Notes under the pieces: model-generated
Told to the model about the DNA's origin: nothing
Database searches by the model: none
The model's input: only the letters and a program-made list of their open reading frames with translations
Shown here: positions 1-64,000 of the stretch, one piece after another
How the letters are laid out: each line of letters starts with the position of its first letter
How positions within the stretch are numbered: position 1 is the stretch's first letter
Made by a program: the position numbers and the translations under genes
Assembly (NCBI GenBank): GCA_002394665.1
Contig: DGUL01000007.1
Location: forward strand, 30,860-94,859
Origin: Rickettsiales bacterium UBA4311
GTDB lineage: Bacteria > Pseudomonadota > Alphaproteobacteria > Rickettsiales > Deianiraeaceae
DNA: 64,000 nucleotides
Direction of reading: 5' to 3'

Positions 1-10
1 TTTTTAGTTT

Positions 11-451
11 ATGAGCTTAAATGAAGTTAAAATGTCATCCTATTTGGATGTTAATTCTGTAATAGAAGATTGCAAAAAAGTTTCAATTTGCGATGCTGTT
101 AACGAGGCGATATTAAATTCAATACAAGCAAATGCAAGCGATATTAAAGTTAAATTTACAACAATTAAAGACAATGAATTGTCTTACAAAATTAAATCTA
201 TTGAAATTATTGACAACGGCGAAGGTTTTAATGATGAAAACATAAAACATTTTAGCACTTTATACACAAAAAATAAAAAAGAAAAAGGATGTAAAGGATA
301 TGGAAGAGTTTATTATAAAAAAGCATTTGAAGCAGTTGAAATATCTTCTTTCAATAGTAATAAAAACAATGAAAAAGTTAATTTTGTTTTTACAAACGAT
401 GATTTTAGCAAGGACGACAATATAGAATTACGTAAACACACACAAGGATAA
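11..451 (+). CDS. GHKL (Bergerat-fold; MORC/Hsp90/histidine-kinase-like) ATPase domain protein, probably the N-terminal part of a split ~664-aa ATPase-nuclease gene
   Basis: N-box NEAILNSIQANA (E at 104-106, N at 116-118), G1 box DNGEGF (212-229), G2 box GCKGYG (287-304). An in-frame TAG at 5-7 fixes the ATG at 11. The ORF ends at TAA 449-451, just after an (AC)4 tract. Confidence 0.75.
   Translation: MSLNEVKMSSYLDVNSVIEDCKKVSICDAVNEAILNSIQANASDIKVKFTTIKDNELSYKIKSIEIIDNGEGFNDENIKHFSTLYTKNKKEKGCKGYGRVYYKKAFEAVEISSFNSNKNNEKVNFVFTNDDFSKDDNIELRKHTQG
436..444. repeat. (AC)4A dinucleotide tract at the frame break between the ATPase and nuclease ORFs
   Basis: Sequence acacacaca. Frame 0 is open from 426 and frame 2 stops at 449-451. 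Adding one AC unit gives ...RKHTHKDNETSLLLENP..., which fuses both ORFs. Confidence 0.8.
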
Positions 452-464
452 TGAAACAAGTTTA

Positions 465-2003
465 TTGTTAGAAAATCCAATTATTGATAATATTACAAAT
501 AAAGATGTAAGTTATAATAAAAAGCATATTTATAACGACATATTAAATGTTGTTTATCCTTATATCTTTTTAGAAGAGAACAAAAATATAACAATATCTT
601 TTTATGTAAATGGAAATCAAGAATACGAAGAGAAAAAAAACGACAATGACAAGAATATTCCACTTATTATCAATTTAGATAAAATTAAAGGTATAGATGA
701 CAAGCAAATTATTTTAAATAAAGAAAATGGTTTATTTTTTGACAGCGAACAAAAAATAATTTTATGGTATAAGATTACAAAAAGAGATTTTAATCAAGAT
801 AAAGCGACAATTACAACAGCAATTTGTCATAAAAATAGACCATTATTTGAAAGTTCATTTGATAAACAACCATTGCAAATTGATATAAATGTAAAAGGTT
901 ATGATGTATTGTTCTTATTAGAAAGTGAGTGGATTGACAACCAACCAATAGATAAAGACCATCATATCAAACTTGATGACAAAAATAAAGATAAATGGAA
1001 TGAGATAAAAAAGAAAGTTGAAGATGCTATAAATGAAATTTTATGCAATAACATTGCAGATTTAAAACAATATAATAAAGAAAACAAAAAGAAATTCATA
1101 CAACAATATCCAGAATATGCAAGATTTGTAGTTGAAGAAAAAGAAACTGGTTATTTTGATGAGGGTAAAGTATTAAAACAAGCAAGAAAATATAGGGATG
1201 AATTAGAAGATAAAGTGGCAAATGATAAAGGAAAGAATAAAACAGAAAAAGAAGCAAACATAAGGGAGGCAATTTACTTTGACTTAAAAAGTTATTTTAA
1301 ACACAGAGAAAATATATTAAATCAATTTCAAGAACTAAAAGACACAAAAATAGAAGGACAAATACACAATTTATTATTTCCGCAATATTTTAGTAGAAAA
1401 GAAGCGGAACAACCACAAGCAAAAGATTACAGCAATGATTTTTTAAATAAGATTGAATTTGGATATAACAATTTATGGTTAATAGATGATAGATTTATGG
1501 GATATAGTTATATTGCAAGCGAGCAATATATTTCAACTTTTATCAAAAATAATAATTTACAAAAAGTAGAAGGAAACGGAGAAATGGATATTGTTGTTTA
1601 TTTTGACAATGAAGATAAAAAACGAGCAGTGATCGTGGAGTGTAAAAAGATGACTGCAAATTATAAGGAGAATGGAACAGGAATATTGCAATTATTTAAA
1701 TATGCAAAACATTTATATGATAGCGGTATTACTGAAATTTATTTAGTATTACCAGTAAATATTGATAAAGATTTTAGAGATATATTAGAAAATCAACAGC
1801 ATTTTTGTAAAGTTTTTTCACATAAAGGCGAGTTATGGCAAAATAGTTATAATGATAGAAATGCTTACATTCAAGTAATAACACCTGATGCTTTAATTGC
1901 TAACGCACAAGCGAGGAATAAAAAGTTTATTGAAATGGCAAACGAAGAATACGAAAAACAAATTGACGAACAATATAAAGATGACAACAACTCTAACAAA
2001 TAA
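465..2003 (+). CDS. PD-(D/E)xK nuclease-domain protein (Shedu SduA / DUF4263-like C-terminal domain), likely the C-terminal part of the split ATPase-nuclease gene
   Basis: C-terminal pattern IHNLLFP...NLWLIDDRF...GEMDIVVY (D 1587-1589)...AVIVECKK (E 1638-1640, K 1644-1646)...GILQLFKYAKHL fits D-x(n)-E-x-K plus Q-x-x-x-Y. Only a TTG start is available at 465, and the frame is open upstream to 426. Confidence 0.6.
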   Translation: MLENPIIDNITNKDVSYNKKHIYNDILNVVYPYIFLEENKNITISFYVNGNQEYEEKKNDNDKNIPLIINLDKIKGIDDKQIILNKENGLFFDSEQKIILWYKITKRDFNQDKATITTAICHKNRPLFESSFDKQPLQIDINVKGYDVLFLLESEWIDNQPIDKDHHIKLDDKNKDKWNEIKKKVEDAINEILCNNIADLKQYNKENKKKFIQQYPEYARFVVEEKETGYFDEGKVLKQARKYRDELEDKVANDKGKNKTEKEANIREAIYFDLKSYFKHRENILNQFQELKDTKIEGQIHNLLFPQYFSRKEAEQPQAKDYSNDFLNKIEFGYNNLWLIDDRFMGYSYIASEQYISTFIKNNNLQKVEGNGEMDIVVYFDNEDKKRAVIVECKKMTANYKENGTGILQLFKYAKHLYDSGITEIYLVLPVNIDKDFRDILENQQHFCKVFSHKGELWQNSYNDRNAYIQVITPDALIANAQARNKKFIEMANEEYEKQIDEQYKDDNNSNK

Positions 2004-2952
2004 TCGTTCTAACCATCAAATTATCAAACATCAATTTTGAAAATCTATTGTTATATCTATAACAAAACTCGTTGATATAATTTTCTGCATATTTACAAGA
2101 TATGTGATGATAAATACCAAACACACCTCTTTTTAATGTCGCCCAAAAGCCCTCTATTGTATTTGTATAGATTTTATAGGTTTTATAACCCTCTTCTCTG
2201 TTTTCAAAACTCTCTTCTTTTGCATATTCACCAACAGAGTGATTAACACATTTATGGTTATATTCCATTCCAATTTGTTTATAACTTTTTAATTCATCTG
2301 TTATAACTAAACTTCCTTGTTTTACATTTGAATATATTTGTTTTAATAGTGTTGTCGCTTTTGTATCATCAATTTTTACCGCTTTAACACCGCCATTTCT
2401 TTCAATCATTCCCATAATAATAAGTTTTTCAAAAACTCCTTTTGCATCAATCCTTTTTGATAAGTGCATATTTTCTGCTTTACCACCAATATATGTTTCA
2501 TCAATTTCAACAATTCCTTTTAATAATCCGTCGTTGTTATCATTGTTGTTGTCGTTATTTTCTTGGTTTTTCATCGCCTCTCTTATTTTATGCAACATTC
2601 TCCAAGCTGTCTTATATGTTGTTCCTATTTCTCTTTTTAGTTGCAACGCACTTACACCTTTTTTACTATTCAAAAACAAATGAATTGCATACATCCATTT
2701 TCTTAAATCAGTGCAAGATTTCTCAAAGATAGTTCCTTTGAATATTGAAAAAGTATTTTTACAATTAAAACAAATAAAATTCTTTGGTCTTTTAGCAATG
2801 TGATAGACACTATGTTCGCAACCACAATGATTGCATTTTACTTTATTTCCATATCTTATTTTAATGTAATACTCTATACAAGCTAATTCAGTTGGAAATT
2901 TTTTAATAAATTCAAAAAATGTCATAAAACTTACACTCATTTTATAACACAT
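1993..2952 (-). CDS. IS1595-family (ISXO2-like) DDE transposase, apparently intact
   Basis: N-terminal zinc-ribbon CNHCGC...CFNC, then TYKTAWRMLHKIREAM, VEIDETYIGGK, LVITDELKSYK, NTIEGFWATLKRG, NEFCYRYNNR. These are hallmarks of IS1595 transposases. Confidence 0.9.
   Translation of the reverse strand: MCYKMSVSFMTFFEFIKKFPTELACIEYYIKIRYGNKVKCNHCGCEHSVYHIAKRPKNFICFNCKNTFSIFKGTIFEKSCTDLRKWMYAIHLFLNSKKGVSALQLKREIGTTYKTAWRMLHKIREAMKNQENNDNNNDNNDGLLKGIVEIDETYIGGKAENMHLSKRIDAKGVFEKLIIMGMIERNGGVKAVKIDDTKATTLLKQIYSNVKQGSLVITDELKSYKQIGMEYNHKCVNHSVGEYAKEESFENREEGYKTYKIYTNTIEGFWATLKRGVFGIYHHISCKYAENYINEFCYRYNNRFSKLMFDNLMVRTIIC
1993..2952 (-). mobile_element. IS1595-family insertion sequence (only the transposase body delimited; terminal inverted repeats not identified)
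   Basis: The transposase ORF overlaps the nuclease ORF's 3' end by 11 nt (1993-2003). It is followed by a 139-nt non-coding stretch (2953-3091). Confidence 0.6.
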
Positions 2953-3091
2953 TATTTTTATATGTCAAGGGATAATTACCTTTGATACTTTTTTATTTAA
3001 TTTGACAAACAATTATTATATTGTATAATAACCTTTTATTAAAATAAAAGAAATCAGTGCATTTGATGCGGCTCAAAGTAAAGCTAAATAC

Positions 3092-4054
3092 ATGGATATT
3101 TATGGTAATTTATATGAATTTAATCAAAAAGGTCATATAATAGTAAATGGTAAAGAACTTTATGGAGCATGTAATAAACGTCCTGTCGATATCAAGAGAC
3201 AAACCTTGCGTAATAAATATGAACGACCACCACACTTTACAATTAAGATAGGTAATAACGAGATTAAGGCTGACTCAATACAAGTTATTCACGATCTGAC
3301 GACAAAACGTCGTGATTTAGTGTCTTTTGCGCCTGCGGTTGACGAAGATGAAGAAAATAAAAAAAAGCATCTGTCCAAGCAAATTGATATTAACGGTATC
3401 CCTATTAGGATGAATCCAGAAGACGTGGAAATATACTTAAACATGGTTCCGACAATAAAAAACAAAAAGATTATAGATTATAAATCTTGTCCAACTATTA
3501 AAGTTAAAGTACCGTTTAGTTTATATTCTTGGCGCAATCAAGAAAATGGAAGCATAGAAAAAATATTGTATGATATTACAAAAGATACAGGTTCATTAGA
3601 CATAGTATTAGAAAAAAACCGAGTAATACATGGATATTATACCCACAGCAAAGGTAATGTCATTGATATATATGAAATACAACCGGATTTGTCAAATCCA
3701 GGTAAATTTAAAAAAATACAGCGATTATCGCAAAAACTACAAGATGATTATCAAGATATAGCTGTAATTAACAATAAAATTTTCCTATATAAGGACGATC
3801 CTAGACCAAACGTTGAAGTCTATCAAATCTTGCAAGATAGTATTCAACACACATTCAGTGCTAAAAATAATGATGCTTATTCTATGCAAGATTTTTTAAA
3901 TCGGACAAATCTTAAAACTTTTCAAGCAATATCAAGAGATGATTATGCCAAAATGGAACAAGAATATATTAAAAATATGTTAACACAACAAAATATTAAC
4001 AACGCAGGATTGACAATAAATCTTGAAAATGAGAAAGGAGGAATTAAAAAATGA
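3092..4054 (+). CDS. hypothetical protein (320 aa), no domain recognised
   Basis: Long ORF with non-repetitive composition and no signal peptide or TM segment. An in-frame stop lies at 3029-3031 and there is no ATG, GTG or TTG between that stop and the ATG at 3092. Confidence 0.5.
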   Translation: MDIYGNLYEFNQKGHIIVNGKELYGACNKRPVDIKRQTLRNKYERPPHFTIKIGNNEIKADSIQVIHDLTTKRRDLVSFAPAVDEDEENKKKHLSKQIDINGIPIRMNPEDVEIYLNMVPTIKNKKIIDYKSCPTIKVKVPFSLYSWRNQENGSIEKILYDITKDTGSLDIVLEKNRVIHGYYTHSKGNVIDIYEIQPDLSNPGKFKKIQRLSQKLQDDYQDIAVINNKIFLYKDDPRPNVEVYQILQDSIQHTFSAKNNDAYSMQDFLNRTNLKTFQAISRDDYAKMEQEYIKNMLTQQNINNAGLTINLENEKGGIKK

Positions 4055-4057
4055 ATA

Positions 4058-4714
4058 CTAAATAGTTTTAGTATCATATATTAGCTTTTTAATCTCACTT
4101 TTTGCAAATTCAATATCAGGATCGGTAACAATTGGAATAGCGATTTTGATAATTTCATCAACTGGTAAATTCCACCATTGCCACTTTTCAAGTAATTCAA
4201 TCATTTCATCGTCAAATCTTTTACGAATAACTTTTGCTGGATTTCCGCCGACTATACAGTAAGCAGGAACGTCTTTCACGACATGCGAATTTGTCGCAAT
4301 TATCGCACCGTTTCCAATTTTTACACCAGGCATAATTGTTACATTTTCGCCAATCCAAACGTCATTTCCGACAATCGTGTCGCCTTTATAAACATGATGA
4401 CTTTGCTGATAGCTATCACCAGGAAAGCCGTTCATAATTGAAAACGGAAAAGTAGATGCACGATTATAGTCATGATTACAGTCATTCATGAAAAATTTTA
4501 CACCCTTTGCTATTGAGCAAAATTTGCCAATTATTAATTTATCTTTACTAAACTGATAATGATGTAAAATCCCGCTTTCAAAATCATCGGTGCCATAGCT
4601 AAAATCTCCGGCCTCAAAATTATGATGCTTTATTGATTTCAAATAAATTTGCGTTTTCAAACCACATTTCAATGGATAAATTTCATTTGGATTTGGTTTT
4701 TTATTTGCCACCAT
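4058..4714 (-). CDS. Vat-family / XAT-class xenobiotic O-acetyltransferase (streptogramin A or chloramphenicol acetyltransferase-like hexapeptide protein)
   Basis: PNPNEIYP N-terminus, LIIGKFCSI, KGDTIVGNDVWIGENVTIMPGVKIGNGAIIATNSHVVKDVPAYCIVGGNPAKVIRKRF and WQWWNLPVDEI closely follow Vat(D)/CatB-type proteins. Confidence 0.8.
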   Translation of the reverse strand: MVANKKPNPNEIYPLKCGLKTQIYLKSIKHHNFEAGDFSYGTDDFESGILHHYQFSKDKLIIGKFCSIAKGVKFFMNDCNHDYNRASTFPFSIMNGFPGDSYQQSHHVYKGDTIVGNDVWIGENVTIMPGVKIGNGAIIATNSHVVKDVPAYCIVGGNPAKVIRKRFDDEMIELLEKWQWWNLPVDEIIKIAIPIVTDPDIEFAKSEIKKLIYDTKTI

Positions 4715-4727
4715 ATTAACACACTAA
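4715..4727 (-). repeat. his-cluster junction motif, truncated copy (ATTAACACACTAA) spanning the hisF stop and the base before the vat start
   Basis: On the coding strand TTAGTGTGTTAAT-ATG encodes the last hisF residues LVC*. It matches the core of the copies at 5470 and 8090. Confidence 0.7.
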
Positions 4728-5468
4728 AACTTCTCTTTCCATCAACTTATTTTTTAATTCTTTAATATCAATCAAATTCTCGTGAAACACGCTTGCACCC
4801 AATGCACCGGAAACACCAGTTTTTTGAAAAACTTCCACAAAATCTTCAATGCACCCTGCCCCTCCGCTGGCTATTACAGGCACTTTTACAAGTTTTGTAA
4901 TTTTATCCAACAACTCAATATCAAACCCGTTTTTAGTGCCATCAAAAGACATGGAATTCACGACAATCTCGCCCGCTCCGCGATTTTCAACTTCCTTTGC
5001 CCAGTCAAAAATGCTCCATTTGCACTTTTCTGTTTTATCAACATTGCCTGTGTTTTTGTATATCTCTCCGCCTTTCGTGTCAATCCCAACGACCAAAGTT
5101 GAAGAACCAAAATTTTTAACAATCTCATCAATCAAATCAGGATTTTTCAATGCAGGCGAGTTAATTGATACCTTGTCAGCCCCCATTTTTAGGCACCTCT
5201 CCACCTTTTTGCAACAATCAATATTTCCAGCAACACAAAAAGGAATATTGATTTTTTTTGCAACATCTTCGATCATTTTTGTATCAATTTCTGTGCCGTT
5301 TGCGGATGCCAAAACGTCATACAAAACCAGCTCATTTATGCCGTTTTTGCAGTATTTTTCTGCCAACTCAACGGCTTCTCCAATGACTTCGTGATTGCTG
5401 AATTTCACACCCTTGACAACTTTTCCATTTGCAATATCAAGACAAGCAATTATTCGTTTTGTTATCAT
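4716..5468 (-). CDS. hisF: imidazole glycerol phosphate synthase, cyclase subunit HisF
   Basis: KRIIACLDI N-terminus, LVLYDV, VSINSPA, VVGID, VIASGGAG: a typical HisF (beta/alpha)8 barrel. Confidence 0.95.
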   Translation of the reverse strand: MITKRIIACLDIANGKVVKGVKFSNHEVIGEAVELAEKYCKNGINELVLYDVLASANGTEIDTKMIEDVAKKINIPFCVAGNIDCCKKVERCLKMGADKVSINSPALKNPDLIDEIVKNFGSSTLVVGIDTKGGEIYKNTGNVDKTEKCKWSIFDWAKEVENRGAGEIVVNSMSFDGTKNGFDIELLDKITKLVKVPVIASGGAGCIEDFVEVFQKTGVSGALGASVFHENLIDIKELKNKLMEREVLVC

Positions 5469-5469
5469 G

Positions 5470-5496
5470 TTAACATATTAACACACTAAAATTTTA
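5470..5496 (-). repeat. his-cluster junction motif copy upstream of hisF
   Basis: TTAACATATTAACACACTAAAATTTTA. It matches the copy at 8090-8116 at 22 of 27 positions (hand count) and lies 1 nt from the hisF ATG. Confidence 0.7.
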
Positions 5497-5510
5497 TTTT
5501 TCAAGTTTTA

Positions 5511-6265
5511 TTATTTCTTTTTCAAATCTTCGTATATTGGTTCAAATGTTTCTAATTTTTTTAAAAATTGATTTTTTTCTTCTTCTGTCTTATTTTTAAT
5601 CTTATCGTAAATTTGTTGTTGAAATGCTTTAACATTTTCTTCTGTTTGTTCTTCATACGATTTTATTGGCAATAAATCTTTCCAAAATGGTCCCCCAAAA
5701 ACCACTATTTATTTTATAACTATATTTTTCTCTTGTCAAACCATTTAAGAATGGAAAACATTTATCAATGTTATCATATGCTTTTTGATGTTCTGCATCA
5801 TAAGTGCAACAATGTCCTATAATACAATCTTTTTGCGATGTAATTCAACCATTTTCTACCTTTCCATTCTTCTTGTAATACTCTGTCACATAATTCAGAA
5901 AAAGTAATTGTTTCATGATTTTTTGCCGTTTCAATTAAAGTGTTTGCTATTGATAACAAATCTTGTGTTTTTTTATCTTGTGGTGTATTTTCTATTTCTA
6001 TGTCTTCTTTATAATCCCTACAAAAAAACCTTAATAAATATGCTTTTATTCCAGTAAGATTAAAAATTCTAATATAATCATTAATATTTTCTATTTTAAT
6101 TTTATTATTATCAATGTCAGCACTATCATCTATGAATTTTCTCGCTTCTTTTATTGTAAAGAATAGCCAAATAAATAAAACTAATAATGCAATCAAAAGT
6201 TCACAAGAACAAAAGCAATCAATAAAACCTTCACATTTCATATAAGCAAGATTAAAACAACCCAT
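5511..6265 (-). pseudogene. frameshifted ORF of unknown function occupying the position expected for hisA
   Basis: 155-aa ORF (5798-6265, N-terminal TM helix), then an open ~48-codon segment in another frame (DAEHQKAYDNIDKCFPFLNGLTREKYSYKINSGFWG...), then a 64-aa ORF (5511-5705). The third frame starts at a C5A5 run (5692-5701). No similarity to HisA by eye. Confidence 0.4.
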
Positions 6266-6269
6266 GCCT

Positions 6270-6277
6270 GGGGGGGG
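6270..6277. repeat. G8 homopolymer (C8 on the coding strand) between the hisH stop and the 155-aa ORF start
   Basis: cctggggggggtta. An 8-nt G/C homopolymer is conspicuous in this AT-rich sequence. Confidence 0.9.
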
Positions 6278-6859
6278 TTAATAGTCAACTGTTTTTCTCA
6301 ACCAATCTTCCAATATTTTCTCACCAATTTTACCACTTTTTTCAGGATGAAATTGCATTCCTATGAAATTGTTTTTTTGAATTATCGCAGAAATTTTTGT
6401 TCCAAAATAATCAACAAAAGCAGTTGTGTTTTTGCAAATTGGAACATAAAAATTATTGCAAAAATAAACAAACTCTCCTTGATATTTTCCGTTTTCAATG
6501 CAATTCCAACCCATTTGCGGAGATACTAAAACAGCAGGCAAATGCACAACTTTTTCATCAAAAATTCCAATGCATTTTGTGTCAAATTCTTGTGAAAAAG
6601 CACACATAATTTGCATCCCTAAGCAAATTCCTAAAATAGGTTTTTGCGTTGTCCGCAACGCATCAATCAAGTCTTGTTTTTGCAACATTTCCATTGCAAC
6701 TTTTGCGTTGCCAACTCCGGGTATAATTATCCTATCGCACGCATCAAACTCACTTTTATTTTTTACAATAACTATATCATTTTGCTCCAATCTTTCCAGA
6801 GCAAAACGAATAGAATTGATGTTATAACCACCACTGTTTAGTATTCCAATTTTTATCAT
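6278..6859 (-). CDS. hisH: imidazole glycerol phosphate synthase, glutaminase subunit HisH
   Basis: IIPGVGNA, catalytic PILGICLGMQ, QFHPEKSG: a class I amidotransferase triad. Confidence 0.95.
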   Translation of the reverse strand: MIKIGILNSGGYNINSIRFALERLEQNDIVIVKNKSEFDACDRIIIPGVGNAKVAMEMLQKQDLIDALRTTQKPILGICLGMQIMCAFSQEFDTKCIGIFDEKVVHLPAVLVSPQMGWNCIENGKYQGEFVYFCNNFYVPICKNTTAFVDYFGTKISAIIQKNNFIGMQFHPEKSGKIGEKILEDWLRKTVDY

Positions 6860-6867
6860 AAATTACT

Positions 6868-6894
6868 TTAATATGTTAATATACTAATACGATA
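6868..6894 (-). repeat. his-cluster junction motif copy upstream of hisH
   Basis: TTAATATGTTAATATACTAATACGATA. It matches the hisD copy at 24 of 27 positions and lies 8 nt from the hisH ATG. Confidence 0.75.
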
Positions 6895-6896
6895 AA

Positions 6897-8084
6897 TTAT
6901 TTAATTCTTGAAATAATGCTCTCTGCGTGGAAGCCTAAACCCTCATTTTTAGCCATACAAATAGTTTTTTCTGCAACATTTTGCAAACCATTTTTCGTAG
7001 CGGTTTGAAATGTTATAAACTTACCAAATGACAACACGGAAAGGCCGGAAAAACCTTTCGCAAAACCGCTTGTAGGCAGTACGTGATTTGTGCCACTCAA
7101 ATAATCTCCCAAGCTTTCGCTCGTATATTTGCCTATAAAAACACTTCCTGCGTTTGTAATTTTTTCAGCAATTTCTTCTGCGTTTTTCGTATTGATTATC
7201 AAATGTTCCGGCGCGATTTCATTAGATTTTTTAACCGCTTCATCAAGATTTTTTGCAACTTCAATTTGCAAATTATTCAATGATTTTTCCAGCAAATTCC
7301 AACGATTTGACTGCCCGGCAATGGTTTTAATATTATCTTTAATCCATTCCGCTTGCGTATCATCGGTTGTCAAAAGCCAAGCCTTACTTTCTTTTCCGTG
7401 TTCTAATTGTGCCAATAAATCGTACATTGTATCCTCTTTTTTTGCAGTCTCGTCGGCGATGACAAGCACTTCGCTTGGCCCTGCCGGCATATCAATGGCG
7501 ACAAATTGAGAGACCATTTTTTTTGCCGTATCAACAAATTCATTGCCAGGGCCGAAAATTTTATCAACTTTTGGAACATCACCGATGCCGTATGCCATAG
7601 CAAAAATCGCCTGTGCTCCGCCGATTGTGTAAATTTTCTCAACACCAAGTTGTTGCAAAGTGAACAAAATGGCTTGCGAAGGGTTCGGCGGAGTGCAAAC
7701 AATAATGTTTTTGCAACCCGTGATCTGTGCCGGAATTATATTCATCAACGCACTTGAAAATAGCATATTCGGCACATAAACTCCAACATTTTCAATTGGC
7801 GTGAATTTCCTCCAACACGTTATTTCAGTTGAAGTTTCAATTTTATCATTCTTAAATTCTTCAAGTTTTTTCGCTTCTGCTTTGTGAAATTTTGTAATAT
7901 TCTCTATCGCTGTTTTTATCGCTGTTTCAAGGTTTTTGTCAACTTTAATGTTATCAGGAATTTTGAAAATCAAACTATTTCCTTCAAGTTTATCAAATTT
8001 TCTTGACAACTCTAATAGTCCTTCTTGCCCTTTGTTTATACAAATCTCTCTAATTTCTTCAACAATTTTTGCTGTATCATTCAT
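6897..8084 (-). CDS. hisD: histidinol dehydrogenase HisD
   Basis: YTIGGAQAI, GPGNEFV, PAGPSEVLVIAD, APEHLII, GTNHVLPTSG. Confidence 0.95.
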   Translation of the reverse strand: MNDTAKIVEEIREICINKGQEGLLELSRKFDKLEGNSLIFKIPDNIKVDKNLETAIKTAIENITKFHKAEAKKLEEFKNDKIETSTEITCWRKFTPIENVGVYVPNMLFSSALMNIIPAQITGCKNIIVCTPPNPSQAILFTLQQLGVEKIYTIGGAQAIFAMAYGIGDVPKVDKIFGPGNEFVDTAKKMVSQFVAIDMPAGPSEVLVIADETAKKEDTMYDLLAQLEHGKESKAWLLTTDDTQAEWIKDNIKTIAGQSNRWNLLEKSLNNLQIEVAKNLDEAVKKSNEIAPEHLIINTKNAEEIAEKITNAGSVFIGKYTSESLGDYLSGTNHVLPTSGFAKGFSGLSVLSFGKFITFQTATKNGLQNVAEKTICMAKNEGLGFHAESIISRIK

Positions 8085-8089
8085 AAATT

Positions 8090-8116
8090 TTAATATATTA
8101 ACACACTAATACGATA
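8090..8116 (-). repeat. his-cluster junction motif copy upstream of hisD
   Basis: TTAATATATTAACACACTAATACGATA, 5 nt from the hisD ATG. It contains the perfect palindrome TTAATATATTAA. Confidence 0.75.
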
Positions 8117-8216
8117 GTATAATAAAAATACAAAAGTCAAGATGATTTTTTTGTTATGATTTTTATTTTCTTGAACTTTATCTTGTTTAATAACGAAAAA
8201 GAAATGAAAACACATT

Positions 8217-9062
8217 CTACCTAAACATCAAATTTATGTCGCTTACAATAATACCCTCAGCACCAAATTCTTTAAGCTTTTTGCATACTTCAAAAATTTT
8301 ATCTTTTTTACAAAGCGTGTGAATCGCAACATAATCACTATCAATCAAATTCAAAATTGTTGGAGAATTTATAGAAGGAAGCACATTTTTAATATCGTTA
8401 ACTAAGTCTTTTTTTAAATTAAACATCAAATATTTTTGCTTCTTACCAAGTAAAACTGCGTCAATTCTTGCAATTAAATCATTTAAAATTTCACTTGAAA
8501 AATCTTTATTTTTTATCAAAACTGCTTCAAGATTTAAAACTTTTTTCAGCTCTTTTAACCCTTGTTGCATCAAAGTTGACCCAGTTTGAACAATGTCGAA
8601 AATGTAATCAGCAAAACCAAGTTCAACTGAAGTTTCAACAGAACCAGACATTTTTACTATACTTGCATTTATGTTATTTTTCTCTAAAAAATCCCGTAAA
8701 ATATTCGTATAACTTGTTGCAATTGTGGAATTTTGAACTTGTAAAATATCCCAGTTTTTGTAGACACCTCTACCGGCAAAAGAAAGATGACATTTCGAAA
8801 ACCCAAGCTTCCTGACTATTTCGGTTTTTTCTTCCATTTTATATTCCAAAAAACTGTCCATTCCGAGAACTGCGACATCAAATTGCCTATGTATTAAAAC
8901 GGGGATATCGGCACCTCTTACAAAATAAATTTCCAAAGGAAAATCTAAAAAACTGCAACAAAGTTTTTTATATCCACTTGTTTGAAGCCCGCAATTCTCA
9001 AGCAAATTTAAAAAATCATTTGAAATTCTATCGCTTTTTTGAATCGCAATTCTAAGTTTCAT
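8217..9062 (-). CDS. hisG: ATP phosphoribosyltransferase HisG (long form with C-terminal regulatory domain)
   Basis: LRIAIQKSDRIS, GADIPVLI, IATSYTNIL, DIVQTGSTL, and a C-terminal ~90-aa domain (281 aa total). Confidence 0.9.
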   Translation of the reverse strand: MKLRIAIQKSDRISNDFLNLLENCGLQTSGYKKLCCSFLDFPLEIYFVRGADIPVLIHRQFDVAVLGMDSFLEYKMEEKTEIVRKLGFSKCHLSFAGRGVYKNWDILQVQNSTIATSYTNILRDFLEKNNINASIVKMSGSVETSVELGFADYIFDIVQTGSTLMQQGLKELKKVLNLEAVLIKNKDFSSEILNDLIARIDAVLLGKKQKYLMFNLKKDLVNDIKNVLPSINSPTILNLIDSDYVAIHTLCKKDKIFEVCKKLKEFGAEGIIVSDINLMFR

Positions 9063-9063
9063 A

Positions 9064-9345
9064 TTACTTTTTTTTTAAAAGATTTTTCAAAACCCACCTA
9101 TAACCACCGAATTTTTCATCCTTTAAAAATCTCGCAACTCTTGTAATTGTTGTAGTGCTCGCACCGGTTTTTTTTGAAATTTCTGTATAAGGTATTTCTT
9201 GTGCAAGCAAAACCGCAACTTCAAGCCTTTGTTGTAATGCATCTAATTCTTTGGGGGTTGTGATGTCTTTTAAAAAATTCAACATGACTCTTCTGTCGTT
9301 TATTTTTGCTAAAATTGTAGATAAATTCAAATCATTCTTAGACAT
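9064..9345 (-). CDS. TrpR-family / YerC-YecD-like DNA-binding protein
   Basis: TPKELDALQQRLEVAVLL...TGASTTTITRVARFLK helix-turn-helix resembles TrpR and B. subtilis YerC. Its stop is 1 nt from the hisG ATG (TAA-T-ATG). Confidence 0.75.
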   Translation of the reverse strand: MSKNDLNLSTILAKINDRRVMLNFLKDITTPKELDALQQRLEVAVLLAQEIPYTEISKKTGASTTTITRVARFLKDEKFGGYRWVLKNLLKKK

Positions 9346-9365
9346 AAAAATAATAAAATTTGACT

Positions 9366-9392
9366 TTAATGTATTAACATATTGAAACGATA
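9366..9392 (-). repeat. his-cluster junction motif copy in the yerC-like / hisC divergent intergenic region
   Basis: TTAATGTATTAACATATTGAAACGATA. It matches the hisD copy at 22 of 27 positions and lies 20 nt upstream of the yerC-like ATG. Confidence 0.7.
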
Positions 9393-9425
9393 TATCAAAA
9401 AAATAATTGTCAATTTATTAATAAT

Positions 9426-10445
9426 ATGTTTTTGAATAAAGCATTGGAAAAAATGGAAAAATATGAAACACCCTTGCTTCCAGAAAGAGTTAAAAGACAA
9501 CATTTTAATGAATTGCACCAAACGATTTTACCAACAGACGTTTTGTTAGAAAATATTGATAAAAATTTAAACTTCTATCCTGAAAACCTTTACGAAGAAC
9601 TAACAAAAAAAGCACAAATATTTTACAATATCAATGAAAAAAAAATCGTCCCTACAAATGGAAGCGACGAGGGAATTGATTTGGTAATTAGAACATTTTG
9701 TAATCCAAATGATAAAATTTTAGTGCAAAAACCAACTTTCGCTATGTACAAGCAATACGCGGAGGCTTTTCAAGTTAACATTGTTGAAAGTGAAATTATT
9801 TTTCAAAATAATCAGTGGTTTGTTGATTTTGACAAATTGATCAATGATGCGAAACGAAACAAAGCAAAAATAATTTTTATTACAAACCCATTGGCACATT
9901 TGGGTGTTTTACTGAGTAAAAAAGACGTACTAAAATTGGTAAAATCATTGCCAAACATCGCAGTAGTTGTCGATGAAGCTTATATTGAATTTGTTGAAAA
10001 CTATCAAGAAATTAGTTGTATTGATGCGATAAACGAATTTAACAACTTAATTATTTTGAGGACTTTTTCAAAATTTTTCGGTCTCGCCGGAATAAGACTC
10101 GGGTTTGTATTTTCTGACTTTAAAGGAGAAATTTGTAAAATAAAATCTCCAGATAATGTTAGTGCTTTGACTTGTAAAGTTGGAATAAATGTTTTTAATA
10201 ACATAAGAAAAAAAAATATTAAAGAAAGACAAAAATTGGTAAAAAACAAAGTCAAAAAACTATCATCTTGGCTGAAAAATTTTGAAGAAGTTGAAAAAGT
10301 TTTTGAAACAAATACAAATTTTGTTCTAGTAAAATTAAGGTGTCAGTCAAAAATTTTTGCAGAAAAACTTTTTGAAAAATTTCAAATCAAAATTAGAGCT
10401 TTCGGAGGCGATTTTGAAAATTATTGCAGAATTTCAGTTGTATAG
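9426..10445 (+). CDS. hisC: histidinol-phosphate aminotransferase HisC
   Basis: NGSDEGIDLVIRTF, VVVDEAYIEF, PLP-lysine motif RTFSKFFGLAGIRLGF. Confidence 0.9.
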   Translation: MFLNKALEKMEKYETPLLPERVKRQHFNELHQTILPTDVLLENIDKNLNFYPENLYEELTKKAQIFYNINEKKIVPTNGSDEGIDLVIRTFCNPNDKILVQKPTFAMYKQYAEAFQVNIVESEIIFQNNQWFVDFDKLINDAKRNKAKIIFITNPLAHLGVLLSKKDVLKLVKSLPNIAVVVDEAYIEFVENYQEISCIDAINEFNNLIILRTFSKFFGLAGIRLGFVFSDFKGEICKIKSPDNVSALTCKVGINVFNNIRKKNIKERQKLVKNKVKKLSSWLKNFEEVEKVFETNTNFVLVKLRCQSKIFAEKLFEKFQIKIRAFGGDFENYCRISVV

Positions 10446-10515
10446 TGCAAATTTTACAATGTTTTTGTTAAAATACTCCTTGCAAAATAAAAAACTGCAA
10501 TTATAACCAGTCGCT

Positions 10516-10686
10516 ATGGCAAAAAAAAGTAGAACATTGGTTTTGTTGACAAACGAGGAGAGCGGATATTCTTATGTTCGCTGGGTAGATCCTCGCAGAA
10601 ATCAAACAAAATTGGCATTCAAAAAGTTTGATCCTTATTTGAGAAAGCACGCACTATTCAAGCAAAAGAAACTGGTAAATAGTTAG
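10516..10686 (+). CDS. rpmG: 50S ribosomal protein L33 (not in the supplied ORF track, 56 aa)
   Basis: Hand translation: MAKKSRTLVLLTNEESGYSYVRWVDPRRNQTKLAFKKFDPYLRKHALFKQKKLVNS. The MAKK start and KKFDPxxRKHxLFK pattern fit L33. Confidence 0.8.
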   Translation: MAKKSRTLVLLTNEESGYSYVRWVDPRRNQTKLAFKKFDPYLRKHALFKQKKLVNS

Positions 10687-10699
10687 TTATCGCAACTGC

Positions 10700-12064
10700 T
10701 TGGATATGGATGTTTTTGCATATTTAATCGGCGGTTTTTGTGTAGGTTTTGTCTTTGGTGCTGTTTTTTCTTATCTTTTTTTAAAGGGGAAATTTTCATC
10801 GGTTGAAGTTATAAAAAAGGAAAAAGAATTTGCGGAGCAGGAAAATGGCAGGCTTAAAGAAGAATGTGAGAAATCAAATCAAGAGTTCAATGAAATAAAG
10901 GAAAACAGCGGGAAAATGCTGGATGAGTTGAACAAAATTAGAGAAGAAAAAACCGAACTGGAAAAGCAATTGGCACAAGCAAATGGGAAAATTGAAACGC
11001 TTGATGATGCGAAAAAGTTGATGGATGATATAAAAAAAGAGATGAAAACCGAATATCAAAACATATCGCACGAGACAATCAATAAGCAGGGTGAAATAAA
11101 TAGGAAAAACATTGAAGAGAATTTGCAGAAGTTGTTAAATCCGTTCAAGGATGATATTAAAAACTGCAAGACAGCACTTGATGAGGTGAATTTGAAGACG
11201 AAGACAGAGATAAAAGACGAGATTGCAAAAATGATGGAAGGAACAAAGCAACTTGGCAAAAATGCGGAAGATTTAGCAAGTGCTTTTAGAGGTAAAAACA
11301 AAATGCAGGGAAATTGGGGAGAAGGGCAACTGAAAGAGATATTAGATAATGCGGGTCTTGAAGGGCGATACGAGGAGCAATTCACTTTTACGTATAAAAA
11401 CGAAACATACAGACCTGATATTATAGTAAAGTTGCCAGACGGAAAAAGATTGATAATTGACAGCAAAGTTTCGGTGGAAAACTACATCAAGTATTATAAC
11501 TCTACGGACGAAAAAGAAAAACAGAATGAGATGAAATTGCATATAAACTCAATAAAAAAGCATATTGATGAGTTAAAAAAATATCAGTCTTCGTATAAAG
11601 AATATATCAAAACAACGGGTGAAAAACTTGAAACTTTGGATTACGATGTGATGTTTATTGCTCCTGAAAATGCTTATGTTGATGCGGTTTTATTTTCTAA
11701 TCAAGAGATTTTGACATATGCCTTTGAAAATAATGTTGCGATAGTGACCGCTTCGTCATTGATGCCTGTATTAAGAATGATAAACCATTTGTGGAATATA
11801 GAAACATCTAACAAAAACATCAAGGATATTGTTGATAAAGTTGGTGTTTTGTACAATAAACTCTCAAAATTTTGCGAAATGACAAATAAGACGCACGACA
11901 AGTTGGTTGAAGCGGTGCAATTCCACGAGAAAGCAACAAATTATTTGGCAGAAGGGAATGATAATGTATTAAAAACAGCAGAGAGAATTAGAGGTTTGAT
12001 GGATAAGCAAAATCTTGCAGAAACGAAATTGTTTATAGAAAAACCAAAAGACGAGGACGAATAG
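10700..12064 (+). CDS. rmuC: DNA recombination protein RmuC
   Basis: N-terminal TM, coiled coil, GNWGEGQLKEIL and YRPDIIVKLPDGKRLIIDSK nuclease-like core. The start may be the ATG at 10706 rather than the TTG at 10700. Confidence 0.85.
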   Translation: MDMDVFAYLIGGFCVGFVFGAVFSYLFLKGKFSSVEVIKKEKEFAEQENGRLKEECEKSNQEFNEIKENSGKMLDELNKIREEKTELEKQLAQANGKIETLDDAKKLMDDIKKEMKTEYQNISHETINKQGEINRKNIEENLQKLLNPFKDDIKNCKTALDEVNLKTKTEIKDEIAKMMEGTKQLGKNAEDLASAFRGKNKMQGNWGEGQLKEILDNAGLEGRYEEQFTFTYKNETYRPDIIVKLPDGKRLIIDSKVSVENYIKYYNSTDEKEKQNEMKLHINSIKKHIDELKKYQSSYKEYIKTTGEKLETLDYDVMFIAPENAYVDAVLFSNQEILTYAFENNVAIVTASSLMPVLRMINHLWNIETSNKNIKDIVDKVGVLYNKLSKFCEMTNKTHDKLVEAVQFHEKATNYLAEGNDNVLKTAERIRGLMDKQNLAETKLFIEKPKDEDE

Positions 12065-12069
12065 TAATT

Positions 12070-14133
12070 TCACAAAAAATCATAACAATCCACATCAAAT
12101 TTGACTTGCACTTTTTGTGGGTGTTGAAAGTTTTTTCTAATTTCATTCAGGGCGTTTTGCACAGCAGAAGTCTTTGGAGATTTAAGCAAAAACCTATACC
12201 TATAATTTCGTTTCAAGTAGTGAATGTTGCTTTCCGCGGGGCCAAAAAATTCAACATTTGATGTCATTTTTTTTCTCAATTCTTGCTCCAATGATTTTGC
12301 AGTTTGCAAGGCAATTTCTTTATCTTCTGCGGAAATTGTAATGCTTGTAAATCTTGAAAATGGCGGTAAATTGAACTTTTCGCGTTGCTTGATTTCATCG
12401 GCATAAAACCTTTTTATATCGTGATTTTTTATGGTTTGTAAAACATTATTTCTTGGATTTCCCGTTTGAATATAAACAACAGCATCTGTTTTTTCTCGTC
12501 CTGCACGCCCAGAAAGTTGAAAAAGCATTTGAAACATACGTTCAAAGGCACGAAAATCGCCGTCAAGAGCCATTCCGTCTATGTCAAGAATTATAATATT
12601 TGTCAGTCGCGGAAAATGATACCCTTTTGTCATTATTTGTGTGCCTATAATCACGTCAATTCCCCCATTCTTGATTTCATTTGAAATGTTGTCAATATCA
12701 CTTTCTTTCGTTATTTCGTCGCTGGAAAAAAGGAGTGTTTGCAGTTCAATTCCGTTATCATTTGCGAATTTTTGAATTTCCTTTTCAACCTGCTCTACAC
12801 CAACACCTTTATTTGGTTGCAGATTTTTACTTCCGCAATTTTGGCAAGCAACGATATTTGGTATTTTATACCCGCAATAATGGCATTTGAGGAAGTTTTT
12901 ATTTTTGTGATATGATAACAAATTATCACAATTTTCACAATTCGCCTCATAGCCACAATCATCGCATTTTAGCGTTCTGGAATACCCACGACGATTTATA
13001 AAAATCATACTTTGTTCGCCTTTTTGTTTTGTTCGCAATATGCTTTCTCGTGCTTCTTGTGATATAATTTCAATGTTTTTTTCAGGCAAACCAATAATTT
13101 TTACTTCCGGTGGCTTTACCTCAAAATACTGCTTATTTATTGAAAAAAGTTCGTATTTTTTATCCATTACATTTTTTAATGTCTCAACAGAAGGTGTCGC
13201 GGAAGACAAAATTACAGGTATATTTTCATATTTTGCTCGTAAAATTGCCATATCTCTTGCGTGATAACAGGGTATTTCATCTTGCTTATAACTCCTGTCG
13301 TGTTCCTCGTCTATTACGATTAAGGATAAGTTTTTATATGGCAAAAGCAGTCCAGAACGCGTGGAGATGATGATTTTGACGTTGCCGTTGATGATATTTT
13401 CGTAATATATTTTTTTTTTTGCAAGCGACACGGAAGAGTGCCAAATGATTGGTTTTATGCCTGTCAAATCGTGGATGACTTTTATTAAATTATTCGTCAA
13501 AGCAATTTCTGGCATCATAATTAGCACTTGGTTTTTGTCGTCTTCAAGCAATTTTCGCCTTACGACCTCCAAAAACATAAACGTTTTTCCGCTACACATT
13601 GCCCCTCTAATCAACGACACAAAAAAACCACTTGTTTTAATGTTTTTAGCAACTTCTTCTTGCTCTTCGTTTAGTTTTATTGGGCTTGCGATTTTTGTTT
13701 CTTCTGCGATATTTACAACCTCCGCTAGTGTTTTTAATTCTCTTTTTTTGTTTAGCCAAGCGGATGGAACGGCATTTTCAAGCAATCTTTCAACGTCAAT
13801 GACGTTATACCAAGCCATTTTTTGAAGAAAATTTACGAAATTTTCACTGACAAGATTTTGCCATATAATTTCTTTTATTTCCTTGATTTTGCTGACTTCA
13901 AACGGCTTATTTCCAAGTTCTATTGTATTGTTTTTCACTTCTTTTTCTTCAATGGAGATTACTATGCCAATTAGTATTTTTTTGCCAAATTCTACTTTCA
14001 CGAGCGAGCCTTTGTATTTATCTGTTTTACTTGAATTGTCTGTCTCATCGGGAATTTTATAGCAAAATTGTTTTCGTTGATTGCCGAAACAGTAGACATT
14101 TGCGATGTGTATAAATTCAACACTTGCTTGCAC
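12070..14133 (-). CDS. priA: primosomal protein N' (replication restart helicase PriA)
   Basis: Walker A GAMCSGKT, LIVIDEEHD, and the Cys-rich zinc module CDDCG..CENC..CHYCG..CQNCG. Confidence 0.95.
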   Translation of the reverse strand: MQASVEFIHIANVYCFGNQRKQFCYKIPDETDNSSKTDKYKGSLVKVEFGKKILIGIVISIEEKEVKNNTIELGNKPFEVSKIKEIKEIIWQNLVSENFVNFLQKMAWYNVIDVERLLENAVPSAWLNKKRELKTLAEVVNIAEETKIASPIKLNEEQEEVAKNIKTSGFFVSLIRGAMCSGKTFMFLEVVRRKLLEDDKNQVLIMMPEIALTNNLIKVIHDLTGIKPIIWHSSVSLAKKKIYYENIINGNVKIIISTRSGLLLPYKNLSLIVIDEEHDRSYKQDEIPCYHARDMAILRAKYENIPVILSSATPSVETLKNVMDKKYELFSINKQYFEVKPPEVKIIGLPEKNIEIISQEARESILRTKQKGEQSMIFINRRGYSRTLKCDDCGYEANCENCDNLLSYHKNKNFLKCHYCGYKIPNIVACQNCGSKNLQPNKGVGVEQVEKEIQKFANDNGIELQTLLFSSDEITKESDIDNISNEIKNGGIDVIIGTQIMTKGYHFPRLTNIIILDIDGMALDGDFRAFERMFQMLFQLSGRAGREKTDAVVYIQTGNPRNNVLQTIKNHDIKRFYADEIKQREKFNLPPFSRFTSITISAEDKEIALQTAKSLEQELRKKMTSNVEFFGPAESNIHYLKRNYRYRFLLKSPKTSAVQNALNEIRKNFQHPQKVQVKFDVDCYDFL

Positions 14134-14197
14134 TTGAAAACTTGCTTTTTATAAAAAAAGCTGAATGTAAAACTCAACTTTAATTGCTTTTGCAATT

Positions 14198-14782
14198 TTG
14201 TTTTATATGGTATCTGCCTTAGTTTCGGTTCAAATTTTGGTATTCATATTGATGATTTATATGTCTTTGGCACAAAAAACATCAATATGTGTTGTAATTT
14301 CAAATGTAATTAGTGCAATACTCGTTTTTATTTATTGCATACTTCAAGCACCTGATATAGCAATAACAGAGGCGGTAATAGGAACGGCTGCAAGCACAAT
14401 ATTATTCGCTCTCGTTTTGTTGTATATTAAAAAATTGCCATCGCAAGAAAGTCAACAATTCTCTAACTCAATAGATGTTAGACAAAAATTAGTTGTTTTT
14501 TCAATATGTTTGGTTTTATTTTGGCTGTTTTTACTTTTTATCCAAAGTCTTCCAAAATTACAAATAGGTGAAATAGAAAGCTTTCAAAGAATTTCAAAAT
14601 TGTATATTAACAATGCAATAAAAGACTTCGGCTTCGCAAGTATAGTGACCGCTGTCGTTGCCGGATATCGTGGTTTTGACACAATGTTTGAAAATGTCGT
14701 CATATTTACCGCTTGCTATGGATTTTATGATTTAATCACGATGGATAAAAAGAAGAAAGCAGAAAAAGTTGTCAAAGAGTGA
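14198..14782 (+). CDS. Mrp/Mnh-type cation:proton antiporter small subunit (DUF4040/MbhD-like plus MnhB-like N-terminal segment)
   Basis: APDIAITEAVIGTAAS (DUF4040-like) and VVAGYRGFDTMFENVVIFTA (MnhB-like), with several TM helices. An ATG alternative start lies at 14207. Confidence 0.6.
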   Translation: MFYMVSALVSVQILVFILMIYMSLAQKTSICVVISNVISAILVFIYCILQAPDIAITEAVIGTAASTILFALVLLYIKKLPSQESQQFSNSIDVRQKLVVFSICLVLFWLFLLFIQSLPKLQIGEIESFQRISKLYINNAIKDFGFASIVTAVVAGYRGFDTMFENVVIFTACYGFYDLITMDKKKKAEKVVKE

Positions 14783-14786
14783 TTTT

Positions 14787-15488
14787 ATGGCTAAAAAAAA
14801 TGTTTCAAAAGGAGTTAGAGATGTCAAAAACAAGAATAACAGAAGTGGAAATGGTAAAAACGAAAACGGAAAGAAGTTTAAGTATCTAAAATTTGAAAAA
14901 CTCGTGAGAGACAGAAACCCTGATACGATAACAAAGAGTGGTGGCGAGTGTATTTATTATAACCTTCAAAAAGATGATTTTATAAGGCAATTAAAGTTAA
15001 AACTCATTGAAGAAGCACAAGAGGTTTTTGATGCCAAAGATTTAGATGAAATGATTGATGAAATGGGTGATGTTGTTGAGGTTTTGAAGTCGTTGATTAG
15101 GGTAGCAAAAATAAGGAAATTCAAAATTTGGAAAGCGAGAAGAAAAAAAGCAAAACAACGTGGCGGATTTAAGAAAGGCATTTATTGTAGATATGTTAAA
15201 TTTCCAACTGATATTACGGAAAAATGGATGTGGAAATACGAAGATATTACTGATGAAATAGAGAAATCGCAACAAAAAACCATAACATCAACAAACAATG
15301 TTGAAAGTGAAAAGACAAAAGAAAAAAAAAAATTAACTGACAAAACAAAAAACGATAAAACGGCAAAAAACAAAAATTCAAAATGTAATACAAAAGCAAA
15401 CGATAAAATGAAAAATAAAAATAATGCTAGAAAAGTCTCCCCTGAAAAAAATAATAAATCTAAAAGCACAAAGAAGGCTAAAAAATAA
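14787..15488 (+). CDS. MazG/HisE-superfamily (all-alpha NTP pyrophosphohydrolase, PRA-PH-like) protein with a Lys-rich C-terminal tail
   Basis: FEKLVRDRNPD...LKLIEEAQEV...DEMGDVVEVL...KQRGGFKKG matches the KLVRDxIP house-cleaning NTP-PPase family. The ATG at 14787 follows the upstream stop by 4 nt; the ORF track starts at the TTG at 14769. Confidence 0.7.
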   Translation: MAKKNVSKGVRDVKNKNNRSGNGKNENGKKFKYLKFEKLVRDRNPDTITKSGGECIYYNLQKDDFIRQLKLKLIEEAQEVFDAKDLDEMIDEMGDVVEVLKSLIRVAKIRKFKIWKARRKKAKQRGGFKKGIYCRYVKFPTDITEKWMWKYEDITDEIEKSQQKTITSTNNVESEKTKEKKKLTDKTKNDKTAKNKNSKCNTKANDKMKNKNNARKVSPEKNNKSKSTKKAKK

Positions 15489-15499
15489 GCAATAATACT

Positions 15500-16723
15500 A
15501 TGGCACAGGAACAAAGTACAGAAAAATTATACTATTTTGACTATCAATCAACGACGCCGATGGATAAGCGTGTAATTGAAGCGGTTTATCAATCAATGCA
15601 GGAAGATTATGGCAACCCGCATTCGGCAAATCATAAACTCGCTTGGCAGGCGTTTGAGAAAATTGAAAAAGCAAGATTGCAAATTGCGAGAGTTATAAAC
15701 GCAAAAGATAACGAAATCATATTCACAAGCGGAGCGACAGAAAGCAACAATTTGGCGATAAAAGGTGTAGCACATTTTTACAAAAACAAAGGCAAGCATA
15801 TCATAACGATGTCCGTAGAACATAAATGTGTTCTGGAAAGTTGTAGGTTTTTACAAACAGAAGGCTTTGAAATTACATATTTGGATCCGGAAGAGGACGG
15901 AAGATTGGATTTAGATAAATTAAAGGGTGCCGTTAGGAACGATACGATTTTAATTTCCATAATGGGGGTAAATAACGAGACCGGAGTAGTTCAAAATTTA
16001 GAAGCAATAGGAAAAATAGCAAACGAAAAAGGGATTTTATTTCACACAGATTGTGCCCAAGCATTTGGAAAAATACCGCTTGATGTTGAGAAAATGCATA
16101 TTGATTTGATGTCAATTTCAAGCCATAAAATTTATGGTCCAAAAGGCATCGGAGCTTTATACATAAGGCAAAAGCCGAAAGTTCGTTTAGTTCCTATTAT
16201 ACACGGAGGCGGGCAAGAAAAAGGTGTTAGAAGCGGAACATTGGCAACCCCTTTATGTGTTGGTTTTGGACTTGCAAGTGAAATTTGTATGCAGGAAATG
16301 GATAAAGATAACTCCCGTATTCAAAAACTAACAGATAAATTTCTTGATAAAGTTTTACAGATTGAGGATGTTTTTTTGAATGGTTCAAGAGAGCATAAAA
16401 TTCCAGAGTGCAATAATATAAGTTTTTTACATATAGAAGGCGAAGGGTTGATGTTGGCAATCCAAAATATGTGCATATCGACCGGCTCGGCTTGCAATTC
16501 ATCCAATTTACAACCCTCTTATGTTATTTCAAAAATGAGAAAAGATGAATATTTCGCCCATACAGCTCTACGATTTGGCTTTGGACGATTTACAACAGAA
16601 GAAGAAGTTGATATATTAACGGAGAAATTAACAAACGCAGTTGAACATATGAGAAGCATTTCTCCACTCTGGGAAATGAAAAAAAAAGGAATAGATATAA
16701 AAAAAATAAAATGGAGCGAATAA
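15500..16723 (+). CDS. iscS: cysteine desulfurase IscS
   Basis: FDYQSTTP, FTSGATESNNLAIKG, PLP-lysine SSHKIYGPKGIGALY, catalytic loop STGSACNS, and an IscS-type C-terminus LWEMKKKGIDIKKIKW. Confidence 0.95.
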   Translation: MAQEQSTEKLYYFDYQSTTPMDKRVIEAVYQSMQEDYGNPHSANHKLAWQAFEKIEKARLQIARVINAKDNEIIFTSGATESNNLAIKGVAHFYKNKGKHIITMSVEHKCVLESCRFLQTEGFEITYLDPEEDGRLDLDKLKGAVRNDTILISIMGVNNETGVVQNLEAIGKIANEKGILFHTDCAQAFGKIPLDVEKMHIDLMSISSHKIYGPKGIGALYIRQKPKVRLVPIIHGGGQEKGVRSGTLATPLCVGFGLASEICMQEMDKDNSRIQKLTDKFLDKVLQIEDVFLNGSREHKIPECNNISFLHIEGEGLMLAIQNMCISTGSACNSSNLQPSYVISKMRKDEYFAHTALRFGFGRFTTEEEVDILTEKLTNAVEHMRSISPLWEMKKKGIDIKKIKWSE

Positions 16724-16786
16724 ATAAAAACGATAAAGCAAAGTTTCAATCCATCTAAAAAAAAATAAAAACAACTTTAATCAATT

Positions 16787-17686
16787 TTATCTACTTTTAT
16801 GTTGTCTTCTTTCTTCTCGTCTTTCAAATTTTTTGTCAGTTTTTTCATATTTTTTATTATTCTTATAAACCTTTTTATACTTATCTGAACAATCTTTTTT
16901 CTTCTTTTTTGCTTGTTGCTCGTCCTTTTTTTCTTCTTTTTTCTCAACTTTTTCCTTCTTGCTTTTTTCGTCTTCTTTTTTTTTCTTTCTATAAAACCAA
17001 AAATCTTCCGGCACAGCTTTCTCGCAGATGTAAATTATTGTTCTTTTATTTTTTGAAATTGCTAAACATCCAAAGAAAATAAAGAATAACGCTTGAACAT
17101 AGTCATTATTATCAAATAAAAATATATGCAACAACGTCTTGACTATACCAACAAACATCGCGGATGTTATTGCCACAGATGTATAACCACTTTTTTTTGC
17201 CCCAATAAAAAATGCCACAAGCATACTTATGCCCGTTATTTTATCCAAAACAAAGCCAGTAATAATTATACTGATAAAATTCTTGCTCTCACTTTTAAAC
17301 TTATTGAAAATTGGAAAACTATTTGACAAATGTGCGACTATTGCAGTTATATCCGTGATATACTTATTATTAAAAACCAAGGCACTTATACAAATCCACA
17401 TCAAGCACTTTGTGTTGTCAATAATTTTAAACATTAAATCCTGCGGAACATCTTTTTGAAAGACATTTCTCAACTTCTCGTTTATTTTTTTCAAAAAAGA
17501 CTTTTTATTTTTTTTCTTTTTATTCTTCAAACAATTAAGCTTTTGAAATTGCACTCCGCAAGTAAGAAAAACAACAATCCAAAATGCGAAAATAGAGAAA
17601 ATAAACACAAAATATGCAATAAACCACTCTATTTTAGCGAAAAAAAAACAAAAAACAACGACAAAAGACAAAACTGCGAAAAACAA
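16787..17686 (-). CDS. hypothetical multi-pass membrane protein with Lys/Glu-rich C-terminal tail
   Basis: Several hydrophobic helices and a ~70-aa K/E-rich tail. No recognisable domain. Confidence 0.45.
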   Translation of the reverse strand: MFFAVLSFVVVFCFFFAKIEWFIAYFVFIFSIFAFWIVVFLTCGVQFQKLNCLKNKKKKNKKSFLKKINEKLRNVFQKDVPQDLMFKIIDNTKCLMWICISALVFNNKYITDITAIVAHLSNSFPIFNKFKSESKNFISIIITGFVLDKITGISMLVAFFIGAKKSGYTSVAITSAMFVGIVKTLLHIFLFDNNDYVQALFFIFFGCLAISKNKRTIIYICEKAVPEDFWFYRKKKKEDEKSKKEKVEKKEEKKDEQQAKKKKKDCSDKYKKVYKNNKKYEKTDKKFERREERRQHKSR

Positions 17687-17725
17687 TTTTAGTATAAAAG
17701 AAGTTTTGTCTTCAAAAAAATAAGA

Positions 17726-18373
17726 TTATTTTGAATTTCTATCGTCCCTACATCTAAATAAGTCTTCTTCAAAACCCATTAAATCCGCGGTGCAAACATT
17801 ATCAACAAACTGCATAAATTTTAAGGCAATTTCATAACGACCACAGCTATTTAGCATTTCAGTCAACCTATCACGAAGACGATGCAAATAAAGTACATCG
17901 TTCGCGGCATAACCTTTTTGTGCGTCTGTAAGTTCCTCCGCACCCCAATAACTACATTGCTGCTCTTTCTTTAACTCTATATGTAAAATTTCATTAACCA
18001 ATGTCTTTAAACTATGGCTATCTGTATAAGTTCTTGCAAACCTTGAGGCTATCTTAGTGCAAAATATGTTTTCAATTTTATCAAGATTTAAATACTTTCT
18101 CATTATAGCGACATCAAAACGAGCATAATGAAAAATTTTTTGTCTATCTTTATCCATTAGGAACTTTTTCAAATTCTTACAAGTATAATCATATTTATCC
18201 GCTGGAAAATGAACTAAATAAACTTCTCCACTTTCATCGCAAATTTGCACAACACAAAGCCTATCCCGAACATTATATTTTAGCCCCATTGCTTCGGTAT
18301 CTATTGCTATTGATCCGACCAATTCAATATTATCAGGCAAATCATTTACGTAATACTTCATATCGCGAAACAT
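17726..18373 (-). CDS. rnd: RNase D-like DEDDy 3'-5' exonuclease (short Rickettsiales-type rnd)
   Basis: IAIDTEAMGL (ExoI), IFHYARFDVAIM (ExoII), YAANDVLYLHRL (ExoIII). Start set at the ATG at 18373 (MFRDMKYY); the upstream extension to 18466 is hydrophobic and probably non-coding. Confidence 0.8.
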   Translation of the reverse strand: MFRDMKYYVNDLPDNIELVGSIAIDTEAMGLKYNVRDRLCVVQICDESGEVYLVHFPADKYDYTCKNLKKFLMDKDRQKIFHYARFDVAIMRKYLNLDKIENIFCTKIASRFARTYTDSHSLKTLVNEILHIELKKEQQCSYWGAEELTDAQKGYAANDVLYLHRLRDRLTEMLNSCGRYEIALKFMQFVDNVCTADLMGFEEDLFRCRDDRNSK

Positions 18374-18651
18374 TGCGAATTTAAATGAGTAAAAGTCAAG
18401 ATTTATAACAAATAAAAAGATAAAAAAAAAATGAACAAAAAACTTTTTCCTACAAATCATTGTCAAGCAAAAAATCTTTTTTTTTCAAAAAAAAAAACTT
18501 TTTTTTAAAAACATTTAATGAGTAAATTCCACGACACTTTTTTGTTGTCTCACTTGTTTATTGTTTGTTCACTAATCAGGTTTGGCAATTAGTTATTTTT
18601 TTTGTTTGTTCTTTTTTTTGGTGTCATTTTTTAAGTTTTGATTTTCTTAAA

Positions 18652-20115
18652 ATGGAACAGGCAGAGAGAGTGTGTGTTTGCGGTTATGCAAATGGGGAAA
18701 GTGTTAAAAACGAGCTAACAAATAAAATTGTTTTAGATGTAAAAAACCTTGAAATAAACCAAAAATTAAACTCATTTTTTCATCAACAAATTAAGGCAAA
18801 AATTGGATTAAGAAACTATTTATATCATTTACAGAAAATCATTTTTTCATCTTTTAGTAAAAATAACCTGGCTATAATTGGCAATAACTACGAAGACATT
18901 GAAAATGTAAAAGAAAGATACCATTTTCATATTTGTGAAATATTAAAAGATACTTGGAAAAATAACACCATCAATGCCAGATATTTCTACATTCAAAATG
19001 GACAAATGAAAGAAGTTGTAAAAAACGAAACTTTTAATGAAAAACCAAATTCACAAGTTATTTATTTCAACGAAGCAACAGAAAAACAAACATTTGAAAA
19101 TTTTGTCGTTTCGGAAGAAAATGCAACGGCTTTGGAAATTTGTAAATCAATCGCTTGTTATTCTCAAAAAGAATTAGTTAATGCCGGCAGTGTTGTTTTA
19201 CTTTACGGAGAAGCTGGAACAGGCAAAACTCATTTAATAAATGCAATTTCTGGTTTTTATTCATCGCAAGGCGGAAGAGTTTTTACGATTTCATCAAACA
19301 ATTTCGTTAGAAAATACGGCGAAGCAGTAAAAACTCAAAATGTTTTTTCATTTCAGGATAACATAATACAAAATGAGATTATTATAATTGACGAGATTGA
19401 CCAACTTATTGGAAAAAACGGGACACTCACAGAATTGCAAAAAATCGTCAATCTTGCAATGGAGGAAAACAAATATATCGTTTTTACTTCAAAAATTGCA
19501 CCAAACGCAATGCAAGATAAGAGTATTATCTTAAAAAATATTCTGGCGAATGCCATTACTTTAAAGCTAAAAACACAACAAAATGCCTTAAAAACAACAA
19601 TAGCAATGAACTACATTTGTGATAAAAACATGAATGTACCAATCTCAATAATTCGTGATTTGGTCGTTGCTCTTGATTGCAATGTTAGAGAATTAAAAAA
19701 TTACATCAAAAAATTAGCAATCGTGCAATCAATCAGAAAAATTGAAATCAATACAAGTTTAGCTTTTGAAATTTTGGCAGATGATATACAACAAGATAAA
19801 AAAAAGAAAAAAGTTATTACAAACGAAGAAATCGTTGATTTAGTCGCAAATTATTACAATCTTCAATCAAATGATTTAAAATCTTCAATAAAACAAAAAA
19901 ATGTCTGTAAAGCAAGAAGTATAGCGATGTATTTAATGCGTGATATAAATAGTGCAAACTTTCAAGAAATAGGCAAAATTTTAAACCGCAATCATTCAAC
20001 AATTATTTCAGGAATAAAAAATGTAGAACAATGGTTGAACGAAGACAAAAAACTCCCAAGTGAAATTGCAGATTTAAGAAGTGGATTACAAAAAGTTTGC
20101 GGAAGTTTGTTTTAA
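18652..20115 (+). CDS. dnaA: chromosomal replication initiator DnaA
   Basis: LLYGEAGTGKTHL Walker A, IIIIDEIDQL Walker B, and C-terminal DNA-binding ARSIAMYLMRD...HSTIISGIKNVE. The ATG at 18652 is preferred over the TTG at 18565. Confidence 0.9.
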   Translation: MEQAERVCVCGYANGESVKNELTNKIVLDVKNLEINQKLNSFFHQQIKAKIGLRNYLYHLQKIIFSSFSKNNLAIIGNNYEDIENVKERYHFHICEILKDTWKNNTINARYFYIQNGQMKEVVKNETFNEKPNSQVIYFNEATEKQTFENFVVSEENATALEICKSIACYSQKELVNAGSVVLLYGEAGTGKTHLINAISGFYSSQGGRVFTISSNNFVRKYGEAVKTQNVFSFQDNIIQNEIIIIDEIDQLIGKNGTLTELQKIVNLAMEENKYIVFTSKIAPNAMQDKSIILKNILANAITLKLKTQQNALKTTIAMNYICDKNMNVPISIIRDLVVALDCNVRELKNYIKKLAIVQSIRKIEINTSLAFEILADDIQQDKKKKKVITNEEIVDLVANYYNLQSNDLKSSIKQKNVCKARSIAMYLMRDINSANFQEIGKILNRNHSTIISGIKNVEQWLNEDKKLPSEIADLRSGLQKVCGSLF

Positions 20116-20370
20116 GATAAAAAGAAAATAAAAATAAACAATAATCCTAAAAAATAACTTTGAAAAACTAAAAAGATGCGAAAAAAAATCACTCAAAATT
20201 GACAAAATAAAATTAAAAGGGCTTAAAAGAAAAACATATCAAATATAGAACAACCAAATAACAATGAAGATTAAAAAGAACAGAAATAATTGATATAAAA
20301 ACAAAAAAACAGACAAGCACAAACGGAGGAAAAAACTCCGCATTGCTTTCTATGAAACAATTTTATTAAA

Positions 20371-20661
20371 CTAATCTTCTATTATTGCAATAATATCGCA
20401 TTCCTTCATCACAACCAAGGCCTCGCCGTCCATTTTTACCTCCGTGCCAGACCATTTTGTAAATAAAACTTTATCACCTTCCTTGACGACTGGTTTTATT
20501 ATTTGTCCGTTGTCTGTAATTCTTCCCTCGCCAACGCCAATTACAATACCCTGAACTGGTTTTTCTTTTGCTGTATCTGGTATAATCAAACCGCCGGAGG
20601 TTTTACTTTCACTTTCTAACCTTCTTATCAAAACATACTCACGAATTGGTTTTACTTTCAT
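20371..20661 (-). CDS. groES: co-chaperonin GroES
   Basis: KPIREYVLIRR...SGGLIIPDTAKEKPVQGIVIGVGEG...GDKVLF, 96 aa. Confidence 0.95.
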   Translation of the reverse strand: MKVKPIREYVLIRRLESESKTSGGLIIPDTAKEKPVQGIVIGVGEGRITDNGQIIKPVVKEGDKVLFTKWSGTEVKMDGEALVVMKECDIIAIIED

Positions 20662-20757
20662 ATCTTAATCCACGAGGAAAAGTAATTGAATATTTTTTTT
20701 TTCAAGGGTGAAAAAAATATTATTGCTCCGCATTGATTTTTTATGCCTATATTTCAA

Positions 20758-21186
20758 TCAGCTTTTTAGCTCTAAAATCACGCTCGCTACAATAAAACCT
20801 CCGTCTCCACTTGTTGAAACATGAAACGATAAAAATTGCAGTTCTTCCTTTTTTAACGCATAAAACCGCCCTATTGTGGTCAATATTTTTTCATTTGTTT
20901 TAATAATTGGCTTATCCGTAAAAGGCTCTTTCTCTTCTTTTAATAACACAATGTCACTAAAATGTAAAACCGCACCATTTACGAGCCCGCAACCAATTGC
21001 TTTACTTGTTGCCTCCTTTACCGCCCAATGCTTTGCTAAAAAAGCGACAATTTTACTCGTATTTTTCGGCATCAATTCGATTTCTTCGGAGGACAAAATT
21101 TTTTTTACAAACCTATCGCCGAATTTATTAAAAGTTTTTTCTATTCTTGAAATTTCAACTATGTCAATTCCGTTGCCTAATATCAT
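20758..21186 (-). CDS. acpS: holo-[acyl-carrier-protein] synthase AcpS
   Basis: GNGIDIVEISRIEK, HWAVKEATSKAIG. Confidence 0.85.
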   Translation of the reverse strand: MILGNGIDIVEISRIEKTFNKFGDRFVKKILSSEEIELMPKNTSKIVAFLAKHWAVKEATSKAIGCGLVNGAVLHFSDIVLLKEEKEPFTDKPIIKTNEKILTTIGRFYALKKEELQFLSFHVSTSGDGGFIVASVILELKS

Positions 21187-21222
21187 TATTGCAAATAAAT
21201 AACAGCATTCAAAAATGTCAAA

Positions 21223-21870
21223 GTGTTTTTTGAAAAACCAAAACTTATAATTTACGATATGAACGAAACGCTCGTTTCAAGCGAGTGTGTTTATATCCAC
21301 GCGTTTAATAAATTGCTAAATCAATACGGCTACCCAAGCGTGCAAAAAGATTATATGGATTATATCCACGATATGACTTGCGAAGCGGTAAATGAAGCCT
21401 GGTTTGGTGTAAAAATGGAGCAAAAAATACATCAAGAATACGAACTTTATTACAAATCTTCAAGCTATAATCACCTAACAATAATCAATAATTCACTTAA
21501 TTTTATTAAAAAATGTCATAATCAAGGACTTAAACAAGTGATTATTACAAATAAACCAGATTTTATTGCAATTCCAGAGCTAAAACGGCTTGGTTTTTTT
21601 GATTTTATTGACCTCGTAATTGGCAAAAATGAAAAATATAAAAAAGGTTCTAAAAAAATGCTAAATTTAATTTTAAAAAAACTCAATTTTTTAGATGAAA
21701 AAAACACACTTTGCCGTGAAAAAAACCTATGGATTTTTGGCAACTCAATGCAAGAATACAGAATTGCAGAAAACTACAATGCGAAGTTGTTTTTATGTTG
21801 TAAAATCAACGAACAAAAAGAGAAAAAAATAATATACACGAATAACTTTAATGAAATTGAATTTTTGTAA
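21223..21870 (+). CDS. HAD-superfamily hydrolase (motif I variant D-M-N-E-T)
   Basis: LIIYDMNETLV, VIITNKP, and a C-terminal FGNS region. GTG start. Confidence 0.6.
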   Translation: MFFEKPKLIIYDMNETLVSSECVYIHAFNKLLNQYGYPSVQKDYMDYIHDMTCEAVNEAWFGVKMEQKIHQEYELYYKSSSYNHLTIINNSLNFIKKCHNQGLKQVIITNKPDFIAIPELKRLGFFDFIDLVIGKNEKYKKGSKKMLNLILKKLNFLDEKNTLCREKNLWIFGNSMQEYRIAENYNAKLFLCCKINEQKEKKIIYTNNFNEIEFL

Positions 21871-21920
21871 GTTCAGTTTTATAAACTTGAATTTAAAAAT
21901 AAGTAAATTTTATCAAGACG

Positions 21921-24503
21921 ATGCCAGTTTTTTTAAAAAAGCTTTTTCCAAGTGTTAATGATAAAGCTTTAAAAAAGTATTTTGCAATAGTTAAGAAAAT
22001 AAACGAAAAAGAAGAGGAAATTCAAAAGCTTTCAGACGAACAATTGAGAGAAAAAACAAAAATTTTCAAAGAAAAAATAGCCAAAAAAATTAAAGAAAAC
22101 GTAAACAAAGAGGACAAGATCGATGAAATAATAAAACACGAGCTTGATTTAATTCTGCCGGAAGCTTTTGCCGTTGTACGTGAGGCTTCAAGGAGAGTTT
22201 TAGGGATGCGTCATTTCGATGTTCAGCTAATTGGTGGAATGGTTTTACACGACGGGTGTATTGCGGAAATGAAAACTGGCGAAGGAAAAACCCTTGTCGC
22301 TACATTGCCGGCATATTTAAATGCCCTCACTGGAAGAGGTGTTCATATCGTCACTGTAAACGACTACCTTGTAAAAAGAGATAGCGATTGGATGGGTAAA
22401 CTTTACAGCTTTCTCGGTCTTTCTGTCGGTTGCGTCGTTGATGAAACTCCGCAAGAAAATCGTAAAGCAGAATATCAAAAAGATATAACTTATGCAACAA
22501 ATAACGAACTTGGTTTTGACTACTTACGAGATAATATGCGAGCGACTTTGCAGGAAATGACTATTGTTGATAGAGGTTTTAATTTTGCAATAGTTGACGA
22601 GGTTGACTCCATTTTAATAGACGAAGCAAGAACACCATTGATAATTTCGGGACCTACACAACACGATCCAAAGCTTTACGTGGAAATTGACAAAGTAATA
22701 AAAAAGCTAAAACCAGAAGATTATCAGATTGATGAAAAACATAAAAATGTTCAACTTACCGATTTGGGAAATCAGCACGTAGAGGAATTGCTTCACAGAA
22801 GCGGAATTTTACCACAAGGCGAGGAACTTTATAGTTCAAATTCGTACGCACTTTTAAACTTTATAGTGCAAGCTTTAAGAGCTAATACAATTTTTAAAAA
22901 TGGTGTTGATTACATCGTAAAAGATAAACAAGCGATGATAATTGATGAATTTACCGGTAGAATAATGGACGGCAGGAGATATAGCGAAGGATTACACCAA
23001 GCAATAGAGGCGAAAGAAGGGCTAAAAGTTGCACCGGAAAATCAAACGTTAGCATCAATTACATATCAAAACTTTTTTAGACTATACAATAAATTGAGCG
23101 GAATGACTGGAACCGCCAAAACGGAAGCATCTGAGTTTTACGATATTTATAAATTGCCAATCATTACAATACCGACAAATAAAAAGATAACAAGGCAGGA
23201 TTTAGATGATTTAGTTTATAAAAACGAAGAAGAAAAATTTAATGCAATCATTGAAGAAGTTAAAAAAACACACAAAACAGGACAACCTATATTGATAGGA
23301 ACGGCAAGCATAGATAAATCGGAAAAGCTTTCCGAAATGCTAAAAAAAGAGGGCTTAAAGCATAACTTACTGAATGCAAAATATCACGAAAAAGAAGCAG
23401 AAATTATCGCAGAAGCAGGTAGATTTGGAGCTATAACAATAGCGACAAATATGGCAGGTCGTGGAACCGATATAATGCTTGGTGGAAATATTCAAAAAGA
23501 AACAGACAGAGCGATAGAGACAGCAATGCGAAATAATATGGAAAAACTTGAAAAAGCAAACAATGCAAAAAACGAAGAAGAAAGAAATAAGATTTTATCC
23601 GAAGTAGTTGAAGTAAATGCCGAACAAATTGCAGAAGATATAAGACAAAAACACAAGAAAGAATATGACGAAGTTGTAAAAGCTGGCGGATTGCTGGTTA
23701 TAGGTAGCGAAAGACACGAAAGTAGAAGAATTGATAACCAATTAATTGGTCGTGCTGGCCGTCAAGGCGATCCGGGAAAAACTCAATTTTATTTGTCATT
23801 ACACGATAACCTTTTGAGAATTTTCGGCGGGGACAGAATTGATAAATTTCTATCTCGTTTTGGTTTTAAAGGTGGCGAAGCGATGGATCACCCAATGCTG
23901 ACAAGTATAATAAATAAATCACAGAAAAAAATTGAAAACTATCATTATGAAATTAGAAAAAATGTATTGAAATACGATGATATAGTTAATGAACAAAGAA
24001 AAATTATTTATGAACAAAGAATGAATTTTGTTCGTTCAAACAATATGCGAGGGATCGTAAAACAGGTCATCAATGATGTTAATGCAGATATTCTGGAACA
24101 AGCAACAGAAAATGATAAAGTCAATCCGCTTAAATTAAAGGATTTAGTTGCAGATACATACTTATTTCCAAGAGCAAGTGTGAATATTTCAAATTATGAT
24201 TTAGAACATTTAAACAACACTTGCAACTTCATTTATTCAACGAAATTCAACGGATTGGAGTTTGAAATTCTTGAAGAGGTTCAACGAAGAATTTTACTCC
24301 AAACCCTTGACGAATGCTGGCGAGAACACCTTTACTATTTAGATCATATAAAAGAAGGAATACATCTTCGCTCCTACGCACATAAAGATCCATTTAATGA
24401 ATACAAGTTCGAGTGCTATAACTTGATGCAAAAAACGATGAATAATTTTATTTATGTTGCCATTAAAAGATTGTTTAATGTAAAAATTAGTGCTGATGAG
24501 TAA
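21921..24503 (+). CDS. secA: preprotein translocase ATPase SecA
   Basis: MRHFDVQLIGG, MKTGEGKTLVATLP, VDEVDSILIDEARTPLIISG, TNMAGRGTDI, GRAGRQGDPG. Confidence 0.97.
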   Translation: MPVFLKKLFPSVNDKALKKYFAIVKKINEKEEEIQKLSDEQLREKTKIFKEKIAKKIKENVNKEDKIDEIIKHELDLILPEAFAVVREASRRVLGMRHFDVQLIGGMVLHDGCIAEMKTGEGKTLVATLPAYLNALTGRGVHIVTVNDYLVKRDSDWMGKLYSFLGLSVGCVVDETPQENRKAEYQKDITYATNNELGFDYLRDNMRATLQEMTIVDRGFNFAIVDEVDSILIDEARTPLIISGPTQHDPKLYVEIDKVIKKLKPEDYQIDEKHKNVQLTDLGNQHVEELLHRSGILPQGEELYSSNSYALLNFIVQALRANTIFKNGVDYIVKDKQAMIIDEFTGRIMDGRRYSEGLHQAIEAKEGLKVAPENQTLASITYQNFFRLYNKLSGMTGTAKTEASEFYDIYKLPIITIPTNKKITRQDLDDLVYKNEEEKFNAIIEEVKKTHKTGQPILIGTASIDKSEKLSEMLKKEGLKHNLLNAKYHEKEAEIIAEAGRFGAITIATNMAGRGTDIMLGGNIQKETDRAIETAMRNNMEKLEKANNAKNEEERNKILSEVVEVNAEQIAEDIRQKHKKEYDEVVKAGGLLVIGSERHESRRIDNQLIGRAGRQGDPGKTQFYLSLHDNLLRIFGGDRIDKFLSRFGFKGGEAMDHPMLTSIINKSQKKIENYHYEIRKNVLKYDDIVNEQRKIIYEQRMNFVRSNNMRGIVKQVINDVNADILEQATENDKVNPLKLKDLVADTYLFPRASVNISNYDLEHLNNTCNFIYSTKFNGLEFEILEEVQRRILLQTLDECWREHLYYLDHIKEGIHLRSYAHKDPFNEYKFECYNLMQKTMNNFIYVAIKRLFNVKISADE

Positions 24504-24507
24504 TTTT

Positions 24508-25344
24508 ATGTCTTTTAAAACATTGTTTTTTGTTTTTGTAATCCCTTTCGTTTCTGTTTTATTGGCTTTTTCATTGTTTTTGTGCTTTAAGTGCAAGATA
24601 AAAGCAAGAACTAAAATAATCGGTGTAATATCGGATTATCAGGTAGACGAGAGCAGACCGGACAATTTGAGACATCTGCACGATTATTTTAAATTAAAAA
24701 ACAGATGGATAGCGAGTTTTACGAAAGTCTGCGATACGAAAAAGGCAACTTTCATTATTCTTCCAGTATCACCAGAACAAGTTGATAACTTTGCTAACTT
24801 AGTAGATGGCATTGTATTTGCTGGCGGTCAAGATATTGATGCAAAATATTTCGGTCAAGTAAAACATCCAACGACAGACACCGACAGCATTAAAAGAACA
24901 GAATTTGAACTATCAATTGCCAAGAAAATGATAGCGAGAAAGAAACCAATATTAGGAATATGTAGAGGGGCTCAAATTTTAAATGTAGCAAATGGAGGTG
25001 ATATAATTCAAGACATTCCTTCGTATATTAAAACTGACATTATCCACTCTGGCGAAATAATAGAAAAAGTAAGACATTCTATAAATATAGACAAAAATAG
25101 CCTTTTATACAAAATTCTTGGGAAAGAAAAAATAGATGTGAATTCAGCACACCATCAAGCTGTTGGAAAAGTTGGTGATAACTTAAAAATAACTGCAAAA
25201 GCACCCGATAGCGTAAACGAGGCAATTGAATTAAATAATGCGGATTTCTTTTACCTTGGGGTACAGTGGCACCCAGAAGCATTGACGACGCCAGATGATG
25301 AAAAAATTCTAAAAGCATTTTGCGATGCAGTCGTAAACTCTTGA
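24508..25344 (+). CDS. membrane-anchored class I glutamine amidotransferase / peptidase C26 (PuuD-like gamma-glutamyl hydrolase family)
   Basis: N-terminal TM helix, PILGICRGAQILNVANGG, HHQAV, GVQWHPE. The ATG at 24508 follows the secA stop; the ORF track uses the GTG at 24490. Confidence 0.75.
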   Translation: MSFKTLFFVFVIPFVSVLLAFSLFLCFKCKIKARTKIIGVISDYQVDESRPDNLRHLHDYFKLKNRWIASFTKVCDTKKATFIILPVSPEQVDNFANLVDGIVFAGGQDIDAKYFGQVKHPTTDTDSIKRTEFELSIAKKMIARKKPILGICRGAQILNVANGGDIIQDIPSYIKTDIIHSGEIIEKVRHSINIDKNSLLYKILGKEKIDVNSAHHQAVGKVGDNLKITAKAPDSVNEAIELNNADFFYLGVQWHPEALTTPDDEKILKAFCDAVVNS

Positions 25345-25387
25345 CTATTATTTGTTTAGTCGTCCCATATCTTGGCTTTGTGTTCTT

Positions 25388-25684
25388 ATGTTTAAAATTC
25401 TTTCTTCCCATTGGTTGTCTTTTGTTTGCATCTTATGTTTGTCATCTTGTGCAACTTTAATGGGAGAGAAGGCAAAAGAAGATGCTTTACAAGCAGCGAA
25501 TAAAAAAGCAAAATCAATGGGTCTAAAAGTCGGCTCTGCCTGTAAATATGTTGGCTTCGTAGGAGATAACAGCGAGAAAAAAGCACTTGCAAATGGCGGT
25601 ATAAAAATCAAAATGTTCTCAGTTAATGCGGGTGGCTTGATTAAAAATTGCACTTATGTTTATGGAAAAGATAAATTATTCTAA
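25388..25684 (+). CDS. small putative lipoprotein
   Basis: MFKILSSHWLSFVCILCLSSC has a lipobox L-S-S-C. The ATG at 25388 was chosen over the upstream start at 25352. Confidence 0.5.
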   Translation: MFKILSSHWLSFVCILCLSSCATLMGEKAKEDALQAANKKAKSMGLKVGSACKYVGFVGDNSEKKALANGGIKIKMFSVNAGGLIKNCTYVYGKDKLF

Positions 25685-27038
25685 TATTTTAGAAAACTCT
25701 ACAAAAAAAAAATTGTTATCTTTTTTTATCGTCTGTTGCTTCATTGGTTTGTCTCTCTTTTCTTGCAACAGCAACGAGTGTGGAAAGCCAAAAGAAGAAC
25801 CAGCGAAAACCTGCGTAAATATAGATTGGAACAGCGATAATTTAAACAACAATAGCAAAAATAAGGCTCTTGTTTTACCTGTCTATATGGATTATCAAGC
25901 AACAACACCAGTGGATCCAAGAGTGTTAGATGAAATGTATTATGTTGAAAAAAACTTTTACGGCAATGCAAACTCTTTACATAAAACAGGAAGGGATGCT
26001 TTAAAGCTTGTTGAGAAAGCAAGGAAACAGGTCGCTGATGTAATTGGAGCGATGCCTGAAGAAATAATTTTTACAAGCGGGGCAACAGAAAGCAATAACC
26101 TCGCAATAAAAGGAATGGTCGAAAGTTATTCTAAAAAAACAGGCAAAAAACACATCATTACATCAATGACAGAGCATGCTTGCATTTTGGAAAGTTGTAA
26201 AAATGTTGAAAGATATGATGATTTTGAAATCACATACTTATGTCCAAAAGAAAACGGGCTTATTGACTTAAAAGAACTTGAAGAGGCGATAAAACCAAAC
26301 ACCCTGCTTATTTCAATAATGGGTGTAAATAACGAGATTGGCGTAATTCAAGACCTTGAAAAAATTGGGAAAATAGCAAAAAAGCATGGCGTCTTTTTTC
26401 ACACAGATTGTGCTCAAGCATTTGGAAAAATACCGCTCAACGTTGATAAAATGGGCATTGATTTAATGTCGATTTCAGGGCATAAAATTTATGGTCCAAA
26501 AGGCATTGGTGCTTTGTTTATTAGAAAGCACGGCAAGAAAAAAGTTGAACTGCTTCCCCAAATGAATGGTGGTGGACAAGAACTTGGAGTTCGTAGCGGA
26601 ACACTTGCAGTTCCTTTGATTGTCGGGCTTGGTAAAGCAAGTGAAATTATGAAAACAGATTTTCAAAAAGATATGGAAAAAATTTCAAACCTGAGTGAAA
26701 AAGTTAAAAATGAACTTTTGAAAATTCCAGAAGCAAAACTCAACGGAGACGAGAAGCAACGCTATAAAGGCAATTTAAATTTTTCTTTTAAAGGAGTTGA
26801 CGCTTATGAATTAACCCAAAACTTGGGCGAAAAAGTTGCCTTGTCAATAGGCAGTGCTTGCGGTTCGTCCCATAATGCAACTGACAGCTATGTAATCAAT
26901 GCTATCGGCGGGGGAGCGAAAATTAACGGCGGTGCCATTCGTATTGGAATTGGAAGATTTACGACTGAAAAAGAAATCGATTATGCAATAAAAGAAATAA
27001 CAGAAGAGGTAGAAAGACAAAGAAAAGTTGGAAAATAG
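25656..27038 (+). CDS. NifS/IscS-family cysteine desulfurase paralog with a 77-aa N-terminal extension carrying a lipoprotein-type signal
   Basis: Core from LPVYMDYQATTP (M78 at 25887) onward is very similar to the iscS at 15500 (FTSGATESNNLAIKG, SGHKIYGPKGIGALF, SIGSACGS). It lacks the IscS-type C-terminal tail. The extension is KKKLLSFFIVCCFIGLSLFSC (Cys37 at 25764-25766). Confidence 0.85.
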   Translation: MFMEKINYSNILENSTKKKLLSFFIVCCFIGLSLFSCNSNECGKPKEEPAKTCVNIDWNSDNLNNNSKNKALVLPVYMDYQATTPVDPRVLDEMYYVEKNFYGNANSLHKTGRDALKLVEKARKQVADVIGAMPEEIIFTSGATESNNLAIKGMVESYSKKTGKKHIITSMTEHACILESCKNVERYDDFEITYLCPKENGLIDLKELEEAIKPNTLLISIMGVNNEIGVIQDLEKIGKIAKKHGVFFHTDCAQAFGKIPLNVDKMGIDLMSISGHKIYGPKGIGALFIRKHGKKKVELLPQMNGGGQELGVRSGTLAVPLIVGLGKASEIMKTDFQKDMEKISNLSEKVKNELLKIPEAKLNGDEKQRYKGNLNFSFKGVDAYELTQNLGEKVALSIGSACGSSHNATDSYVINAIGGGAKINGGAIRIGIGRFTTEKEIDYAIKEITEEVERQRKVGK

Positions 27039-27201
27039 AATATCCTTCTTGCGAAAAAAAACGAGCGAATCAACCAACAACCAAACGCGCAAAGAAAGAT
27101 GACAAAAAAAAAGATGGTAGCAAAACACGATGGAAGAGCGAAAATAGGAAACGTTAAAAAAAACCTACTTTAAACGCCCCCCGACTAAAGAAGGCAAAAA
27201 C

Positions 27202-27771
27202 CTATTTCTTTGCTCTTTCTACATATTCAAGGGTGTTGGTATTCACGACAATATCCTCACCGCTCGCAATAAACTCTGGAACTTTAACAATAATTCCATT
27301 ATCCAACTTTGCCGGCTTAAAAGAAGATGTTGCCGTCTGTCCCTTAATATAAGGCTGTGTCTCCTCAATGTGGCAGACAACTTTCTCCGGCAAATTCACA
27401 GAAACAATTTCGCCATCAGCGTAATCAATAGTTAGTTCCATGTTGTCGGTTAAAAAACCAGCAGGTGCCGACAGAAGCGATGAAGACGCAGAAAATTGTT
27501 CATAAGTCTCCATATCCATACACTCCAAAGCATCACCACTCATATAAAGATACTGGGCAACTTTGCTTTCAGCGAGAACTTTATCCAGTGTTTGATCGCT
27601 ACGAAAACGCTCATTCAATTTTGTACCAACTTTGATATCCTTTAATTCCGCCTGTATAAAAGCCCCGCCTTTGCCAGGCTTTACGTGCTCAGTTTTTACA
27701 ACACGAAAAATTGAATTTTTATATCTTATCAAATTCCCAACCTTTATCTCAATAGCACTGACGCTCGCCAT
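27202..27771 (-). CDS. efp: elongation factor P
   Basis: MASVSAIEIKVGNLIRYKNSIFRVVKTEHVKPGKGGAFIQAELKD. ATG at 27771. Confidence 0.93.
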   Translation of the reverse strand: MASVSAIEIKVGNLIRYKNSIFRVVKTEHVKPGKGGAFIQAELKDIKVGTKLNERFRSDQTLDKVLAESKVAQYLYMSGDALECMDMETYEQFSASSSLLSAPAGFLTDNMELTIDYADGEIVSVNLPEKVVCHIEETQPYIKGQTATSSFKPAKLDNGIIVKVPEFIASGEDIVVNTNTLEYVERAKK

Positions 27772-27822
27772 ACAGATAATGTATTTGTACTGATGTTTTA
27801 TTGTCAAGACACAAATCAATAG

Positions 27823-29082
27823 TTATCCTTCAATTTTCATCGTCTCTAAATCAATTTTTTGACCTATATACAACTTAAACGCCACGTAAGTCCTATGCTT
27901 TTGTTTAACTATAAAATAAGAATGGCTATAAGGGACCTTCTTTTCAATCAGTTTGTTAACTTTTTTAATCATTTCGTCGTCAGTGTCATTCATAACAAAA
28001 ACAACACTTCCTTTGTTAACCTTGAGAATCGAAACAACGTCGTTCTTCAAATTGTCTTTGTCCTTATATGGAATTATTTGCTTATTCACCTTAATGTTCC
28101 AATCTTGGTCGTTAAAATAAACCAACGAATATAAATACAAAATTCTTTTTATACCGCCAGCTTCCCTTATTGAATTAACAATTGATGAATTACCACTTTT
28201 AATTTTTCCTGCCGTAGCCGTCATGCTTTCTTTTTTTCTTTCTTCTTCCAACCTTCTCTTTTTAATTTCTGAATCCTTTTGCTCCACTATCAACTGCCTT
28301 ATGACCTTCAATTCTTCTGCATTTTCAAGAAAACCATAATTTTTACTATTATTAGTATTGTAGCTAAACTTCAAAGCCTTATCTTTATCAAAGATTGTAA
28401 AAAGTGTGCCGACTTTTTTGGTTTTATCTTTTTTCTTTTTATCTTTTTGTTTATCAGCATCAATCTTTATAATCTTTTTGTCATCAACAATCTTAACGAG
28501 CGGAGTTAATTTATCCTCACTTTTTGAATTATTATGTTCAACCGCCTGTAAAACATTTGTATCATCACTTAACTTTTCTATGTTCTGCAAATTCAAAGGG
28601 CTATTTTTATCTAATCCTTCGCTTTTCTTATCGACTTCGATAACACCTTTTGTCCCATTGTTGCTTGACGTTTTACCTTCAGCTTTTTCACCAATCGGCG
28701 GAAGTCTTAAAACTTCTTTTTCTTGGTTATCTTTTTCATTATCTATGACCTTATCTTCTTTATAGTCGCTATTTTTATTGCTCTTTTCTTCAATGCCAAC
28801 TTCGTCTTTACCTTTTATATTCGAACTATCTCCTTGCTCTTCGCTCTTTTTTGCATTTTTCAAAGCATCAGCCACTTTTATTTCATCTTTTTGTTTCTCT
28901 GTTTGTTCTTCTGTTTTTTTATCGTTGTTTTTATTTTCCTCCTCGCCTTGTTTCACAATAATAATGTTCTCCTTCGTTCCGTCTTTTATATTTTCTTCAT
29001 TATCTTCGGCAAAAACCAAAGCGGAACTGCAAAAGAATAAACCAACTAAAAATGTCCTGATAAAAAAAGAAAACATCTTCAA
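27823..29082 (-). CDS. hypothetical secreted protein (signal peptide, long Lys/Glu/Asp-rich region, ~110-aa C-terminal globular part)
   Basis: Signal FLVGLFFCSSALVFA|EDN. No domain recognised. Confidence 0.5.
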   Translation of the reverse strand: MKMFSFFIRTFLVGLFFCSSALVFAEDNEENIKDGTKENIIIVKQGEEENKNNDKKTEEQTEKQKDEIKVADALKNAKKSEEQGDSSNIKGKDEVGIEEKSNKNSDYKEDKVIDNEKDNQEKEVLRLPPIGEKAEGKTSSNNGTKGVIEVDKKSEGLDKNSPLNLQNIEKLSDDTNVLQAVEHNNSKSEDKLTPLVKIVDDKKIIKIDADKQKDKKKKDKTKKVGTLFTIFDKDKALKFSYNTNNSKNYGFLENAEELKVIRQLIVEQKDSEIKKRRLEEERKKESMTATAGKIKSGNSSIVNSIREAGGIKRILYLYSLVYFNDQDWNIKVNKQIIPYKDKDNLKNDVVSILKVNKGSVVFVMNDTDDEMIKKVNKLIEKKVPYSHSYFIVKQKHRTYVAFKLYIGQKIDLETMKIEG

Positions 29083-29088
29083 TCAAAC

Positions 29089-29862
29089 CTAAATACCTTC
29101 ATCTTCAATCATTTTTTTTGTGAAAGGACTACTTAAAAAAAACCATAAAAGCTCAATTTCACAGGTAAGTCTGTTATCCATATTTGGCTCGCCTTCCGAC
29201 TTATAAAACTTTCTCCTGTAAAGAAATTGCTTCGTATCCTCCAAAACTGGCTGTATATTAACATTTTTTACCAAAACATAACCTGGAAGAGCATTCATAA
29301 TTATATCCAATATTCTATAAACACCATATTCATAATCAGCTTTGAAAGAAATCTTTAAAAGATTTTCATCAAGCGTAATATCAACTTTTTGCTTTTCAAC
29401 AACTTTAAGCAGGTTAATTTTCTTTCTTATTTTATTGTAAAGCTCACCCTCAGCAAAAGAATTCAAAACTATATTCAAACTTGAATATTCAACATTTGTT
29501 TTTTTTTGATTATCAAAATCCAAATCATCCAAATTATCATCGCCATTTATTTTTGATTGCAACGCAAGAATAAAATCATGTTTATTAAATCCGTCGTAAA
29601 AACCATTTTTTCTTCTCAAATTCCAGTTTGATTTTTCTTTTTTTACAAGCTTTAAAGATTTTTCTATATTTGACAGATTATTTTTTTTTACATCAATTTT
29701 ATTTCTTTTCTCGTTTATAACGGAACGTAAATAAAGAGTTTTGCCAACCAATGTAAACTGAACAAATAGAACACTAAAAAAGGCAACCGCAATAATAAAA
29801 AAACATGCAACAATTTTTTTTCTCTGTATTTTACACAGCAACGATAAATCAATCATCTTCAT
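29089..29862 (-). CDS. hypothetical bitopic membrane protein (N-terminal TM, coiled-coil-like segment, C-terminal domain)
   Basis: TM IVACFFIIAVAFFSVLFVQFTLVG. Its 5' end overlaps the 3' end of the ankyrin gene by 14 nt, and its stop lies 6 nt upstream of the start of the 419-aa secreted-protein gene. Confidence 0.5.
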   Translation of the reverse strand: MKMIDLSLLCKIQRKKIVACFFIIAVAFFSVLFVQFTLVGKTLYLRSVINEKRNKIDVKKNNLSNIEKSLKLVKKEKSNWNLRRKNGFYDGFNKHDFILALQSKINGDDNLDDLDFDNQKKTNVEYSSLNIVLNSFAEGELYNKIRKKINLLKVVEKQKVDITLDENLLKISFKADYEYGVYRILDIIMNALPGYVLVKNVNIQPVLEDTKQFLYRRKFYKSEGEPNMDNRLTCEIELLWFFLSSPFTKKMIEDEGI

Positions 29863-30682
29863 TTAATAATTTAACAATGTGTGTAGAAATTGCAATTTCT
29901 TCCTCCGTTTTTTTGCCACTCAATACATTATTAGCCAAATCAATGGCACTATAACCATAATTGTTTTTTATCGTCTTGTCAGCTTTTTTCTTCAAAAGTT
30001 TTTCAATCACAGAAATCTTCTCAAACTCCACCGCACGCATTAAAGGAGTATAACCTTCTGCATCTTTTAGATTTATATCAATATCTTTTTCGTGCAGTAA
30101 TAGATATAAAATTTTATCCATCTCTTTCGTGTCAACTCTAGCTACGATGTGCAAAGGCGACACGCCGGCAACATTTTGCATGTTAACATCCGCACCGCTA
30201 TCAATAAGTAACTTTGCAACCAAATAATTATTGTTTTTTACTGCACGAAGCAATAAGCTCTCACCATTTAAACAAATAGTATTTACTTTACTAACATCAT
30301 AATTTACTTTTAGCAAACTTTTACGAAGCGAAGTAATATCGTTTTTTTCTGCATATTCGCAAAGTGGACTATTGACATAGATTGTCTTTTTTACAATCTT
30401 CACATCTGCAACCTCGCTATCCGTTTTTGATCTAATTTTTTCATCGCTTTTTGCCTTCTGCACTGTTTTTCTGACAACATTCTTTTTTGCCCTCTCGTTT
30501 TTTGTTAAATTTGTTTTCTTTGTCCTTATAGTTTTTTTCTTAGCAATGACTTTATTGCCGTCGCCATCAGCAGAAAACGACACAGAACCAAAAGAAAAAA
30601 TGAATAAAACAATAAACAAATTTCTAAGAAAACAACTCAACACATTTGCAACTGACTTGAATAATATTTTATTGTCAATCAA
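29849..30682 (-). CDS. ankyrin-repeat protein with N-terminal signal/anchor sequence
   Basis: ANK repeats: GESLLLRAVKNNNYLVAKLLIDSGADVN, GVSPLHIVAR, GYTPLMRAVEFEKISVIEKLLKKKAD, GYSAIDLA. Hydrophobic N-terminus LFIVLFIFSFGSVSFSADG. Confidence 0.85.
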   Translation of the reverse strand: MIDNKILFKSVANVLSCFLRNLFIVLFIFSFGSVSFSADGDGNKVIAKKKTIRTKKTNLTKNERAKKNVVRKTVQKAKSDEKIRSKTDSEVADVKIVKKTIYVNSPLCEYAEKNDITSLRKSLLKVNYDVSKVNTICLNGESLLLRAVKNNNYLVAKLLIDSGADVNMQNVAGVSPLHIVARVDTKEMDKILYLLLHEKDIDINLKDAEGYTPLMRAVEFEKISVIEKLLKKKADKTIKNNYGYSAIDLANNVLSGKKTEEEIAISTHIVKLLNEDD

Positions 30683-30726
30683 ATAATAATGTTGATTTTT
30701 ATCAACGATATTCTTAAGTTATCCGG

Positions 30727-32145
30727 ATGCTAACATTTGTTTTAAACAAAATCACACTTTTATCATTTTTGTTAATTCAATTGCTCTACCTTAAATCCAA
30801 GTATCTCTTACTAACTATAGCGATATGTATGATACTTGTGTTGAATTTTTCATCAAAAGATCCTTACACGCTTCTTGAGATTTCCGCAATGATAAGCACT
30901 TTATGTATAATTAAGTGCCGTGCAAAATTCGGCCTGCAAGTTTGTATTTACCTAATATCAGTTGCAACTGGATGCTTATTTTTTGCATTTTACAAAAACA
31001 GTTGGTCTTTTTTAATCGAACTATCAAGCCAAAAAACTCTACCATTGGAACAGAAACAAATAAAAGAATGCTTTTTTTCAATCGCGATGACGCTTATACT
31101 CGGCGGAATTCCATTTGTAGAATGGATGATGAGGATATTTTCAACTTTAAAACCCATAACCAAAACATTGGGTTTTATCCTGCCTTTATTTATTTCGCTT
31201 TCTGTTTATCAAAACCTTGTCATTAAAGGGTTAGATTTTACAACTATAGGATGTTTAATATGTCTTTGTAGCAGTTTACAAATTTTTTTTCTAAAAAATA
31301 TAAAAATAATCTTCTGCAATATAATAACTTTTTTTTATGGATGCGCAATCATAGCAATTTCCAATCACCTCAATAATTATGATATTTACTTTGTGCTTAT
31401 TGCTGTTTTGATTATCAGTATTGAAAACTTTTTTATGCCTAAAATAACATTGAAATACAGAATGAAAAACTTTAAAGACATCTTCCTGTCTAATAAAAGT
31501 GATAAAGCAATATTTTTGCTCTATATGTTTTGTTTATTTACGATTTACTTCGCATTTTATTTAAATATTTTCCTCGACAAACCTTACGATTTAATAACAA
31601 AATTTTCAATTTTAAGCATAAGTTGTTTTTTTGGAAAGATAGCTTTTTTTATTTTAAACAAGAAATTAGACACATCACATTACAACAGAGCAGTCAATAC
31701 CAAAGAAATTGCAAAAGCGTTGGTTTTTTTACTCTTTTTACTATCTTCAATAATAGCATTATTTACCACAAACTATAAAACTTTTCAATTTTCATCAACT
31801 CTAAATTTAATCTTTAAACTCGGGGCTTTTTTCTTTGTTTGTTTTATGTTTTGCTTAATTTTTAAATCAATTAGCAAAATAAATGTGCCAACACAAGTAA
31901 ACTTTTCAAATGTAGGAAAAAGAATTTTTATAATCTTTAACAGTGCGAAAATTTCTTATGAAATTCTTTGTTCAATCCTAAGTGATACTTTGTTTGCTTT
32001 AAAACAAGGGAACAATGCGTTTAATACAAACTCGTTTTTATCCAATTTAAACAATTTTTTTAAAAAAAATGTCATTCTATACTATTCGGTTTTTATAGTC
32101 ATTTTGTGTATTGTTTTAATAATTGAGTGTGTCATTAGCAGATAA
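30727..32145 (+). CDS. polytopic membrane protein, function unknown (possibly a degenerate antiporter-like subunit)
   Basis: At least 10 hydrophobic helices. There is only a weak GGIPFVEW resemblance to the GxPPxxGF motif of Mrp/Nuo antiporter-like subunits. Confidence 0.4.
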   Translation: MLTFVLNKITLLSFLLIQLLYLKSKYLLLTIAICMILVLNFSSKDPYTLLEISAMISTLCIIKCRAKFGLQVCIYLISVATGCLFFAFYKNSWSFLIELSSQKTLPLEQKQIKECFFSIAMTLILGGIPFVEWMMRIFSTLKPITKTLGFILPLFISLSVYQNLVIKGLDFTTIGCLICLCSSLQIFFLKNIKIIFCNIITFFYGCAIIAISNHLNNYDIYFVLIAVLIISIENFFMPKITLKYRMKNFKDIFLSNKSDKAIFLLYMFCLFTIYFAFYLNIFLDKPYDLITKFSILSISCFFGKIAFFILNKKLDTSHYNRAVNTKEIAKALVFLLFLLSSIIALFTTNYKTFQFSSTLNLIFKLGAFFFVCFMFCLIFKSISKINVPTQVNFSNVGKRIFIIFNSAKISYEILCSILSDTLFALKQGNNAFNTNSFLSNLNNFFKKNVILYYSVFIVILCIVLIIECVISR

Positions 32146-33106
32146 TAAAAAAAAGCATTCAAGTTTATTCATTTTGTTCTTTTGCGTTGTTTTCATTTTT
32201 GGAAATTTCACATTTGCTAAAATCACGTTCGCAGATGATGATGACGATGAAGAATTTTTTTCTGCTCCACAAATAAAAAAAGAAGTAAAACTTTCAGATT
32301 ACGACCCTTGGGAAGGGTTTAACAGAAAAATTTTTTCTTTCAATCTTATTGTTTATGATAACTTCCTTGTTCCGTTTTCAAACTGGTATAACGACAACAT
32401 TCCTCTGGCAATAAGATTTACATTCAAGAATGTAATGCAAAACTACGTTGTAAATACAAACGATATAATTCTGTCCGTGCTTGACTTTGATCTTGAAGCA
32501 ATTGTTGTTTCTTTCTGGCGATGGACTATAAACTCAATATTTGGTGTTTTCGGTGGCGACGATGTCGCTTATGACGCAGGGTTGATGTCGTACAACAAAA
32601 GCATAGGTGATGTTCTTTATTTTTATCATATTCCGCGAGGTCCTTACCTAATGCTACCATTGCTTGGGCCAAGCAATTTACGCGATGGTCTTGGTTTAAC
32701 CTTATTCACAATTACAACGAGCTCATTTTGTTGGTCTTATATCTTTCAGGCAAAAAAATACCCCCATTTATTATCTTATCTCAATGTTTCAAGCTTCTGG
32801 CACTTTCCATTTAGCACAAAAGACGATCTGATTTGGATATCATTTTTTCATTCCGTCGGTTATTACATGCATATCGCAAGCACAAAAGGAAAAGTAATAA
32901 ACTTTTTAAGCACATCAGCAATAGATAGATATGTAAGTTTTAGAACCGCTTACTTTCAAACACTTGATAAGGAAGAAAAAAATTATATGGATGCAAGAAT
33001 GAATGGCAAGACGACAAGAAAAAATGTCTGTGATTATGACGCGATGATTGAAGTTCCAGATGAATGCAACGAAGATCCAAAAATTTACAAAACCACTTAC
33101 TTGTAA
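32123..33106 (+). CDS. mlaA: MlaA/VacJ-family outer-membrane lipid-asymmetry protein
   Basis: DPWEGFNRKIFSFNLIVYDNFLVP plus the downstream GPYLMLPLLGPSNLRDG. Confidence 0.8.
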   Translation: MSVSLADNKKKHSSLFILFFCVVFIFGNFTFAKITFADDDDDEEFFSAPQIKKEVKLSDYDPWEGFNRKIFSFNLIVYDNFLVPFSNWYNDNIPLAIRFTFKNVMQNYVVNTNDIILSVLDFDLEAIVVSFWRWTINSIFGVFGGDDVAYDAGLMSYNKSIGDVLYFYHIPRGPYLMLPLLGPSNLRDGLGLTLFTITTSSFCWSYIFQAKKYPHLLSYLNVSSFWHFPFSTKDDLIWISFFHSVGYYMHIASTKGKVINFLSTSAIDRYVSFRTAYFQTLDKEEKNYMDARMNGKTTRKNVCDYDAMIEVPDECNEDPKIYKTTYL

Positions 33107-33144
33107 AGAAAATACCAACAAAATACCAGCCTTAACGCTTACAT

Positions 33145-33627
33145 CTAAAAGGAATAAATATTGAAAATTTCAAAATCTTTCAAAATATCCTCTTCAATTT
33201 TTTCCATAACCTTCCTGTCGTTTTCTACGATATGGTCATAGCCAAGTAAATGTAAAGCTCCATGAACAAAAAGATGTTTCAATCTGTCTTGAAAGGTTTT
33301 GTTATATTCTTCCGCTTCTTGTTGAATTTTTTCAAAACAAAAAAACAAATCCCCTAAGAATAAAGTTTTATGATTTCTTCCATAAAAAACATTTTTATCA
33401 TCACAATTTGCAAAAGATAGAACATTGGTGCTTTTATCAATTCCACGATATTGCCGATTGAGTAAAGTAATAGTTTTTGCATCAGTAAAATTTACATTCA
33501 AAAAAACACTATCAGCAAAGGTCTTGGTTTTTTCAAAACAAGCAATAACTAATTTCCTAATTTCCCTTGATGATAAAGCATTTTTTTTCCAAAGTGGTGC
33601 CCTACTTCTATTTATTATAACTTCCAT
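33145..33627 (-). CDS. ybeY: rRNA maturation endoribonuclease YbeY
   Basis: Zinc motif HGALHLLGYDH. The ATG at 33627 (MEVIINRS) avoids overlap with virB2; the ORF track starts at 33654. Confidence 0.9.
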   Translation of the reverse strand: MEVIINRSRAPLWKKNALSSREIRKLVIACFEKTKTFADSVFLNVNFTDAKTITLLNRQYRGIDKSTNVLSFANCDDKNVFYGRNHKTLFLGDLFFCFEKIQQEAEEYNKTFQDRLKHLFVHGALHLLGYDHIVENDRKVMEKIEEDILKDFEIFNIYSF

Positions 33628-33629
33628 AA

Positions 33630-34037
33630 CTATCGCAAATTTGGGCAAGAACAAGTAATAATTTCATCTGGTGTATATTTTACAGAAGGATCGAAACCAT
33701 CGCCAGAAATTCCCTGAATATAGTCAGGTAAAAGAAATAAAGCAAATGTCTTTGGAGCAAAAAAAATTCCCACACCTATCGCAACCGTCAAAACCTCTTG
33801 CCATTTGAATTGCCCTTGAATAAAAGACCAAGCAGAAAGCATTATCATAAAACTCGCGAGTGCTCTCCCTATTCTTCCTTGTAAAAACATAATAATATCG
33901 CAAACGGTTTTTAGTGCAGGGTTTGCGTTATCCCCGCATTCAAGTGCAAAAGCAACGGAGCCAAAAACAACAAACACGCAAAAAGCACCAATAAAAACAT
34001 CTTTTGATAAAAATTTAAACACTTTTTTTAAAACCAC
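33630..34037 (-). CDS. virB2: VirB2/TrbC-family T4SS pilin
   Basis: Signal FVVFGSVAFA|LE, then two hydrophobic helices IMFLQGRIGRALASFMIMLSAWSF and VAIGVGIFFAPKTFALFLL typical of VirB2 pilins. GTG start. Confidence 0.65.
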   Translation of the reverse strand: MVLKKVFKFLSKDVFIGAFCVFVVFGSVAFALECGDNANPALKTVCDIIMFLQGRIGRALASFMIMLSAWSFIQGQFKWQEVLTVAIGVGIFFAPKTFALFLLPDYIQGISGDGFDPSVKYTPDEIITCSCPNLR

Positions 34038-34151
34038 AACAAACCAATTTTACTAACTCAATTAAATTCAACGATTTTTAATTTTTAAATTTATTTTTTC
34101 CCTTTACTCAATTTTCATAACTTTTATTAACTCTTTTTAATATTCGCTTCA

Positions 34152-35048
34152 CTACTTCTTCTTGGTTAAATTTCTCGTTAGCCCTCGCATCGTTTCGTTA
34201 AAAACGCAAACTGTGTCCGTCCCGTGTCTCAAAGTAAATATACTTTCAACACTTTCAACGGCAAGATACTGATTTATAATTCTGAAATTAACCGTGCTCT
34301 CAAAGCCGTCGCTATCAACGGCAAAAATCGCTGGAATTATACCATTCTTATCCCTAAATTCAAAATATGTAAATTGTCCATCATCAAACACTTTTATAGG
34401 CGTAATGGCATAATCTCCGGAAACCGTGTAATTAAAATTAAAGTTTTCGGCTTTTGATAAATCAGGCCCTTTTTGCACGACATATTGAATTATTGAATTA
34501 TTCCCGCTACCACCACTTTGCTGAGAACCTTTTTTATCATCCATACCGGAAGGATAACGAAACTTTACGAAAAAAGTAATATCGTCATCAAAAGGTCCAC
34601 TCGGCGTTCTCGCGTGTAGTTCAAAAAAATAGGTTCTTAAATTCGTCATAACGGTCATTGTGGTATCAGCATCTTCGGAAATCGGAGTTAAAAACAAACG
34701 ATTTTTTGTTGTTTTAATCGCCCAAGAATCTGGTTTTGGAATATAAACAGTGTTAATTTTCTCTGTCGCAGCAAATTCAATATAGGTCGGGTTCATATAA
34801 AAACCCTCATAGTAATAAATTCCATTCGTATGATACAACCAAGATTTAAAACGACCTTCCGCTCCATACCTCTGCGGATATATTAAAGAAGCATTTGCAG
34901 AATTGAAAAATGGAAAAGCGACCAACAAAAAACACAGACAAGAAAAACGAAAAAACGGCATCAAACAGCCGATAAGAAAAGACAACAATTTTTTAAAATT
35001 AAAAACCACTGCCATAGCATCAACTACTTTTCTGCAACTGAATATCAT
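34152..35048 (-). CDS. virB9: T4SS outer-membrane core protein VirB9
   Basis: N-terminal domain PTYIEFAATEKI...NRLFLTPISEDADTTMTVMTNLRTYFFELHA and C-terminal domain YAITPIKVFDDGQFTYFEF. The start may be the ATG at 35015 (MAVVFNF). Confidence 0.8.
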   Translation of the reverse strand: MIFSCRKVVDAMAVVFNFKKLLSFLIGCLMPFFRFSCLCFLLVAFPFFNSANASLIYPQRYGAEGRFKSWLYHTNGIYYYEGFYMNPTYIEFAATEKINTVYIPKPDSWAIKTTKNRLFLTPISEDADTTMTVMTNLRTYFFELHARTPSGPFDDDITFFVKFRYPSGMDDKKGSQQSGGSGNNSIIQYVVQKGPDLSKAENFNFNYTVSGDYAITPIKVFDDGQFTYFEFRDKNGIIPAIFAVDSDGFESTVNFRIINQYLAVESVESIFTLRHGTDTVCVFNETMRGLTRNLTKKK

Positions 35049-35739
35049 TTACTTTAAATTCAATATTTGAATCACCATTTTGGTCTTTTCTTATAAAGAA
35101 AGTAAATAAAATCGTCGCAACAAAATCCTGTTTTTTATTATGTTCGTCTGTAGTTTCCGTTGAAAATGAAACATTGGCTCCAATCGGCGTTTCATCACCG
35201 ATAATGGAATTATAAAACTTGCTGAAAATGTCCCTTGTTTCGTAAAAAAACTCAATATTCTTAATAGTTGCGACTTTTTTTGTCCCATAAATAGCAAGTT
35301 GAACATCACCGGTATCGCCCTCTGGAACATAATCATTTGCCAAATATCTGTTATAAACCTCCAAACCAGATAAATTTTGAATTAAACTCATTTTTTTTTT
35401 TAACGATTGCATCGCATTTTCCTCGCTATTATGCGTTAAAGAAAAGAAATTTACGACGTATTTTGAAAGCATAAATCGCAAAATGCCTATTTTTTTATCC
35501 TCCTGACCAACTAATTTACTTACCTTTATTGAACTTTCATTGTCTTTGTGATTTACAAGAAGGATGTAAGTATTTTTATAATTCTTCGCTTTTCTCACTA
35601 TTCCAATGGTTGAAACTGAAAAATATAAGCAAAACAACGAAACGACTAGCAATAAAAAATACATCAAGCGTTCACAGGCCGGGCTTACGTAAATCGTATT
35701 ATACCACCTTAATGCTTTTTTAAAAAAATCACCTTCCAT
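35020..35739 (-). CDS. virB8: T4SS inner-membrane protein VirB8-like
   Basis: Short cytoplasmic N-terminus, a single TM LMYFLLLVVSLFCLYFSV, a ~190-aa periplasmic domain, and a position immediately upstream of virB9. Confidence 0.55.
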   Translation of the reverse strand: MEGDFFKKALRWYNTIYVSPACERLMYFLLLVVSLFCLYFSVSTIGIVRKAKNYKNTYILLVNHKDNESSIKVSKLVGQEDKKIGILRFMLSKYVVNFFSLTHNSEENAMQSLKKKMSLIQNLSGLEVYNRYLANDYVPEGDTGDVQLAIYGTKKVATIKNIEFFYETRDIFSKFYNSIIGDETPIGANVSFSTETTDEHNKKQDFVATILFTFFIRKDQNGDSNIEFKVNDIQLQKSS

Positions 35740-35804
35740 TTTAAAAAAAACTAAATTTTTTTAGAAAAATATACTCAAATCAAAAATTAAAGTTCCCTTA
35801 AACT

Positions 35805-36797
35805 TTAAACATCTTGTTTAACCATTTTTTTAATCTCCCCAACTATACACTTAATATCGTTCAATTTTTTTGGTTCATAGTATGTAAGCTTATCATTTTC
35901 AGTATTCAATTCCACGCAACTACCATTGTTAATTGCATAATTGATAAAGTCTTTATACTTCTTTGTGTTATTTTTACACAAAAAGACATAAGACGGCTTT
36001 CCTTGCGACAAATATTCACTATGGTCGTTTATTGAATTACCAATCAAAACGTAATAAGAAGACCAATACATAAAGGCAACTTTTGGATTTTCATCGGGAT
36101 TTTCCCTCTTATCATAAAAATAATAACTACAATCCAAGTTTTCTTTAATTAACTTTACAGCCAACTTATTGACATTTTTTTCTGAAAAAATCAATAAAGG
36201 CATTTTCATTAAATATGAAATTCTGCTTATTGTTTTTGCAAAAGCAATAACATCGTCTTGTAGAAAATCAAACATCAGTGATTTACCATTGATAAAGACA
36301 CCTATAAACTCACCTTTTAAATAACTCTTTATTTTTTTAAATCTATCCGTTTCCGCTAACGCGACTTTTTCGTCAAGCTCATTGCAAATTAAACCATTAA
36401 CATCTATTTTTAATTTCTGTGGCCAAACCCTCTTGCTTGTTGCTTGCTTCAGCAGAATGTCGGTTTTTGCGAGCGGGCAATGTGTATTCCCAATCTGGAC
36501 AATTCTTGCGTTTGGAAAAGCAAATTTTCGCAAATGTTTGGCATATCTTATCATTTTCTTACCACTTACAACGATGGCATCGCAATCCTCTACATCTTTA
36601 AAGTCGTCAATATGTTTTACTAAAAGCCAAACAGGTAAAAATGTTAGCAAAAAGTTCGGCAGACGAATAAACATATTAAAATACACTTCTTTCTTATAGA
36701 GTTCTCCGCCACGAGCAAGCTCTTCTGCAATAATTGTTGCTTGTGCGTTATCAACTCTTGAATGCTTTAATTGTCCCAAAAGAACCAGAACTTTCAC
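35805..36797 (-). CDS. ELM1/DUF1022-like (mitochondrial-fission ELM1 family, glycosyltransferase-fold) protein, tentative
   Basis: The pattern VLVLLGQLKHSRVDNAQATIIAEEL, DAIVVSGKKMIRYAKHL, ARIVQIGNTHCPLAKTDILL, and IGVFINGKS follows my recollection of the bacterial ELM1 family. Confidence 0.45.
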   Translation of the reverse strand: MKVLVLLGQLKHSRVDNAQATIIAEELARGGELYKKEVYFNMFIRLPNFLLTFLPVWLLVKHIDDFKDVEDCDAIVVSGKKMIRYAKHLRKFAFPNARIVQIGNTHCPLAKTDILLKQATSKRVWPQKLKIDVNGLICNELDEKVALAETDRFKKIKSYLKGEFIGVFINGKSLMFDFLQDDVIAFAKTISRISYLMKMPLLIFSEKNVNKLAVKLIKENLDCSYYFYDKRENPDENPKVAFMYWSSYYVLIGNSINDHSEYLSQGKPSYVFLCKNNTKKYKDFINYAINNGSCVELNTENDKLTYYEPKKLNDIKCIVGEIKKMVKQDV

Positions 36798-36868
36798 AAA
36801 GACACAACAGCAGGTATTTTACAATTTATAATTTTCAAATGATTTATTTTAATGCACTTAATAAGTTC

Positions 36869-37891
36869 ATGATGTCTAAAATTGCAAATAATGTTATTAT
36901 TGTTATAATACCAGGCGTGAGGGCATTAAGCTTATTTGCACTGATATTTTGTTCTTTTCAATCAATATGCTTTGGTGAAAATTATGCAAATTTTGCTTAC
37001 CAAGTTGAGAAAAGTTTTCAAGGTCAACAAAACAACAATACGAAACAGCAAATTGGTAAATTTGACGACGGAAGCACTTTTGATTTTTCAAAAACACTTG
37101 AAGCTAATTATTTAAACTTCGCAGAAAGTAGATATCAGCAAAACGATTTTATTGATGCATATTATTTCAAAACAAAAGCAATGAAAATAAAGAATTACAA
37201 AATCATCGCACCGGCAAATCCTTACTCTTTTGGTATTTTGCCGGATGACATAGAACAATTTATTATTGCACGAGAACAATTAAGAAATGCATCAATAAAT
37301 TCAATCATAAATTCAAATGACGGGCTTGTTTTGGCGGATAGCTATATTGCTTTCGATTGCTGGCTTGAAGCTTTTGAGGAAGGCAATACAACCGAAAAAA
37401 TGAATAGATGTAAAAATAGGTTTTTAGATAATATGAAAGCTTTAAGAATGTCGTTATTGATACAAGGATACAACTTGTTTGACATGACAACAAAAGAAAA
37501 TTTGGCTTTAAATAACCGCAATTCTTCCTGTGAAAGTTGTGCTTTATACAACAAAGGGCTTTATTGCAATGCACTATATTTTGATAAAGACGAAATAAAA
37601 TTGATGGACAAGATGAATGTTGTTATAAAACGTCTACAAAAAAAGATGACATATTTTAATAGTCCGACGATTACAATTATGTATTACCAAAATGCGTACG
37701 GATATACTAAAAAACTCGGACAACAAAGAGTTGAAGCCGTAAAAAACATTGTTTACAACAACCTCTCAAAAGACCTGCCTATAAAACCATTATTAAAAAT
37801 TACGCCTATAACATTGCCAAAAAAACTCACCGGTGCAGACAAAAAAATATATCGTGATGTAATATCTGTTTGTGTTAGCGGAAATGAATAA
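36869..37891 (+). CDS. secreted OmpA-family-like protein (degenerate OmpA C-terminal domain), tentative
   Basis: Signal ALSLFALIFCSFQSICFG. The AFDCWLEAFEEGNTTEKMNRCKNRF motif is seen in alphaproteobacterial OmpA-like proteins. C-terminal ALYFDKDEIKL...LGQQRVEAVKNIV resembles a decayed OmpA domain. Confidence 0.45.
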   Translation: MMSKIANNVIIVIIPGVRALSLFALIFCSFQSICFGENYANFAYQVEKSFQGQQNNNTKQQIGKFDDGSTFDFSKTLEANYLNFAESRYQQNDFIDAYYFKTKAMKIKNYKIIAPANPYSFGILPDDIEQFIIAREQLRNASINSIINSNDGLVLADSYIAFDCWLEAFEEGNTTEKMNRCKNRFLDNMKALRMSLLIQGYNLFDMTTKENLALNNRNSSCESCALYNKGLYCNALYFDKDEIKLMDKMNVVIKRLQKKMTYFNSPTITIMYYQNAYGYTKKLGQQRVEAVKNIVYNNLSKDLPIKPLLKITPITLPKKLTGADKKIYRDVISVCVSGNE

Positions 37892-37947
37892 AGACAAATA
37901 GAAAAAACCCTGCTTGATTATTACTATTCAGCTTTTAAACTTCTTAT

Positions 37948-40656
37948 GTGAGAGTTGTTTTTTCAATACTATTTGGCTTTGCTATATTGATAGCCATATC
38001 TGTATTGATTAGCCTTGTCCCGATGAATTTCGTCGGCGATAGTGCAATAAAATACGCACAACAAGCAGGAATTGAGCTTTCTTCGCAGACAAATTGGAAT
38101 TTGCGATTACTCGGTTTAAAAGCTAATACCGGAAAAATAACATATCGTTTTAATCTTGATGGCTACGAAATAAGTGGATACGGAGAAAATTTTACTTTTG
38201 GATTAACAAACCATAATATCAATTTTGATAATCTCATCGTAGATTTACTTATCGATAAAAAAGAGGAAATGACAGAATTTTTTGAAAAAATTATCAGTAA
38301 AATAAAAGACAAATATGTTTCTATATCTGCAACAAATTTAACAATAAACATCTATGCAAAAAACGAAAATGATGAAAAAAACATAATTGAAGAGCTTTTA
38401 TTTAATAACTTTGAAATTACAAAAACAAAAGAGAAAGCCTCTTATAGAGCCTCGGCAAGCACCGGCAAAGAAGAAAACATTGAGTTTTTATTAAAGCAAA
38501 ACAATATTGGAAAAAAGAACTATGAAACTAACGGAAAATTGGAGGGCAAAAACATTGAATGCTTTTTATACAGCAATGAAAAAACAGAAGAATTTAATTG
38601 CAAAACTGGGAATTTTTTAAAATTATTAAATGAAGTTGGCTTTAACGTCAAGGACGATGATTTAAAGAAAATTTTAAAAAAAAGCATCAAAATTGTAGCA
38701 AATGCCACAAAAGACAAAAACAACGAAAGGACTACATTGAGTGGAAGTTTTGTATTAAATGGCTCTGTTGGGCAAATTTCAACCGATAAAGAAGGATCTA
38801 TAAATCTAAAATTTAAAGATATAAATTTTGACGACGTTGTAAAAGATGAAGAAAACGAGGAGGAAGATGACGAAGAAGATAAAAAAACGACAAAAAAAGA
38901 AGAATGGCATAAACTCGCTATGTCAGGAGAAGAAAATAAGTTTATAGAAGGAGCAAAAAAAAAAGGCATTCAAGAAAATATAAACTTTGTCAGCAAAATT
39001 ATAAAAACCTTTTACACAATATTCGACAGAAGTGATTTTAAAATAAAAACCGAAATAGACACAGCAACAATAAACTCTCAACAATTGAAAAATATTATAA
39101 TTTCCACCTCAAAATCTAAAAATTCAAATATATCTTTTGCGGGAACACGAATCTATAATGCTAATGCCGTTGATTTAATTGAGATTAAAAATTTTGATGA
39201 TGAAAACGATATTTTTACATTCGCCGGCACGGACATTAAAAACTTATTTGCATTATTTAATTCGCCATTGATAAACAAGGAGCTCAATACAAATAGTTAT
39301 ATTATTAGTGGAAAATTAGCATTAAAAACCAACGGCTTTGAATTTAAAAATGTAGAAATGACAATTGATGACGCGAAGATTGCGACAATAAACCTTTCAA
39401 AATACCACAATAGTTTAAACAAAATTGTTTCAACAAAGAAAAGTTTAGTCGTGCAAAATGTTAATATAAACGAAATTTTTGATTTAAAACCATTTTATAA
39501 AAAATATTATGATAAATTTGAACTTTTTCAGCAAAAAAACGAACAAGAACCAATCTTTTGGCAAAAGCTTTTTGAGAAGAGGAAGAAAAAAACCTCGCGT
39601 TTTAAGTATGAAAGTCGAATTATACTTGATAACGTTTTACTGGAGAATATTAAAATTGAAAACTTTTTATACGAACTCAATGATGGCGAAAAAAACACCG
39701 AATTAACTATAAGTGCACTATCACCTTTCCTGAAAGGAACTGCCGGTTTTAGTCTAAAAAATATAGATGAAAAAGAGACAATAAATGGAGATGTAAAAAT
39801 TGATAAAATAGAGATGCAATATTTGAATGATTTAAATAATAGTTTAAAAACCGCAACCGGCAAAAACATTGAAGAAATATTTTTTGAAGACAAAGAATAT
39901 AATATACCTTCTTTTCTCGGAATAAATGGCAATATAAATCTAAATATAAACTTTGCTGTTTTCTCGCAAAATAACACAATACAAAATCTTTCAAGCAATT
40001 TTACAATCAAAGACGGAACATTTGAAACCAACGATTTTACGGCAGAATATGGAAATGGAAAAATAAGTGGAAATGTCGTTCTTTTCTTGCGTGAACGTCC
40101 ACAAATTAATGCTGGCATTGTTTTATCGGGAATAGATATAAAAAAAACAATCACCCCGTATATCGGAGGTCTATTATCCGTACAAATGGAAATTTCTTCA
40201 AGTAGTTTTAACCCTATTGATTTTATTAAAAGACTTAACGGAAAAGGAAAATTTGTAATCAACAATTTGAGTATACCGAATTTCAACATACAGGCAATTG
40301 GTATTGATAGCATAAAAAACGGAATAAATAAAACAACAAATTACTTGCAATTGATAGAAAGAAGCAACCTTAAATTCCCACAAGCAGAAGGAAATTTTAT
40401 AATGGAAAACGGCATCATTACTGCAAATATGATGGCATCAACAGAACTTGTTTCTTGTAATGCAAATCTGGAATACATATTTACAACACAAATAATAAAA
40501 AAACTTTTTGGAATATTTGCCGTAGTTATTTCCAGAAATAAATTCGAAAGTCCTATGCAAATTTACATACCTTATGCTTGCAATGAAACGATTTTAAACC
40601 CTTCTTGTATATTTGATCTGGATCAATTAAATAAAGTCATAAAATCGATAAATTGA
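37948..40656 (+). CDS. AsmA-family-like large envelope protein
   Basis: N-terminal anchor VFSILFGFAILIAISVLISLV, ~900 aa of beta-rich repetitive sequence, and C-terminal IKDGTFETNDFTAEYGNGKISGNV resembling the AsmA C-terminal region. Confidence 0.5.
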   Translation: MRVVFSILFGFAILIAISVLISLVPMNFVGDSAIKYAQQAGIELSSQTNWNLRLLGLKANTGKITYRFNLDGYEISGYGENFTFGLTNHNINFDNLIVDLLIDKKEEMTEFFEKIISKIKDKYVSISATNLTINIYAKNENDEKNIIEELLFNNFEITKTKEKASYRASASTGKEENIEFLLKQNNIGKKNYETNGKLEGKNIECFLYSNEKTEEFNCKTGNFLKLLNEVGFNVKDDDLKKILKKSIKIVANATKDKNNERTTLSGSFVLNGSVGQISTDKEGSINLKFKDINFDDVVKDEENEEEDDEEDKKTTKKEEWHKLAMSGEENKFIEGAKKKGIQENINFVSKIIKTFYTIFDRSDFKIKTEIDTATINSQQLKNIIISTSKSKNSNISFAGTRIYNANAVDLIEIKNFDDENDIFTFAGTDIKNLFALFNSPLINKELNTNSYIISGKLALKTNGFEFKNVEMTIDDAKIATINLSKYHNSLNKIVSTKKSLVVQNVNINEIFDLKPFYKKYYDKFELFQQKNEQEPIFWQKLFEKRKKKTSRFKYESRIILDNVLLENIKIENFLYELNDGEKNTELTISALSPFLKGTAGFSLKNIDEKETINGDVKIDKIEMQYLNDLNNSLKTATGKNIEEIFFEDKEYNIPSFLGINGNINLNINFAVFSQNNTIQNLSSNFTIKDGTFETNDFTAEYGNGKISGNVVLFLRERPQINAGIVLSGIDIKKTITPYIGGLLSVQMEISSSSFNPIDFIKRLNGKGKFVINNLSIPNFNIQAIGIDSIKNGINKTTNYLQLIERSNLKFPQAEGNFIMENGIITANMMASTELVSCNANLEYIFTTQIIKKLFGIFAVVISRNKFESPMQIYIPYACNETILNPSCIFDLDQLNKVIKSIN

Positions 40657-40670
40657 AAAAACCTGATAAA

Positions 40671-42644
40671 CTAATTTTGCAAAACTCCCCAGTGTAAAGC
40701 TGGTTTTTTCTTTGGATTTTGTTGAACTATTCTTCCATAATAATCGTCAAAAGCTCCTTTCTTGGCTCTATTGCTTACAACAACCACTTGTCCATCTCCG
40801 TGAATAACCAAAATAGTTTGAACAAATTTTTTTCTAACATCTAATTTACCTTTTTTTAAAGCAAAAATATTCTCACCCAGCAAACTCGTGGTAGCTAAAT
40901 GGATAAAATAATTATATCGCTTATCTTCAAAGAACAAGATTTTACTACTATTTATCGCAACATTTTTTAGAGAAATATCTCCGTCATTATAAATAAATTC
41001 AATGTCAATAATGCCGAAACACTTAATTTTTTCTAAAATAGCAAAAGCGTAACTTTCTATCGCTTTTTCACAGCTGTAATCGCAACCAACTATTGGACTA
41101 AAAAAACAATGCAAATTATTACTTGAAACAAATTCCTCACCTACGACCTTATGAAAAATTGCGTTATTATAACGATCTTTGAAGCATAAGAAATGTAAAA
41201 TTTTTTGTTCTTGATCTAAACGTTCTCCTTGAAACGTAAGATTGCATTCATTTGACAAGTCAATAAGAGCTTCGTTGTGAAGAAATTTAAAATCTCTATT
41301 TAATCCTAAAAAACGTATCGATTTCACTCTACATAACTTATTAAAACAATTCTCATTTTCACGAATAGGATTTAAAAAAACATCACTAATAGAATAACTT
41401 TTAATTACCACTTTTAGCTCCTCTTCTAACGAACCATTGTCTGCAATAGTAATAATATCGCATTCCGGCAATAAACCAACTAAACAAGAAAATTGGTCTG
41501 AAATATAAACAAGTCTGCAATTTTTGACCTTATTGAGCTCTTGGCAAATCCTGAAAAATAAAAGTCTATCATTTATATCACTATCTTTTTCACGAAAATC
41601 TACAATTAACAAATTTTCACCAAAACCAAAAGCTTCATACTTTCTGATAAAAACAACTTCATTTTTATAGGAAAAACTTTGCAATGTTTCATTATTTTTT
41701 TTCAAAAAAAACAATAAACGCTCAACGGAACATATGGATTTCTTATTTAGAAAGCTAACAACTTTTTCAAAAAAACAATTGCTTGATTTTCTAATAAAAC
41801 AAATCCCATTCTTGCCATTATCTTTTGAGTAATAAAAAGTTTCTCTATTCATTTTCGGGAAAATATAAAATCTCTCGTGAATATTTCTTATCAGATTTTT
41901 ATGGTTAATTATTTTTTTCTCCAAAAAAAACAAAACCTCGTCGCAATTTCCAAATTTAATATCATTAAAAAAAATCTTACCACTCTCAACAGAAACCTTG
42001 ATGCAATAAAACGTTTTTTTACATTGAATAAATTCACCAAAATTATCAACTATTGCTCTTATTTTTAGCAATTCATCCACATCATAAAATCCAGTTTCTG
42101 AGCAAAATAAACAATTTTTGTCATCATAAAAACTTTCAAAAATATCTAAAACAAGCTGTTGTTCAAAGTTGTCTTTTATACAAATGAAATTCAAAAAATG
42201 CTCTCTTTTATTTTTTTCAAAAAACTTTAAACTTTTTCTTTTCGTAGAAAAACCAACCTTTTTAGCAAAAGGTATTAAGTTTTTTGTATTTTGTTTATTT
42301 GTATAATAATCACTGTACACATTTTCAACTTTGTTTTTTTTAAAAAAATCATTTAAACCGCGTATAATTTCATCGCAATCACCAATCGTAGGATAAACAC
42401 AATTGATTTTAAATTTTTTAACAATTTTTTTTATCTTTTTCTCTGTTATTTTCTCAACAAAAAAATGAACCCTATCAGGAAGGGCTAATTTCATAGTTTC
42501 TGTGGAAGAGAAAAAATAAATATTTACATCTTCACTAATAGCTTCAACACTCTTATAAATCTCAACAATGTTATGCTCCAAAAAAGTCCTATCCTGCAAA
42601 CAAGAATAAATAAACAAAACATTTTTGCCGATTTTTTTCGTCAT
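40671..42644 (-). CDS. degenerate carbamoyl-phosphate synthase large-subunit-like protein (duplicated ATP-grasp scaffold, catalytic motifs eroded)
   Basis: Hand alignment to CarB. KNVLFIYS...[28 protein letters not shown] aligns with KSILILGAG...[53 protein letters not shown]...[14 protein letters not shown] aligns with [24 protein letters not shown]...LAKVAARVMAGKSL. A second internal repeat starts at ENLLIVDF. The Gly-rich loops are absent. Confidence 0.45.
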   Translation of the reverse strand: [657 protein letters not shown]

Positions 42645-42728
42645 TCAATAAAAACAACAAAATATAATATAAAAAACAAGTATGAATAAAACATTGAATA
42701 CGGCTTAAAAAATGCTGTTCAATAAAAA

Positions 42729-44543
42729 CTAAACCTTCACTACACCGCTGTTCATCACTTCAAAAAAATCTTTATTGTCTTTTGTTTTTTTTAACTTCTC
42801 CAACAAAAATTCCAATGCTTCAGCTGTATTATTTGCTCCGTTGCCAGCCATATTTATTAAAATCCTTCGTAAAATCCAAGTCTTTTGCAACTCCTCCTTT
42901 TCAACCATTTCCTCTTCTCGTCTTGTGCCTGATTTTAAAATATCAATCGCAGGGAAAAGCCTCTTTTCAGCAATCTTTCTATCTAAAACTATTTCAGAAT
43001 TTCCCGTTCCTTTGAACTCTTCAAAAATAACTTCATCCATTTTCGATCCAGTTTCTACAAGTGCAGTTGCTATAATTGTGAGCGAACCTCCGTTTTCAAT
43101 ATTTCTCGCAGCACCAAAAAATCTTTTTGGTTTTTGCAATGCATTTGAATCAACACCGCCGGTCAAAACCTTTCCAGACGATGGAGCAATTGCATTATAG
43201 GCCCTTGCTAATCGTGTTATGCTATCAAGTAAAATTATAACATCCTTGCCATCTTCAACCATCCTTCTGGCTTTCTCAATAACAATCTCAGCAAGTTCAA
43301 CGTGTCTTTTTGCAGGCTCGTCAAACGTAGAACTAACAACCTCGCCCTTTACGGAACGAACCATATCAGTCACCTCCTCTGGCCTCTCGTCAATCAATAA
43401 AACAATCAACTCAACTTCCGGATGATTTTCATTTATAGCGTGAGCTATTGCTTGCATCAAGAAAGTTTTACCTGCTCGTGGAGGAGCTACAATCAAGGCT
43501 CTTTGACCTTTGCCAATTGGACACATTAAATCAATAACTCTTGTAGATACGGCTTCTTTTGGGTTGCTTAATTTATCAAATTTTAACTTTTCTGTCGGAT
43601 AAAGCGGGATTAAGTTGTCAAAATTGACTTTGTTTTTCATTTCATCAACCTTTTTGCCGTTAATTGTCTCAATTCTAACGACAGAAAAATATCTTTCCTG
43701 TTTTCTTGGTTCTTTTATGTAAGCCCCTACGACATCACCTTGACGAAGACCGAGTTTTCTTATTTGATTTTGAGAAATATAAGCATCATATGAAGAAGGA
43801 CGATAATTATTACTACTGTCCCTCAGAAAACCAAAACCACCTTCATTTATAACTTCCAAACATCCATCAACATAAAGTCCCTCGCCTTTGATCGCTGATT
43901 GCTTTAAAATTGCAGAAATTATGTCTTGTTTTAGCATTCTATTAAGGTTCTGAACCTCATATTTTTCAGCAATTTCAATCAGCTCATCCAAATTTTTGTC
44001 TCTCAAATCTTTTACATAAGTGACCTGCTCTGTATTTATAACATATTCCTGTTGCAGTTGTCTGTCTTGCATCATTCTATTTCTTCTCTGAAAAAAATTA
44101 TTTCTCTCATCTTCATTTTTGGCATTTACTTCGTCACTGGTGATGTTCGCGACATTAGCATTGGCTGTATTTGCAATATTCTGTAAATTATTATTTTCAA
44201 AACCAGAGGCACCATTTTCTCCGTTCTTCAACTCGCCTCCTTCGTTTAAATTATTAGAACTATTTGCGTTATTGGAATTAAGATTTAAATTACGAAGTCC
44301 AAGGTCAAAGCTACCTATTTTACCACTTTCTTTTTCGTTGTCGTTTGTAACTGTTCCATTATTTAAACCCAAATTCAAATTACTCTTTTCCATTGAACTA
44401 AAACCTATTTTTTTTCTTTCACTGCTCTCAACAGCAACATCGTCATTCTTAACACTTTTTAATGCCTTTTTTCGTGTAGAAGTTTTACTTTTCCTATCCT
44501 CTTCAACAGAAGAGGTATTTAACAATTCATTGTCATCAACCAT
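42729..44543 (-). CDS. rho: transcription termination factor Rho with ~175-aa Asn-rich N-terminal extension
   Basis: Canonical part from [13 protein letters not shown] onward: RNA-binding GFGFLR, Walker [27 protein letters not shown], and the C-terminal SGTRREE. Confidence 0.95.
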
Positions 44544-44685
44544 AAAAATACAAAATTAAAGATAAAAACTTAAAAGAATTGATAATAATATACTTAAAAC
44601 TCGGGAAACCAAGTCCAAAGGTGATAAAATATCACATAATTTAAAATCAAGCATTTTTTAAAGTAATCAAATAATTTGCCAAAAT

Positions 44686-45243
44686 TCAAGCATCTTTATA
44701 TTTTAAAACATCACCAAGTTTTTCCTGAATACCAACCAAAACCTTTTTATCACTTGTTAATGTTTTTAAGATATTCCAATCGTCAAGAGTTTTTACTTTT
44801 TTTATTTTTGCCGATATATTCTTCTTTAAATCTAAATCATCAAAATATTTCACACTTTCAGCAAAATCAAAAAACTTTTTTAAAGTTGAAATAGAGAGAT
44901 TTAGTCCAGTATTTAACTCATTTGTTGATATTGGTGTTAAATTATTATTTACTAAAATTTTATTATTATCAAAACTAAAAACATCGCTTAAACGATGATT
45001 TTTTTTAAATTTATCATCAACCTCAATATCACTTATTAAAGAAATTAAAAATGAATTCACTATCAATAAATCCCTTTGCTTGCGGAAAGAAATAAAATCA
45101 AAAAAGAATTTATCAAACATCTTTATAAACCTCTCCTTTTCAAAACCCAAAACACCTCCAATGTTTTTTCGAGACAACTGAAAACCATCATTAAAAACAT
45201 TGGAAAAATCTATATTTTTTTTTCTTGAAAAAGAAATTGACAT
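44686..45243 (-). CDS. hypothetical protein (185 aa)
   Basis: ORF trimmed to the ATG at 45243 (MSISFSRKK), because the longer version overlaps the divergent rnc start. No domain recognised. Confidence 0.4.
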   Translation of the reverse strand: MSISFSRKKNIDFSNVFNDGFQLSRKNIGGVLGFEKERFIKMFDKFFFDFISFRKQRDLLIVNSFLISLISDIEVDDKFKKNHRLSDVFSFDNNKILVNNNLTPISTNELNTGLNLSISTLKKFFDFAESVKYFDDLDLKKNISAKIKKVKTLDDWNILKTLTSDKKVLVGIQEKLGDVLKYKDA

Positions 45244-45279
45244 CTTATACGAAACAACGAAGAATAAAAAAAAAATTAT

Positions 45280-45948
45280 ATGCAACAATCTTTTTTTGAG
45301 AATTTTGAAGATTTTTGTTATAAGTTTGGAATTGAAAAAATATTGACTAAAAAAAGCTTTCAAGAAGCAATGACACACTCGTCGGTAAACAAAACAAGTT
45401 GCTACGAAAGAATGGAGTTCTTAGGTGATACGATCTTAAATTTTTGCATCTCTCAAATGATTTTTGAAACTTTTCAAAACAAACGAGAGGGAGAAATGAG
45501 TAAAATTAAATCATTCGCGATATCAAGAAAAGTTTGCAGAGAAGTTGCTAAATCAATAAAGCTTGATGAAAAAGTTATCATATCACGACGACAGCCAATT
45601 GATAAAAATGTAATACTTGCTGATTGTGTAGAATCTTTGATTTGTTGCATTTATATTGAATGTGGACTTGCAAAAGTTTATGAAATAATTGACGCACTTT
45701 TTTCAAAATATCTTGTTTCAAATCAAATAAACGACCCAAAAATGCAACTCCAAGAATATACACAAAAACATTATAAATGTCTTCCGCAATATGATTTAAT
45801 TGATAAAAAAGGGACAGAGCACAAACCTATTTTCATAGTGAGTTGTTCTTTTAATAAGTTTTATACAGAAGCAGAGGGCAACACAAAGAAAAATGCCGAG
45901 AGAAATTGTGCGATTAAAATATTAAATCAAATAAATAAAATTAAATAA
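45280..45948 (+). CDS. rnc: ribonuclease III
   Basis: AMTHSS, the signature ERMEFLGDTILN, and a C-terminal dsRBD (PKMQLQEYTQK...KKNAERNCA). Confidence 0.93.
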   Translation: MQQSFFENFEDFCYKFGIEKILTKKSFQEAMTHSSVNKTSCYERMEFLGDTILNFCISQMIFETFQNKREGEMSKIKSFAISRKVCREVAKSIKLDEKVIISRRQPIDKNVILADCVESLICCIYIECGLAKVYEIIDALFSKYLVSNQINDPKMQLQEYTQKHYKCLPQYDLIDKKGTEHKPIFIVSCSFNKFYTEAEGNTKKNAERNCAIKILNQINKIK

Positions 45949-45993
45949 ACAAACCATCAAGGTTTAAAACAAATAGCAATGAAATTCAGCACA

Positions 45994-46734
45994 CTACCAT
46001 TGAATACTTACGCTCGCACCAACATCGCCGGATGCTCCAACCTGCACTTGTGTTTTGCCAACTTTATAAGGATGAGTAAAAAAATAAGATATCAATGCAG
46101 AAAGTCCGGCACCAGCAACAACATCAGTAATATAATGAGCACTTACTGCAATTCTCGTATATCCCGTCCAAACGGCAGCTAATAAAGCAGGAGTGGCTTT
46201 CAACCACCCATATCTCCAAGCAATGAAAAACGCCGGTGCATAAGCATTTGTTGTGTGTCCTGATGGAAAACTCCTTCCCGATCTTCCACCGAACCAGTGA
46301 TGGCTTTTTCCTTCCATTAACATATCCCGCGGACGTGGACGTTGAAAAGTTGCATTCAATATTGCATAAGCACCCATAGACACACCATAGCTTAAAACAA
46401 GTTGTGCGAAGCCATTGTTTTTATATCTTTCATAACTAAAAAAATCTTCCTTAAAATGATCTTTAAATCTTACTTTATGAATATTGAAATCTTTGTGATA
46501 AGCAACCATTCCAACTGCCATAATTAACGGCACCCATTCCATAAAATCGCCGGATCTTTTTATCGCCTTTCCCCTTGAAGAATCTGCATCAACTTTCATC
46601 CATTTTGGACTATCAAAATCATCCCAATCACTCCAAGCTTGCGATTTCTTTTGAAAAAAGAAAGTAGACAAAAACAAACAAATAAAAAGAATAGTCTTTA
46701 AAAAATTATTCAAAAAAATAAAAAAGACCGACAT
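45994..46734 (-). CDS. PAP2-family phosphatase (lipid phosphatase-like) with signal peptide
   Basis: PAP2 motifs: ATFQRPRP (KxxxxxxRP-like), FPSGHT, TRIAVSAHYITD. Confidence 0.8.
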   Translation of the reverse strand: MSVFFIFLNNFLKTILFICLFLSTFFFQKKSQAWSDWDDFDSPKWMKVDADSSRGKAIKRSGDFMEWVPLIMAVGMVAYHKDFNIHKVRFKDHFKEDFFSYERYKNNGFAQLVLSYGVSMGAYAILNATFQRPRPRDMLMEGKSHHWFGGRSGRSFPSGHTTNAYAPAFFIAWRYGWLKATPALLAAVWTGYTRIAVSAHYITDVVAGAGLSALISYFFTHPYKVGKTQVQVGASGDVGASVSIQW

Positions 46735-46758
46735 ACCTCTCTCAAAACAAAACTTTTA

Positions 46759-47745
46759 CTATATTAAAATATCGGTTTCCAATTCTTCCAATGACGTCAT
46801 TGGACAACTTTTTGCTCTGTTAAAAATATCATTTACTTCATCAGCTTTCTGTTCATCAATTTCTTCAATTTCTTTTTCAGTAAAAACACCTTTTTCAACC
46901 AACTTACTCGCAAAACTTTTTATTGCATCTCTTTCTTTCCAGCTATTTACCTCCTCTTTTGTTCTGTAAGTTGCAGGATCGCTCATTGAATGCCCGCGAT
47001 AACGATAGGTATTGACCTGCAAAATATAAGGTTTCTGCTCTTTTCTAACTTTTTCCATCAATTCTTTTGACTTTTCATAAACAGCAAAAAAGTCCATTCC
47101 ATCAACCTCCTCGCCGTGTATTCCCATAGGTTCACCTCTTTTATAAAGCTTGTCTTTATTACAAGAATGTCTTTCAACAGCCGTTCCCATTGCATATTTA
47201 TTGTTTTCAATCACATACAAAACAGGGAGACCCCAAAGGCTTGCCATATTCCAACTTTCGTAAACTTGCCCTTGATTTACAGCTCCGTCACCCATAAAAA
47301 CTATTGAAATATTGTCTGTTCCTTTGTATTTTTCAGCAAAAGCAATTCCCGTTCCAAGTGGAACTTGTGCACCAACAATTCCGTGTCCACCCCAAAAATT
47401 TCCTTCTGGTGAAAAAATATGCATACTTCCACCCTTACCTTTTGACAAACCATCTTGACGACCAAAAAGCTCGCACATTACACCATAAGGGTTTTTACTA
47501 AACAAAACTGCCTGCGTATGACAACGATATGAAGTTATTGTGTTATCGCCTTCCTTCATATTTGCTTTTATCCCGCACAAAACTGCTTCCTGTCCTGTGT
47601 ATAAATGACAAAAACCAATTATCAAACCTTGCTGATATGCAACGGCACACTTCTCCTCAAACTTACGGATAAAAACCATTTCATTGTAAACATCTCTCAA
47701 CTTTTCACTTGATAAATCACAAAAATCACTTTTTTCCTTAACCAT
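46759..47745 (-). CDS. pdhA: pyruvate dehydrogenase E1 component alpha subunit
   Basis: GFCHLYTGQEAV, the TPP motif GDGAVNQGQVYES, YRYRGHSMSDPATYR. Confidence 0.93.
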   Translation of the reverse strand: MVKEKSDFCDLSSEKLRDVYNEMVFIRKFEEKCAVAYQQGLIIGFCHLYTGQEAVLCGIKANMKEGDNTITSYRCHTQAVLFSKNPYGVMCELFGRQDGLSKGKGGSMHIFSPEGNFWGGHGIVGAQVPLGTGIAFAEKYKGTDNISIVFMGDGAVNQGQVYESWNMASLWGLPVLYVIENNKYAMGTAVERHSCNKDKLYKRGEPMGIHGEEVDGMDFFAVYEKSKELMEKVRKEQKPYILQVNTYRYRGHSMSDPATYRTKEEVNSWKERDAIKSFASKLVEKGVFTEKEIEEIDEQKADEVNDIFNRAKSCPMTSLEELETDILI

Positions 47746-47748
47746 AAA

Positions 47749-48366
47749 TTAACTAAATAAATTTTTCAAACCACTATACATCAACATCGTAGCAAGCACA
47801 ACGATAATAATCGTAGCAACTTTATTCAAAATAGTAATTCCTTTTTCACTTATCCTCTTACGTATCAAAGATACTATGAAAACAACCAAAAAATAAAACA
47901 AAAATGTCGCAATCATACCTCCCGAAATTGCGGAAATGGCACTAAAATTATTGTTTCCTAAAAAACTTGAAAACACAACAGAATACGTAATTATAGTCGT
48001 TGGCCCAGTGAGAGTGAGACAAAGTAAAGTTATAAAACTCTTTATACGACTTCCAGAAACAGAATTACTATCAAGGCTTGGTTTTGTGTTCCAAAATCTA
48101 TAAGCTAAATAATAGAGAAACGTTCCTCCGCACAAACCAATTACGACAACAATCTTGCTTGCAAGTATCGTTTCAAGCATAGAAATGGCCAAACTTGCAA
48201 GAATAATATAGATGCTATCAGCGACAGCAACGCCGAAACCAGCACACAACCCAACAGAAAACCCGTGAATAATGGCAGTATTTATCACGGTCATACATAT
48301 CGGTCCAATGACGCACAACATCGCAAAAGTTGTTGCAAAAGCCTGAAAAAATATATCTAATGACAT
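47749..48366 (-). CDS. LysE/RhtB-family amino-acid exporter
   Basis: Six-TM protein with an N-terminal FATTFAMLCVIGPICMTVINTAI pattern typical of the LysE family. Confidence 0.7.
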   Translation of the reverse strand: MSLDIFFQAFATTFAMLCVIGPICMTVINTAIIHGFSVGLCAGFGVAVADSIYIILASLAISMLETILASKIVVVIGLCGGTFLYYLAYRFWNTKPSLDSNSVSGSRIKSFITLLCLTLTGPTTIITYSVVFSSFLGNNNFSAISAISGGMIATFLFYFLVVFIVSLIRKRISEKGITILNKVATIIIVVLATMLMYSGLKNLFS

Positions 48367-48465
48367 AAGCTTGAAGTCAAGAACTTACGCGATATAAAAT
48401 TGTTGAAAAAATTATTGTCAATAAAACTTGAATTTTAAAATGTTTTCAATTTCAATCGGGCGATT

Positions 48466-48538
48466 AGGGGTATAGCTCAGCTGGTAGAGTAGCGGTCTCC
48501 AAAACCGTCGGTCGTGGGTTCGAATCCTACTGCCCCTG
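48466..48538 (+). tRNA. tRNA-Trp (anticodon CCA)
   Basis: Hand-folded cloverleaf: acceptor AGGGGTA/TGCCCCT, D-arm GCTC-AGCTGGTA-GAGT, anticodon arm GCGGT-CTCCAAA-ACCGT, T-arm GTGGG-TTCGAAT-CCTAC, discriminator G. CCA is not encoded. Confidence 0.9.
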
Positions 48539-48661
48539 CGAGTTTCATTGAATTGAAATTTAAGATTTTAAAAAAAATTTTACAAAAATTTTAATTTAAA
48601 TTGTGCTTAAAACACTTGATTTTTATTTATTGAGTAAAACTAAGGTCTTGGTTTAATTCTT

Positions 48662-49039
48662 ATGTCAAGAAAATGCTCGTTAGCAGGAACGAAAATACAA
48701 GTCGGTTATAACGTTCCAAATTCAAATCAAAGAACAAAAAGAATTTTTGCTCCAAACTTGCAGAATATAACACTAAAAAGCGAGCTTTTAAATAAGGAAT
48801 TTAAACTGAAAATTACAACAAGAACATTGAGAACAATAATGAAATATGGCAATCTTGATGAATATTTGCTCCACACAAAAGCTCAAAATATGACGGAATT
48901 CGGAGCAAGATTAAAACACCAATTAAAACAAATTCCAGCAGTTCAAGAACAATTAAAGCAAGAAGCGGAAGAGAAAAAAGTTAAAAGAGTAATAAAACCT
49001 TCTGCACGTAGCTTATTAAAAAAGAAGAAAGTTGCTTAA
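48662..49039 (+). CDS. rpmB: 50S ribosomal protein L28 (with Lys-rich C-terminal extension)
   Basis: MSRKCSLAGTKIQVGYNVPNSNQRTKRIFAPNLQ. Confidence 0.9.
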   Translation: MSRKCSLAGTKIQVGYNVPNSNQRTKRIFAPNLQNITLKSELLNKEFKLKITTRTLRTIMKYGNLDEYLLHTKAQNMTEFGARLKHQLKQIPAVQEQLKQEAEEKKVKRVIKPSARSLLKKKKVA

Positions 49040-49047
49040 TAAGCATT

Positions 49048-50751
49048 ATGGCAAATGCGGTTTTTGAAATTTTTACCGAAGAATTGCCAGCTACGTTACA
49101 GAAAACAATAGCGAGTGATTATTTAACTTTTTCAAAAAAAGCGTTGGGGGTCTTGCAAATCAATATAAACGACGACGACGTCGTGGTTGGTATTACGCCG
49201 AACAGAATGGTTTTAAAGCTTACAAATTGCGATATTGATACAAAAAAATTGCAACAATTAGCGGAAGAAATTTTGAAGAATTTTTCAAAAAACTTTCCTA
49301 GAACAATGAACTATCCACAAATGACAATTAGATGGTTAAGGCCAATAAGATCTCTATTTTTATGCATAGATGACGAAGTTATTCAAGGAGAGTTTTTCGG
49401 ACTTCAAACAAACGGCGGGACATATATTGATAAATTTGAATTCAAAAAATGCAATTCCTTCGACGAATACTTCAAAATATTAAAAGAAAATGCCATTGAA
49501 ATAAATTATAATAGAAGGCTTGAATTCGTAAAAAATGAAGTATCCAAATATAAGTTAGATTACAAAAACAAATCCTTGCTTGAAGAACTCGCAGGAATGA
49601 GTGAATATTGCGTTGAACCAATGGTCGCGGTTCTAAATCAAAAATTTGAAAAATTACCTTTTGAACTTATTGAACTCGTTTTGCGAGAAAATCAAAGATA
49701 CGTTGTCTATAAAGAAGGAAGCGAAATAAAATTTTTAATATTTGGCGGAAAAATTACACAAAGCAAAAACTCAAAAGAGCAAGTTTTACAAGGACACCAA
49801 AAGGTTATTGAGGCACGGCTTGATGATGCGGTTTATTATTTTGAAAAAGACAAACAAGAGTTGACAAAATTTGGAGAAAATGAGTATAAAAATGAGCTTA
49901 CAAAATCACTTCTTGCTCGCACTTTTGTTGATAATATCACATTTGAAGAATATTTACAAAAACAAAAAGCGACAGCAAAAAACCTTCCGAAAAACGATAT
50001 TGAAACTTTTGAAAAAGTAAAAGAACTTATTTTTAATACAAAAATTGATTTAGCAACGCACGTTGTGGCTGAATTTCCTGAATTACAAGGCATAATAGGA
50101 GGCTACTATTTTAATTATGAATTTAACCCTTACTTTTTAGATAAAAACAAAATTCAAAGCGAGAAAAACGAGGTTTTGTATTACTATTTGACAGACAGAA
50201 TTGCCTACATTTCAACAATGTATCAACAAGACAAGCAACCGACGGGAAGTGGAGATAAATATAAAGTAAAAGCCAGAATGGATGACGTCGTTGCGATTTT
50301 TATAGAAAAAATGAATGATTTAAATTTGGCAGACTTGACTGACGGAAACGACGAAATAAAAAAACTTTTCTTGAAAAGATTGCAAAAATATATTGAAGAC
50401 ACTTATAAAGATATCAAAAACATCAAACAATTTGCGGAAGTTGCTACAAAAATAATTGATAAAGCAGTGTTTTTTGACATAAAAACGGCAGTTTCTTATT
50501 TCAGTAATGAAAAGTTTTTGAAGATTTATAAGAGAATAAATGGATATACAAAAAACATTAAACTCGAGGAAAACGATGATATTAGACAAAAAGTGGAAAA
50601 AGCTTTCAATGGCAATGATTTACTGGCAATGGAAAGCTTTTTAGATAATCAAAAAATCAAAGGCAATGCAGAAAACGAGAAAATGTTAAAGTATATTGAA
50701 GCAACTTTCTTCAACAAAAACCTCCCAGTTGAATTTTTGGAAATTGCTTAA
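49048..50751 (+). CDS. glyS: glycine--tRNA ligase beta subunit (short, 567 aa)
   Basis: N-terminal FEIFTEELPA, then MNYPQMTIRWLRPIRSL. Confidence 0.85.
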   Translation: MANAVFEIFTEELPATLQKTIASDYLTFSKKALGVLQININDDDVVVGITPNRMVLKLTNCDIDTKKLQQLAEEILKNFSKNFPRTMNYPQMTIRWLRPIRSLFLCIDDEVIQGEFFGLQTNGGTYIDKFEFKKCNSFDEYFKILKENAIEINYNRRLEFVKNEVSKYKLDYKNKSLLEELAGMSEYCVEPMVAVLNQKFEKLPFELIELVLRENQRYVVYKEGSEIKFLIFGGKITQSKNSKEQVLQGHQKVIEARLDDAVYYFEKDKQELTKFGENEYKNELTKSLLARTFVDNITFEEYLQKQKATAKNLPKNDIETFEKVKELIFNTKIDLATHVVAEFPELQGIIGGYYFNYEFNPYFLDKNKIQSEKNEVLYYYLTDRIAYISTMYQQDKQPTGSGDKYKVKARMDDVVAIFIEKMNDLNLADLTDGNDEIKKLFLKRLQKYIEDTYKDIKNIKQFAEVATKIIDKAVFFDIKTAVSYFSNEKFLKIYKRINGYTKNIKLEENDDIRQKVEKAFNGNDLLAMESFLDNQKIKGNAENEKMLKYIEATFFNKNLPVEFLEIA

Positions 50752-50797
50752 TAATTCAAACATTTAAGGCGTTGAATTTTTTTATCCGTAGCAGAAT

Positions 50798-52477
50798 TCA
50801 AACCCTCTTCGGAGCAATAAATAGAACATCTTCGGTGTTTAATTTTGTTTGTCTAACGGCTCGCCCACAGCTATCAATAAAAGCAGAAATTCCGTTATTT
50901 GAAACTCTAATAACAGGCAAACCAGTTGCCACAGCAAGATACCTTGTCATTAAAAAATGTTGATACCCAGCAACAGACCACTTCATCCAAGCGTCATTAA
51001 CGACATTAACAATTAGTTCACCACGTTCTTTTAAGCTTTTTGTTTTTTCGCCAAAACCTTTATCATTTTCTTCCTTTGAAATTGTTGCAAACCTTTCCTT
51101 TAACAACCTTCTATTTTTACTTATGTTTGTCTTCACATAATCAGGAAAAATACTTTCATAACAAATGATTGGATAAATTATTGGCAAATCGCGATAAAAT
51201 ATAAAATAATCATTCTCGCCATCTATTGAAAAATCAACCATTCCGTTGGTCAATGTACGTGTTAAAAATGGCATAAACTGCCTCACTGGAATATACTCTC
51301 CAAATGGCACAAGTTTTTGTTTTTTATAAAGCGAGACAATATGCCCATCATTATTTACTGAATAAATAACATTGTAGATTGCCAACCCTTCTGAATAAAT
51401 TCCACCAGCGAGCAAAAGAGATTTATCGTTGCCGACGACTCTACCGAGTGCTTTTGATGCATTACTGCCGCTTTCCATATAAAAACTTATAGCATTTTCT
51501 GGAAGAATTTTAATCATATCCCTATTGCTCCGTGCTGTCCAAGAAATCAATTCTATATTTTTATTCAAAATCTCTACAGCATCACTGGAAGCATCCATTT
51601 TTGCAGGAATATTTGGTTGCGAACCGATTATTGTTTGAGAAAAATTTTCTGATTTTGAAAACAACAAAACAGCACCTCCTATCAAACAATTAACAAGCCA
51701 AAAACCAGCAATCAATAAGCATAACAATTGATTTTTTTCATTTTTTTCTCCAAAAAAGAAAAAATAAACACTCAAAACCAAAGCCAAAAACAAAATTGAA
51801 TATAAATCAATTCCAATAAGCCGTACAATTTGAAAAGCAAAAGAATATTTTACAAAATGACCAAAAAGCATCCAAGGAAAACCGCCAAAAATCAAATGCC
51901 CACGGACGTACTCACCACAAAACCAACATATAAGAAAAACTACAAATAAACTCAAATCATAATTAAAACCATCTCCACCTTTTCTTCCTTTTAACCATAA
52001 AAATCCGATGCAAAAAAATGGAACAAAAAATAAAGACATCAAAAATGGTAGTCCCAAAATTGCAAATGGAGTTAACCAAAACAAACTGCCAAAATCTGTC
52101 GTTAAAGGAATAACGAACCACCAAAAAATACTTACAAAATAGCCGAACAAAAAAAAGAAAATAGTTAATAATTGCTTTTTTATACCACTATTTTTTTGTT
52201 TATTTAAAATAAACATCAGCGAGCCAAAAGTTAAAGGTAAAACTAAAATAATGCTAAATGGAGGAGAAGCGAAAAAATTAAATAAACCAATCAAAAAGGT
52301 ATAAAAATAATGCTTTTTTTTTGATGAAAGCGAATTTTTGATTAAATTCCTCCATTTTCTTCTACAAAAAGCCAAACACAAAAGAATATTTTTAATAAAA
52401 ACTTTTGATAAATTACGACTAAAAACCTGCCTCCGAATGAGTTTTAAATTGAAGAAATTAGAAGCACCAATAGACAT
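50798..52477 (-). CDS. lnt: apolipoprotein N-acyltransferase
   Basis: Multi-TM N-terminal half and a C-terminal CN-hydrolase domain with ILPENA, KQKLVPFGEYIP, PIICYESIFPDY. Confidence 0.88.
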   Translation of the reverse strand: MSIGASNFFNLKLIRRQVFSRNLSKVFIKNILLCLAFCRRKWRNLIKNSLSSKKKHYFYTFLIGLFNFFASPPFSIILVLPLTFGSLMFILNKQKNSGIKKQLLTIFFFLFGYFVSIFWWFVIPLTTDFGSLFWLTPFAILGLPFLMSLFFVPFFCIGFLWLKGRKGGDGFNYDLSLFVVFLICWFCGEYVRGHLIFGGFPWMLFGHFVKYSFAFQIVRLIGIDLYSILFLALVLSVYFFFFGEKNEKNQLLCLLIAGFWLVNCLIGGAVLLFSKSENFSQTIIGSQPNIPAKMDASSDAVEILNKNIELISWTARSNRDMIKILPENAISFYMESGSNASKALGRVVGNDKSLLLAGGIYSEGLAIYNVIYSVNNDGHIVSLYKKQKLVPFGEYIPVRQFMPFLTRTLTNGMVDFSIDGENDYFIFYRDLPIIYPIICYESIFPDYVKTNISKNRRLLKERFATISKEENDKGFGEKTKSLKERGELIVNVVNDAWMKWSVAGYQHFLMTRYLAVATGLPVIRVSNNGISAFIDSCGRAVRQTKLNTEDVLFIAPKRV

Positions 52478-52518
52478 TTATAGAAAATCAAAAAATTATA
52501 CAATAAAAGTCAAACCAA

Positions 52519-53217
52519 TTACTCATTTAAAGCATTAAAAAGAGCGTTTCCTAATCGTTTTTTAAAGTTTTCAATGTTTAATTTTTTTAAAGCTAAATCA
52601 TTTTGGTAAACTTCTTTTATCATTTTCTCAATAGAAGAAATTTTTACATCTCCAAGCCCACAAGGATTTATAAAATCAAAATAAGATAAATCGTTGTTAT
52701 AATTTATACTTATTCCGTGAATTACAAACCCGTTTTTTACTCTCAAACCAATAAAACCAAACTTTGCAATTTCTCCGTTTTTTAAATTTTGACACCAAAA
52801 GCCTCTTTTGTCTTGCCGTGCAAAAATACTTATGCTACTTTTATAATCATTGCTAACGCTAAACTTAATTATCTCCTCCTTGACACAATCCACGACGACA
52901 TTTTCAACATTTTTCATAAAATCGCCAATTGTTTTATTGTGTCTTTTTAAATCATAAACAAAATACACAACAACCTGCCCTTTTCCATGCCAAGTCCAGA
53001 GCCCACCTCTGTCGCTATAAACAACTGATACATTGCAAATTTTTTCTTTCAATGCTTCGCCGACATTCAAAACACTTTTGCCGGCCGTATAAACATCCTT
53101 GTGCTCTAAAATATAAATTTTTTCTTGCACCTCAAGCCTATTTTTATTTTCTACACAATCAAAAAAATTGGATATATCCTTATAGTTAACTCTCTCATTT
53201 ATAAAATTGAGATGCAT
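52519..53217 (-). CDS. lipB: octanoyltransferase LipB
   Basis: EHKDVYTAGKS, DRGGLWTWHGKGQVVVY, KFGFIGLRV, HGISINY, NPCG. Confidence 0.9.
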   Translation of the reverse strand: MHLNFINERVNYKDISNFFDCVENKNRLEVQEKIYILEHKDVYTAGKSVLNVGEALKEKICNVSVVYSDRGGLWTWHGKGQVVVYFVYDLKRHNKTIGDFMKNVENVVVDCVKEEIIKFSVSNDYKSSISIFARQDKRGFWCQNLKNGEIAKFGFIGLRVKNGFVIHGISINYNNDLSYFDFINPCGLGDVKISSIEKMIKEVYQNDLALKKLNIENFKKRLGNALFNALNE

Positions 53218-53221
53218 AAAA

Positions 53222-53491
53222 TTATTGGTCTGTCAAAATAAACTCATCCGCTTGCGAAAGTCCAAGTTTTTCTCTTGCAAAGTCGTCCAAAAACTCCAAA
53301 TCAATGTCCTTTCTCATAATTATTTTTTCCAAAAAATGCCTTTCTGCAATAACTTCGTTCATTTCAGCTCTGCTTTTTTCTATATTCTTTTTTAATTCAA
53401 AATATGTATGCAACGTTAGCTCACCTGTAAATAAGTGAATTATAAAATAAGCATTCAGCAAAACAATAAATAATAAAAATTTTAAAAACAT
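53222..53491 (-). CDS. ftsB: septum formation initiator FtsB/DivIC-family protein
   Basis: N-terminal TM, coiled coil, and C-terminal LDDFAREKLGLSQADEFIL. Confidence 0.75.
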   Translation of the reverse strand: MFLKFLLFIVLLNAYFIIHLFTGELTLHTYFELKKNIEKSRAEMNEVIAERHFLEKIIMRKDIDLEFLDDFAREKLGLSQADEFILTDQ

Positions 53492-53503
53492 AAGCCAAAG
53501 CTA

Positions 53504-55177
53504 TCATTCAATTTTACTACCTTTTACTATAATTTGTTTAGTTGTCGGCTTGTAAATATGAAATATTGCCATTGTTTTCTTTCTCTTTCTTAAAGAGGAC
53601 AAAATTTTTTGATAATCTTCTATTGATTTAACCTGCTTATCATCTACTCCCATAATTACGTCGCCAATCGCTAACGTTAACATAGGATCGTTATAACTTT
53701 TTATTTCAGTCACGATTATACCTTCAACTTCTTTTGGAAAATTAAAATTATCGTGTCTCAAAGATGTGAGAAGACGATAAGAAATATTTTTATCACTCCA
53801 TTCTTGAATACCAATTTCACCTTTTTCAAGCTTCTCAATTTCTTTTACAGCAACGGCCTTTATTTGAAACCTCATCATTTTGCCATATCTGTTAATTTCC
53901 AACGTATTCAAAGAGCCGTCAAAAACTTTACTATTTATCTGTTTCATAGTTATCTTATCTTTCAGCTCTACGCCATCAACTTTTGTAATTACATCTCCTC
54001 GTTTAATTCCTGCTTTTTCCGCTGGGCCAAACTTTACAACGCGGTCTATAAGCATACCGCTATTTTTTTCCATTCCAATAGCCTTTAAATCAAACGGTTC
54101 AAGCTCCCTTACGCCTAAGCCCCAAAGACCTTTTTGAACGATTTTTCCCTTCATCAATTTTGGTAAAAATTCCTTTAAAGTGTTTGATGCAACAATAAAA
54201 TTCATACCTTGCAAAGAAACATAACCGGCACTTGCAACACCAACAACCTCGCCGTTCATGTTGAACGCAGGGCCACCGGAATTTCCCGGATTTACAGCGG
54301 CATCAATTTGTATTAACTCTCCGGAAGTTCCCCAAACACGTAGCTTATCATCTTCTTGACCATAAACACTATCCCTTGCTTTTCCGCTCACTATTCCAGA
54401 AGATGCCGACCACTTATAACCAAGAGGCCCTCCTATTATGAGAACATTATCACCAATGCTTAAACTATCTGAATTTCCGATTTTAACAGCACTAAATTTT
54501 TCTCCTTTCTTAGGCTCAATTTTAATAACTGCCAAATCTGCACCTTCAAAATATCCTACAACTTTACCTTTATATGTTCTTCCGTCTTTTGTTTCAACCT
54601 CAATATCTTGAACGTCATCAATGCAGTGATGATTTGTCGTGATATAACCATCAGTACTAACGAAAAAACCGCTACAACTGCCAAAAACTTTAACTTTTTT
54701 ATTTGGAAAAACCTCTCCACCCAACGCATTCAATAAAGAATATCTTTCATTTATATCTGTATCTTTTAAAGATATCAATTTAATATGAACGACAGATTTT
54801 GCCAATCTGTCAACAAGTTTACTATATTCTTCGTTTGATTTAACAAAATTATCTTTTCCACTTTGGTTTGTTGTGAATTGTTCGCTATGGTCATCGCCTT
54901 TTTGAAGCTCTCCCGCTTCTTGAGCTTTATCACTGGCAGCGCATTTTTTTTCTATATCGTCTATTATTTTATTTATATTTTTCTCCTCTTTGCACTCTTT
55001 GCATTCAAATTTTTCAATCGTTTTTAAAGGCACTTTTGAAAAACTAAACTTCTTCAAAATTGCTTCACGAAACTCAAAAATACAAAATAAACCAACAGCT
55101 CCAAATATACCAATTAATATACAGCAGACATATCTAATAATTCTTGTCCTTCTGTCGCTATATTCAAAATTCATCAT
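53504..55177 (-). CDS. htrA: HtrA/DegP-family periplasmic serine protease with two PDZ domains
   Basis: TNHHCI (His), DLAVIKI (Asp), GNSGGPAFNMNGEVVGV (Ser). PDZ signatures include GPAEKAGIKRGDVI. Confidence 0.92.
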   Translation of the reverse strand: MMNFEYSDRRTRIIRYVCCILIGIFGAVGLFCIFEFREAILKKFSFSKVPLKTIEKFECKECKEEKNINKIIDDIEKKCAASDKAQEAGELQKGDDHSEQFTTNQSGKDNFVKSNEEYSKLVDRLAKSVVHIKLISLKDTDINERYSLLNALGGEVFPNKKVKVFGSCSGFFVSTDGYITTNHHCIDDVQDIEVETKDGRTYKGKVVGYFEGADLAVIKIEPKKGEKFSAVKIGNSDSLSIGDNVLIIGGPLGYKWSASSGIVSGKARDSVYGQEDDKLRVWGTSGELIQIDAAVNPGNSGGPAFNMNGEVVGVASAGYVSLQGMNFIVASNTLKEFLPKLMKGKIVQKGLWGLGVRELEPFDLKAIGMEKNSGMLIDRVVKFGPAEKAGIKRGDVITKVDGVELKDKITMKQINSKVFDGSLNTLEINRYGKMMRFQIKAVAVKEIEKLEKGEIGIQEWSDKNISYRLLTSLRHDNFNFPKEVEGIIVTEIKSYNDPMLTLAIGDVIMGVDDKQVKSIEDYQKILSSLRKRKKTMAIFHIYKPTTKQIIVKGSKIE

Positions 55178-56888
55178 ATCCCTTGAAAGATTTCAAAATA
55201 ACTTCTTTTTTTTTATCAAGCAACTTTTGAATTTCGCTTGTCTTGATGGATTGCGGTAAATTTGAAACTTCAACTTTTTTTATCTCCAATGCGAACAAAA
55301 AATCATCAATACGATTTTGGTTATACAATCCATTATTGTTGACTGAAAAACGGCCTATAAAACTCCTTCTAATACCTTCATTTTCCTGCTGTAATTTATA
55401 AAACAAATTTTGATTTTTCTTTGATAATTTTGTCAAAATATTCTCAATAAAATACTCATCTTTTTTCAAAAAATCATCTGTAAGTAATACTGATAAAATC
55501 TGCTTTTCTAAAAAATCTAAACTATCATTTTTTGATGGTGAAACTTCATTTACTTTTTTAAAACCAACTTTACTTTTTTTAAAAACACCATTACTATTAA
55601 AACCTTTTTTATCAAAAAAAAATTTTTTCTTAAAATGTTCTTTAAATACTCTCCTTAAATTTTCGTCGTTTATCAATGCAACTAAATCAAAAATTTCCTT
55701 TTGGAAAATCCCTTTTTGGTTCGGGTCTTCAAGATCGTAATTACTACTTTTCATTTTAAAAATAAAATCTTGAATTTTGTCCGCTTGTTGCAGTCTTTCT
55801 TGCAAACTATCACGAGAAAATTTTTTTAAAAACTCATCAACATCTTTTGCACCATCTAAGTAGCAAAATCTTGGAATAATGCCAACTTTTAACATCGGAA
55901 AAACCATTTCACAAGCACGAACTAAAGCTTTTTTGCCTGCCTCATCGCTATCAAATAAAAAAATTGGCTCCTTGCAGTAATTAAATATTTTCATTAAATG
56001 CTCTATTGTTATGCTTGTCCCAAGAGGTGCGACGGCAGTTTTAAAACCATATTGCCACAATGAAATTGCATCCATATAGCCCTCAACAACAATAAGATTA
56101 TTTTCTGCATTCAAATGCTTTTTTGCCTTATTAAGATTGAACAAAATGTTTTTTTTTTTAAAAAAAATATTCTCACTGGAATTAAGATACTTTGCTCCAT
56201 TGTCTCCATTTTTATAAACCCTTCCACCAAAAGCAACAACTCGCCCCCTTTCATTACGAATTGGAATTATAATTCTGTCTCTAAAAAATAAATATTTATT
56301 ACTCTTATCTGTTTCACTAACTTTTATAATTCCGCAATTTAAAAGATCTTCTTCTACGATATCGTCCTTACTACAAAATTCAATTAAAGCTTGCTTATCG
56401 TTATTTGCCAATCCAAAATTAAATTCTTTTAAAGTTTCCTCGCTTAAATTTCTTATACTAATCAAGTAATTCAGTGCTTCATTGTTATTATTCAGGCAAT
56501 TTGAATAGTATTCAACTACTGCATCCATTGTTTTTATGAATTTTTGTCTAAAATCTTCCGCTTTTTCGTCTTCTGTTTTAATTATGTATTTACTCCTGTC
56601 TATTGCAAAAAACTCGCAAAGTTCGTCAACTGCTTGTTTAAAATCACAACTTTTTACCTTTTGAATAAATGTAAAAACATTTCCGCCCTCTCCGCATCCA
56701 AAGCAGTGCCATAAACCCTTTACATCATCCAAATGAAAAGACGGAGTTTTTTCGTGATGGAAAGGACAACAGCATTTTTTTCTTCCAGCACCTTCGTTGT
56801 GAAGCCTGCAAAACCGCCCTATCGTCTCTGATAGTTTATGAGAAAGAATTTCGTCATTTATTGCATCGTAATTATACCTAATTGCCAT
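55164..56888 (-). CDS. dnaG: DNA primase DnaG
   Basis: Zinc finger CCPFHHEKTPSFHL..WHCFGCGEGGNVFTF and TOPRIM VVEGYMDAISL...LFDSDEAG. Confidence 0.95.
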   Translation of the reverse strand: MAIRYNYDAINDEILSHKLSETIGRFCRLHNEGAGRKKCCCPFHHEKTPSFHLDDVKGLWHCFGCGEGGNVFTFIQKVKSCDFKQAVDELCEFFAIDRSKYIIKTEDEKAEDFRQKFIKTMDAVVEYYSNCLNNNNEALNYLISIRNLSEETLKEFNFGLANNDKQALIEFCSKDDIVEEDLLNCGIIKVSETDKSNKYLFFRDRIIIPIRNERGRVVAFGGRVYKNGDNGAKYLNSSENIFFKKKNILFNLNKAKKHLNAENNLIVVEGYMDAISLWQYGFKTAVAPLGTSITIEHLMKIFNYCKEPIFLFDSDEAGKKALVRACEMVFPMLKVGIIPRFCYLDGAKDVDEFLKKFSRDSLQERLQQADKIQDFIFKMKSSNYDLEDPNQKGIFQKEIFDLVALINDENLRRVFKEHFKKKFFFDKKGFNSNGVFKKSKVGFKKVNEVSPSKNDSLDFLEKQILSVLLTDDFLKKDEYFIENILTKLSKKNQNLFYKLQQENEGIRRSFIGRFSVNNNGLYNQNRIDDFLFALEIKKVEVSNLPQSIKTSEIQKLLDKKKEVILKSFKGYDEF

Positions 56889-56899
56889 AATTTCTTTTA

Positions 56900-59065
56900 C
56901 TAACTTTCTTTCTCATTGTCTTTATCAATCATTTTTAACCACTCTTCTTCTGTTAATAATTCAATTCCAAAATCGCTTGCTCTTTTTAATTTTGAACCAG
57001 CATTTTCACCATAAACAAGAAAATCTGTATTTCCAGATATTTCCGTCAAAACTTTAAAACCACACTCTTCTGCCTTTATTTTTGCTTGCGGTCTTGTCAT
57101 ACTTTGCAATGTTCCAGTAAAAACTAAACTTTTACCCGTAAATTTTCCACTTTTTACAACAAACTCTTTTATATGACAGATCGAAGCGAGATATTTCACA
57201 ACAGCAAGATTGTTTGAATTATTAAAATATTCAACTAAATTCTCGATTAACACCTCACCAAGCCCATTGATATTTTTTACTTTTTCGAAACTCTCTGCAT
57301 CATTCAATAAATTCTCAATATTTCCATAATTACTTGCCAATATTTTTGCCACATTTTCACCGACGTCCGCAATGCCGAGAGCATAAAGAAATTTATTAAA
57401 CGTTATATTTTTACTCGCTTCTATTGAATTCAAAAGATTATCAATAGACTTATCACCAAAGCCGTCAAGATTTACCAACTTATCACGAAAATCTTTTAAA
57501 TTAAAAACATCCTCAATTTTTTTCAAAAAACCAAGATCGTAAAAACATATGATATTTTGCTTTCCAAGTCCAGCAACATCAAACCCCTCCCGCGAAGAAA
57601 AATGTTTTATTTTATCAACTATTTTATCCTTACAATCAACTTCATTAGGACACTTTATTGCAACATATCTCTCATCACGAACAAGAACAGAGCCACAACA
57701 AGGACAAACAGAAGGTGCGACGATTTCGGTTGAAATTTCTGCTTTCGTAGAAATTTCAACAATCTTTGGAATAACGTCGCCCGAACGCTTCACTACGACG
57801 TCGTCGCCTATTGCAATACCGAGCCGTTTTATTTCTTCATAATTATGCAAAGTTGCTCGCTTAACAATAACACCACCTATATTTACAGGCATCAACTCCG
57901 CTACCGGTGTAATAACTCCGGTTCTGCCAACTTGATTTTTTATACCAATAATTTTTGTAATAGCAGTAATTCCGGAAAACTTATAAGCTATTGCCCACCG
58001 CGGGTCGGTTGCGGTAAAACCAAGACTTTTTTGAATATCAAAATCGTTTATTTTTACAACAACGCCATCAATATCGCATTCAAGGCCATATCTTATTTTT
58101 TCAATTTTCTTATAAAACTCCTTAATTTCACTGGTGTTTTTCGCTAAGCACCAATGTTGATTTACGACAAAGCCAAGTTTTTGCAATAAAATCAAACTTT
58201 CAGATTGAGATTTTACAATTTCCTCGCCATAATCCATTATAAAATAAGCATAATAACCAAGCTCTCGTTCTTTCACAATTTCAGGATTTAATTGTCTCAA
58301 TGTTCCACTTGCAGCATTGCGAGGATTGGAAAATTTATCTTTTTCTTCAAGGCTTTCGTTTAATTTCAAAAACGAACTTTTAGGCATATAAACCTCGCCA
58401 CGGACTTCAAAAATTTCTGCATCTTTTGGCTGTTTTTCATAGCCATCAACATATGGCAAAACTCGTGGAAAATTAGCAATCTGCAATACATTTTCGCTTA
58501 CATCCTCACCGATTATTCCATTTCCACGAGTAGCTACATATTTCAATTTACCATAACTATAAACAGCACTGAAAGAAAGCCCGTCAATCTTCAATTCACA
58601 GATCGCCGACGGGAAGCTTTCTATTTTTAAAAACCTGTTTGTTTTTTTAATGAATTCATCAAATTCCTCTTCCGTCAATGCATTGGCAAGCGACATCATT
58701 TTTTGCTTATGTTGAATTTTTTTAAATCTATTGTTTGGTTTATATCCAATACTTTCCTCAATTTTCGGCTCCTCTTCGATATTAAAAAGCCCTTTTGCAA
58801 TTTGATTGCCTTGCCTATTTTTAACATTTTGCTCATTGTATCCGCCTTGTTTATTTTGTTGACTTATTTCTCTTTCACGTTCCTCCAAAAGCTTACGATT
58901 TTCATCCTTTAATCTTACTAGTTCTTTTTTCAAAACATCGTACTCGTAATCGCTAATCAACGACCTATTTTCATCATAATAAGCACGATTACAATCGTTC
59001 AATTTTCTTTCAAGCTTCGCGATTTTATCAACAATTTTTTGTTTATCCCTGCTGTCCTCTTGCAC
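56900..59065 (-). CDS. ligA: NAD-dependent DNA ligase LigA
   Basis: Adenylation site CELKIDGLS, the zinc module CPCCGS...CPN..C, HhH repeats, and C-terminal BRCT (FTGKSLVFTGTL). Confidence 0.96.
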   Translation of the reverse strand: MQEDSRDKQKIVDKIAKLERKLNDCNRAYYDENRSLISDYEYDVLKKELVRLKDENRKLLEEREREISQQNKQGGYNEQNVKNRQGNQIAKGLFNIEEEPKIEESIGYKPNNRFKKIQHKQKMMSLANALTEEEFDEFIKKTNRFLKIESFPSAICELKIDGLSFSAVYSYGKLKYVATRGNGIIGEDVSENVLQIANFPRVLPYVDGYEKQPKDAEIFEVRGEVYMPKSSFLKLNESLEEKDKFSNPRNAASGTLRQLNPEIVKERELGYYAYFIMDYGEEIVKSQSESLILLQKLGFVVNQHWCLAKNTSEIKEFYKKIEKIRYGLECDIDGVVVKINDFDIQKSLGFTATDPRWAIAYKFSGITAITKIIGIKNQVGRTGVITPVAELMPVNIGGVIVKRATLHNYEEIKRLGIAIGDDVVVKRSGDVIPKIVEISTKAEISTEIVAPSVCPCCGSVLVRDERYVAIKCPNEVDCKDKIVDKIKHFSSREGFDVAGLGKQNIICFYDLGFLKKIEDVFNLKDFRDKLVNLDGFGDKSIDNLLNSIEASKNITFNKFLYALGIADVGENVAKILASNYGNIENLLNDAESFEKVKNINGLGEVLIENLVEYFNNSNNLAVVKYLASICHIKEFVVKSGKFTGKSLVFTGTLQSMTRPQAKIKAEECGFKVLTEISGNTDFLVYGENAGSKLKRASDFGIELLTEEEWLKMIDKDNEKES

Positions 59066-60020
59066 GTTTCTCTTCTTTTACTGCTTTTATATTTTTCAAG
59101 TGAGTAGCATAATCTTCGGCAAAAATGTGTCCGCTTAAATCAGCCTTTGCAACAAAATATAAATAGTTGGTTTTTATTGGATACAAAACCGCAACAATAG
59201 ATCCAGCTCCGGGATTACAAATTGGCTTTATTGGAAGCCCTTTTTTTCTATAAGTATTATAATCACCTCTAATTTGTGTATCTTTCGTCATAAGAGGTCT
59301 ATTTAACTTATACTTTCCACGAGTTATTTCATAAAATGCAGTCGGACACGCCTCAAGTCTCATTCCCCTTTCAAGTCTATTCAAATAAATCCCGGCAATA
59401 ATTGGTCTTTCTTCGTCTGTTTTTGCCTCTTTTTCAACTATTGAAGCCAAAATCAAAAGATCTTGCTTTGTTTTAATGAAATCATTTCTTATCCTCTCGT
59501 CCCAAAGTTTGTTGATATAATCATTTAAACCTCCCTTCATTTGCTGAAATAACTTATTACGATCAAATTTACTACTAAAAAAATATGTCTCCGGCAAGAT
59601 AATCGCCTCTTCTTCTGCAACAATTGGATCACCTGATAGTTTATCGCTATTATTTAATATATCCAAAACTTCCCTTGTTTCAAGCCCTTCTGGTATTGTT
59701 ATAGAAACCAGTGCAGTTTTTCCTCTGCAAAGTTTTTCAACTATACTTCCAAAACTTTCTGCCTCATTAAAAAAATACTCACCCTCGTAGACCTTATCGC
59801 AATCTTCAAGCACATCCCAAACTGCTGAATAAACACGGAAAACAAAAGCACTTGAAACAAAACCTTGACGATTAAGATCCTTCGAAACTTTAGACAAACC
59901 AGCACCACCGCTAACGGAAAAACTACCTTCTTTACTGCTCTTGAAAAAAAGAGCTACGAGAAGCCACAAAAACACCAAGATAAAAACGAAGAAACCAAGA
60001 AAATAGCTAAGCTTCTTCAC
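59043..60020 (-). CDS. mltG: endolytic murein transglycosylase MltG (YceG family)
   Basis: N-terminal TM, LASIVEKEA, YNTYRKKGLPIKPICNPG. Confidence 0.9.
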   Translation of the reverse strand: MKKLSYFLGFFVFILVFLWLLVALFFKSSKEGSFSVSGGAGLSKVSKDLNRQGFVSSAFVFRVYSAVWDVLEDCDKVYEGEYFFNEAESFGSIVEKLCRGKTALVSITIPEGLETREVLDILNNSDKLSGDPIVAEEEAIILPETYFFSSKFDRNKLFQQMKGGLNDYINKLWDERIRNDFIKTKQDLLILASIVEKEAKTDEERPIIAGIYLNRLERGMRLEACPTAFYEITRGKYKLNRPLMTKDTQIRGDYNTYRKKGLPIKPICNPGAGSIVAVLYPIKTNYLYFVAKADLSGHIFAEDYATHLKNIKAVKEEKRARGQQG

Positions 60021-60025
60021 AAAGA

Positions 60026-60262
60026 TTAGCCTTGAACTTTCTTAAATCTTGCATTAAATTTCTGCATCACTTTATTGACACTATTTTCCGCATCAACACC
60101 AGCATCTTCTTTCCAAGCTGGATGATTGAAAATATTTATTTCAGCAACAATTCTATCCCCTTCTATCGTTGAAGCACTTTCAAAAACCAATTTGCTACCA
60201 TCTTTGTTGAACGTCTCTATTGTAATAGGATGATAGTTTGGATGAATACCTGCTTTTGCCAT
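60026..60262 (-). CDS. rpmE: 50S ribosomal protein L31 (non-zinc type)
   Basis: MAKAGIHPNYHPI...NHPAW...KFNARFKK. Confidence 0.85.
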   Translation of the reverse strand: MAKAGIHPNYHPITIETFNKDGSKLVFESASTIEGDRIVAEINIFNHPAWKEDAGVDAENSVNKVMQKFNARFKKVQG

Positions 60263-60311
60263 AAAAACTTCCCAGCAATTGAACTCAAAACTTTTTTTAT
60301 AAAAAGCAAGA

Positions 60312-61043
60312 TTATATTTTTTGCTTACGCAAAGTTTTTACCAATCTTAAAAGTCTTCTATAAGAAGTGAAAAAAACCTTCTCCCCAATCAAATTTCCTT
60401 GCTCTGTAATAATTTTTTCAGCCTCACATTTGTTAATTATAAAAGCACATCCGCCGAAATTTAACGCGGTCATAACGTCGCTATATCTATCACCTATATT
60501 CCAGCAACTTTTTCCAACCGCACCGCAAGCCTCCGCGACTTTATCGCAAAATTCTTTTGAAGGTTTTTGCAAAGTTCCAAAATCAAGAGTTCCGTAAGCA
60601 TTTGTAAAATATTTATCCAACTTTGCTTTTTTTAATGCATCACGCAAGCCGTCTCCTCTTTTTTGAGAAATTACAAACATAGGAATTCCATATTTATACA
60701 ACTTTTTTATCAATTTTACTACTCCGTGAACCTTACAAATCCGTTGTTTTGAAATATAAACATCATAATCCTCATTACATTTTGCGAAAATCTCATTTGA
60801 TTTATTTGTCTTGATAAAAGCCCATTGTTCGCTGTCTTTTTTTATTTTTTTTAAAGCCTTCAAAAATTCCTTATCTTTTTTCTTATCAAAGTTCATCTTT
60901 AAAGCATACTTAAACGCCTTAATTAAATGCTTATCTTCGGCTATCGTTCCGTCGTAATCAAAAAAAACAACATCCGGCAATTTGGTAATATTTTCAAATT
61001 TTGTCGCTGGTAGCCTTTTGATTTTTGCAATCGTTTCCAACAT
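60312..61043 (-). CDS. HAD-superfamily hydrolase
   Basis: Motif I VVFFDYDGTI, motif II FVISQK, motif IV IGDRYSDVMTALNFG. Confidence 0.7.
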   Translation of the reverse strand: MLETIAKIKRLPATKFENITKLPDVVFFDYDGTIAEDKHLIKAFKYALKMNFDKKKDKEFLKALKKIKKDSEQWAFIKTNKSNEIFAKCNEDYDVYISKQRICKVHGVVKLIKKLYKYGIPMFVISQKRGDGLRDALKKAKLDKYFTNAYGTLDFGTLQKPSKEFCDKVAEACGAVGKSCWNIGDRYSDVMTALNFGGCAFIINKCEAEKIITEQGNLIGEKVFFTSYRRLLRLVKTLRKQKI

Positions 61044-61151
61044 AAAAACTCATCATTTTAATCGTTGTTTTTTCTTTGTCAAGAAAAGTGAGCTCAATAA
61101 ACTATTGCAAATAATGACGCATATTTACATATAAAAAGTAAATATTCTGTA

Positions 61152-61865
61152 ATGAAAATTCACATCCTAACCTGCTTCCCAGATTATTTTTCAGGAACAT
61201 TTTGTTCGTTGTTAGGACGAGCGACAAAAGAAGGAAAACTTCAATTCAATATCATTGATATAAAAAAATATGGCATTGGAAGATATTCAAGGATAGATGA
61301 AAAACCAGCAGGAGGCGGAAGCGGTTTAATAATGCGAGCCGATGTCATTGAAAAAGCCTTACTTGATAATTTTAACATTGAGGAATTTATTGATAATCCG
61401 AAAAAACAAATAATATTGCCATCCCCAAGAGGGAAAAGATTTACACAAAAAACAGCCGGCGAACTTGCCAAGATAGATGAAATAATTTTTTTATGCAACA
61501 GATACGAAGGAATAGACCAAAGAGCAATAGAATACTTCAAAATGCGACAGATATGTGTAGGAGAATATATTCTAATGGGAGGAGAAACAGCGACTATGTG
61601 CATAATTGAAGCGAGTTGCAGACTGATTGATGGCATCCTCGGCAACCCTGAAAGTATAAAAAATGAAACATTTTCAGGAACATATCAAGACAATATTGAA
61701 TGTGACCAATACACACAGCCAAGAGAATGGAATGGTTTGAAAATACCTGAAGTTTTACTATCAGGGCACCACGGCAAAATAGCGGAATGGAGAAAAGAAA
61801 AACAAGAAGGAAAAAAAAATAACAAAACAAATGAAGTTGAAAAATTCAAACAAAAAAACCAATAA
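61152..61865 (+). CDS. trmD: tRNA (guanine37-N1)-methyltransferase TrmD
   Basis: ILTCFPDYF, PAGGGSGLIM, LCNRYEGIDQR, GEYILMGGE. Confidence 0.93.
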   Translation: MKIHILTCFPDYFSGTFCSLLGRATKEGKLQFNIIDIKKYGIGRYSRIDEKPAGGGSGLIMRADVIEKALLDNFNIEEFIDNPKKQIILPSPRGKRFTQKTAGELAKIDEIIFLCNRYEGIDQRAIEYFKMRQICVGEYILMGGETATMCIIEASCRLIDGILGNPESIKNETFSGTYQDNIECDQYTQPREWNGLKIPEVLLSGHHGKIAEWRKEKQEGKKNNKTNEVEKFKQKNQ

Positions 61866-61869
61866 GATA

Positions 61870-62166
61870 CTACTCGTCTTTGTTTGAGTAGAAATAGGCT
61901 ATTCGTATTATCATATAACTTGTAATTGGTGTAGTAATATACCAAATAATTATCCCCACACACATTTTAATCGCAGTAAAAAAATCTCCTAACCCAGCAA
62001 ATAAAGATGCAATTCCAAGAATGGCCAGAGGAATTCCAAGCATATCGTTAATCGTCCCTATGTGAATACGAGTGTAAACATTTGTAAATCTTGCAAAACC
62101 AAGCATCGTCGTAAGTGTTAAAAAGAAACCTAATGATAACAAAATGTATCCTATCGTTGTGAACAT
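61870..62166 (-). CDS. mnhG: Mrp/Mnh cation:proton antiporter subunit G
   Basis: The three-TM pattern LLSLGFFLTLTTMLGFARFTNVYTRIHIGTINDMLG is typical of MnhG/PhaG. Confidence 0.75.
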   Translation of the reverse strand: MFTTIGYILLSLGFFLTLTTMLGFARFTNVYTRIHIGTINDMLGIPLAILGIASLFAGLGDFFTAIKMCVGIIIWYITTPITSYMIIRIAYFYSNKDE

Positions 62167-62169
62167 AAA

Positions 62170-62685
62170 TTACTCTTCTTCCTTCAATAAAACCATTAAA
62201 GTTGTAAAAATTCTTCCTACACCAGCAAAAACCACCATAGCGATCCCGAGCTCAACAATAAAAACACCAATAGCATTTGGATGAGCTACTGGCAAAAACG
62301 AATAATCAAGAAAGTTTCCTGTAAAAAACAAGCCAACAAAACCAAATCCAGTATAAAAAACAAAACCGACCAATGAAGTAATTGTTAAAACCCCTTCTTT
62401 TGCCATTTTAAAACCAACGTCAAGGTTTATAAAATAATATAAACACAAAGCACAAGCGAATATCACACCAGCCTGAAAACCTCCGCCGGGCGTGTAATCG
62501 CCGTGCGAGTGAACATAAAAGCCAAAAATTAACAAAATTGGAAAAACAAACTTGGAAAGCAAGTTTATGATCATCGAATTATCTTTTATGTCAACCTTGG
62601 TCTTCACAATGCTGTTGCTGTAAGACATTCCAGATAACCTATCTGTGATAATCGATAAAACCTTCACACGAGCAGAAAAAAACAA
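62170..62685 (-). CDS. mnhB: Mrp/Mnh cation:proton antiporter subunit B
   Basis: HGDYTPGGGFQAGVIFA signature. The ORF-track start is a TTG at 62685; the ATG at 62574 (MIINLLSKF) would give a typical ~134-aa MnhB. Confidence 0.75.
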   Translation of the reverse strand: MFFSARVKVLSIITDRLSGMSYSNSIVKTKVDIKDNSMIINLLSKFVFPILLIFGFYVHSHGDYTPGGGFQAGVIFACALCLYYFINLDVGFKMAKEGVLTITSLVGFVFYTGFGFVGLFFTGNFLDYSFLPVAHPNAIGVFIVELGIAMVVFAGVGRIFTTLMVLLKEEE

Positions 62686-62737
62686 GATCCTTTTTTATCA
62701 AGTATTTTTTTACAATACCGACAATCAAAGATAAACG

Positions 62738-62810
62738 TGCCAGTTGTCAGACTCGGACTGACGACCTACTGATTACAAATCAGTTGCTCTACCAACTGAG
62801 CTAAACTGGC
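62738..62810 (-). tRNA. tRNA-Thr (anticodon UGU)
   Basis: Hand-folded cloverleaf: acceptor GCCAGTT/AACTGGC, D-arm GCTC-AGTTGGTA-GAGC, anticodon arm ACTGA-TTTGTAA-TCAGT, T-arm GTCAG-TCCGAGT-CTGAC, discriminator A. The T-loop reads TCC instead of the usual TTC. Confidence 0.85.
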
Positions 62811-62938
62811 GACGTAAAGACGATAGTTAAGAGGTTTTTTATTTTCAAGTATTAAAACAACTTTTACAAAAATTCTAAAATTTTCTGCTCATCACAATAC
62901 ACACAATAAAAATTTTTTTTACAAATCTATAACCGCTC

Positions 62939-62967
62939 TTGACAAAGAAAAAAATAAACTATATTAT
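62939..62967 (+). promoter_or_regulatory. sigma70-like promoter upstream of carD
   Basis: TTGACA (62939-62944), 17-nt spacer, TATTAT (62962-67). The carD ATG lies at 62973, only 5 nt after the -10 element. Confidence 0.5.
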
Positions 62968-62972
62968 TGAGT

Positions 62973-63614
62973 ATGATCCCTGTTAAAGTTGAGTTGGGCG
63001 AAGGTAAGGTTGAGCTCAAAGAAGGTATGATTTTGTGCACGCCTACCGAAGGTCCTTGTGAAGTTGTCGCTATTGAGAAAAAAAAAATACTCGGTAGTGA
63101 TGTAAGTTTTTGCAAACTTGTGTCAAAAATAGATGGCTTAAATATTTATTTGCCACTTGAAAAAATGAAAGGCATGGGCATTAGGACGGTTATTAGTGCC
63201 GAAAATGCCAAGAAAATTTTGACAAATATTTTTGGTAAAAGTGCAAAAGCAATGAAGGGTGTTTGGACGAAAAAAGTTCAAGAATATGAAAAAAAATTGT
63301 ATTCTGGAAATATTATTCTTGTCGCTGAAATTGTTCGTGATTTGTACGCCAATATGAAAGATCCTTCAAGATCTTATGGTGAAAGACAAATTTACAACAA
63401 TGCCCTCGGGAAAATGGTTGAGGAGTTTGCTTATGCTTTAAATATTACAAGTCAAGAAGCACATAAAACCATTATAGATAGACTCGAAGAGAAATATGCT
63501 TCATCACATAAGAATGCTGTTTCAAAAATAGATGACAGTGACTTTGATGATGACGGCGATGATTTCAAAGATGATGAGTCGGATGACTTTGAAGATGAAA
63601 CCGAGGTTGCTTAA
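62973..63614 (+). CDS. carD: CarD/CdnL-family RNA-polymerase-binding transcription regulator with acidic C-terminal tail
   Basis: GMILCTPTEGPCEVVAIEKKKILG (Tudor-like N-domain), EYEKKLYSGNI, YGERQIY, and a D/E-rich tail. A TTG alternative start lies at 62967. Confidence 0.85.
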   Translation: MIPVKVELGEGKVELKEGMILCTPTEGPCEVVAIEKKKILGSDVSFCKLVSKIDGLNIYLPLEKMKGMGIRTVISAENAKKILTNIFGKSAKAMKGVWTKKVQEYEKKLYSGNIILVAEIVRDLYANMKDPSRSYGERQIYNNALGKMVEEFAYALNITSQEAHKTIIDRLEEKYASSHKNAVSKIDDSDFDDDGDDFKDDESDDFEDETEVA

Positions 63615-63638
63615 TACTAAAAACAAGGATAGTGAACT

Positions 63639-64000
63639 ATGAACCACACCTTTGATAAAGTTTTGTTGCGTAAGTATGATGTCCGTGGTATCTACGGAAA
63701 AGATTTAAATGAAGTTGATGCTTATTTTTTTGGGCTTGCTTATGCAACTTACTCGCTTGGGGAATATTGTAAAAATTCTTCAAGCAATTCAAAATACGAA
63801 AAAAAAATTGTCGTGGGAATGGACGGGAGACTATCTTCTCCTTTGTTGCACCAACAACTCATTAAAGGAATACTTGATGCGGGAGTTGATGTTATAGACT
63901 TGGGACTTGTTTCTTCTCCAATGGTTTGTTATGGTGCGGAGCTTTTAAACGCAATTGCTTGCGTAGCAACAACAGCATCACATAATCCAAAAGAATACAA
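63639..64000 (+). CDS. phosphomannomutase/phosphoglucomutase (alpha-D-phosphohexomutase), 5' part, truncated by the window end
   Basis: Hand translation: MNHTFDKVLLRKYDVRGIYGKDL...VVGMDGRLSS...TTASHNPKEY (active-site Ser loop). AAGGA lies ~10 nt upstream of the ATG. Not in the ORF track because it runs off the window. Confidence 0.88.
   Translation, partial: MNHTFDKVLLRKYDVRGIYGKDLNEVDAYFFGLAYATYSLGEYCKNSSSNSKYEKKIVVGMDGRLSSPLLHQQLIKGILDAGVDVIDLGLVSSPMVCYGAELLNAIACVATTASHNPKEY

Follow-up and report, generated by a model that had tools for sequence, protein, structure and literature searches.

The window, as we call the whole 64,000-nt stretch of DNA analysed, holds near its start a gene in two pieces that converges with a transposase gene (Table 1). 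ORF2 lies in the +1 frame relative to ORF1. Its frame is open from position 426, after a tag at 423-425, but TTG is its sole start, and no Shine-Dalgarno-like sequence was read 5' of this codon. The terminator of ORF1 is a premature TAA produced by the frameshift. An acacacaca tract occupies positions 436-444, and one more CA/AC unit at this place gives a continuous 664-aa protein. The initial annotation had described the two ORFs with their different frames and the TTG-only second start, had computed a single protein of ~664 aa from one more AC unit, and had proposed one gene broken at the tract. Coordinates, offset, start and continuous frame were all confirmed, and intact relatives of 653-677 aa exist.

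Table 1. Features of the split gene and of the mobile element that carries it; positions are those of the window unless stated otherwise.
Feature	Position	Strand	Remarks
ORF1, 5' part of the frameshifted cargo gene	11-451	+	146 aa, ATG start; GHKL ATP-binding motifs I-III
N-box (E32/N36)	104-118		
DNGEGF	212-229		
GCKGYG	287-304		
Cargo gene, 3' part	426..2003	+	remaining ATPase fold (T150), MutL/Hsp90-like middle domain, helical linker, C-terminal PD-(D/E)xK nuclease domain
Decayed dinucleotide tract, cgtaa-acacacaca-ag	431..446	+	homologous to TT(AC)8AA of intact copies
ORF2, mechanical ORF	465-2003	+	512 aa, TTG start
E449	1353-1355		
D527	1587-1589		
E544	1638-1640		
K546	1644-1646		
IS1595-family DDE transposase, 319 aa	1993-2952	-	NF033547 178.4 bits (cutoff 75); convergent with the cargo gene
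Putative transposase promoter, TTGACA-18 nt-TAAAAT	2939..2968	-	consensus match (11/12)
Right terminal inverted repeat, TTTTATATGTCAAGGGATAATTACC	2956..2980		partner of the left repeat
Left terminal inverted repeat, GGCAATTATCCCTTAAAGTATAAAA	L001 9496-9520 = window -40 to -16		outside the window
Target-site duplication, right copy, 8 bp, TTTGATAC	2981..2988		left copy at L001 9488-9495, ahead of the window start

Positions 11-2003 form one gene that has become frameshifted and is predicted to encode a 664-aa ATPase-nuclease of the paraMORC3 (GHKL-Shedu-like) type. Intact homologues of 677, 670, 655, 653 and 649 aa align with 95-100% of the fused protein, and the junction in intact homologues reads HTHTHKDNETS, encoded by (AC)8. 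The protein search yielded no fused protein of the window allele; the intact relative nearest to it is 83% identical. Compared with other copies, the window copy has a dN/dS of 0.16-0.22 in each half of the gene, which argues for past function.

The N-terminal part contains the Bergerat-fold motifs I-III (ExxxN; DxGxG; GxxGxG), and together with a match of the fused protein to Pfam HATPase_c_3 (33.1 bits, cutoff 25) these place it in the GHKL ATPase superfamily; the same model matches 65 of the 70 family members. The residues E32/N36, D68-G70-G72 and G93/G96/G98 vary little or not at all in alignments of 30 and of 70 sequences. When the AF2 model of the whole protein (pLDDT 78.8) was submitted to Foldseek, 330-450 model columns aligned to MLH1, PMS2, MutL N-terminal fragments, Hsp90/TRAP1 and Topo VI-B, with E values of 1e-10 to 1e-8. 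In this model a predicted transducer/S5-like second domain follows the ATP-binding domain, as in MutL, Hsp90 and MORC. PDB sequence and profile searches returned just MutL/PMS N-terminal domains and a marginal NucS match. The GHKL relationship proposed in the initial annotation is thereby upheld by both the profile above its cutoff and the MutL/Hsp90-type structural matches. Its claim that ORF1 carries a complete Bergerat fold holds for the three motifs, which are sited as it had stated, but not for the fold as a whole: the frameshift falls inside the ATPase fold, ahead of the invariant T150, so that this residue and the model strand 150-157 lie outside ORF1. We take the T150 strand to resemble motif IV of GHKL enzymes.

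In the C-terminal half, D527, E544 and K546 do not vary among 30 or among 70 homologues, nor do H453 and the W490/D493 of NLWLIDD; E449 is constant in the 30-sequence alignment and occurs in 69/70 sequences of the larger one. Because the whole-protein Foldseek search was dominated by the ATPase half, the C-terminal 260 aa were modelled alone (pLDDT 83.8). This model matched only PD-(D/E)xK nucleases, PaqCI, BamHI, EndoMS, XisH, Can2 and FokI, and matched them weakly (E at best 1.5e-3); the best 50 Foldseek matches included no Shedu structure. The invariant residues agree with the restriction-endonuclease-like core that had been proposed at D 1587 and E-x-K 1638-1646, and the matches of the C-terminal model, taken with that to HATPase_c_3, bear out an ATPase fused to a PD-(D/E)xK nuclease.

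The further proposal that IHNLLFP...NLWLIDD is a DUF4263 pattern fared less well, as Pfam SduA_C (PF14082) fails to confirm it. Neither the fused protein, searched with E values up to 1, nor any of the 70 full-length family members (0/70, E up to 0.1) matched this model, on which a bona fide Shedu scores 90.8 bits. Among 18 isolated C-terminal domains, one matches SduA_C at 7e-4 and five match HSDR_N_2. When the C-terminal alignment was compared by hhalign with a 39-sequence SduA_C alignment, the probability was 15.5% and E 0.0017 over 91 columns, which is below significance; the family's IELK is placed on Shedu's IEIK and its terminal strand-helix on Shedu's VTFDELL. This profile-profile comparison weakly suggests that the nuclease domain belongs to Shedu/DUF4263. 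The PADLOC check, which had been recommended for the locus, was negative for the protein: in PADLOC and NCBIfam scans no defence-system model was matched by the fused protein or its 70 relatives, and there was no match to PADLOC's Shedu. Current Pfam and PADLOC models overlook the paraMORC3-type family.

The neighbouring transposase, assigned by precomputed annotation to the Pfam families Zn_ribbon_IS1595 and DDE_Tnp_IS1595, shares 11 nt of 3' overlap with the cargo gene in the window. The 3' ends overlap in every close copy, and the convergent arrangement is also seen in L004, L005, L008, L174 and L009 (L numbers denote the contigs or loci compared). The inverted repeats are 25 nt long and 84% complementary, and the promoter-like -35 hexamer lies within the right one. 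Inter-copy similarity begins and ends exactly at these repeats, and one contig of 3062 bp coincides exactly with the element, inverted repeat to inverted repeat. Besides TTTGATAC in the window, copies elsewhere have 8-bp duplications of their own, GTTGTTTC in L004, GTAATCGT in L008, AAAAAACT in L174 and AAATATAT in L009, which makes five different duplications at five independent sites. Judged by these boundaries, the left inverted repeat, cargo gene, convergent transposase and right inverted repeat are a transposable unit of ~3.02 kb. A DDE transposase, inverted repeats and an 8-bp duplication that bound transposase and passenger together, and occurrence at multiple sites are the features of an IS1595 element with a passenger gene (tIS). 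The window copy sits within the his gene cluster of a low-GC bacterium that has not been cultured. Copies of the cargo-transposase unit also occupy other places in the chromosome, and MAGs labelled Rickettsiales contain a diverged form. On a Candidatus Megaera plasmid, the place of the cargo gene beside a related IS1595 transposase is taken by an unrelated passenger, and the same cargo, when sought on the closest plasmid-borne IS1595 transposases (Treponema, Candidatus Megaera), was absent. That the gene is an IS1595 passenger had been missed in the initial annotation; the left end of the element lies ~40 nt before the window start.

Among GTDB species representatives, 414 relatives of the cargo protein were found across Proteobacteria and Bacteroidetes, and a second search for homologues, by a 70-sequence profile, yielded hardly any more. 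The source species is apparently not among these representatives, since the best match is only 43% identical; the 64-kb window has no rRNA gene. The surroundings of 80 family members showed no conserved partner gene; members outside insertion sequences repeatedly adjoin HsdM, type III Res/Mod and Dcm genes.

The pairing of cargo and transposase appears old and stable. In L009, L011 and L012, which have the same inverted-repeat termini, cargo proteins 36-39% identical to that of the window still accompany transposases 52-71% identical to the window's. At least three further IS1595 lineages (L013, L057, L018), with transposases ~25% identical, bracket a family member between inverted repeats of their own in the same convergent layout. 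Such constancy, like the overlapping 3' ends, would fit a cargo protein that is not primarily a host defence but an accessory of the insertion sequence, either an ATP-regulated nuclease that serves transposition, target choice or maintenance (cf. TnsA/TnsC, TnpB) or an addiction module. We consider this quite unlikely. Of the 80 GTDB loci, 73 are without an adjacent IS1595 transposase and 69 have an intact gene, several of the 80 adjoin restriction-modification genes, and a family member with published anti-phage activity needs both its ATPase and its nuclease residues (PMC12137116). Further, the Megaera transposase has its unrelated passenger in the same position, and the element persists with the cargo gene off (the window; L089-L092).

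The AC tract had been read at first as a sign of recent inactivation or of on/off switching. Alone, the (AC)4 tract is within chance expectation, since 5 dinucleotide tracts of >=4 units occur in the window where 4.8 are expected, and no tract there reaches 5 units. Its significance comes from the homologous tracts of sister copies, which are (AC)8, (AC)9, a 20-nt interrupted tract and (AG)7. At one chromosomal site, L004 has (AC)8 and an intact 677-aa protein and L090 has (AC)9 and a split gene; their 9541 aligned nt show 0 mismatches and 1 gap opening, consistent with one extra AC unit as the sole difference where the two are directly compared. The 8-unit tract is found in 5 contigs and the 9-unit tract in 8, so the length variation that was to be looked for in relatives does exist. 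L006 has the longer 20-nt interrupted tract and a split gene, the related allele L173 has a 13-nt out-of-frame tract of its own, and in a diverged allele (AG)7 stands at the equivalent codon position and the gene is split. The repeat encodes a (His-Thr)n surface loop between ATPase motifs III and IV. In the sister copies tract length toggles the frame between otherwise identical sequences, as in phase-variable (contingency) genes, and from these alignments the AC tract is a real slipped-strand site there. The ON/OFF comparison is between consensus assemblies of different samples, and (AC)8 and (AC)9 could be two stable alleles and not a fast switch. The tract flank, scanned for as an exact pattern, had no match in the metagenome and viral collections of JGI, and a protein-pattern scan of metagenomes gave distant relatives only and no further tract lengths.

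For the window copy itself, the tract has the length of 7 units (14 nt), 2 nt under the intact (AC)8, with 2 units mutated, and is out of frame. It reads ACGTAA(AC)4 and is the same in L001, L002 and L003 (three samples), a degenerate tract of one sequence throughout. Because no assembly seen departs from this decayed out-of-frame tract, the gene is probably locked off, and the erosion of the tract by substitutions makes switching back improbable. Most likely the copy is silent and becoming a pseudogene. Rare reversion or low-level frameshifted expression may occur, as the 512-codon ORF2 is still fully open. Of the first reading of the tract, slippage thus stands for the sister copies, and for the window copy recent inactivation is a better fit than toggling.

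Split versions recur in several assemblies and both ORFs are otherwise intact, which would also fit a natural two-gene system with ORF1 as ATP-binding subunit and ORF2 as nuclease subunit, or a ribosomal frameshift on the CA tract that yields the fusion. Either is very improbable. Split and intact versions differ only in the number of repeat units, ORF2 has its TTG alone and no ribosome-binding sequence read before it, and the break parts ATPase motif III from the strand of the invariant T150. As for programmed frameshifting, measured against the in-frame 8-unit tract, those of 9 units, 20 nt (L006) and 13 nt (L173) do not all shift the frame by the same amount, and a single programmed shift therefore could not rescue all alleles. 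With alleles that differ in DNA and more than one out-of-frame offset, both programmed frameshifting and a genuine two-gene system were rejected. That the frameshift is a sequencing or assembly artefact of a gene that is really intact is extremely improbable: repeats can be miscalled and the source is metagenomic, but the window and three independent assemblies from three samples (L001, L002, L003) have the identical sequence, a 4-unit tract is easily resolved by short reads, and the related allele L173 has a different out-of-frame tract.

Taken as a whole, we regard as likely that the locus is a paraMORC3-type gene carried as an IS1595 passenger, switched on and off by slippage in sister copies and probably silent in the window copy. 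By homology to VcSduA and GHKL enzymes, the intact protein would dimerise as a GHKL ATPase, with a MutL/Hsp90-like clamp in its middle. The clamp may sense or engage invading DNA and then license the C-terminal E-D-ExK nuclease to cut it, with ATP hydrolysis and the ExK lysine both required. Tract slippage would toggle full-length translation, (AC)8 giving the intact protein and (AC)9 or the 20-nt interrupted tract a split one. A bolder view, which we think unlikely, makes the paraMORC3 nuclease an integral, co-evolved module of a distinct IS1595 group and no mere incidental passenger for defence, an ATP-gated nuclease that benefits the element, with a repeat switch in each copy and exchangeable nuclease modules. 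The element might then profit from the destruction of rival mobile DNA, or of targets that are unoccupied or foreign, or from a cost attached to its own loss, and a multi-copy IS family would give its host a combinatorial, stochastically expressed nuclease repertoire.

The architecture, which the initial annotation could match to no named system, has in fact been described. ParaMORC3 was defined as a GHKL domain, an S5-like domain and a C-terminal restriction-endonuclease-fold domain with an E-D-ExK motif, sporadic in Proteobacteria and Bacteroidetes and either standalone or beside restriction-modification genes (Iyer, Abhiman and Aravind 2008, PMC2292703); it has since been classed as type I-D Shedu (bioRxiv 10.1101/2023.08.10.552793). 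The window family agrees with both the definition and the distribution, sharing the domain order, the motif as E449-D527-E544xK546 and the phyla, and being often standalone and sometimes next to restriction-modification genes. Unlike here, the 2008 paper has neither IS-borne copies nor repeat tracts.

VcSduA of the Vibrio cholerae WASA lineage is a GHKL-ATPase Shedu of type I-D whose anti-phage activity depends on ATPase and nuclease residues (Adams et al., Nat Microbiol 2025, PMC12137116), and VcSduA-like proteins have been equated with paraMORC3 (PMC12137116). Our comparison with it runs via a Vibrio fluvialis homologue of 672 aa (E27, K553), which has all invariant residues of the window family, and via this published equivalence. 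The likeness extends to the layout, in which one protein of ~650 aa has a GHKL ATPase at its N-terminus, a clamp-like domain in the middle and a PD-(D/E)xK nuclease at its C-terminus; the motif I glutamate is E27 in VcSduA and E32 here, and the ExK lysine K557 and K546. However, the sequence similarity is distant, the Vibrio-type clade being ~20-25% identical to the window protein. Further, VcSduA lies in a genomic island and not in an insertion sequence, repeat-based switching is not reported for it, and the window gene is frameshifted. The defence role first suggested for the protein thus finds support at the level of the family, and from this distant member, roughly 20-25% identical, we infer an anti-phage activity of the window family. 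Canonical Shedu SduA (DUF4263, PF14082) likewise has a PD-(D/E)xK effector under an N-terminal sensor domain, but SduA_C does not detect the window family and the hhalign similarity is below significance. In Vibrio fluvialis a canonical Shedu and a member of the window family are neighbouring, separate genes.

Since the protein type is known and one member is an experimentally validated anti-phage system, the architecture alone is not news. What appears new is that an insertion sequence, a minimal mobile element, retains a single-protein defence nuclease as a fixed passenger across deep divergence. Elements of the tIS type in the IS1595 family carry one passenger unrelated to transposition (Siguier, Gagnevin and Chandler 2009, as cited in PMC3129680). 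The element here resembles them in its DDE transposase of IS1595 type, its short inverted repeats at the termini, the 8-bp duplications of the target and the single passenger. It differs in that a paraMORC3/Shedu-like defence nuclease is the passenger in none of the tIS that we found described, and in that the pairing here is conserved in several transposase lineages. If confirmed, it would illustrate in compact form how defence genes are passed on inside a genome and from one genome to another among uncultured host-associated bacteria.

The passenger also has its own slipped-strand switch, with natural ON and OFF alleles one AC unit apart. In phasevarions and phase-variable restriction-modification genes, an intragenic simple-sequence repeat slips and shifts the frame of a defence gene between on and off. 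Here, in contrast, the repeat is a dinucleotide and lies in a single ATPase-nuclease without a methylase, on a mobile insertion sequence. If confirmed, natural matched ON/OFF and domain-swapped alleles would become available for probing what GHKL-nuclease proteins sense, and repeat-based phase variation would extend past restriction-modification enzymes to a Shedu-like effector.

The initial annotation read two ORFs around an acacacaca tract (436-444) and a conceptual repair to 664 aa, and all of these were reproduced from the sequence: the two frames are offset by +1, and one unit added to the tract gives a continuous protein. Full-length relatives of 649-677 aa, the nearest two with 83% and 62% identity in a protein search, span the entire fused query, and window 11-2003 is a single gene. 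It encodes a GHKL ATPase, a middle domain and a nuclease with conserved catalytic residues. In alignments of 30 and 70 homologues, the ATPase columns E32/N36, D68-G70-G72 and G93/G96/G98 are invariant or nearly so, as are H453, W490, D493, D527, E544 and K546 in the nuclease half. The GHKL relationship proposed for ORF1 is borne out by these motifs and by a Pfam HATPase_c_3 match of the fused protein above the model cutoff, and the nuclease-core residues picked out earlier (D, E-C-K) correspond to the conserved D527, E544 and K546. The Bergerat fold, described as complete within ORF1, has its quoted motifs there but is incomplete, since the invariant T150 and its strand are encoded downstream of the frameshift (alignment and predicted model).

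As modelled by AlphaFold (pLDDT 78.8), the fused protein matches MLH1/PMS2/MutL N-terminal fragments, Hsp90/TRAP1 and Topo VI-B over 330-450 aligned columns, which points to a transducer-like middle domain next to the ATP-binding one. The AC tract maps to a coil between ATPase motifs, so that in this model a change in its length should be tolerated. Modelled separately, the last 260 residues (pLDDT 83.8) give weak matches, all of them to PD-(D/E)xK nucleases, including PaqCI, BamHI, EndoMS, XisH, Can2 and FokI. The more specific assignment of this domain to DUF4263 found no support in ordinary profile searches: Pfam SduA_C matched neither the fused protein nor any of 70 family members, and a PADLOC scan returned no defence-model match to the fused protein or its relatives. 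With isolated C-terminal domains (n=18), SduA_C matched one (7e-4) and HSDR_N_2 five. Profile-profile comparison of the C-terminal alignment with a 39-sequence SduA_C alignment, seeded by the bona fide Shedu adjoining a Vibrio fluvialis homologue, gave a probability of 15.5% (E 0.0017, 91 columns), with ExK placed on ExK and the terminal strand-helix also in sensible register. This would fit, rather than prove, a distant kinship inside the PD-(D/E)xK superfamily, and the protein is filed here under paraMORC3, with Shedu membership a possibility.

Features of the element, its target duplications and the repeat tract in the loci compared (L-numbers)
Feature	Position or locus	Orientation	Details
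ORF1 (5' part of cargo gene)	11-451	+	146 aa, ATG start
ORF2 (3' part of cargo gene)	465-2003	+	512 aa, TTG start; frame open back to 426
IS1595-family transposase	1993-2952	convergent with cargo gene	NF033547, 178 bits vs cutoff 75
Left inverted repeat	16-40 nt before window base 1		flank alignment
Right inverted repeat	window 2956-2980		flank alignment
Target duplication, right copy	window 2981-2988		8-bp direct repeat
8-bp duplication	window / L001		TTTGATAC
8-bp duplication	L004		GTTGTTTC
8-bp duplication	L008		GTAATCGT
8-bp duplication	L174		AAAAAACT
8-bp duplication	L009 (diverged element, Deianiraeaceae MAG)		AAATATAT
Tract (AC)8	L004, L005, L008, L174, L175		gene intact (HTHTH loop)
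Tract (AC)9	L089-L092, L179-L181, L183		split, 155 + 524 aa (415 aa in L183)
Interrupted tract, 20 nt	L006		split
Tract (AG)7	L007 (diverged allele)		split
Tract about (CA)4	L182		in frame
Tract (CA)5	L013		in frame at tract site

The gene is a passenger of an IS1595 element with defined boundaries and target duplications. Its 3' end overlaps that of the transposase gene by 11 nt, and the pair recurs in unrelated chromosomal contexts, the same protein having been retrieved from other assemblies. Similarity between copies starts and stops sharply at the inverted repeats (left, GGYAATTATMCCTTAAAGTATAAAA; right, TTTTATATGTCAAGGGATAATTRCC), each tabulated insertion is surrounded by its own 8-bp direct repeat, and a 3062-bp contig is exactly the whole element. 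The right repeat holds a strong predicted promoter-like site for the transposase. The pairing is old, as the same termini are retained in L009, L011 and L012 with cargo only 36-39% and transposases 52-71% identical; three more IS1595 lineages (transposases ~25% identical) flank a family member with repeats of their own. The MAGs that carry these diverged units all have Rickettsiales or a related name in their titles. A nuclease serving as an accessory of the IS itself would suit this long association, and is an outside chance; no IS1595 transposase lies beside the gene at 73 of 80 GTDB loci. Passenger-carrying IS1595 elements ("transporter IS") are already a recognised category (PMC3129680, after Siguier et al. 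2009). On a Candidatus Megaera plasmid (AP017966.1; L176 4001-5525), a transposase 44% identical to that in the window accompanies a different 213-aa passenger, also convergent with 3' overlap, which matches no Pfam family and does not resemble paraMORC3.

The surroundings of the element offer further observations. It is inserted within a histidine-biosynthesis gene cluster (L001 4596-18598, covering window ~1-9100 and upstream sequence), separating hisG, hisD, hisH and hisF from hisB and hisA/hisIE, and an unannotated 320-aa ORF (window 3092-4054) adjoins its right end. A run of eight G at window 6270-6277 (C8 on the minus strand; genome 31.6% GC) fills the spacer that separates a hisH-like stop codon from the ATG of a 155-aa ORF lacking annotation (5798-6265), a candidate homopolymer switch or translational-coupling oddity (taaCCCCCCCCaggcATG). 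Another candidate defence or toxin gene, encoding a 485-aa protein with a HEPN_Apea domain (L001 258-1715), lies about 8 kb before the window begins. In L018, a Rickettsiales-labelled MAG, a related unit has inverted repeats of >150 nt (3857-4156 and 7002-7300), each arm with a long (CT)12/(AG)n tract.

In sister copies the tract does act as a slippage switch, and frame state is set by tract length. The variation in (AC)n that the initial annotation proposed to look for was found as 8 versus 9 units, the decisive pair being L004 and L090, which occupy the same place in the chromosome, with asd to one side and a cysteine-synthase-like gene to the other. Their alignment of 9541 bases has 0 mismatches and 1 gap opening, which fits the one AC unit that L090 has in addition, the sole difference where the sequences were directly compared. 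Two genuinely separate genes, or a programmed frameshift, would accommodate the paired ORFs, and either is unlikely beside the intact (AC)8 copies. Repeats also occur elsewhere in the family: L055 carries (AT)10 (5125-5144) directly after the ATPase N-box, a possible second switch at another position, and L013 is split at an A9 homopolymer (1652-1660), which may be a further slippage site or an error in sequencing. In the (AC)9 copy L183, the downstream ORF (733-1980, allele P0006) also terminates early, departing from homologues just before the ExK motif (VIVKSKK vs VIVECKK); decay of this copy appears to be continuing.

Slipped-strand switching holds for the sister copies but probably no longer for the window copy, whose tract, TTAC-GT-AA-(AC)4, is of seven-unit length with two units mutated. 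By itself the (AC)4 is no more than chance expectation: dinucleotide tracts of at least four units number 5 in the window against 4.8 expected, with none of at least five. An assembly artefact would explain a lone frameshift, and is very improbable for a sequence that three independent samples share unchanged. No in-frame protein of this allele was among the matches of the protein search, and its close relative L173 has another degenerate tract, likewise out of frame. In each of the two halves, dN/dS against other copies is 0.16-0.22, implying purifying selection through most of the gene's history; against L173 it is higher (0.3-0.4, from small counts). The likely history is that the window gene was switched off recently and the switch then decayed, and the gene is now probably stuck off.

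Another allele, P0005 (L008 5001-7013), agrees with P0001 at 90-100% up to residue 400 and carries the nuclease domain of P0007 (74-92% match). Such a chimera indicates, from its sequence, likely module exchange between element copies, and exchange of effector modules is expected for a gene under diversifying pressure. From the family literature, the protein may act as a dimeric ATP-gated clamp licensing the nuclease against invading DNA, and would thereby confer a defence benefit. Why an IS retains this cargo, and what phase variation of the cargo is good for, are matters of speculation, control of cost or autoimmunity and bet-hedging across copies being two options.

The family itself is not new. 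The E449-D527-E544xK546 pattern agrees with the definition of paraMORC3 (Iyer, Abhiman, Aravind; PMC2292703), as does occurrence in Proteobacteria and Bacteroidota (414 loci here among GTDB representatives); the standalone gene, at times beside HsdM, type III Res/Mod or Dcm, follows the same pattern. GHKL-plus-nuclease proteins have been assigned to type I-D Shedu (bioRxiv 10.1101/2023.08.10.552793), and VcSduA protects against T1-like phages, which is lost in E27A and K557A (Adams et al., PMC12137116). Likeness to VcSduA was judged by way of a 672-aa V. fluvialis homologue with E27 and K553, in which all invariant residues of the cargo-protein family are present. On its plasmid (NZ_AP028130.1 336421-344349, L178), this paraMORC3-like "ATP-binding protein" shares a same-strand row of four genes with a canonical Shedu (SduA_C 90.8 bits), a specificity subunit and a type I methylase, so that the two kinds of nuclease co-occur as neighbours. 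The statement that the architecture matches no named system was therefore wrong, paraMORC3 and type I-D Shedu being already named and VcSduA anti-phage in experiments; the core reading of the initial annotation was right and its observation real. The protein type, with a validated member, was known already; its status as IS cargo and the documented ON/OFF alleles are new.

Follow-up and report, generated by a model that had tools for sequence, protein, structure and literature searches.

The tryptophan repressor TrpR of Escherichia coli acts at the operators of trpEDCBA, aroH and trpR. Dimers of this protein reportedly bind in tandem at an 8-bp offset, as Lawson & Carey are said to have described in 1993 (PDB 1TRR). 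The TrpR half-site and spacing are summarised in PMC9413887, where YerC was published as the histidine repressor HisR, with histidine-dependent DNA binding in vitro for the R. gnavus protein. The proteobacterial HisR sites are 20-bp palindromes with the consensus TGTAnTAr-N4-yTAnTACA (Ashniev 2022, BMC Genomics, PMC9413887), one site per his operon in Proteobacteria and at most two for the split operons of Actinobacteria, and the genomes analysed in that work did not include Rickettsiales. The histidine cluster examined here belongs to an uncultured rumen Rickettsiales bacterium and is contained in a 64-kb window, the whole stretch of DNA that was analysed; most likely, it presents a familiar type of switch whose layout has been multiplied to an unusual degree.

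The hisR (yerC-like) gene at the head of the cluster (9064-9345, minus strand) encodes a 93-aa TrpR-family protein (Pfam Trp_repressor PF01371, 1e-20; NCBIfam YerC-YecD), the presumed binder of the repeats described below, and its stop codon is located 1 nt from the hisG ATG. The protein belongs to the same family as the regulators of the HisR regulons described in PMC9413887 and in RegPrecise (TIGR02531, PF01371, less than 100 aa), passing the cutoff of the NCBIfam model TIGR02531 yecD_yerC with 58.7 bits against 42.2. Identification as the tryptophan repressor was rejected on two counts: the score against the TrpR equivalog TIGR01321 (NCBIfam) is 36.7 bits, below the cutoff of 67.25, and the TrpR chains in the PDB match only at E ~1e-3. 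The closest PDB entries are 3FRW, 3G1C and 3KOR, of which 3G1C served as the HisR structure in PMC9413887. The recognition-helix segment of the HTH domain, GASTTTITRVARFL, aligns with GASTATISRVNRSL of 3FRW and 3G1C, and the TITRVARFL segment is invariant across 20 homologues of the regulator.

Downstream of hisR, the presumed regulated stretch (4058-9062, minus strand) contains hisG (8217-9062), hisD (6897-8084), hisH (6278-6859) and hisF (4716-5468), all identified with Pfam, NCBIfam and tblastn to relatives, together with a frameshifted cargo ORF (5511-6265) and the gene for a Vat-like hexapeptide acetyltransferase (4058-4714; recognised by Pfam, below the NCBIfam Vat cutoff). On the other side of the shared operator region, a divergent gene (9426-10445, plus strand) encodes a HisC-like aminotransferase (Pfam PF00155), which occupies the same divergent position in the related loci L003-L006, L082 and L086. 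The layout of hisC facing away from hisR-hisG-hisD-hisH is common to the window, L003-L006 and many other Proteobacteria. A search of the window with the proteins of relatives found no hisB, hisA or hisIE, and the hisG-hisD spacer yielded no terminator.

A ~27-nt motif occurs as four complete copies and a shortened fifth, all on the coding (minus) strand and located directly 5' of hisR(yerC)/hisC, hisD, hisH, hisF and vat, and at no other place in the 64 kb. These five same-orientation copies had been reported in a first-pass annotation of the DNA, and their coordinates, sequences, spacings and identity counts all proved correct when rechecked: the hisD, hisH, hisR and hisF copies are 5, 8, 20 and 1 nt from the respective ATG, and 24 (hisH), 22 (hisR) and 22 (hisF) of the 27 positions are identical to the hisD copy. 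A window search with a 20-nt core and up to 3 mismatches recovered the hisD, hisH and hisF copies only, with 0.02 matches expected by chance, and the phased pattern TTARYRYRTTAAYRYR, searched on both strands, gave nine matches, all within the five motif places (0.04 expected). The 13-mer described as identical at the hisF and vat junctions (GTGTGTTAATATG, exact at 4712-4724 and 5474-5486) is part of a longer identity that reaches 18 nt, TTTTAGTGTGTTAATATG. The annotated confinement of the motif to the cluster likewise holds for the 64-kb window, with position weight matrices (PWMs) derived either from the copies or from the literature, and a genome-wide AT-rich repeat was rejected because neither PWM yields further copies there, one weak candidate (see below) notwithstanding.

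The repetition reported in the annotation is genuine, but the unit is not a 27-mer. Each copy is built from 8-bp units (TTAR-YRYR) in a short tandem array, where each neighbouring pair forms a 20-bp imperfect palindrome, so that an array of n units comprises n-1 overlapping sites at an 8-bp offset; the dyad symmetry noticed earlier is real and corresponds to the TTAA-N4-TTAA core of these overlapping palindromes. The E. coli TrpR operators are similarly built, with self-complementary tetrads every 8 bp (CTAG in TrpR; TTAA or TTAG here) that produce overlapping 20-bp palindromes. The shared 8-bp phasing shows a common mode of working, not membership in the TrpR regulon: unlike in E. coli, the protein fails the TrpR equivalog model, histidine is the presumed effector, and the arrays, of up to 7 units in relatives, exceed those of TrpR in length and are dispersed within one cluster.

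A PWM built from the 31 published proteobacterial HisR sites alone (Ashniev 2022) selects the same places. Its six best matches in the 64 kb (17.8, 16.1, 12.0, 11.3, 10.0 and 8.3 bits) fall on the five motif places, the next-best match scores 8.2, and there are 4-5 matches of at least 10 bits compared with 0.44 expected; the internal copies at hisH, hisF and vat reach only 8-12 bits. The window sites thus fit the proteobacterial consensus of the described HisR regulons, and the hisR site CGTTTCAATATGTTAATACA shares 16 of 20 positions with the Francisella site TGTACTAATATGTTAATACA. The Firmicutes-type consensus cacTTTAnnnnnnTAAAgtg, also tried, was matched partly in registers set by eye, and the proteobacterial consensus fits much better. 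Across 79 loci of other genomes, the matches are found almost only 30-250 bp upstream of hisR, with 13 of these loci containing two matches exactly 8 bp apart, and in ~23 other hisR-his loci, Deianiraea included, the sites occur upstream of hisR only. Taken together, these comparisons make it very probable that the repeated motif consists of histidine-dependent operators for the HisR (YerC/YecD) protein encoded at the cluster head, and on the best reading of the sequence at least some of the arrays would overlap internal promoters. This agrees with the first of three readings in the annotation, an operator for the co-encoded TrpR/YerC-like regulator, which gains support from the identity of YerC with HisR and from the selection of exactly these copies by the literature matrix.

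In the divergent hisR/hisC control region (9360-9413), the array (9366-9392) is flanked by TTGACA on the minus strand (9413-9408) and TTGACT on the plus strand (9360-9365), and its best 20-bp site, CGTTTCAATATGTTAATACA (9370-9389), is the top match of the literature PWM in the window with 17.8 bits. The TTGAC..array..AGTCAA layout is kept in L003, L006, L082 and L086 as well as in Deianiraea (L004 and L005). As in the described HisR regulons (PMC9413887), a site just upstream of hisR implies autoregulation. With histidine as the presumed co-repressor, an amino-acid end product as in the TrpR system, HisR dimers would occupy the arrays, and the one flanked by two -35 boxes that face each other would shut off the divergent promoters on both sides, hence the proposed autoregulation of hisR and control of hisC.

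The hisD promoter-operator module (8090-8140, minus strand) consists of TTGACT (8140-8135), an 18-nt spacer, TATCGT (8116-8111) and the array CTATCGTA TTAGTGTG TTAATATA TTAA, with the best 20-bp site at 8094-8113 (16.1 bits). The TTGACT-N18-TATCGT match was found in a promoter scan, and the promoter-like module is conserved as TTGAC[AT]-N17/18-TATCGT and resembles the hisR promoter-operator; in the alignment of the hisD upstream regions from five genomes, the -35 box, spacer and array are conserved, with the flanks diverged or unalignable. The array begins in the -10 hexamer and would occlude RNA polymerase, an arrangement similar to the E. coli TrpR operators that cover the -10 region. The canonical -35/-10 geometry is convincing for hisD only, and the promoter-like matches prove little alone because this AT-rich stretch holds only slightly more of them than expected (37 compared with 24.7).

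The remaining arrays, at hisH, hisF and the hisF/vat junction, are located 0-8 nt from the start codon or over it, and would act either through internal promoters that are weak or of the extended -10 type, or as roadblocks that stop transcription reading through from upstream. The putative hisH operator array (6868-6894, minus strand; TTATCGTA TTAGTATA TTAACATA TTAA) has its best site at 6872-6891 (11.3 bits), and in relatives one or two arrays, scoring 12-24, are present at this position. The putative hisF array (5466-5496, minus strand; TTAGTGTG TTAATATG TTAAC-ATG) has its best site, of 12.0 bits, over the hisF start codon (5466-5485), is associated with the promoter-like TTGAAA-N18-TAATAT with an upstream TG found in the promoter scan, and is kept in L006 (15.1) and L084 (16.2 and 12.0). 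At the hisF/vat junction, the operator-like half array TTTTAGTGTGTTAATATG (4704-4731, minus strand; 10.0 and 8.3 bits) encodes the last residues of HisF (VLVC*) and abuts the vat ATG. The annotation had placed this copy correctly over the end of hisF, but 'truncated' is better replaced by a conserved operator-like sequence overprinted on the coding sequence, given that the same half-array sequence closes hisF in L006 and L084, in front of an HNH gene; outside the clade, HisF ends in ILIRI* or GIEVRx*. The vat gene, not a member of the his set, is thus preceded by an array as well.

The arrays are conserved, at 3-7 units, in the related rumen Rickettsiales genomes L003, L006, L082, L084, L086 and L087, with PWM matches offset by exactly 8 bp. 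In these six genomes, the genes behind the arrays are hisR/hisC, hisD, hisH, vat, hisF, hisB and hisA-IE, with an EamA-family gene added in L082, and arrays are never found 5' of the cargo genes (methyltransferase, DUF5131, HNH and a 249-aa ORF). The order of genes around the arrays differs between relatives. Compared with the regulons of PMC9413887, the site in this clade is multiplied into phased arrays at no fewer than five places inside the cluster, and the window copies touch or overlap start codons, one of them being written into the end of hisF. The promoter-operator module has, as judged from the sequence, clearly been duplicated: the window hisR module and the L006 hisD module are 83.6% identical over 55 nt, and the module start TTGACAATTATTTT is shared with the Deianiraea hisR promoter. 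The internal copies would have arisen in one clade of rumen Rickettsiales. Their apparent source is duplication of the ancestral promoter-operator module of hisR and, for one copy, overprinting on the hisF end; histidine would thereby still control every his gene in a cluster that is split by spacers and foreign cargo genes.

Several observations count against the operator reading: the hisH, hisF and vat copies reach modest scores on the literature PWM, a convincing -35/-10 geometry is confined to hisD, vat does not belong to the his genes, relatives have matches of 13-17 bits to this PWM inside aro coding regions as well, and HisR operators do not usually touch or cover a start codon within a run of genes read in one direction. 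In the proteobacterial regulons published for HisR there is one site, upstream of hisR; the literature PWM ranks the internal copies lower; and the modules are clearly paralogous. All of this would fit a scenario in which the hisR/hisC copy alone functions as an operator, and local duplication or gene conversion left the hisD, hisH, hisF and vat copies behind as neutral by-products with no regulatory role. This appears improbable because the internal arrays keep their positions at the gene starts in five to six genomes, where coding DNA is ~78-86% identical to the window and the intergenic flanks are unalignable, because they track his genes rather than cargo genes, and because the hisD copy keeps the -35 and -10 boxes at a fixed spacing in all five genomes. 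Even less credence goes to a primary role of the arrays as recombination sites or scars, another reading in the annotation, whereby cargo (vat, HNH, DUF5131, methyltransferase) would be captured or shuffled in an integron-like manner or by homologous recombination. The module is duplicated, cargo content and order do vary between relatives, with vat preceding hisF in L006 and L084 and following it in the window, homology blocks end at arrays, and identical 18-mers flank hisF in the window. However, most cargo genes come directly after the preceding stop codon without an array at their own 5' end, L003 and L086 lack vat-hisF and have no array at that junction, no integrase was seen beside the cluster in the gene lists (part of the window proteins was screened), and the array sequence matches a transcription-factor site. 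The breakpoints do not cleanly fit relocation of vat by simple array-to-array recombination, that of the window vat being located 16 nt past the array, without the leader found in relatives. Recombination would be at most a side effect of the direct repeats; an IS1595 transposase gene is located at 1993-2952.

The remaining reading in the annotation, an internal promoter or translation-initiation element, stands in part: a promoter is plausible at hisD, given the conserved -35/-10 geometry, and weaker elsewhere, and the translation or RNA element finds no support in folding or Shine-Dalgarno counts. The arrays could conceivably be promoters, UP-like AT-rich elements or translation enhancers unrelated to HisR, with the his genes expressed as separate constitutive units, possibly from leaderless mRNAs. 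An extended -10-like TGnTAATAT is present inside the arrays, the hisF promoter-like element would put the start site on the A of the ATG, and Shine-Dalgarno sequences are missing before these his-cluster genes. Nevertheless, this is very unlikely: the sequence is specifically palindromic, phased at 8 bp and matched by an independent HisR matrix, and other window genes have no such arrays. Shine-Dalgarno-like sequences occur in only 2 of 51 window genes, so that the his genes are not special, a Shine-Dalgarno replacement was rejected, and with the general lack no special translation element is needed. RNA folding of the five motif regions is no better than that of shuffled controls (z from -0.63 to +0.08), and Rfam at gathering thresholds identifies two tRNAs only, with no His leader or T-box in the window; an RNA element was rejected on these grounds. 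The presumed HisR switch shares its purpose, control of his genes by histidine availability, with the His leader attenuator and the histidine T-box, and differs from both in that the window shows no such RNA.

If HisR indeed acts at the arrays, the HisR regulon, known so far chiefly from Firmicutes and a small number of proteobacterial groups, would extend to an uncultured rumen Rickettsiales bacterium, and nature would here supply a clean case of a TrpR-family operator that has been multiplied in 8-bp phase. Unusually, each his gene has its own array, one of the arrays covers the end of a coding sequence, and many foreign genes interrupt the cluster. The locus could serve as a compact system for asking how many repressor dimers bind to a phased array, how regulation survives the break-up of an operon and whether operator repeats promote gene shuffling. 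In a bolder version, which seems rather unlikely, the module is a portable promoter-operator cassette: phased arrays with as many as seven 8-bp units would seed the cooperative assembly of a HisR oligomer that serves both as promoter block and as roadblock, giving gene-by-gene control, and the repeats would let selfish cargo (HNH, DUF5131, methyltransferase and vat) enter or move with regulation unbroken. For annotation, the comparison indicates that a literature-derived matrix can assign repeats near start codons to a regulator.

With the PWM derived from the four full window copies, the sole further match in the 64 kb is a weak candidate site, TAATATTTTGTTGTGTTAACATATTTT, at 3972-3998 (minus strand; 12.5 on this PWM), just downstream of vat, ~60 nt past the stop codon. 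It is possibly a relic; in L084, a strong site directly follows the vat stop codon.

The ~27-nt motif that precedes hisR (the gene of a 93-amino-acid YerC/YecD-type protein), hisD, hisH, hisF and vat is best described as a set of predicted operators of the histidine repressor HisR, arranged in arrays phased at 8 bp. The five copies reported in the first-pass annotation are borne out by the coding-strand sequences and ATG spacings, and the gene identities by domain and family searches. On the minus strand, these copies are TATCGTTTCAATATGTTAATACATTAA (9392-9366, 20 nt from the hisR ATG), TATCGTATTAGTGTGTTAATATATTAA (8116-8090, 5 nt from the hisD ATG), TATCGTATTAGTATATTAACATATTAA (6894-6868, 8 nt from the hisH ATG), TAAAATTTTAGTGTGTTAATATGTTAA (5496-5470, 1 nt from the hisF ATG) and, at the hisF/vat junction, TTTTAGTGTGTTAATATG, an 18-mer identical to part of the copy upstream of hisF. 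Chance does not explain them: 0.02 occurrences of the 20-nt core with three or fewer mismatches are expected in the window, and the phased pattern TTARYRYRTTAAYRYR has nine matches against 0.04 expected, every one inside the five motif places. The apparent confinement of the motif to this cluster holds within the 64 kb, where a matrix built from the four full copies adds only a weak match. This array-like sequence, TAATATTTTGTTGTGTTAACATATTTT (3972-3998, minus strand), lies ~60 nt 3' of the vat stop codon and may be a relic of a site found directly after vat in the related rumen locus L084.

The B. subtilis YerC protein is HisR, the histidine repressor of the TrpR family; HisR operators are palindromes of 20 bp with a consensus that differs by lineage (TGTAnTArnnnnyTnTTACA in proteobacteria), and DNA binding by the R. 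gnavus HisR in vitro depends on histidine (Ashniev et al. 2022, PMC9413887). A symmetric matrix was derived from 31 proteobacterial sites (Additional file 3 of PMC9413887), with the window sequence excluded from training. Its top six matches in the window are exactly the five motif places, namely, 9370-9389 (17.8 bits), 8094-8113 (16.1 bits), 5466-5485 (12.0 bits), 6872-6891 (11.3 bits), 4704-4723 (10.0 bits) and 4712-4731 (8.3 bits), with four to five matches of at least 10 bits compared with 0.44 expected. The hisR site of the window and a published Francisella site are alike in 16 of the 20 positions. The 93-amino-acid protein scores 58.7 with the YerC/YecD model, above the cutoff of 42.2, and 36.7 with the TrpR equivalog model, below the cutoff of 67.25; the nearest solved structures are 3FRW, 3G1C and 3KOR. 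The initial proposal of an operator for the TrpR/YerC-like regulator is backed, for predicted sites, by both the independent matrix and the YerC/YecD match. The leading copy, in front of hisR, would be the canonical site, predicted to serve autoregulation and control of the his operon.

Metagenome contigs such as ENA ERZ12302815 NODE_52 (204 kb) and Logan SRR873597 also encode a HisR-like protein of exactly this sequence, and dnaA is located ~9 kb away. The closest HisR homologues (60-73% identity) are annotated as belonging to Rickettsiales MAGs and Candidatus Deianiraea vastatrix. Among genomes, the nearest are MAGs of rumen origin, L003 (roe deer rumen) and L006 (SRR873596), with his proteins 80-90% identical to those of the window. 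The window, with a GC content of about 31%, is therefore assigned to the low-GC chromosome of an uncultured member of Rickettsiales.

In these relatives, the element is longer, which makes its structure visible, a tandem array of 8-bp units, as 5' of hisD in L003: TATCATAT TATCGTAT TAACGTGT TAATATAT TAACATGA TAATATAC TAAAATTT. The arrays of the window contain three phased TTAR tetrads each, and the vat junction two, with an additional 5' unit, TTAT/CTAT-CGTA, at hisD and hisH. A pair of neighbouring tetrads, together with the flanks, forms an imperfect 20-bp palindrome, for example, cGTATTAG-TGTG-TTAATAtA. The hisD array has seven units in L003 and L086 and four in the window, and an array of n units is predicted to offer n-1 overlapping sites. 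The literature matrix was also run on the surroundings of HisR homologues in GTDB species genomes (79 loci), where it detected sites almost exclusively 30-250 bp upstream of hisR. Two matches are exactly 8 bp apart in 13 of these loci, so that tandem phasing at 8 bp is a general property of the HisR family. With this matrix, no internal sites were found in ~23 loci in which a his operon lies downstream, including Deianiraea and a locus outside the rumen clade (L005). The rumen loci L003, L006, L082, L084, L086 and L087, however, have arrays 5' of hisR/hisC, hisD, hisH (often two), vat, hisF, hisB and hisA-IE, so that the internal copies are a clade-specific multiplication of the predicted operator.

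At least one of these internal copies carries its own predicted promoter, in partial agreement with the earlier suggestion of an internal promoter, which is favored at hisD by a conserved -35, spacer and -10. Upstream of hisD, five genomes share TTGAC[AT] (TTGATA in L084), a T-rich spacer of 17-18 nt and then TATCGT, TATCAT or TATTAT; because this -10-like hexamer is the first array unit, the best operator spans about -9 to +11 relative to the predicted start near position 8104. An operator placed over the start region would represent the classical occlusion layout. Between hisR and the divergent hisC-like gene (9426-10445, plus strand), the order TTGACA ... array ... AGTCAA gives facing -35 boxes with the operator in between, a layout kept as far as Deianiraea; divergent starts are predicted within 9366-9392. 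The hisR module of the window matches the hisD module of L006 at 83.6% over 55 nt and both start with TTGACAATTATTTT, as in Deianiraea, which suggests that the hisD module arose by duplication of the ancestral hisR promoter-operator. At hisH, hisF and vat, there is only the extended -10-like TGTTAATAT upstream, and TTGAAA-N18-TAATAT at hisF would imply a leaderless start near 5468; promoter-like matches are common in this AT-rich DNA, so promoters at these three copies are weakly supported predictions.

The vat copy had been taken as truncated, but it is not a leftover. HisF ends in VLVC-stop in the window, L006 and L084, compared with ILIRI-stop (Deianiraea) or GIEVRx-stop outside the clade, and TTTTAGTRTGTTAA-ATG is retained both in the window, where vat follows hisF, and in L006 and L084, where the next gene is HNH. 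This clade-specific terminus and the preservation of the DNA despite the different next gene mark the copy as an operator-like sequence overwriting the last hisF codons. The vat gene itself is 5' of hisF in L006 and L084 and 3' of hisF in the window, a difference that could be expected if the motif were primarily a recombination scar. However, the start of an inserted gene generally coincides with, or directly follows, the stop codon of the his gene before it, and no arrays precede the methyltransferase, aldo-keto reductase, DUF5131, DUF1653, HNH and 249-aa ORF genes of the clade. Furthermore, the vat breakpoints are inconsistent with a simple array-to-array exchange. That the motif is mainly a scar is thus unsupported, although the direct repeats may still promote rearrangements.

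An RNA structure or a translation-initiation element, the latter also considered initially, is not supported by RNA folding, Rfam or the Shine-Dalgarno survey. Shine-Dalgarno-like sequences within 20 nt of the start are found in only 2 of the 51 long ORFs of the window, and this genome appears to initiate translation without relying on Shine-Dalgarno sequences. Nor are the internal copies likely to be non-functional, because they follow the his genes and are conserved among genomes whose intergenic flanks have diverged beyond alignment. Operators multiplied within the clade remain the preferred reading.

The his clusters of the six rumen relatives (locus positions ~10000-20000) are broken by varying foreign genes, encoding a SAM methyltransferase, aldo-keto reductase, DUF5131, DUF1653, HNH endonuclease, vat-like acetyltransferase and PQQ beta-propeller protein. 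In the window, the ORFs of 155 and 64 amino acids between hisH and hisF (5511-6277, minus strand) are one gene, a homologue of the 249-aa ORF in L084, preceded by a C8 run (6266-6277) and without a Pfam or NCBIfam match. Two frameshifts spread it over three reading frames, so that it is likely to be a pseudogene or an assembly error. hisB, hisA and hisIE were not detected in any part of the 64 kb and, hence, are either elsewhere in the genome or lost. Beyond vat, the cluster ends with an opposite-strand 320-aa ORF of unknown type (3092-4054) and an IS1595-family transposase (1993-2952).

In L082, a two-site HisR array (19425-19452) lies 5' of an EamA-family (drug/metabolite transporter) gene adjoining hisB, a candidate histidine-related transporter of that relative's regulon. 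In Babeliales, Holosporales and further reduced genomes, a strong HisR-type site lies ~100 nt upstream of many of the HisR homologues (among them L008, L010, L015, L017, L018, L026, L031 and L034, with the site near locus position 9900), and no his genes were found in these 20-kb loci by similarity to the proteins of the window; such homologues may be autoregulated and have other targets, such as transporters. The adjacent aro operon of the relatives, absent from the window, contains HisR-type sites of 13-17 bits inside coding regions (L006 positions 1873, 2885, 3488, 3550 and 3847; L003 positions 438, 1450 and 2053; equivalents in L086 and L087). At two of these sites, enzymes that are unrelated to each other carry similar peptides, NVLTRYND (prephenate dehydrogenase) and NMLTRCNE (dehydroquinate synthase), a hint that selection acts at the DNA level.

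Follow-up and report, generated by a model that had tools for sequence, protein, structure and literature searches.

A candidate CarB-derived pseudoenzyme encoded behind rho

The ORF at positions 40671-42644 of the window, the 64,000-nucleotide stretch of DNA that was analysed, probably encodes a descendant of CarB that has kept two tandem ATP-grasp modules and has lost the lids, the oligomerisation region, the allosteric domain and the ATP- and Mg/Mn-binding residues, and that would be a pseudoenzyme. The original prediction, made from the DNA letters, had proposed a repurposed pseudoenzyme. Its CarB-like, eroded and selected character was borne out by the searches, models and family comparisons described below, whereas the repurposing is something that we infer. 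The uninterrupted 657-aa frame was recovered on the minus strand with an ATG start and zero internal stops, and such a frame is not accidental because chance stop codons are frequent at the GC content of the window (~30 %). The predicted features, with the evidence used to delimit them, are as follows.

40671-42644, minus strand: whole ORF, lid-less tandem ATP-grasp (CarB-like) protein (657 aa plus stop)
41904-42644, minus strand: N-half, aa 1-247, with a Rossmann-like A domain (1-130) and an ATP-grasp C-domain core (148-247) (separate model, VIA, hhalign)
42204-42248, minus strand: low-confidence short loop, aa 133-147, at the site of the first B (lid) domain of CarB (anchor distances, pLDDT)
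41619-41903, minus strand: variable helical linker, aa 248-342, poorly modelled (pLDDT, family indels, anchor distances)
40671-41618, minus strand: C-half, aa 343-657, with a second A domain and a complete ATP-grasp C domain, followed by no allosteric domain (VIA, hhalign)
41199-41237, minus strand: short connector, aa 470-482, at the site of the second B (lid) domain of CarB (anchor distances, hhalign)
42645-42728, minus strand: 84-nt spacer between rho and the ORF, with neither a promoter-like nor a terminator-like site
42729-44543, minus strand: rho, 604 aa, the sole conserved neighbour (Pfam domains)

Sequence similarity to CarB

Searches with the single protein gave little: a Pfam scan found no domain and returned a chance FAR1 match, and phmmer against PDB sequences yielded nothing significant, with EarP at E ~2 as the only match. 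The family profile also matched no PDB sequence. Two family members matched Pfam ATP-grasp (best E 8e-5) and two matched CPSase_L_D1 (best E 0.038), and the NCBIfam CarB model made a sub-threshold match that aligned residues 516-601 with model positions 791-877. The score against TIGR01369 was 12.1 bits, or 11.6 bits in the scan of the protein's own genome, compared with a curated cut-off of 1027; none of the sequence searches reached curated family thresholds.

Both hand alignments of the original prediction were reproduced independently by hhalign: the CarB-N profile paired residues 62-88 with E. coli CarB 65-91 (E 2.4e-4), and the CarB-C profile paired residues 483-596 with CarB 762-877 (E 9.4e-6). 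A second match in the C-half, co-linear with the latter, placed residues 400-506 on CarB 617-719. Each half favoured its cognate partner, since the N-half matched the CarB-C profile at an E-value of 0.15 and the C-half matched the CarB-N profile at 0.11. The N-half carries a CarB-N-type P-T-x-G segment after strand 4, and the C-half has two invariant anchors, P517 and G544, which correspond to P797 and G824 of CarB.

The profiles of the two halves matched each other at E 5e-10 over 200 columns, indicating an internal duplication, and a [CI]-x-K-D-x-x-x-N motif is common to both. The proposal of a duplicated ATP-grasp was therefore upheld, with homologous halves that are each predicted to fold as an ATP-grasp A plus C domain. 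The halves resemble each other more than they resemble CarB, and the lid is missing from the same site in each, an observation that speaks against CarB descent; the pattern might also have arisen if one lid-less module was re-duplicated later.

Predicted structure

The AlphaFold (AF2) model of the whole protein had a pLDDT of 76 and a pTM of 0.77, and a separate model of the N-half had a pLDDT of 86.8. When the whole model was searched with Foldseek against the PDB, the top matches were CPS1 and E. coli CarB (E 1e-18 to 1e-15, TMq 0.61-0.64), and single-module ATP-grasp enzymes were weaker (E ~1e-9). A shape search of the ESM-Atlas gave CarB clusters in all nine of the nearest rows (TMq 0.60-0.73), with 466-577 residues superposed at 4.1-4.5 Å. 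An independent ESMFold model from the Atlas itself, of low confidence, likewise had CarB clusters as its best matches.

The halves were then compared separately. In an exhaustive VIA search of 48,161 chains, the N-half found E. coli CarB (1a9x_A) first, with Z 15.6 and 246 residues aligned at an rmsd of 3.7, followed by CPS1 (Z 13.5) and biotin carboxylases (at most 12.8). The C-half reached Z 17-18.6 with CPS1, the biotin carboxylase of pyruvate carboxylase and PurK (264-298 residues aligned). Both halves matched hundreds of ATP-grasp chains and would have the ATP-grasp fold, an A domain followed by an antiparallel C domain. The second repeat had been proposed to start at ENLLIVDF (from residue 343), which is where the model places strand 1 of the second Rossmann-like domain (residues 344-348). 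Overall likeness to CarB is thus sustained by the best whole-length matches in two structure collections and by the fit of each half to its cognate CarB half. Tandem ATP-grasp modules with CarB-like pseudo-twofold packing are present in the model, which predicts how the halves pack from only 15 sequences and comes from a program that has seen CarB structures.

Loss of domains and catalytic residues

The protein had been estimated to be about 400 aa shorter than CarB, and we measured a difference of 416 aa from the 1073-aa E. coli enzyme. Anchor arithmetic located much of this difference. At the first lid site, G88 and D158 are 70 aa apart compared with 132 aa between G91 and D223 of CarB, and at the second, N425 and D490 are 65 aa apart compared with 126 aa between G643 and D769. 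Both B (lid) domains, of ~62 aa each, are accordingly gone, with loops of 11-13 aa in their stead. The co-linear hhalign matches leave 13 aa at the second lid site, where CarB has ~70, and the loop at the first site has pLDDT <50 at residues 138-145. The interval between the halves is 115 aa compared with 254 aa between the equivalent points of CarB, and the C-terminal tail beyond the E841 equivalent is 96 aa compared with 232 aa; an oligomerisation region of ~140 aa and an allosteric domain of 137 aa are missing. Neither CPSase_L_D3 nor MGS-like domains were matched by Pfam in the protein or in family members. The linker at 248-342 stands in for the end of the first synthetase domain of CarB and the oligomerisation domain; it has pLDDT <50 at 246-311 and 314-341, and indels within it distinguish family members.

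Eleven ATP- or metal-binding positions were mapped, a set that does not include H243, and not one of them is conserved. The equivalents of Q285, E299, N301, R303, E761, H788, Q829, N843, R845 and R848 vary among the 15 members, the mapping in the N-half being less certain than that in the C-half since it runs through the internal N/C alignment. The predicted replacement of the Glu/Asn metal ligands was confirmed by the variability of the mapped ligand columns over the 15 members. For the Gly-rich nucleotide loops the outcome was mixed: they are gone, but each half lost them through deletion of its entire B domain and not through the predicted replacement. As there is no B domain in either half, ATP would not be 'grasped' between B and C domains. 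With the lids and the ATP- and metal-binding residues lost, no canonical ATP-grasp chemistry is therefore expected of this pseudoenzyme, and its catalytic activity would appear from the sequence to have been lost.

Conserved polar residues lie mostly in the N-half (S14, D49, D89, D158, N162, Q163, D167 and E236); those of the C-half include D490 and N494. The E841-equivalent column holds Asp or Asn in 13 of the 15 members, and together with the invariant acidic residues of the N-half it leaves room for non-canonical catalysis.

Family, selection and distribution

At least 15 full-length relatives, 22-59 % identical, all have open frames. The dN/dS of the gene is 0.11-0.17, from pairs in which dS is near saturation, and stays well short of 1 in each of the protein's three regions; it resembles that of the adjacent RNase III gene (0.15 in the same genome pair, where the rho core gave 0.017 and E1 0.07). 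The original view of an intact frame kept by selection is in agreement with these values, and the decay that would have contradicted it was not seen, as the full-length relatives had no stops. In the operational sense of an enzyme homologue without catalytic residues that is under purifying selection, the protein is a pseudoenzyme.

Among the genomes searched, the family is restricted to one genus of small-genome gut alphaproteobacteria. Its sequence changes far more quickly than those of housekeeping genes, identity dropping to 24-28 % within this genus in comparisons that give 80-84 % for Rho and 90-92 % for CarB. No source carried a name for the family. In a word-indexed search, the protein and the profile were each run against 5.8 billion proteins and yielded just two close relatives, AT-rich words swamping the search, and a protein query of the genome contigs collection found no relative.

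The same genome has a true carB of ~900 aa on another contig (C11), and the family gene is a paralogue of CarB that coexists with it; both genes occur together in two genomes of the set (G001 and G007). The genus's own CarB is without the C-terminal allosteric domain. This carB rules out the ORF as a remnant of the only carB of the genome. We also considered whether presence of the family tracks that of carB, and dropped the idea: two incomplete assemblies (G004 and G006) have the family and no carB was found in them, and in another incomplete assembly (G003) carB is present and the family was not found. In a search for carA in the assembly, which is 87 % complete, the best TIGR01368 match scored 31.9 bits compared with a cut-off of 307.

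Alternative explanations

Two alternatives dispute what the protein does or where it came from. It might still be an enzyme, with an acidic cleft in the N-half (D49, D89, D158, D167 and E236) that supports lid-independent chemistry or a new mode of nucleotide binding. The invariant or near-invariant polar cluster of the N-half, the two conserved C-half residues, the acidic or amide residue at the E841 equivalent and a dN/dS typical of working proteins would all suit an enzyme. Yet both lids are absent, and with them their Gly-rich loops and the arginines that grip the phosphates of ATP, no canonical position apart from the E841 equivalent is kept, known catalytic motifs were not detected by Pfam, NCBIfam or the PDB profile search, and a core metabolic enzyme would not usually show identity as low as that of this family where CarB is so highly conserved; we regard continued catalysis as unlikely. 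We give slightly less credence to an origin outside CarB, by duplication within the lineage of a lid-less module from the PurK/biotin-carboxylase/CarB clade, the CarB-like packing then being convergence or model bias. A single deletion followed by a single duplication is the more parsimonious route to a lid missing at the same point in both halves and to their shared motif, the match between the halves is better than that of either half to CarB, and the C-half fits CPS1, pyruvate carboxylase and PurK equally. Against such an origin, E-values favour the cognate CarB half by two to four orders of magnitude, the N-half has the CarB-N-type segment and prefers CarB over the best non-carbamoyl-phosphate synthetase by 2.8 Z units (15.6 versus 12.8), and 466-577 residues superpose on CarB in the whole-length comparison with the nine nearest Atlas rows.

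A carB pseudogene in decay, or a frame left open by chance, would fit the lost catalytic features and the very fast sequence evolution, but is hardly credible. Stop codons arise easily in an AT-rich genome, and still all 15 full-length homologues are open across the range of identities given above; dN/dS is well under 1 in each of three protein regions, and the family alignment gives a confident fold prediction. The open homologues and the dN/dS refute this explanation.

If descent from CarB with loss of the active sites is correct, the protein is probably a repurposed non-enzyme maintained by selection, and we favour a role in binding or as a scaffold, without catalysis. Its working surface may be the open cleft of the N-half: S14, D49, D89, D158, Q163, D167 and E236 are predicted to lie on the loops after A-domain strands 1, 2 and 4 and on the first C-domain hairpin. 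The corresponding loops of active ATP-grasp enzymes form the lining of the acceptor-substrate pocket.

Linkage to rho

As originally noted, the gene lies directly downstream of rho; both are on the same strand, the ORF beginning 84 nt after the end of rho (42729). The rho product has the Pfam domains Rho_N, Rho_RNA_bind and ATP-synt_ab and a lineage-specific, Asn-rich N-terminal extension of ~175 aa. In eight of 11 family contexts rho is directly upstream on the same strand, at spacings that in relatives range from a 20-nt overlap to ~110 nt, and the remaining neighbours vary; the gene is presumably co-transcribed with rho. No divergent homologue was found behind rho in other genera: one genome (G009) has a Mur ligase there, and in five others (G008, G010, G013, G015 and G026) the genes behind rho are unrelated or on the opposite strand.

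We considered that the protein could be a lineage-specific Rho accessory, a CarB-derived scaffold translated from the rho operon that binds Rho or its Asn-rich extension and modulates termination. We hold this role to be a long shot. A complex prediction that combined both halves with the Rho core (166-604), run without controls and leaving out the N-terminal extension, gave a score of 0.00 and a mark of 0.32, values that weigh neither for nor against binding. If the role is real, the protein would be the first CarB-derived pseudoenzyme known and would add a new type of partner for Rho. The stable place behind rho amid changing neighbours is a concrete, testable lead to function.

Comparison with known systems

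CarB is among the most conserved enzymes known and is a textbook case of ancient internal duplication, and we know of no described non-catalytic CarB descendant. The present family suggests that a double ATP-grasp scaffold can persist once both lids and every catalytic residue are gone, and that the lid-less form is kept by selection in a genome of ~1 Mb with little room for spare genes. Its immediate reach is modest, the family being small and confined to uncultured gut bacteria.

CarB itself (E. coli 1a9x, 1bxr and 1c30; human CPS1 5dot and 5dou; TIGR01369, PRK05294) has the same tandem homologous modules with the same predicted packing and co-linear A and C domains, and shares the P-T-x-G after strand 4 and the P797 and G824 anchors. 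In contrast to CarB, this protein is without lids, oligomerisation (CPSase_L_D3) and allosteric (MGS-like) domains, and the Mg/Mn, ATP and K+ loop residues are not conserved in it. Single-module ATP-grasp enzymes (biotin carboxylase of pyruvate and acyl-CoA carboxylases, PurK and PurT) superpose on its A plus C domains with Z 17-18 for the C-half and 10-13 for the N-half; they have one module with a lid and the K/E/E/N/R active-site set, whereas this protein has two modules with neither. Split and shortened forms (the M. jannaschii-type split carB, PDB 2pn1, and the genus's own CarB) illustrate that CarB can withstand being split and losing its allosteric domain. These forms retain lids and catalytic residues and score 416-1056 bits with the CarB model, compared with 12 bits here. 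A full-text literature search for ATP-grasp pseudoenzymes gave TTLL12 only (PMC3520985), which likewise keeps an ATP-grasp-type fold while lacking the ligase activity expected of it. TTLL12 belongs to another clade, being a eukaryotic tubulin-tyrosine-ligase-like protein, has just one module and does not derive from CarB.

Gene and genomic surroundings

The gene is an uninterrupted, ATG-initiated open frame of 657 codons in a window of ~30% GC, and, as the original prediction had it, the intact frame lies behind rho, on the same strand and 84 nt away. A promoter-like or terminator-like site was looked for in this spacer and none was found. The features are:

40671-42644, minus strand: window gene, 657 aa
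42729-44543, minus strand: rho, directly upstream of the window gene, with Rho_N, Rho_RNA_bind and ATPase domains
44019-44543, minus strand: Asn-rich N-terminal extension of Rho, ~175 aa
37948-40656, plus strand: 902-aa ORF converging on the 3' end of the window gene, without a Pfam family at E ≤ 1

The 902-aa ORF ends 14 nt, stop to stop, from the window gene, encodes a hydrophobic segment at its N-terminus and shares 69% identity with its counterpart on the contig of the closest relative.

Relationship to CarB

A Pfam scan of the window protein alone returned no domain; the CarB model (791-877, against residues 516-601; 12 bits, E 0.026) and the PurK family model (E 0.064) were sub-threshold. 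When 1.84 billion representative proteins were scanned exhaustively with phmmer, 26 relatives emerged, all from ENA or Logan metagenome assemblies and none named in any source. Fifteen full-length members (637-693 aa, 22-59% identity) aligned end to end. In scans of single members, the Pfam ATP-grasp domain was matched by two (E 8e-5 at best) and the CPSase pre-ATP-grasp domain by two (E 0.038 at best).

We then compared this alignment, using hhalign, with one of 14 CarBs (E. coli and 13 from relatives of the window's genome). Both hand alignments of the original prediction were recovered, residues 62-88 pairing with CarB 65-91 and residues 483-596 with CarB 762-877. The duplicated ATP-grasp it had proposed was seen as well: with half profiles, the N-half (aa 1-247) and C-half (aa 343-657) aligned with each other over 200 columns (E 5e-10). 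The N-half matched CarB-N at E 2.4e-4 versus 0.15 for CarB-C, and the C-half matched CarB-C at E 9.4e-6 versus 0.11 for CarB-N. The profiles thus confirm the duplication, and the N-half and C-half resemble counterparts of CarB-N and CarB-C, respectively.

An AlphaFold2 model built from the 15-member alignment (pLDDT 76, pTM 0.77) is of good quality in both halves (1-245 and 343-640) but poor in the linker (246-341). Foldseek searches of the PDB with this predicted model had human CPS1 and E. coli CarB as top matches (E 4e-18 to 1e-15, with TMq 0.61-0.64 across the entire query), followed by single-module carboxylases at ~1e-9, in agreement with the proposed CarB likeness. The nearest nine rows of an ESM Atlas shape search with the whole model were CarB clusters only (TMq 0.60-0.73, 466-577 residues aligned, rmsd 4.1-4.6 Å), and the Atlas's own low-confidence ESMFold model of the protein matched CarB clusters too. 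In a VIA structure search the C-half gave Z 17-18.6 to CPS1, pyruvate carboxylase and PurK, and by its modelled fold is an unspecialised representative of the carboxylate-activating ATP-grasp clade. The N-half modelled alone (pLDDT 86.8) had E. coli CarB as its top match in an exhaustive comparison with 48,161 chains (Z 15.6, 246/250 residues, rmsd 3.7), compared with Z 13.5 for CPS1 and 12.8 for the best non-CPS match.

Missing domains and catalytic positions

Deletions were measured as distances between conserved anchors.

Anchor distances (window protein; E. coli CarB; difference)
P-T-x-G anchor to D158 / D223: 70 aa; 132 aa; ~62 aa shorter
N425 / G643 to D490 / D769: 65 aa; 126 aa; ~61 aa shorter
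E299 equivalent to second-module start: 115 aa; 254 aa; ~140 aa shorter
E841 equivalent to C-terminus: 96 aa; 232 aa; ~137 aa shorter

The ~62- and ~61-aa differences are each the size of one B (lid) domain and coincide exactly with short, low-confidence connectors of the model (133-147 and 470-482). From the Asp anchors to the equivalents of Q285 and Q829 the spacing has not changed (58 versus 62 aa and 59 versus 60 aa), and therefore the C domain retains its first part. The ~140-aa difference means that the oligomerisation region is gone, and the ~137-aa difference that the allosteric domain is gone. Together the four deletions sum to ~400 aa, near the observed shortfall of 416 aa and in line with the predicted ~400 aa.

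In the C-half, the CarB residues E761, H788, Q829, E841, N843, R845 and R848 are replaced by Ile, Ser, Glu, Asn, Ala, Asn and Lys, respectively, and none of these columns is fixed among the 15 members; variation is smallest at E841 (Asp or Asn in 13/15). No member differs at the equivalents of P797 and G824, two structural anchors. Mapping of the N-half through the internal N/C alignment placed K216 at Q285, D228 at E299 and K230 at N301, all three variable, and a conserved Gly at R303. The Arg residues and Gly-rich loops that grip the ATP phosphates are part of the deleted lids. Of the claim that nucleotide loops and metal ligands had been replaced, the ligand part holds, the mapped positions being variable, but the Gly-rich loops are deleted with the lids. 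Judged from these alignments, the lost ligand positions and deleted lids make canonical ATP-grasp catalysis not credible.

Selection, distribution and linkage to rho

All 15 full-length members are free of stop codons, which speaks against the decay by stops and frameshifts that would have undermined the original prediction. By the Nei-Gojobori method, dN/dS was 0.17 between the window gene and its closest relative (59% amino acid identity) and 0.11-0.13 among three orthologues at ~80% identity, ratios that are rough because dS is near saturation (pS 0.56-0.68). Values were below 0.3 in N-half, linker and C-half alike. For the same genome pair, the lowest value was that of the rho core (0.017), followed by 0.07 for the E1 dehydrogenase subunit; RNase III and the 902-aa neighbour stood at 0.15 and 0.13, respectively. 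These ratios, which the original prediction had proposed as a check, argue clearly against neutral evolution of the window gene. Despite selection, the family evolves fast: its protein shares 28% identity between the window's genome (G000) and the related genome G001, compared with 90-92% for the true CarB, and 24% between G000 and G006, where the core of the adjacent Rho reaches 82-84%.

The assembly of G000 (1.01 Mb, 13 contigs) is 87% complete, and its DNA occurs in gut-metagenome runs, with small shares in bovine-gut runs. The family was found in five of the seven other genomes of the genus and in 0/33 genomes of other genera of the same family and order; the single match outside the genus, in genome G022, proved to be its real CarB, matched by residues 507-600. 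In 8/11 contexts rho lies immediately upstream on the same strand (genomes G000, G004 and G006/L009, and loci L015, L117, L118, L119 and L121), with a 20-nt overlap in L118 and a 3-nt gap in L119. Beyond this pair the upstream genes vary (RNase III, RpoZ, YebC or a giant ORF), as do the downstream genes (the 902-aa ORF, Era, S15 peptidase or MnmG). The two genes are apart in G001, G002 and L120, and in G007 both abut contig ends. In genera without the family, the genes that follow rho are unrelated ones.

The sequences nearest to the window Rho are alphaproteobacterial. Rho genes and open frames span 557-652 aa across the genus, whereas in the majority of the order's other families they have 424-513 aa. 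In the core, from residue 166 onwards, seven aligned sequences hardly differ. A predicted complex with the Rho core gave no verdict and counts neither for nor against binding.

Interpretation

The reading we favour, and consider probable, is that the family protein is a CarB-derived, lid-less double ATP-grasp pseudoenzyme that selection maintains and that in most cases is expressed from the rho locus. A decaying pseudogene is excluded by the open frames and the dN/dS values. A remnant of the genome's carB is ruled out by a genuine carB on contig C11 (88157-90855; locus L002:1507-4205), outside the window; the family protein is thus either a paralogue of CarB or a relative that was acquired. 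A single lid-less module might instead have been re-duplicated, separately from CarB's ancient duplication. The identical deletion point in both halves and their stronger similarity to each other would fit such an origin, but each half prefers its cognate CarB half and the match to CarB is whole-length, and we regard it as quite unlikely.

The conserved polar residues lie mostly in the N-half (S14, D49, D89, D158, N162, Q163, D167 and E236; D490 and N494 in the C-half). By topology, those of the N-half fall in loops after A-domain strands 1, 2 and 4 and in the first C-domain hairpin, loops that line the acceptor-substrate pocket in active ATP-grasp enzymes (Ddl, PurT, PurK, PurD), and they may together form one pocket. 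That the protein is a still-active enzyme with new chemistry in the conserved N-half cleft is unlikely. Full-text literature searches found no CarB-derived pseudoenzyme and, among ATP-grasp-fold pseudoenzymes, TTLL12 only. As a pseudoenzyme of CarB descent, the protein would be of interest for enzyme evolution and offer a testable lead towards Rho biology; its reach is limited, the family being small and restricted to uncultured bacteria.

CarA and true CarB in the genus and its relatives

The true CarB of G000 (~900 aa, without the allosteric domain; 44% identity to E. coli CarB in the N-half, 37.5% in the C-half) is encoded next to a gene with an ArgC-like N-terminus. In this assembly the reading frame changes between its halves, at an A7 tract in the linker that joins them (N-half ORF, 498 aa); this could reflect a homopolymer assembly error, a split gene or a frameshift that inactivates the gene. 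In genus relatives such as G001 and G003, carB is one ORF of 900-904 aa. A search of the 87% complete assembly for carA (TIGR01368) did not find it, the best match being a GATase-like stretch at C11:153359-153763 (31.9 bits versus a cut-off of 307). In genome G007 the carB C-half (C7:2458-3726) contains three in-frame TGA codons and the N-half none, which may reflect gene decay or a local problem in the sequence.

The CarBs of several sister genera occupy one open frame of 1208-1492 aa that matches the CarB model in 3-4 separate blocks, an arrangement that implies large in-frame insertions (~50 to ~250 aa) near model positions 155, 340, 480 and 630, which may be inteins or low-complexity expansions. 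They are found at:

G013:C94:1041-5354
G024:C2:43770-48050
G010:C5, G012:C7, G018:C45 and G023:C36
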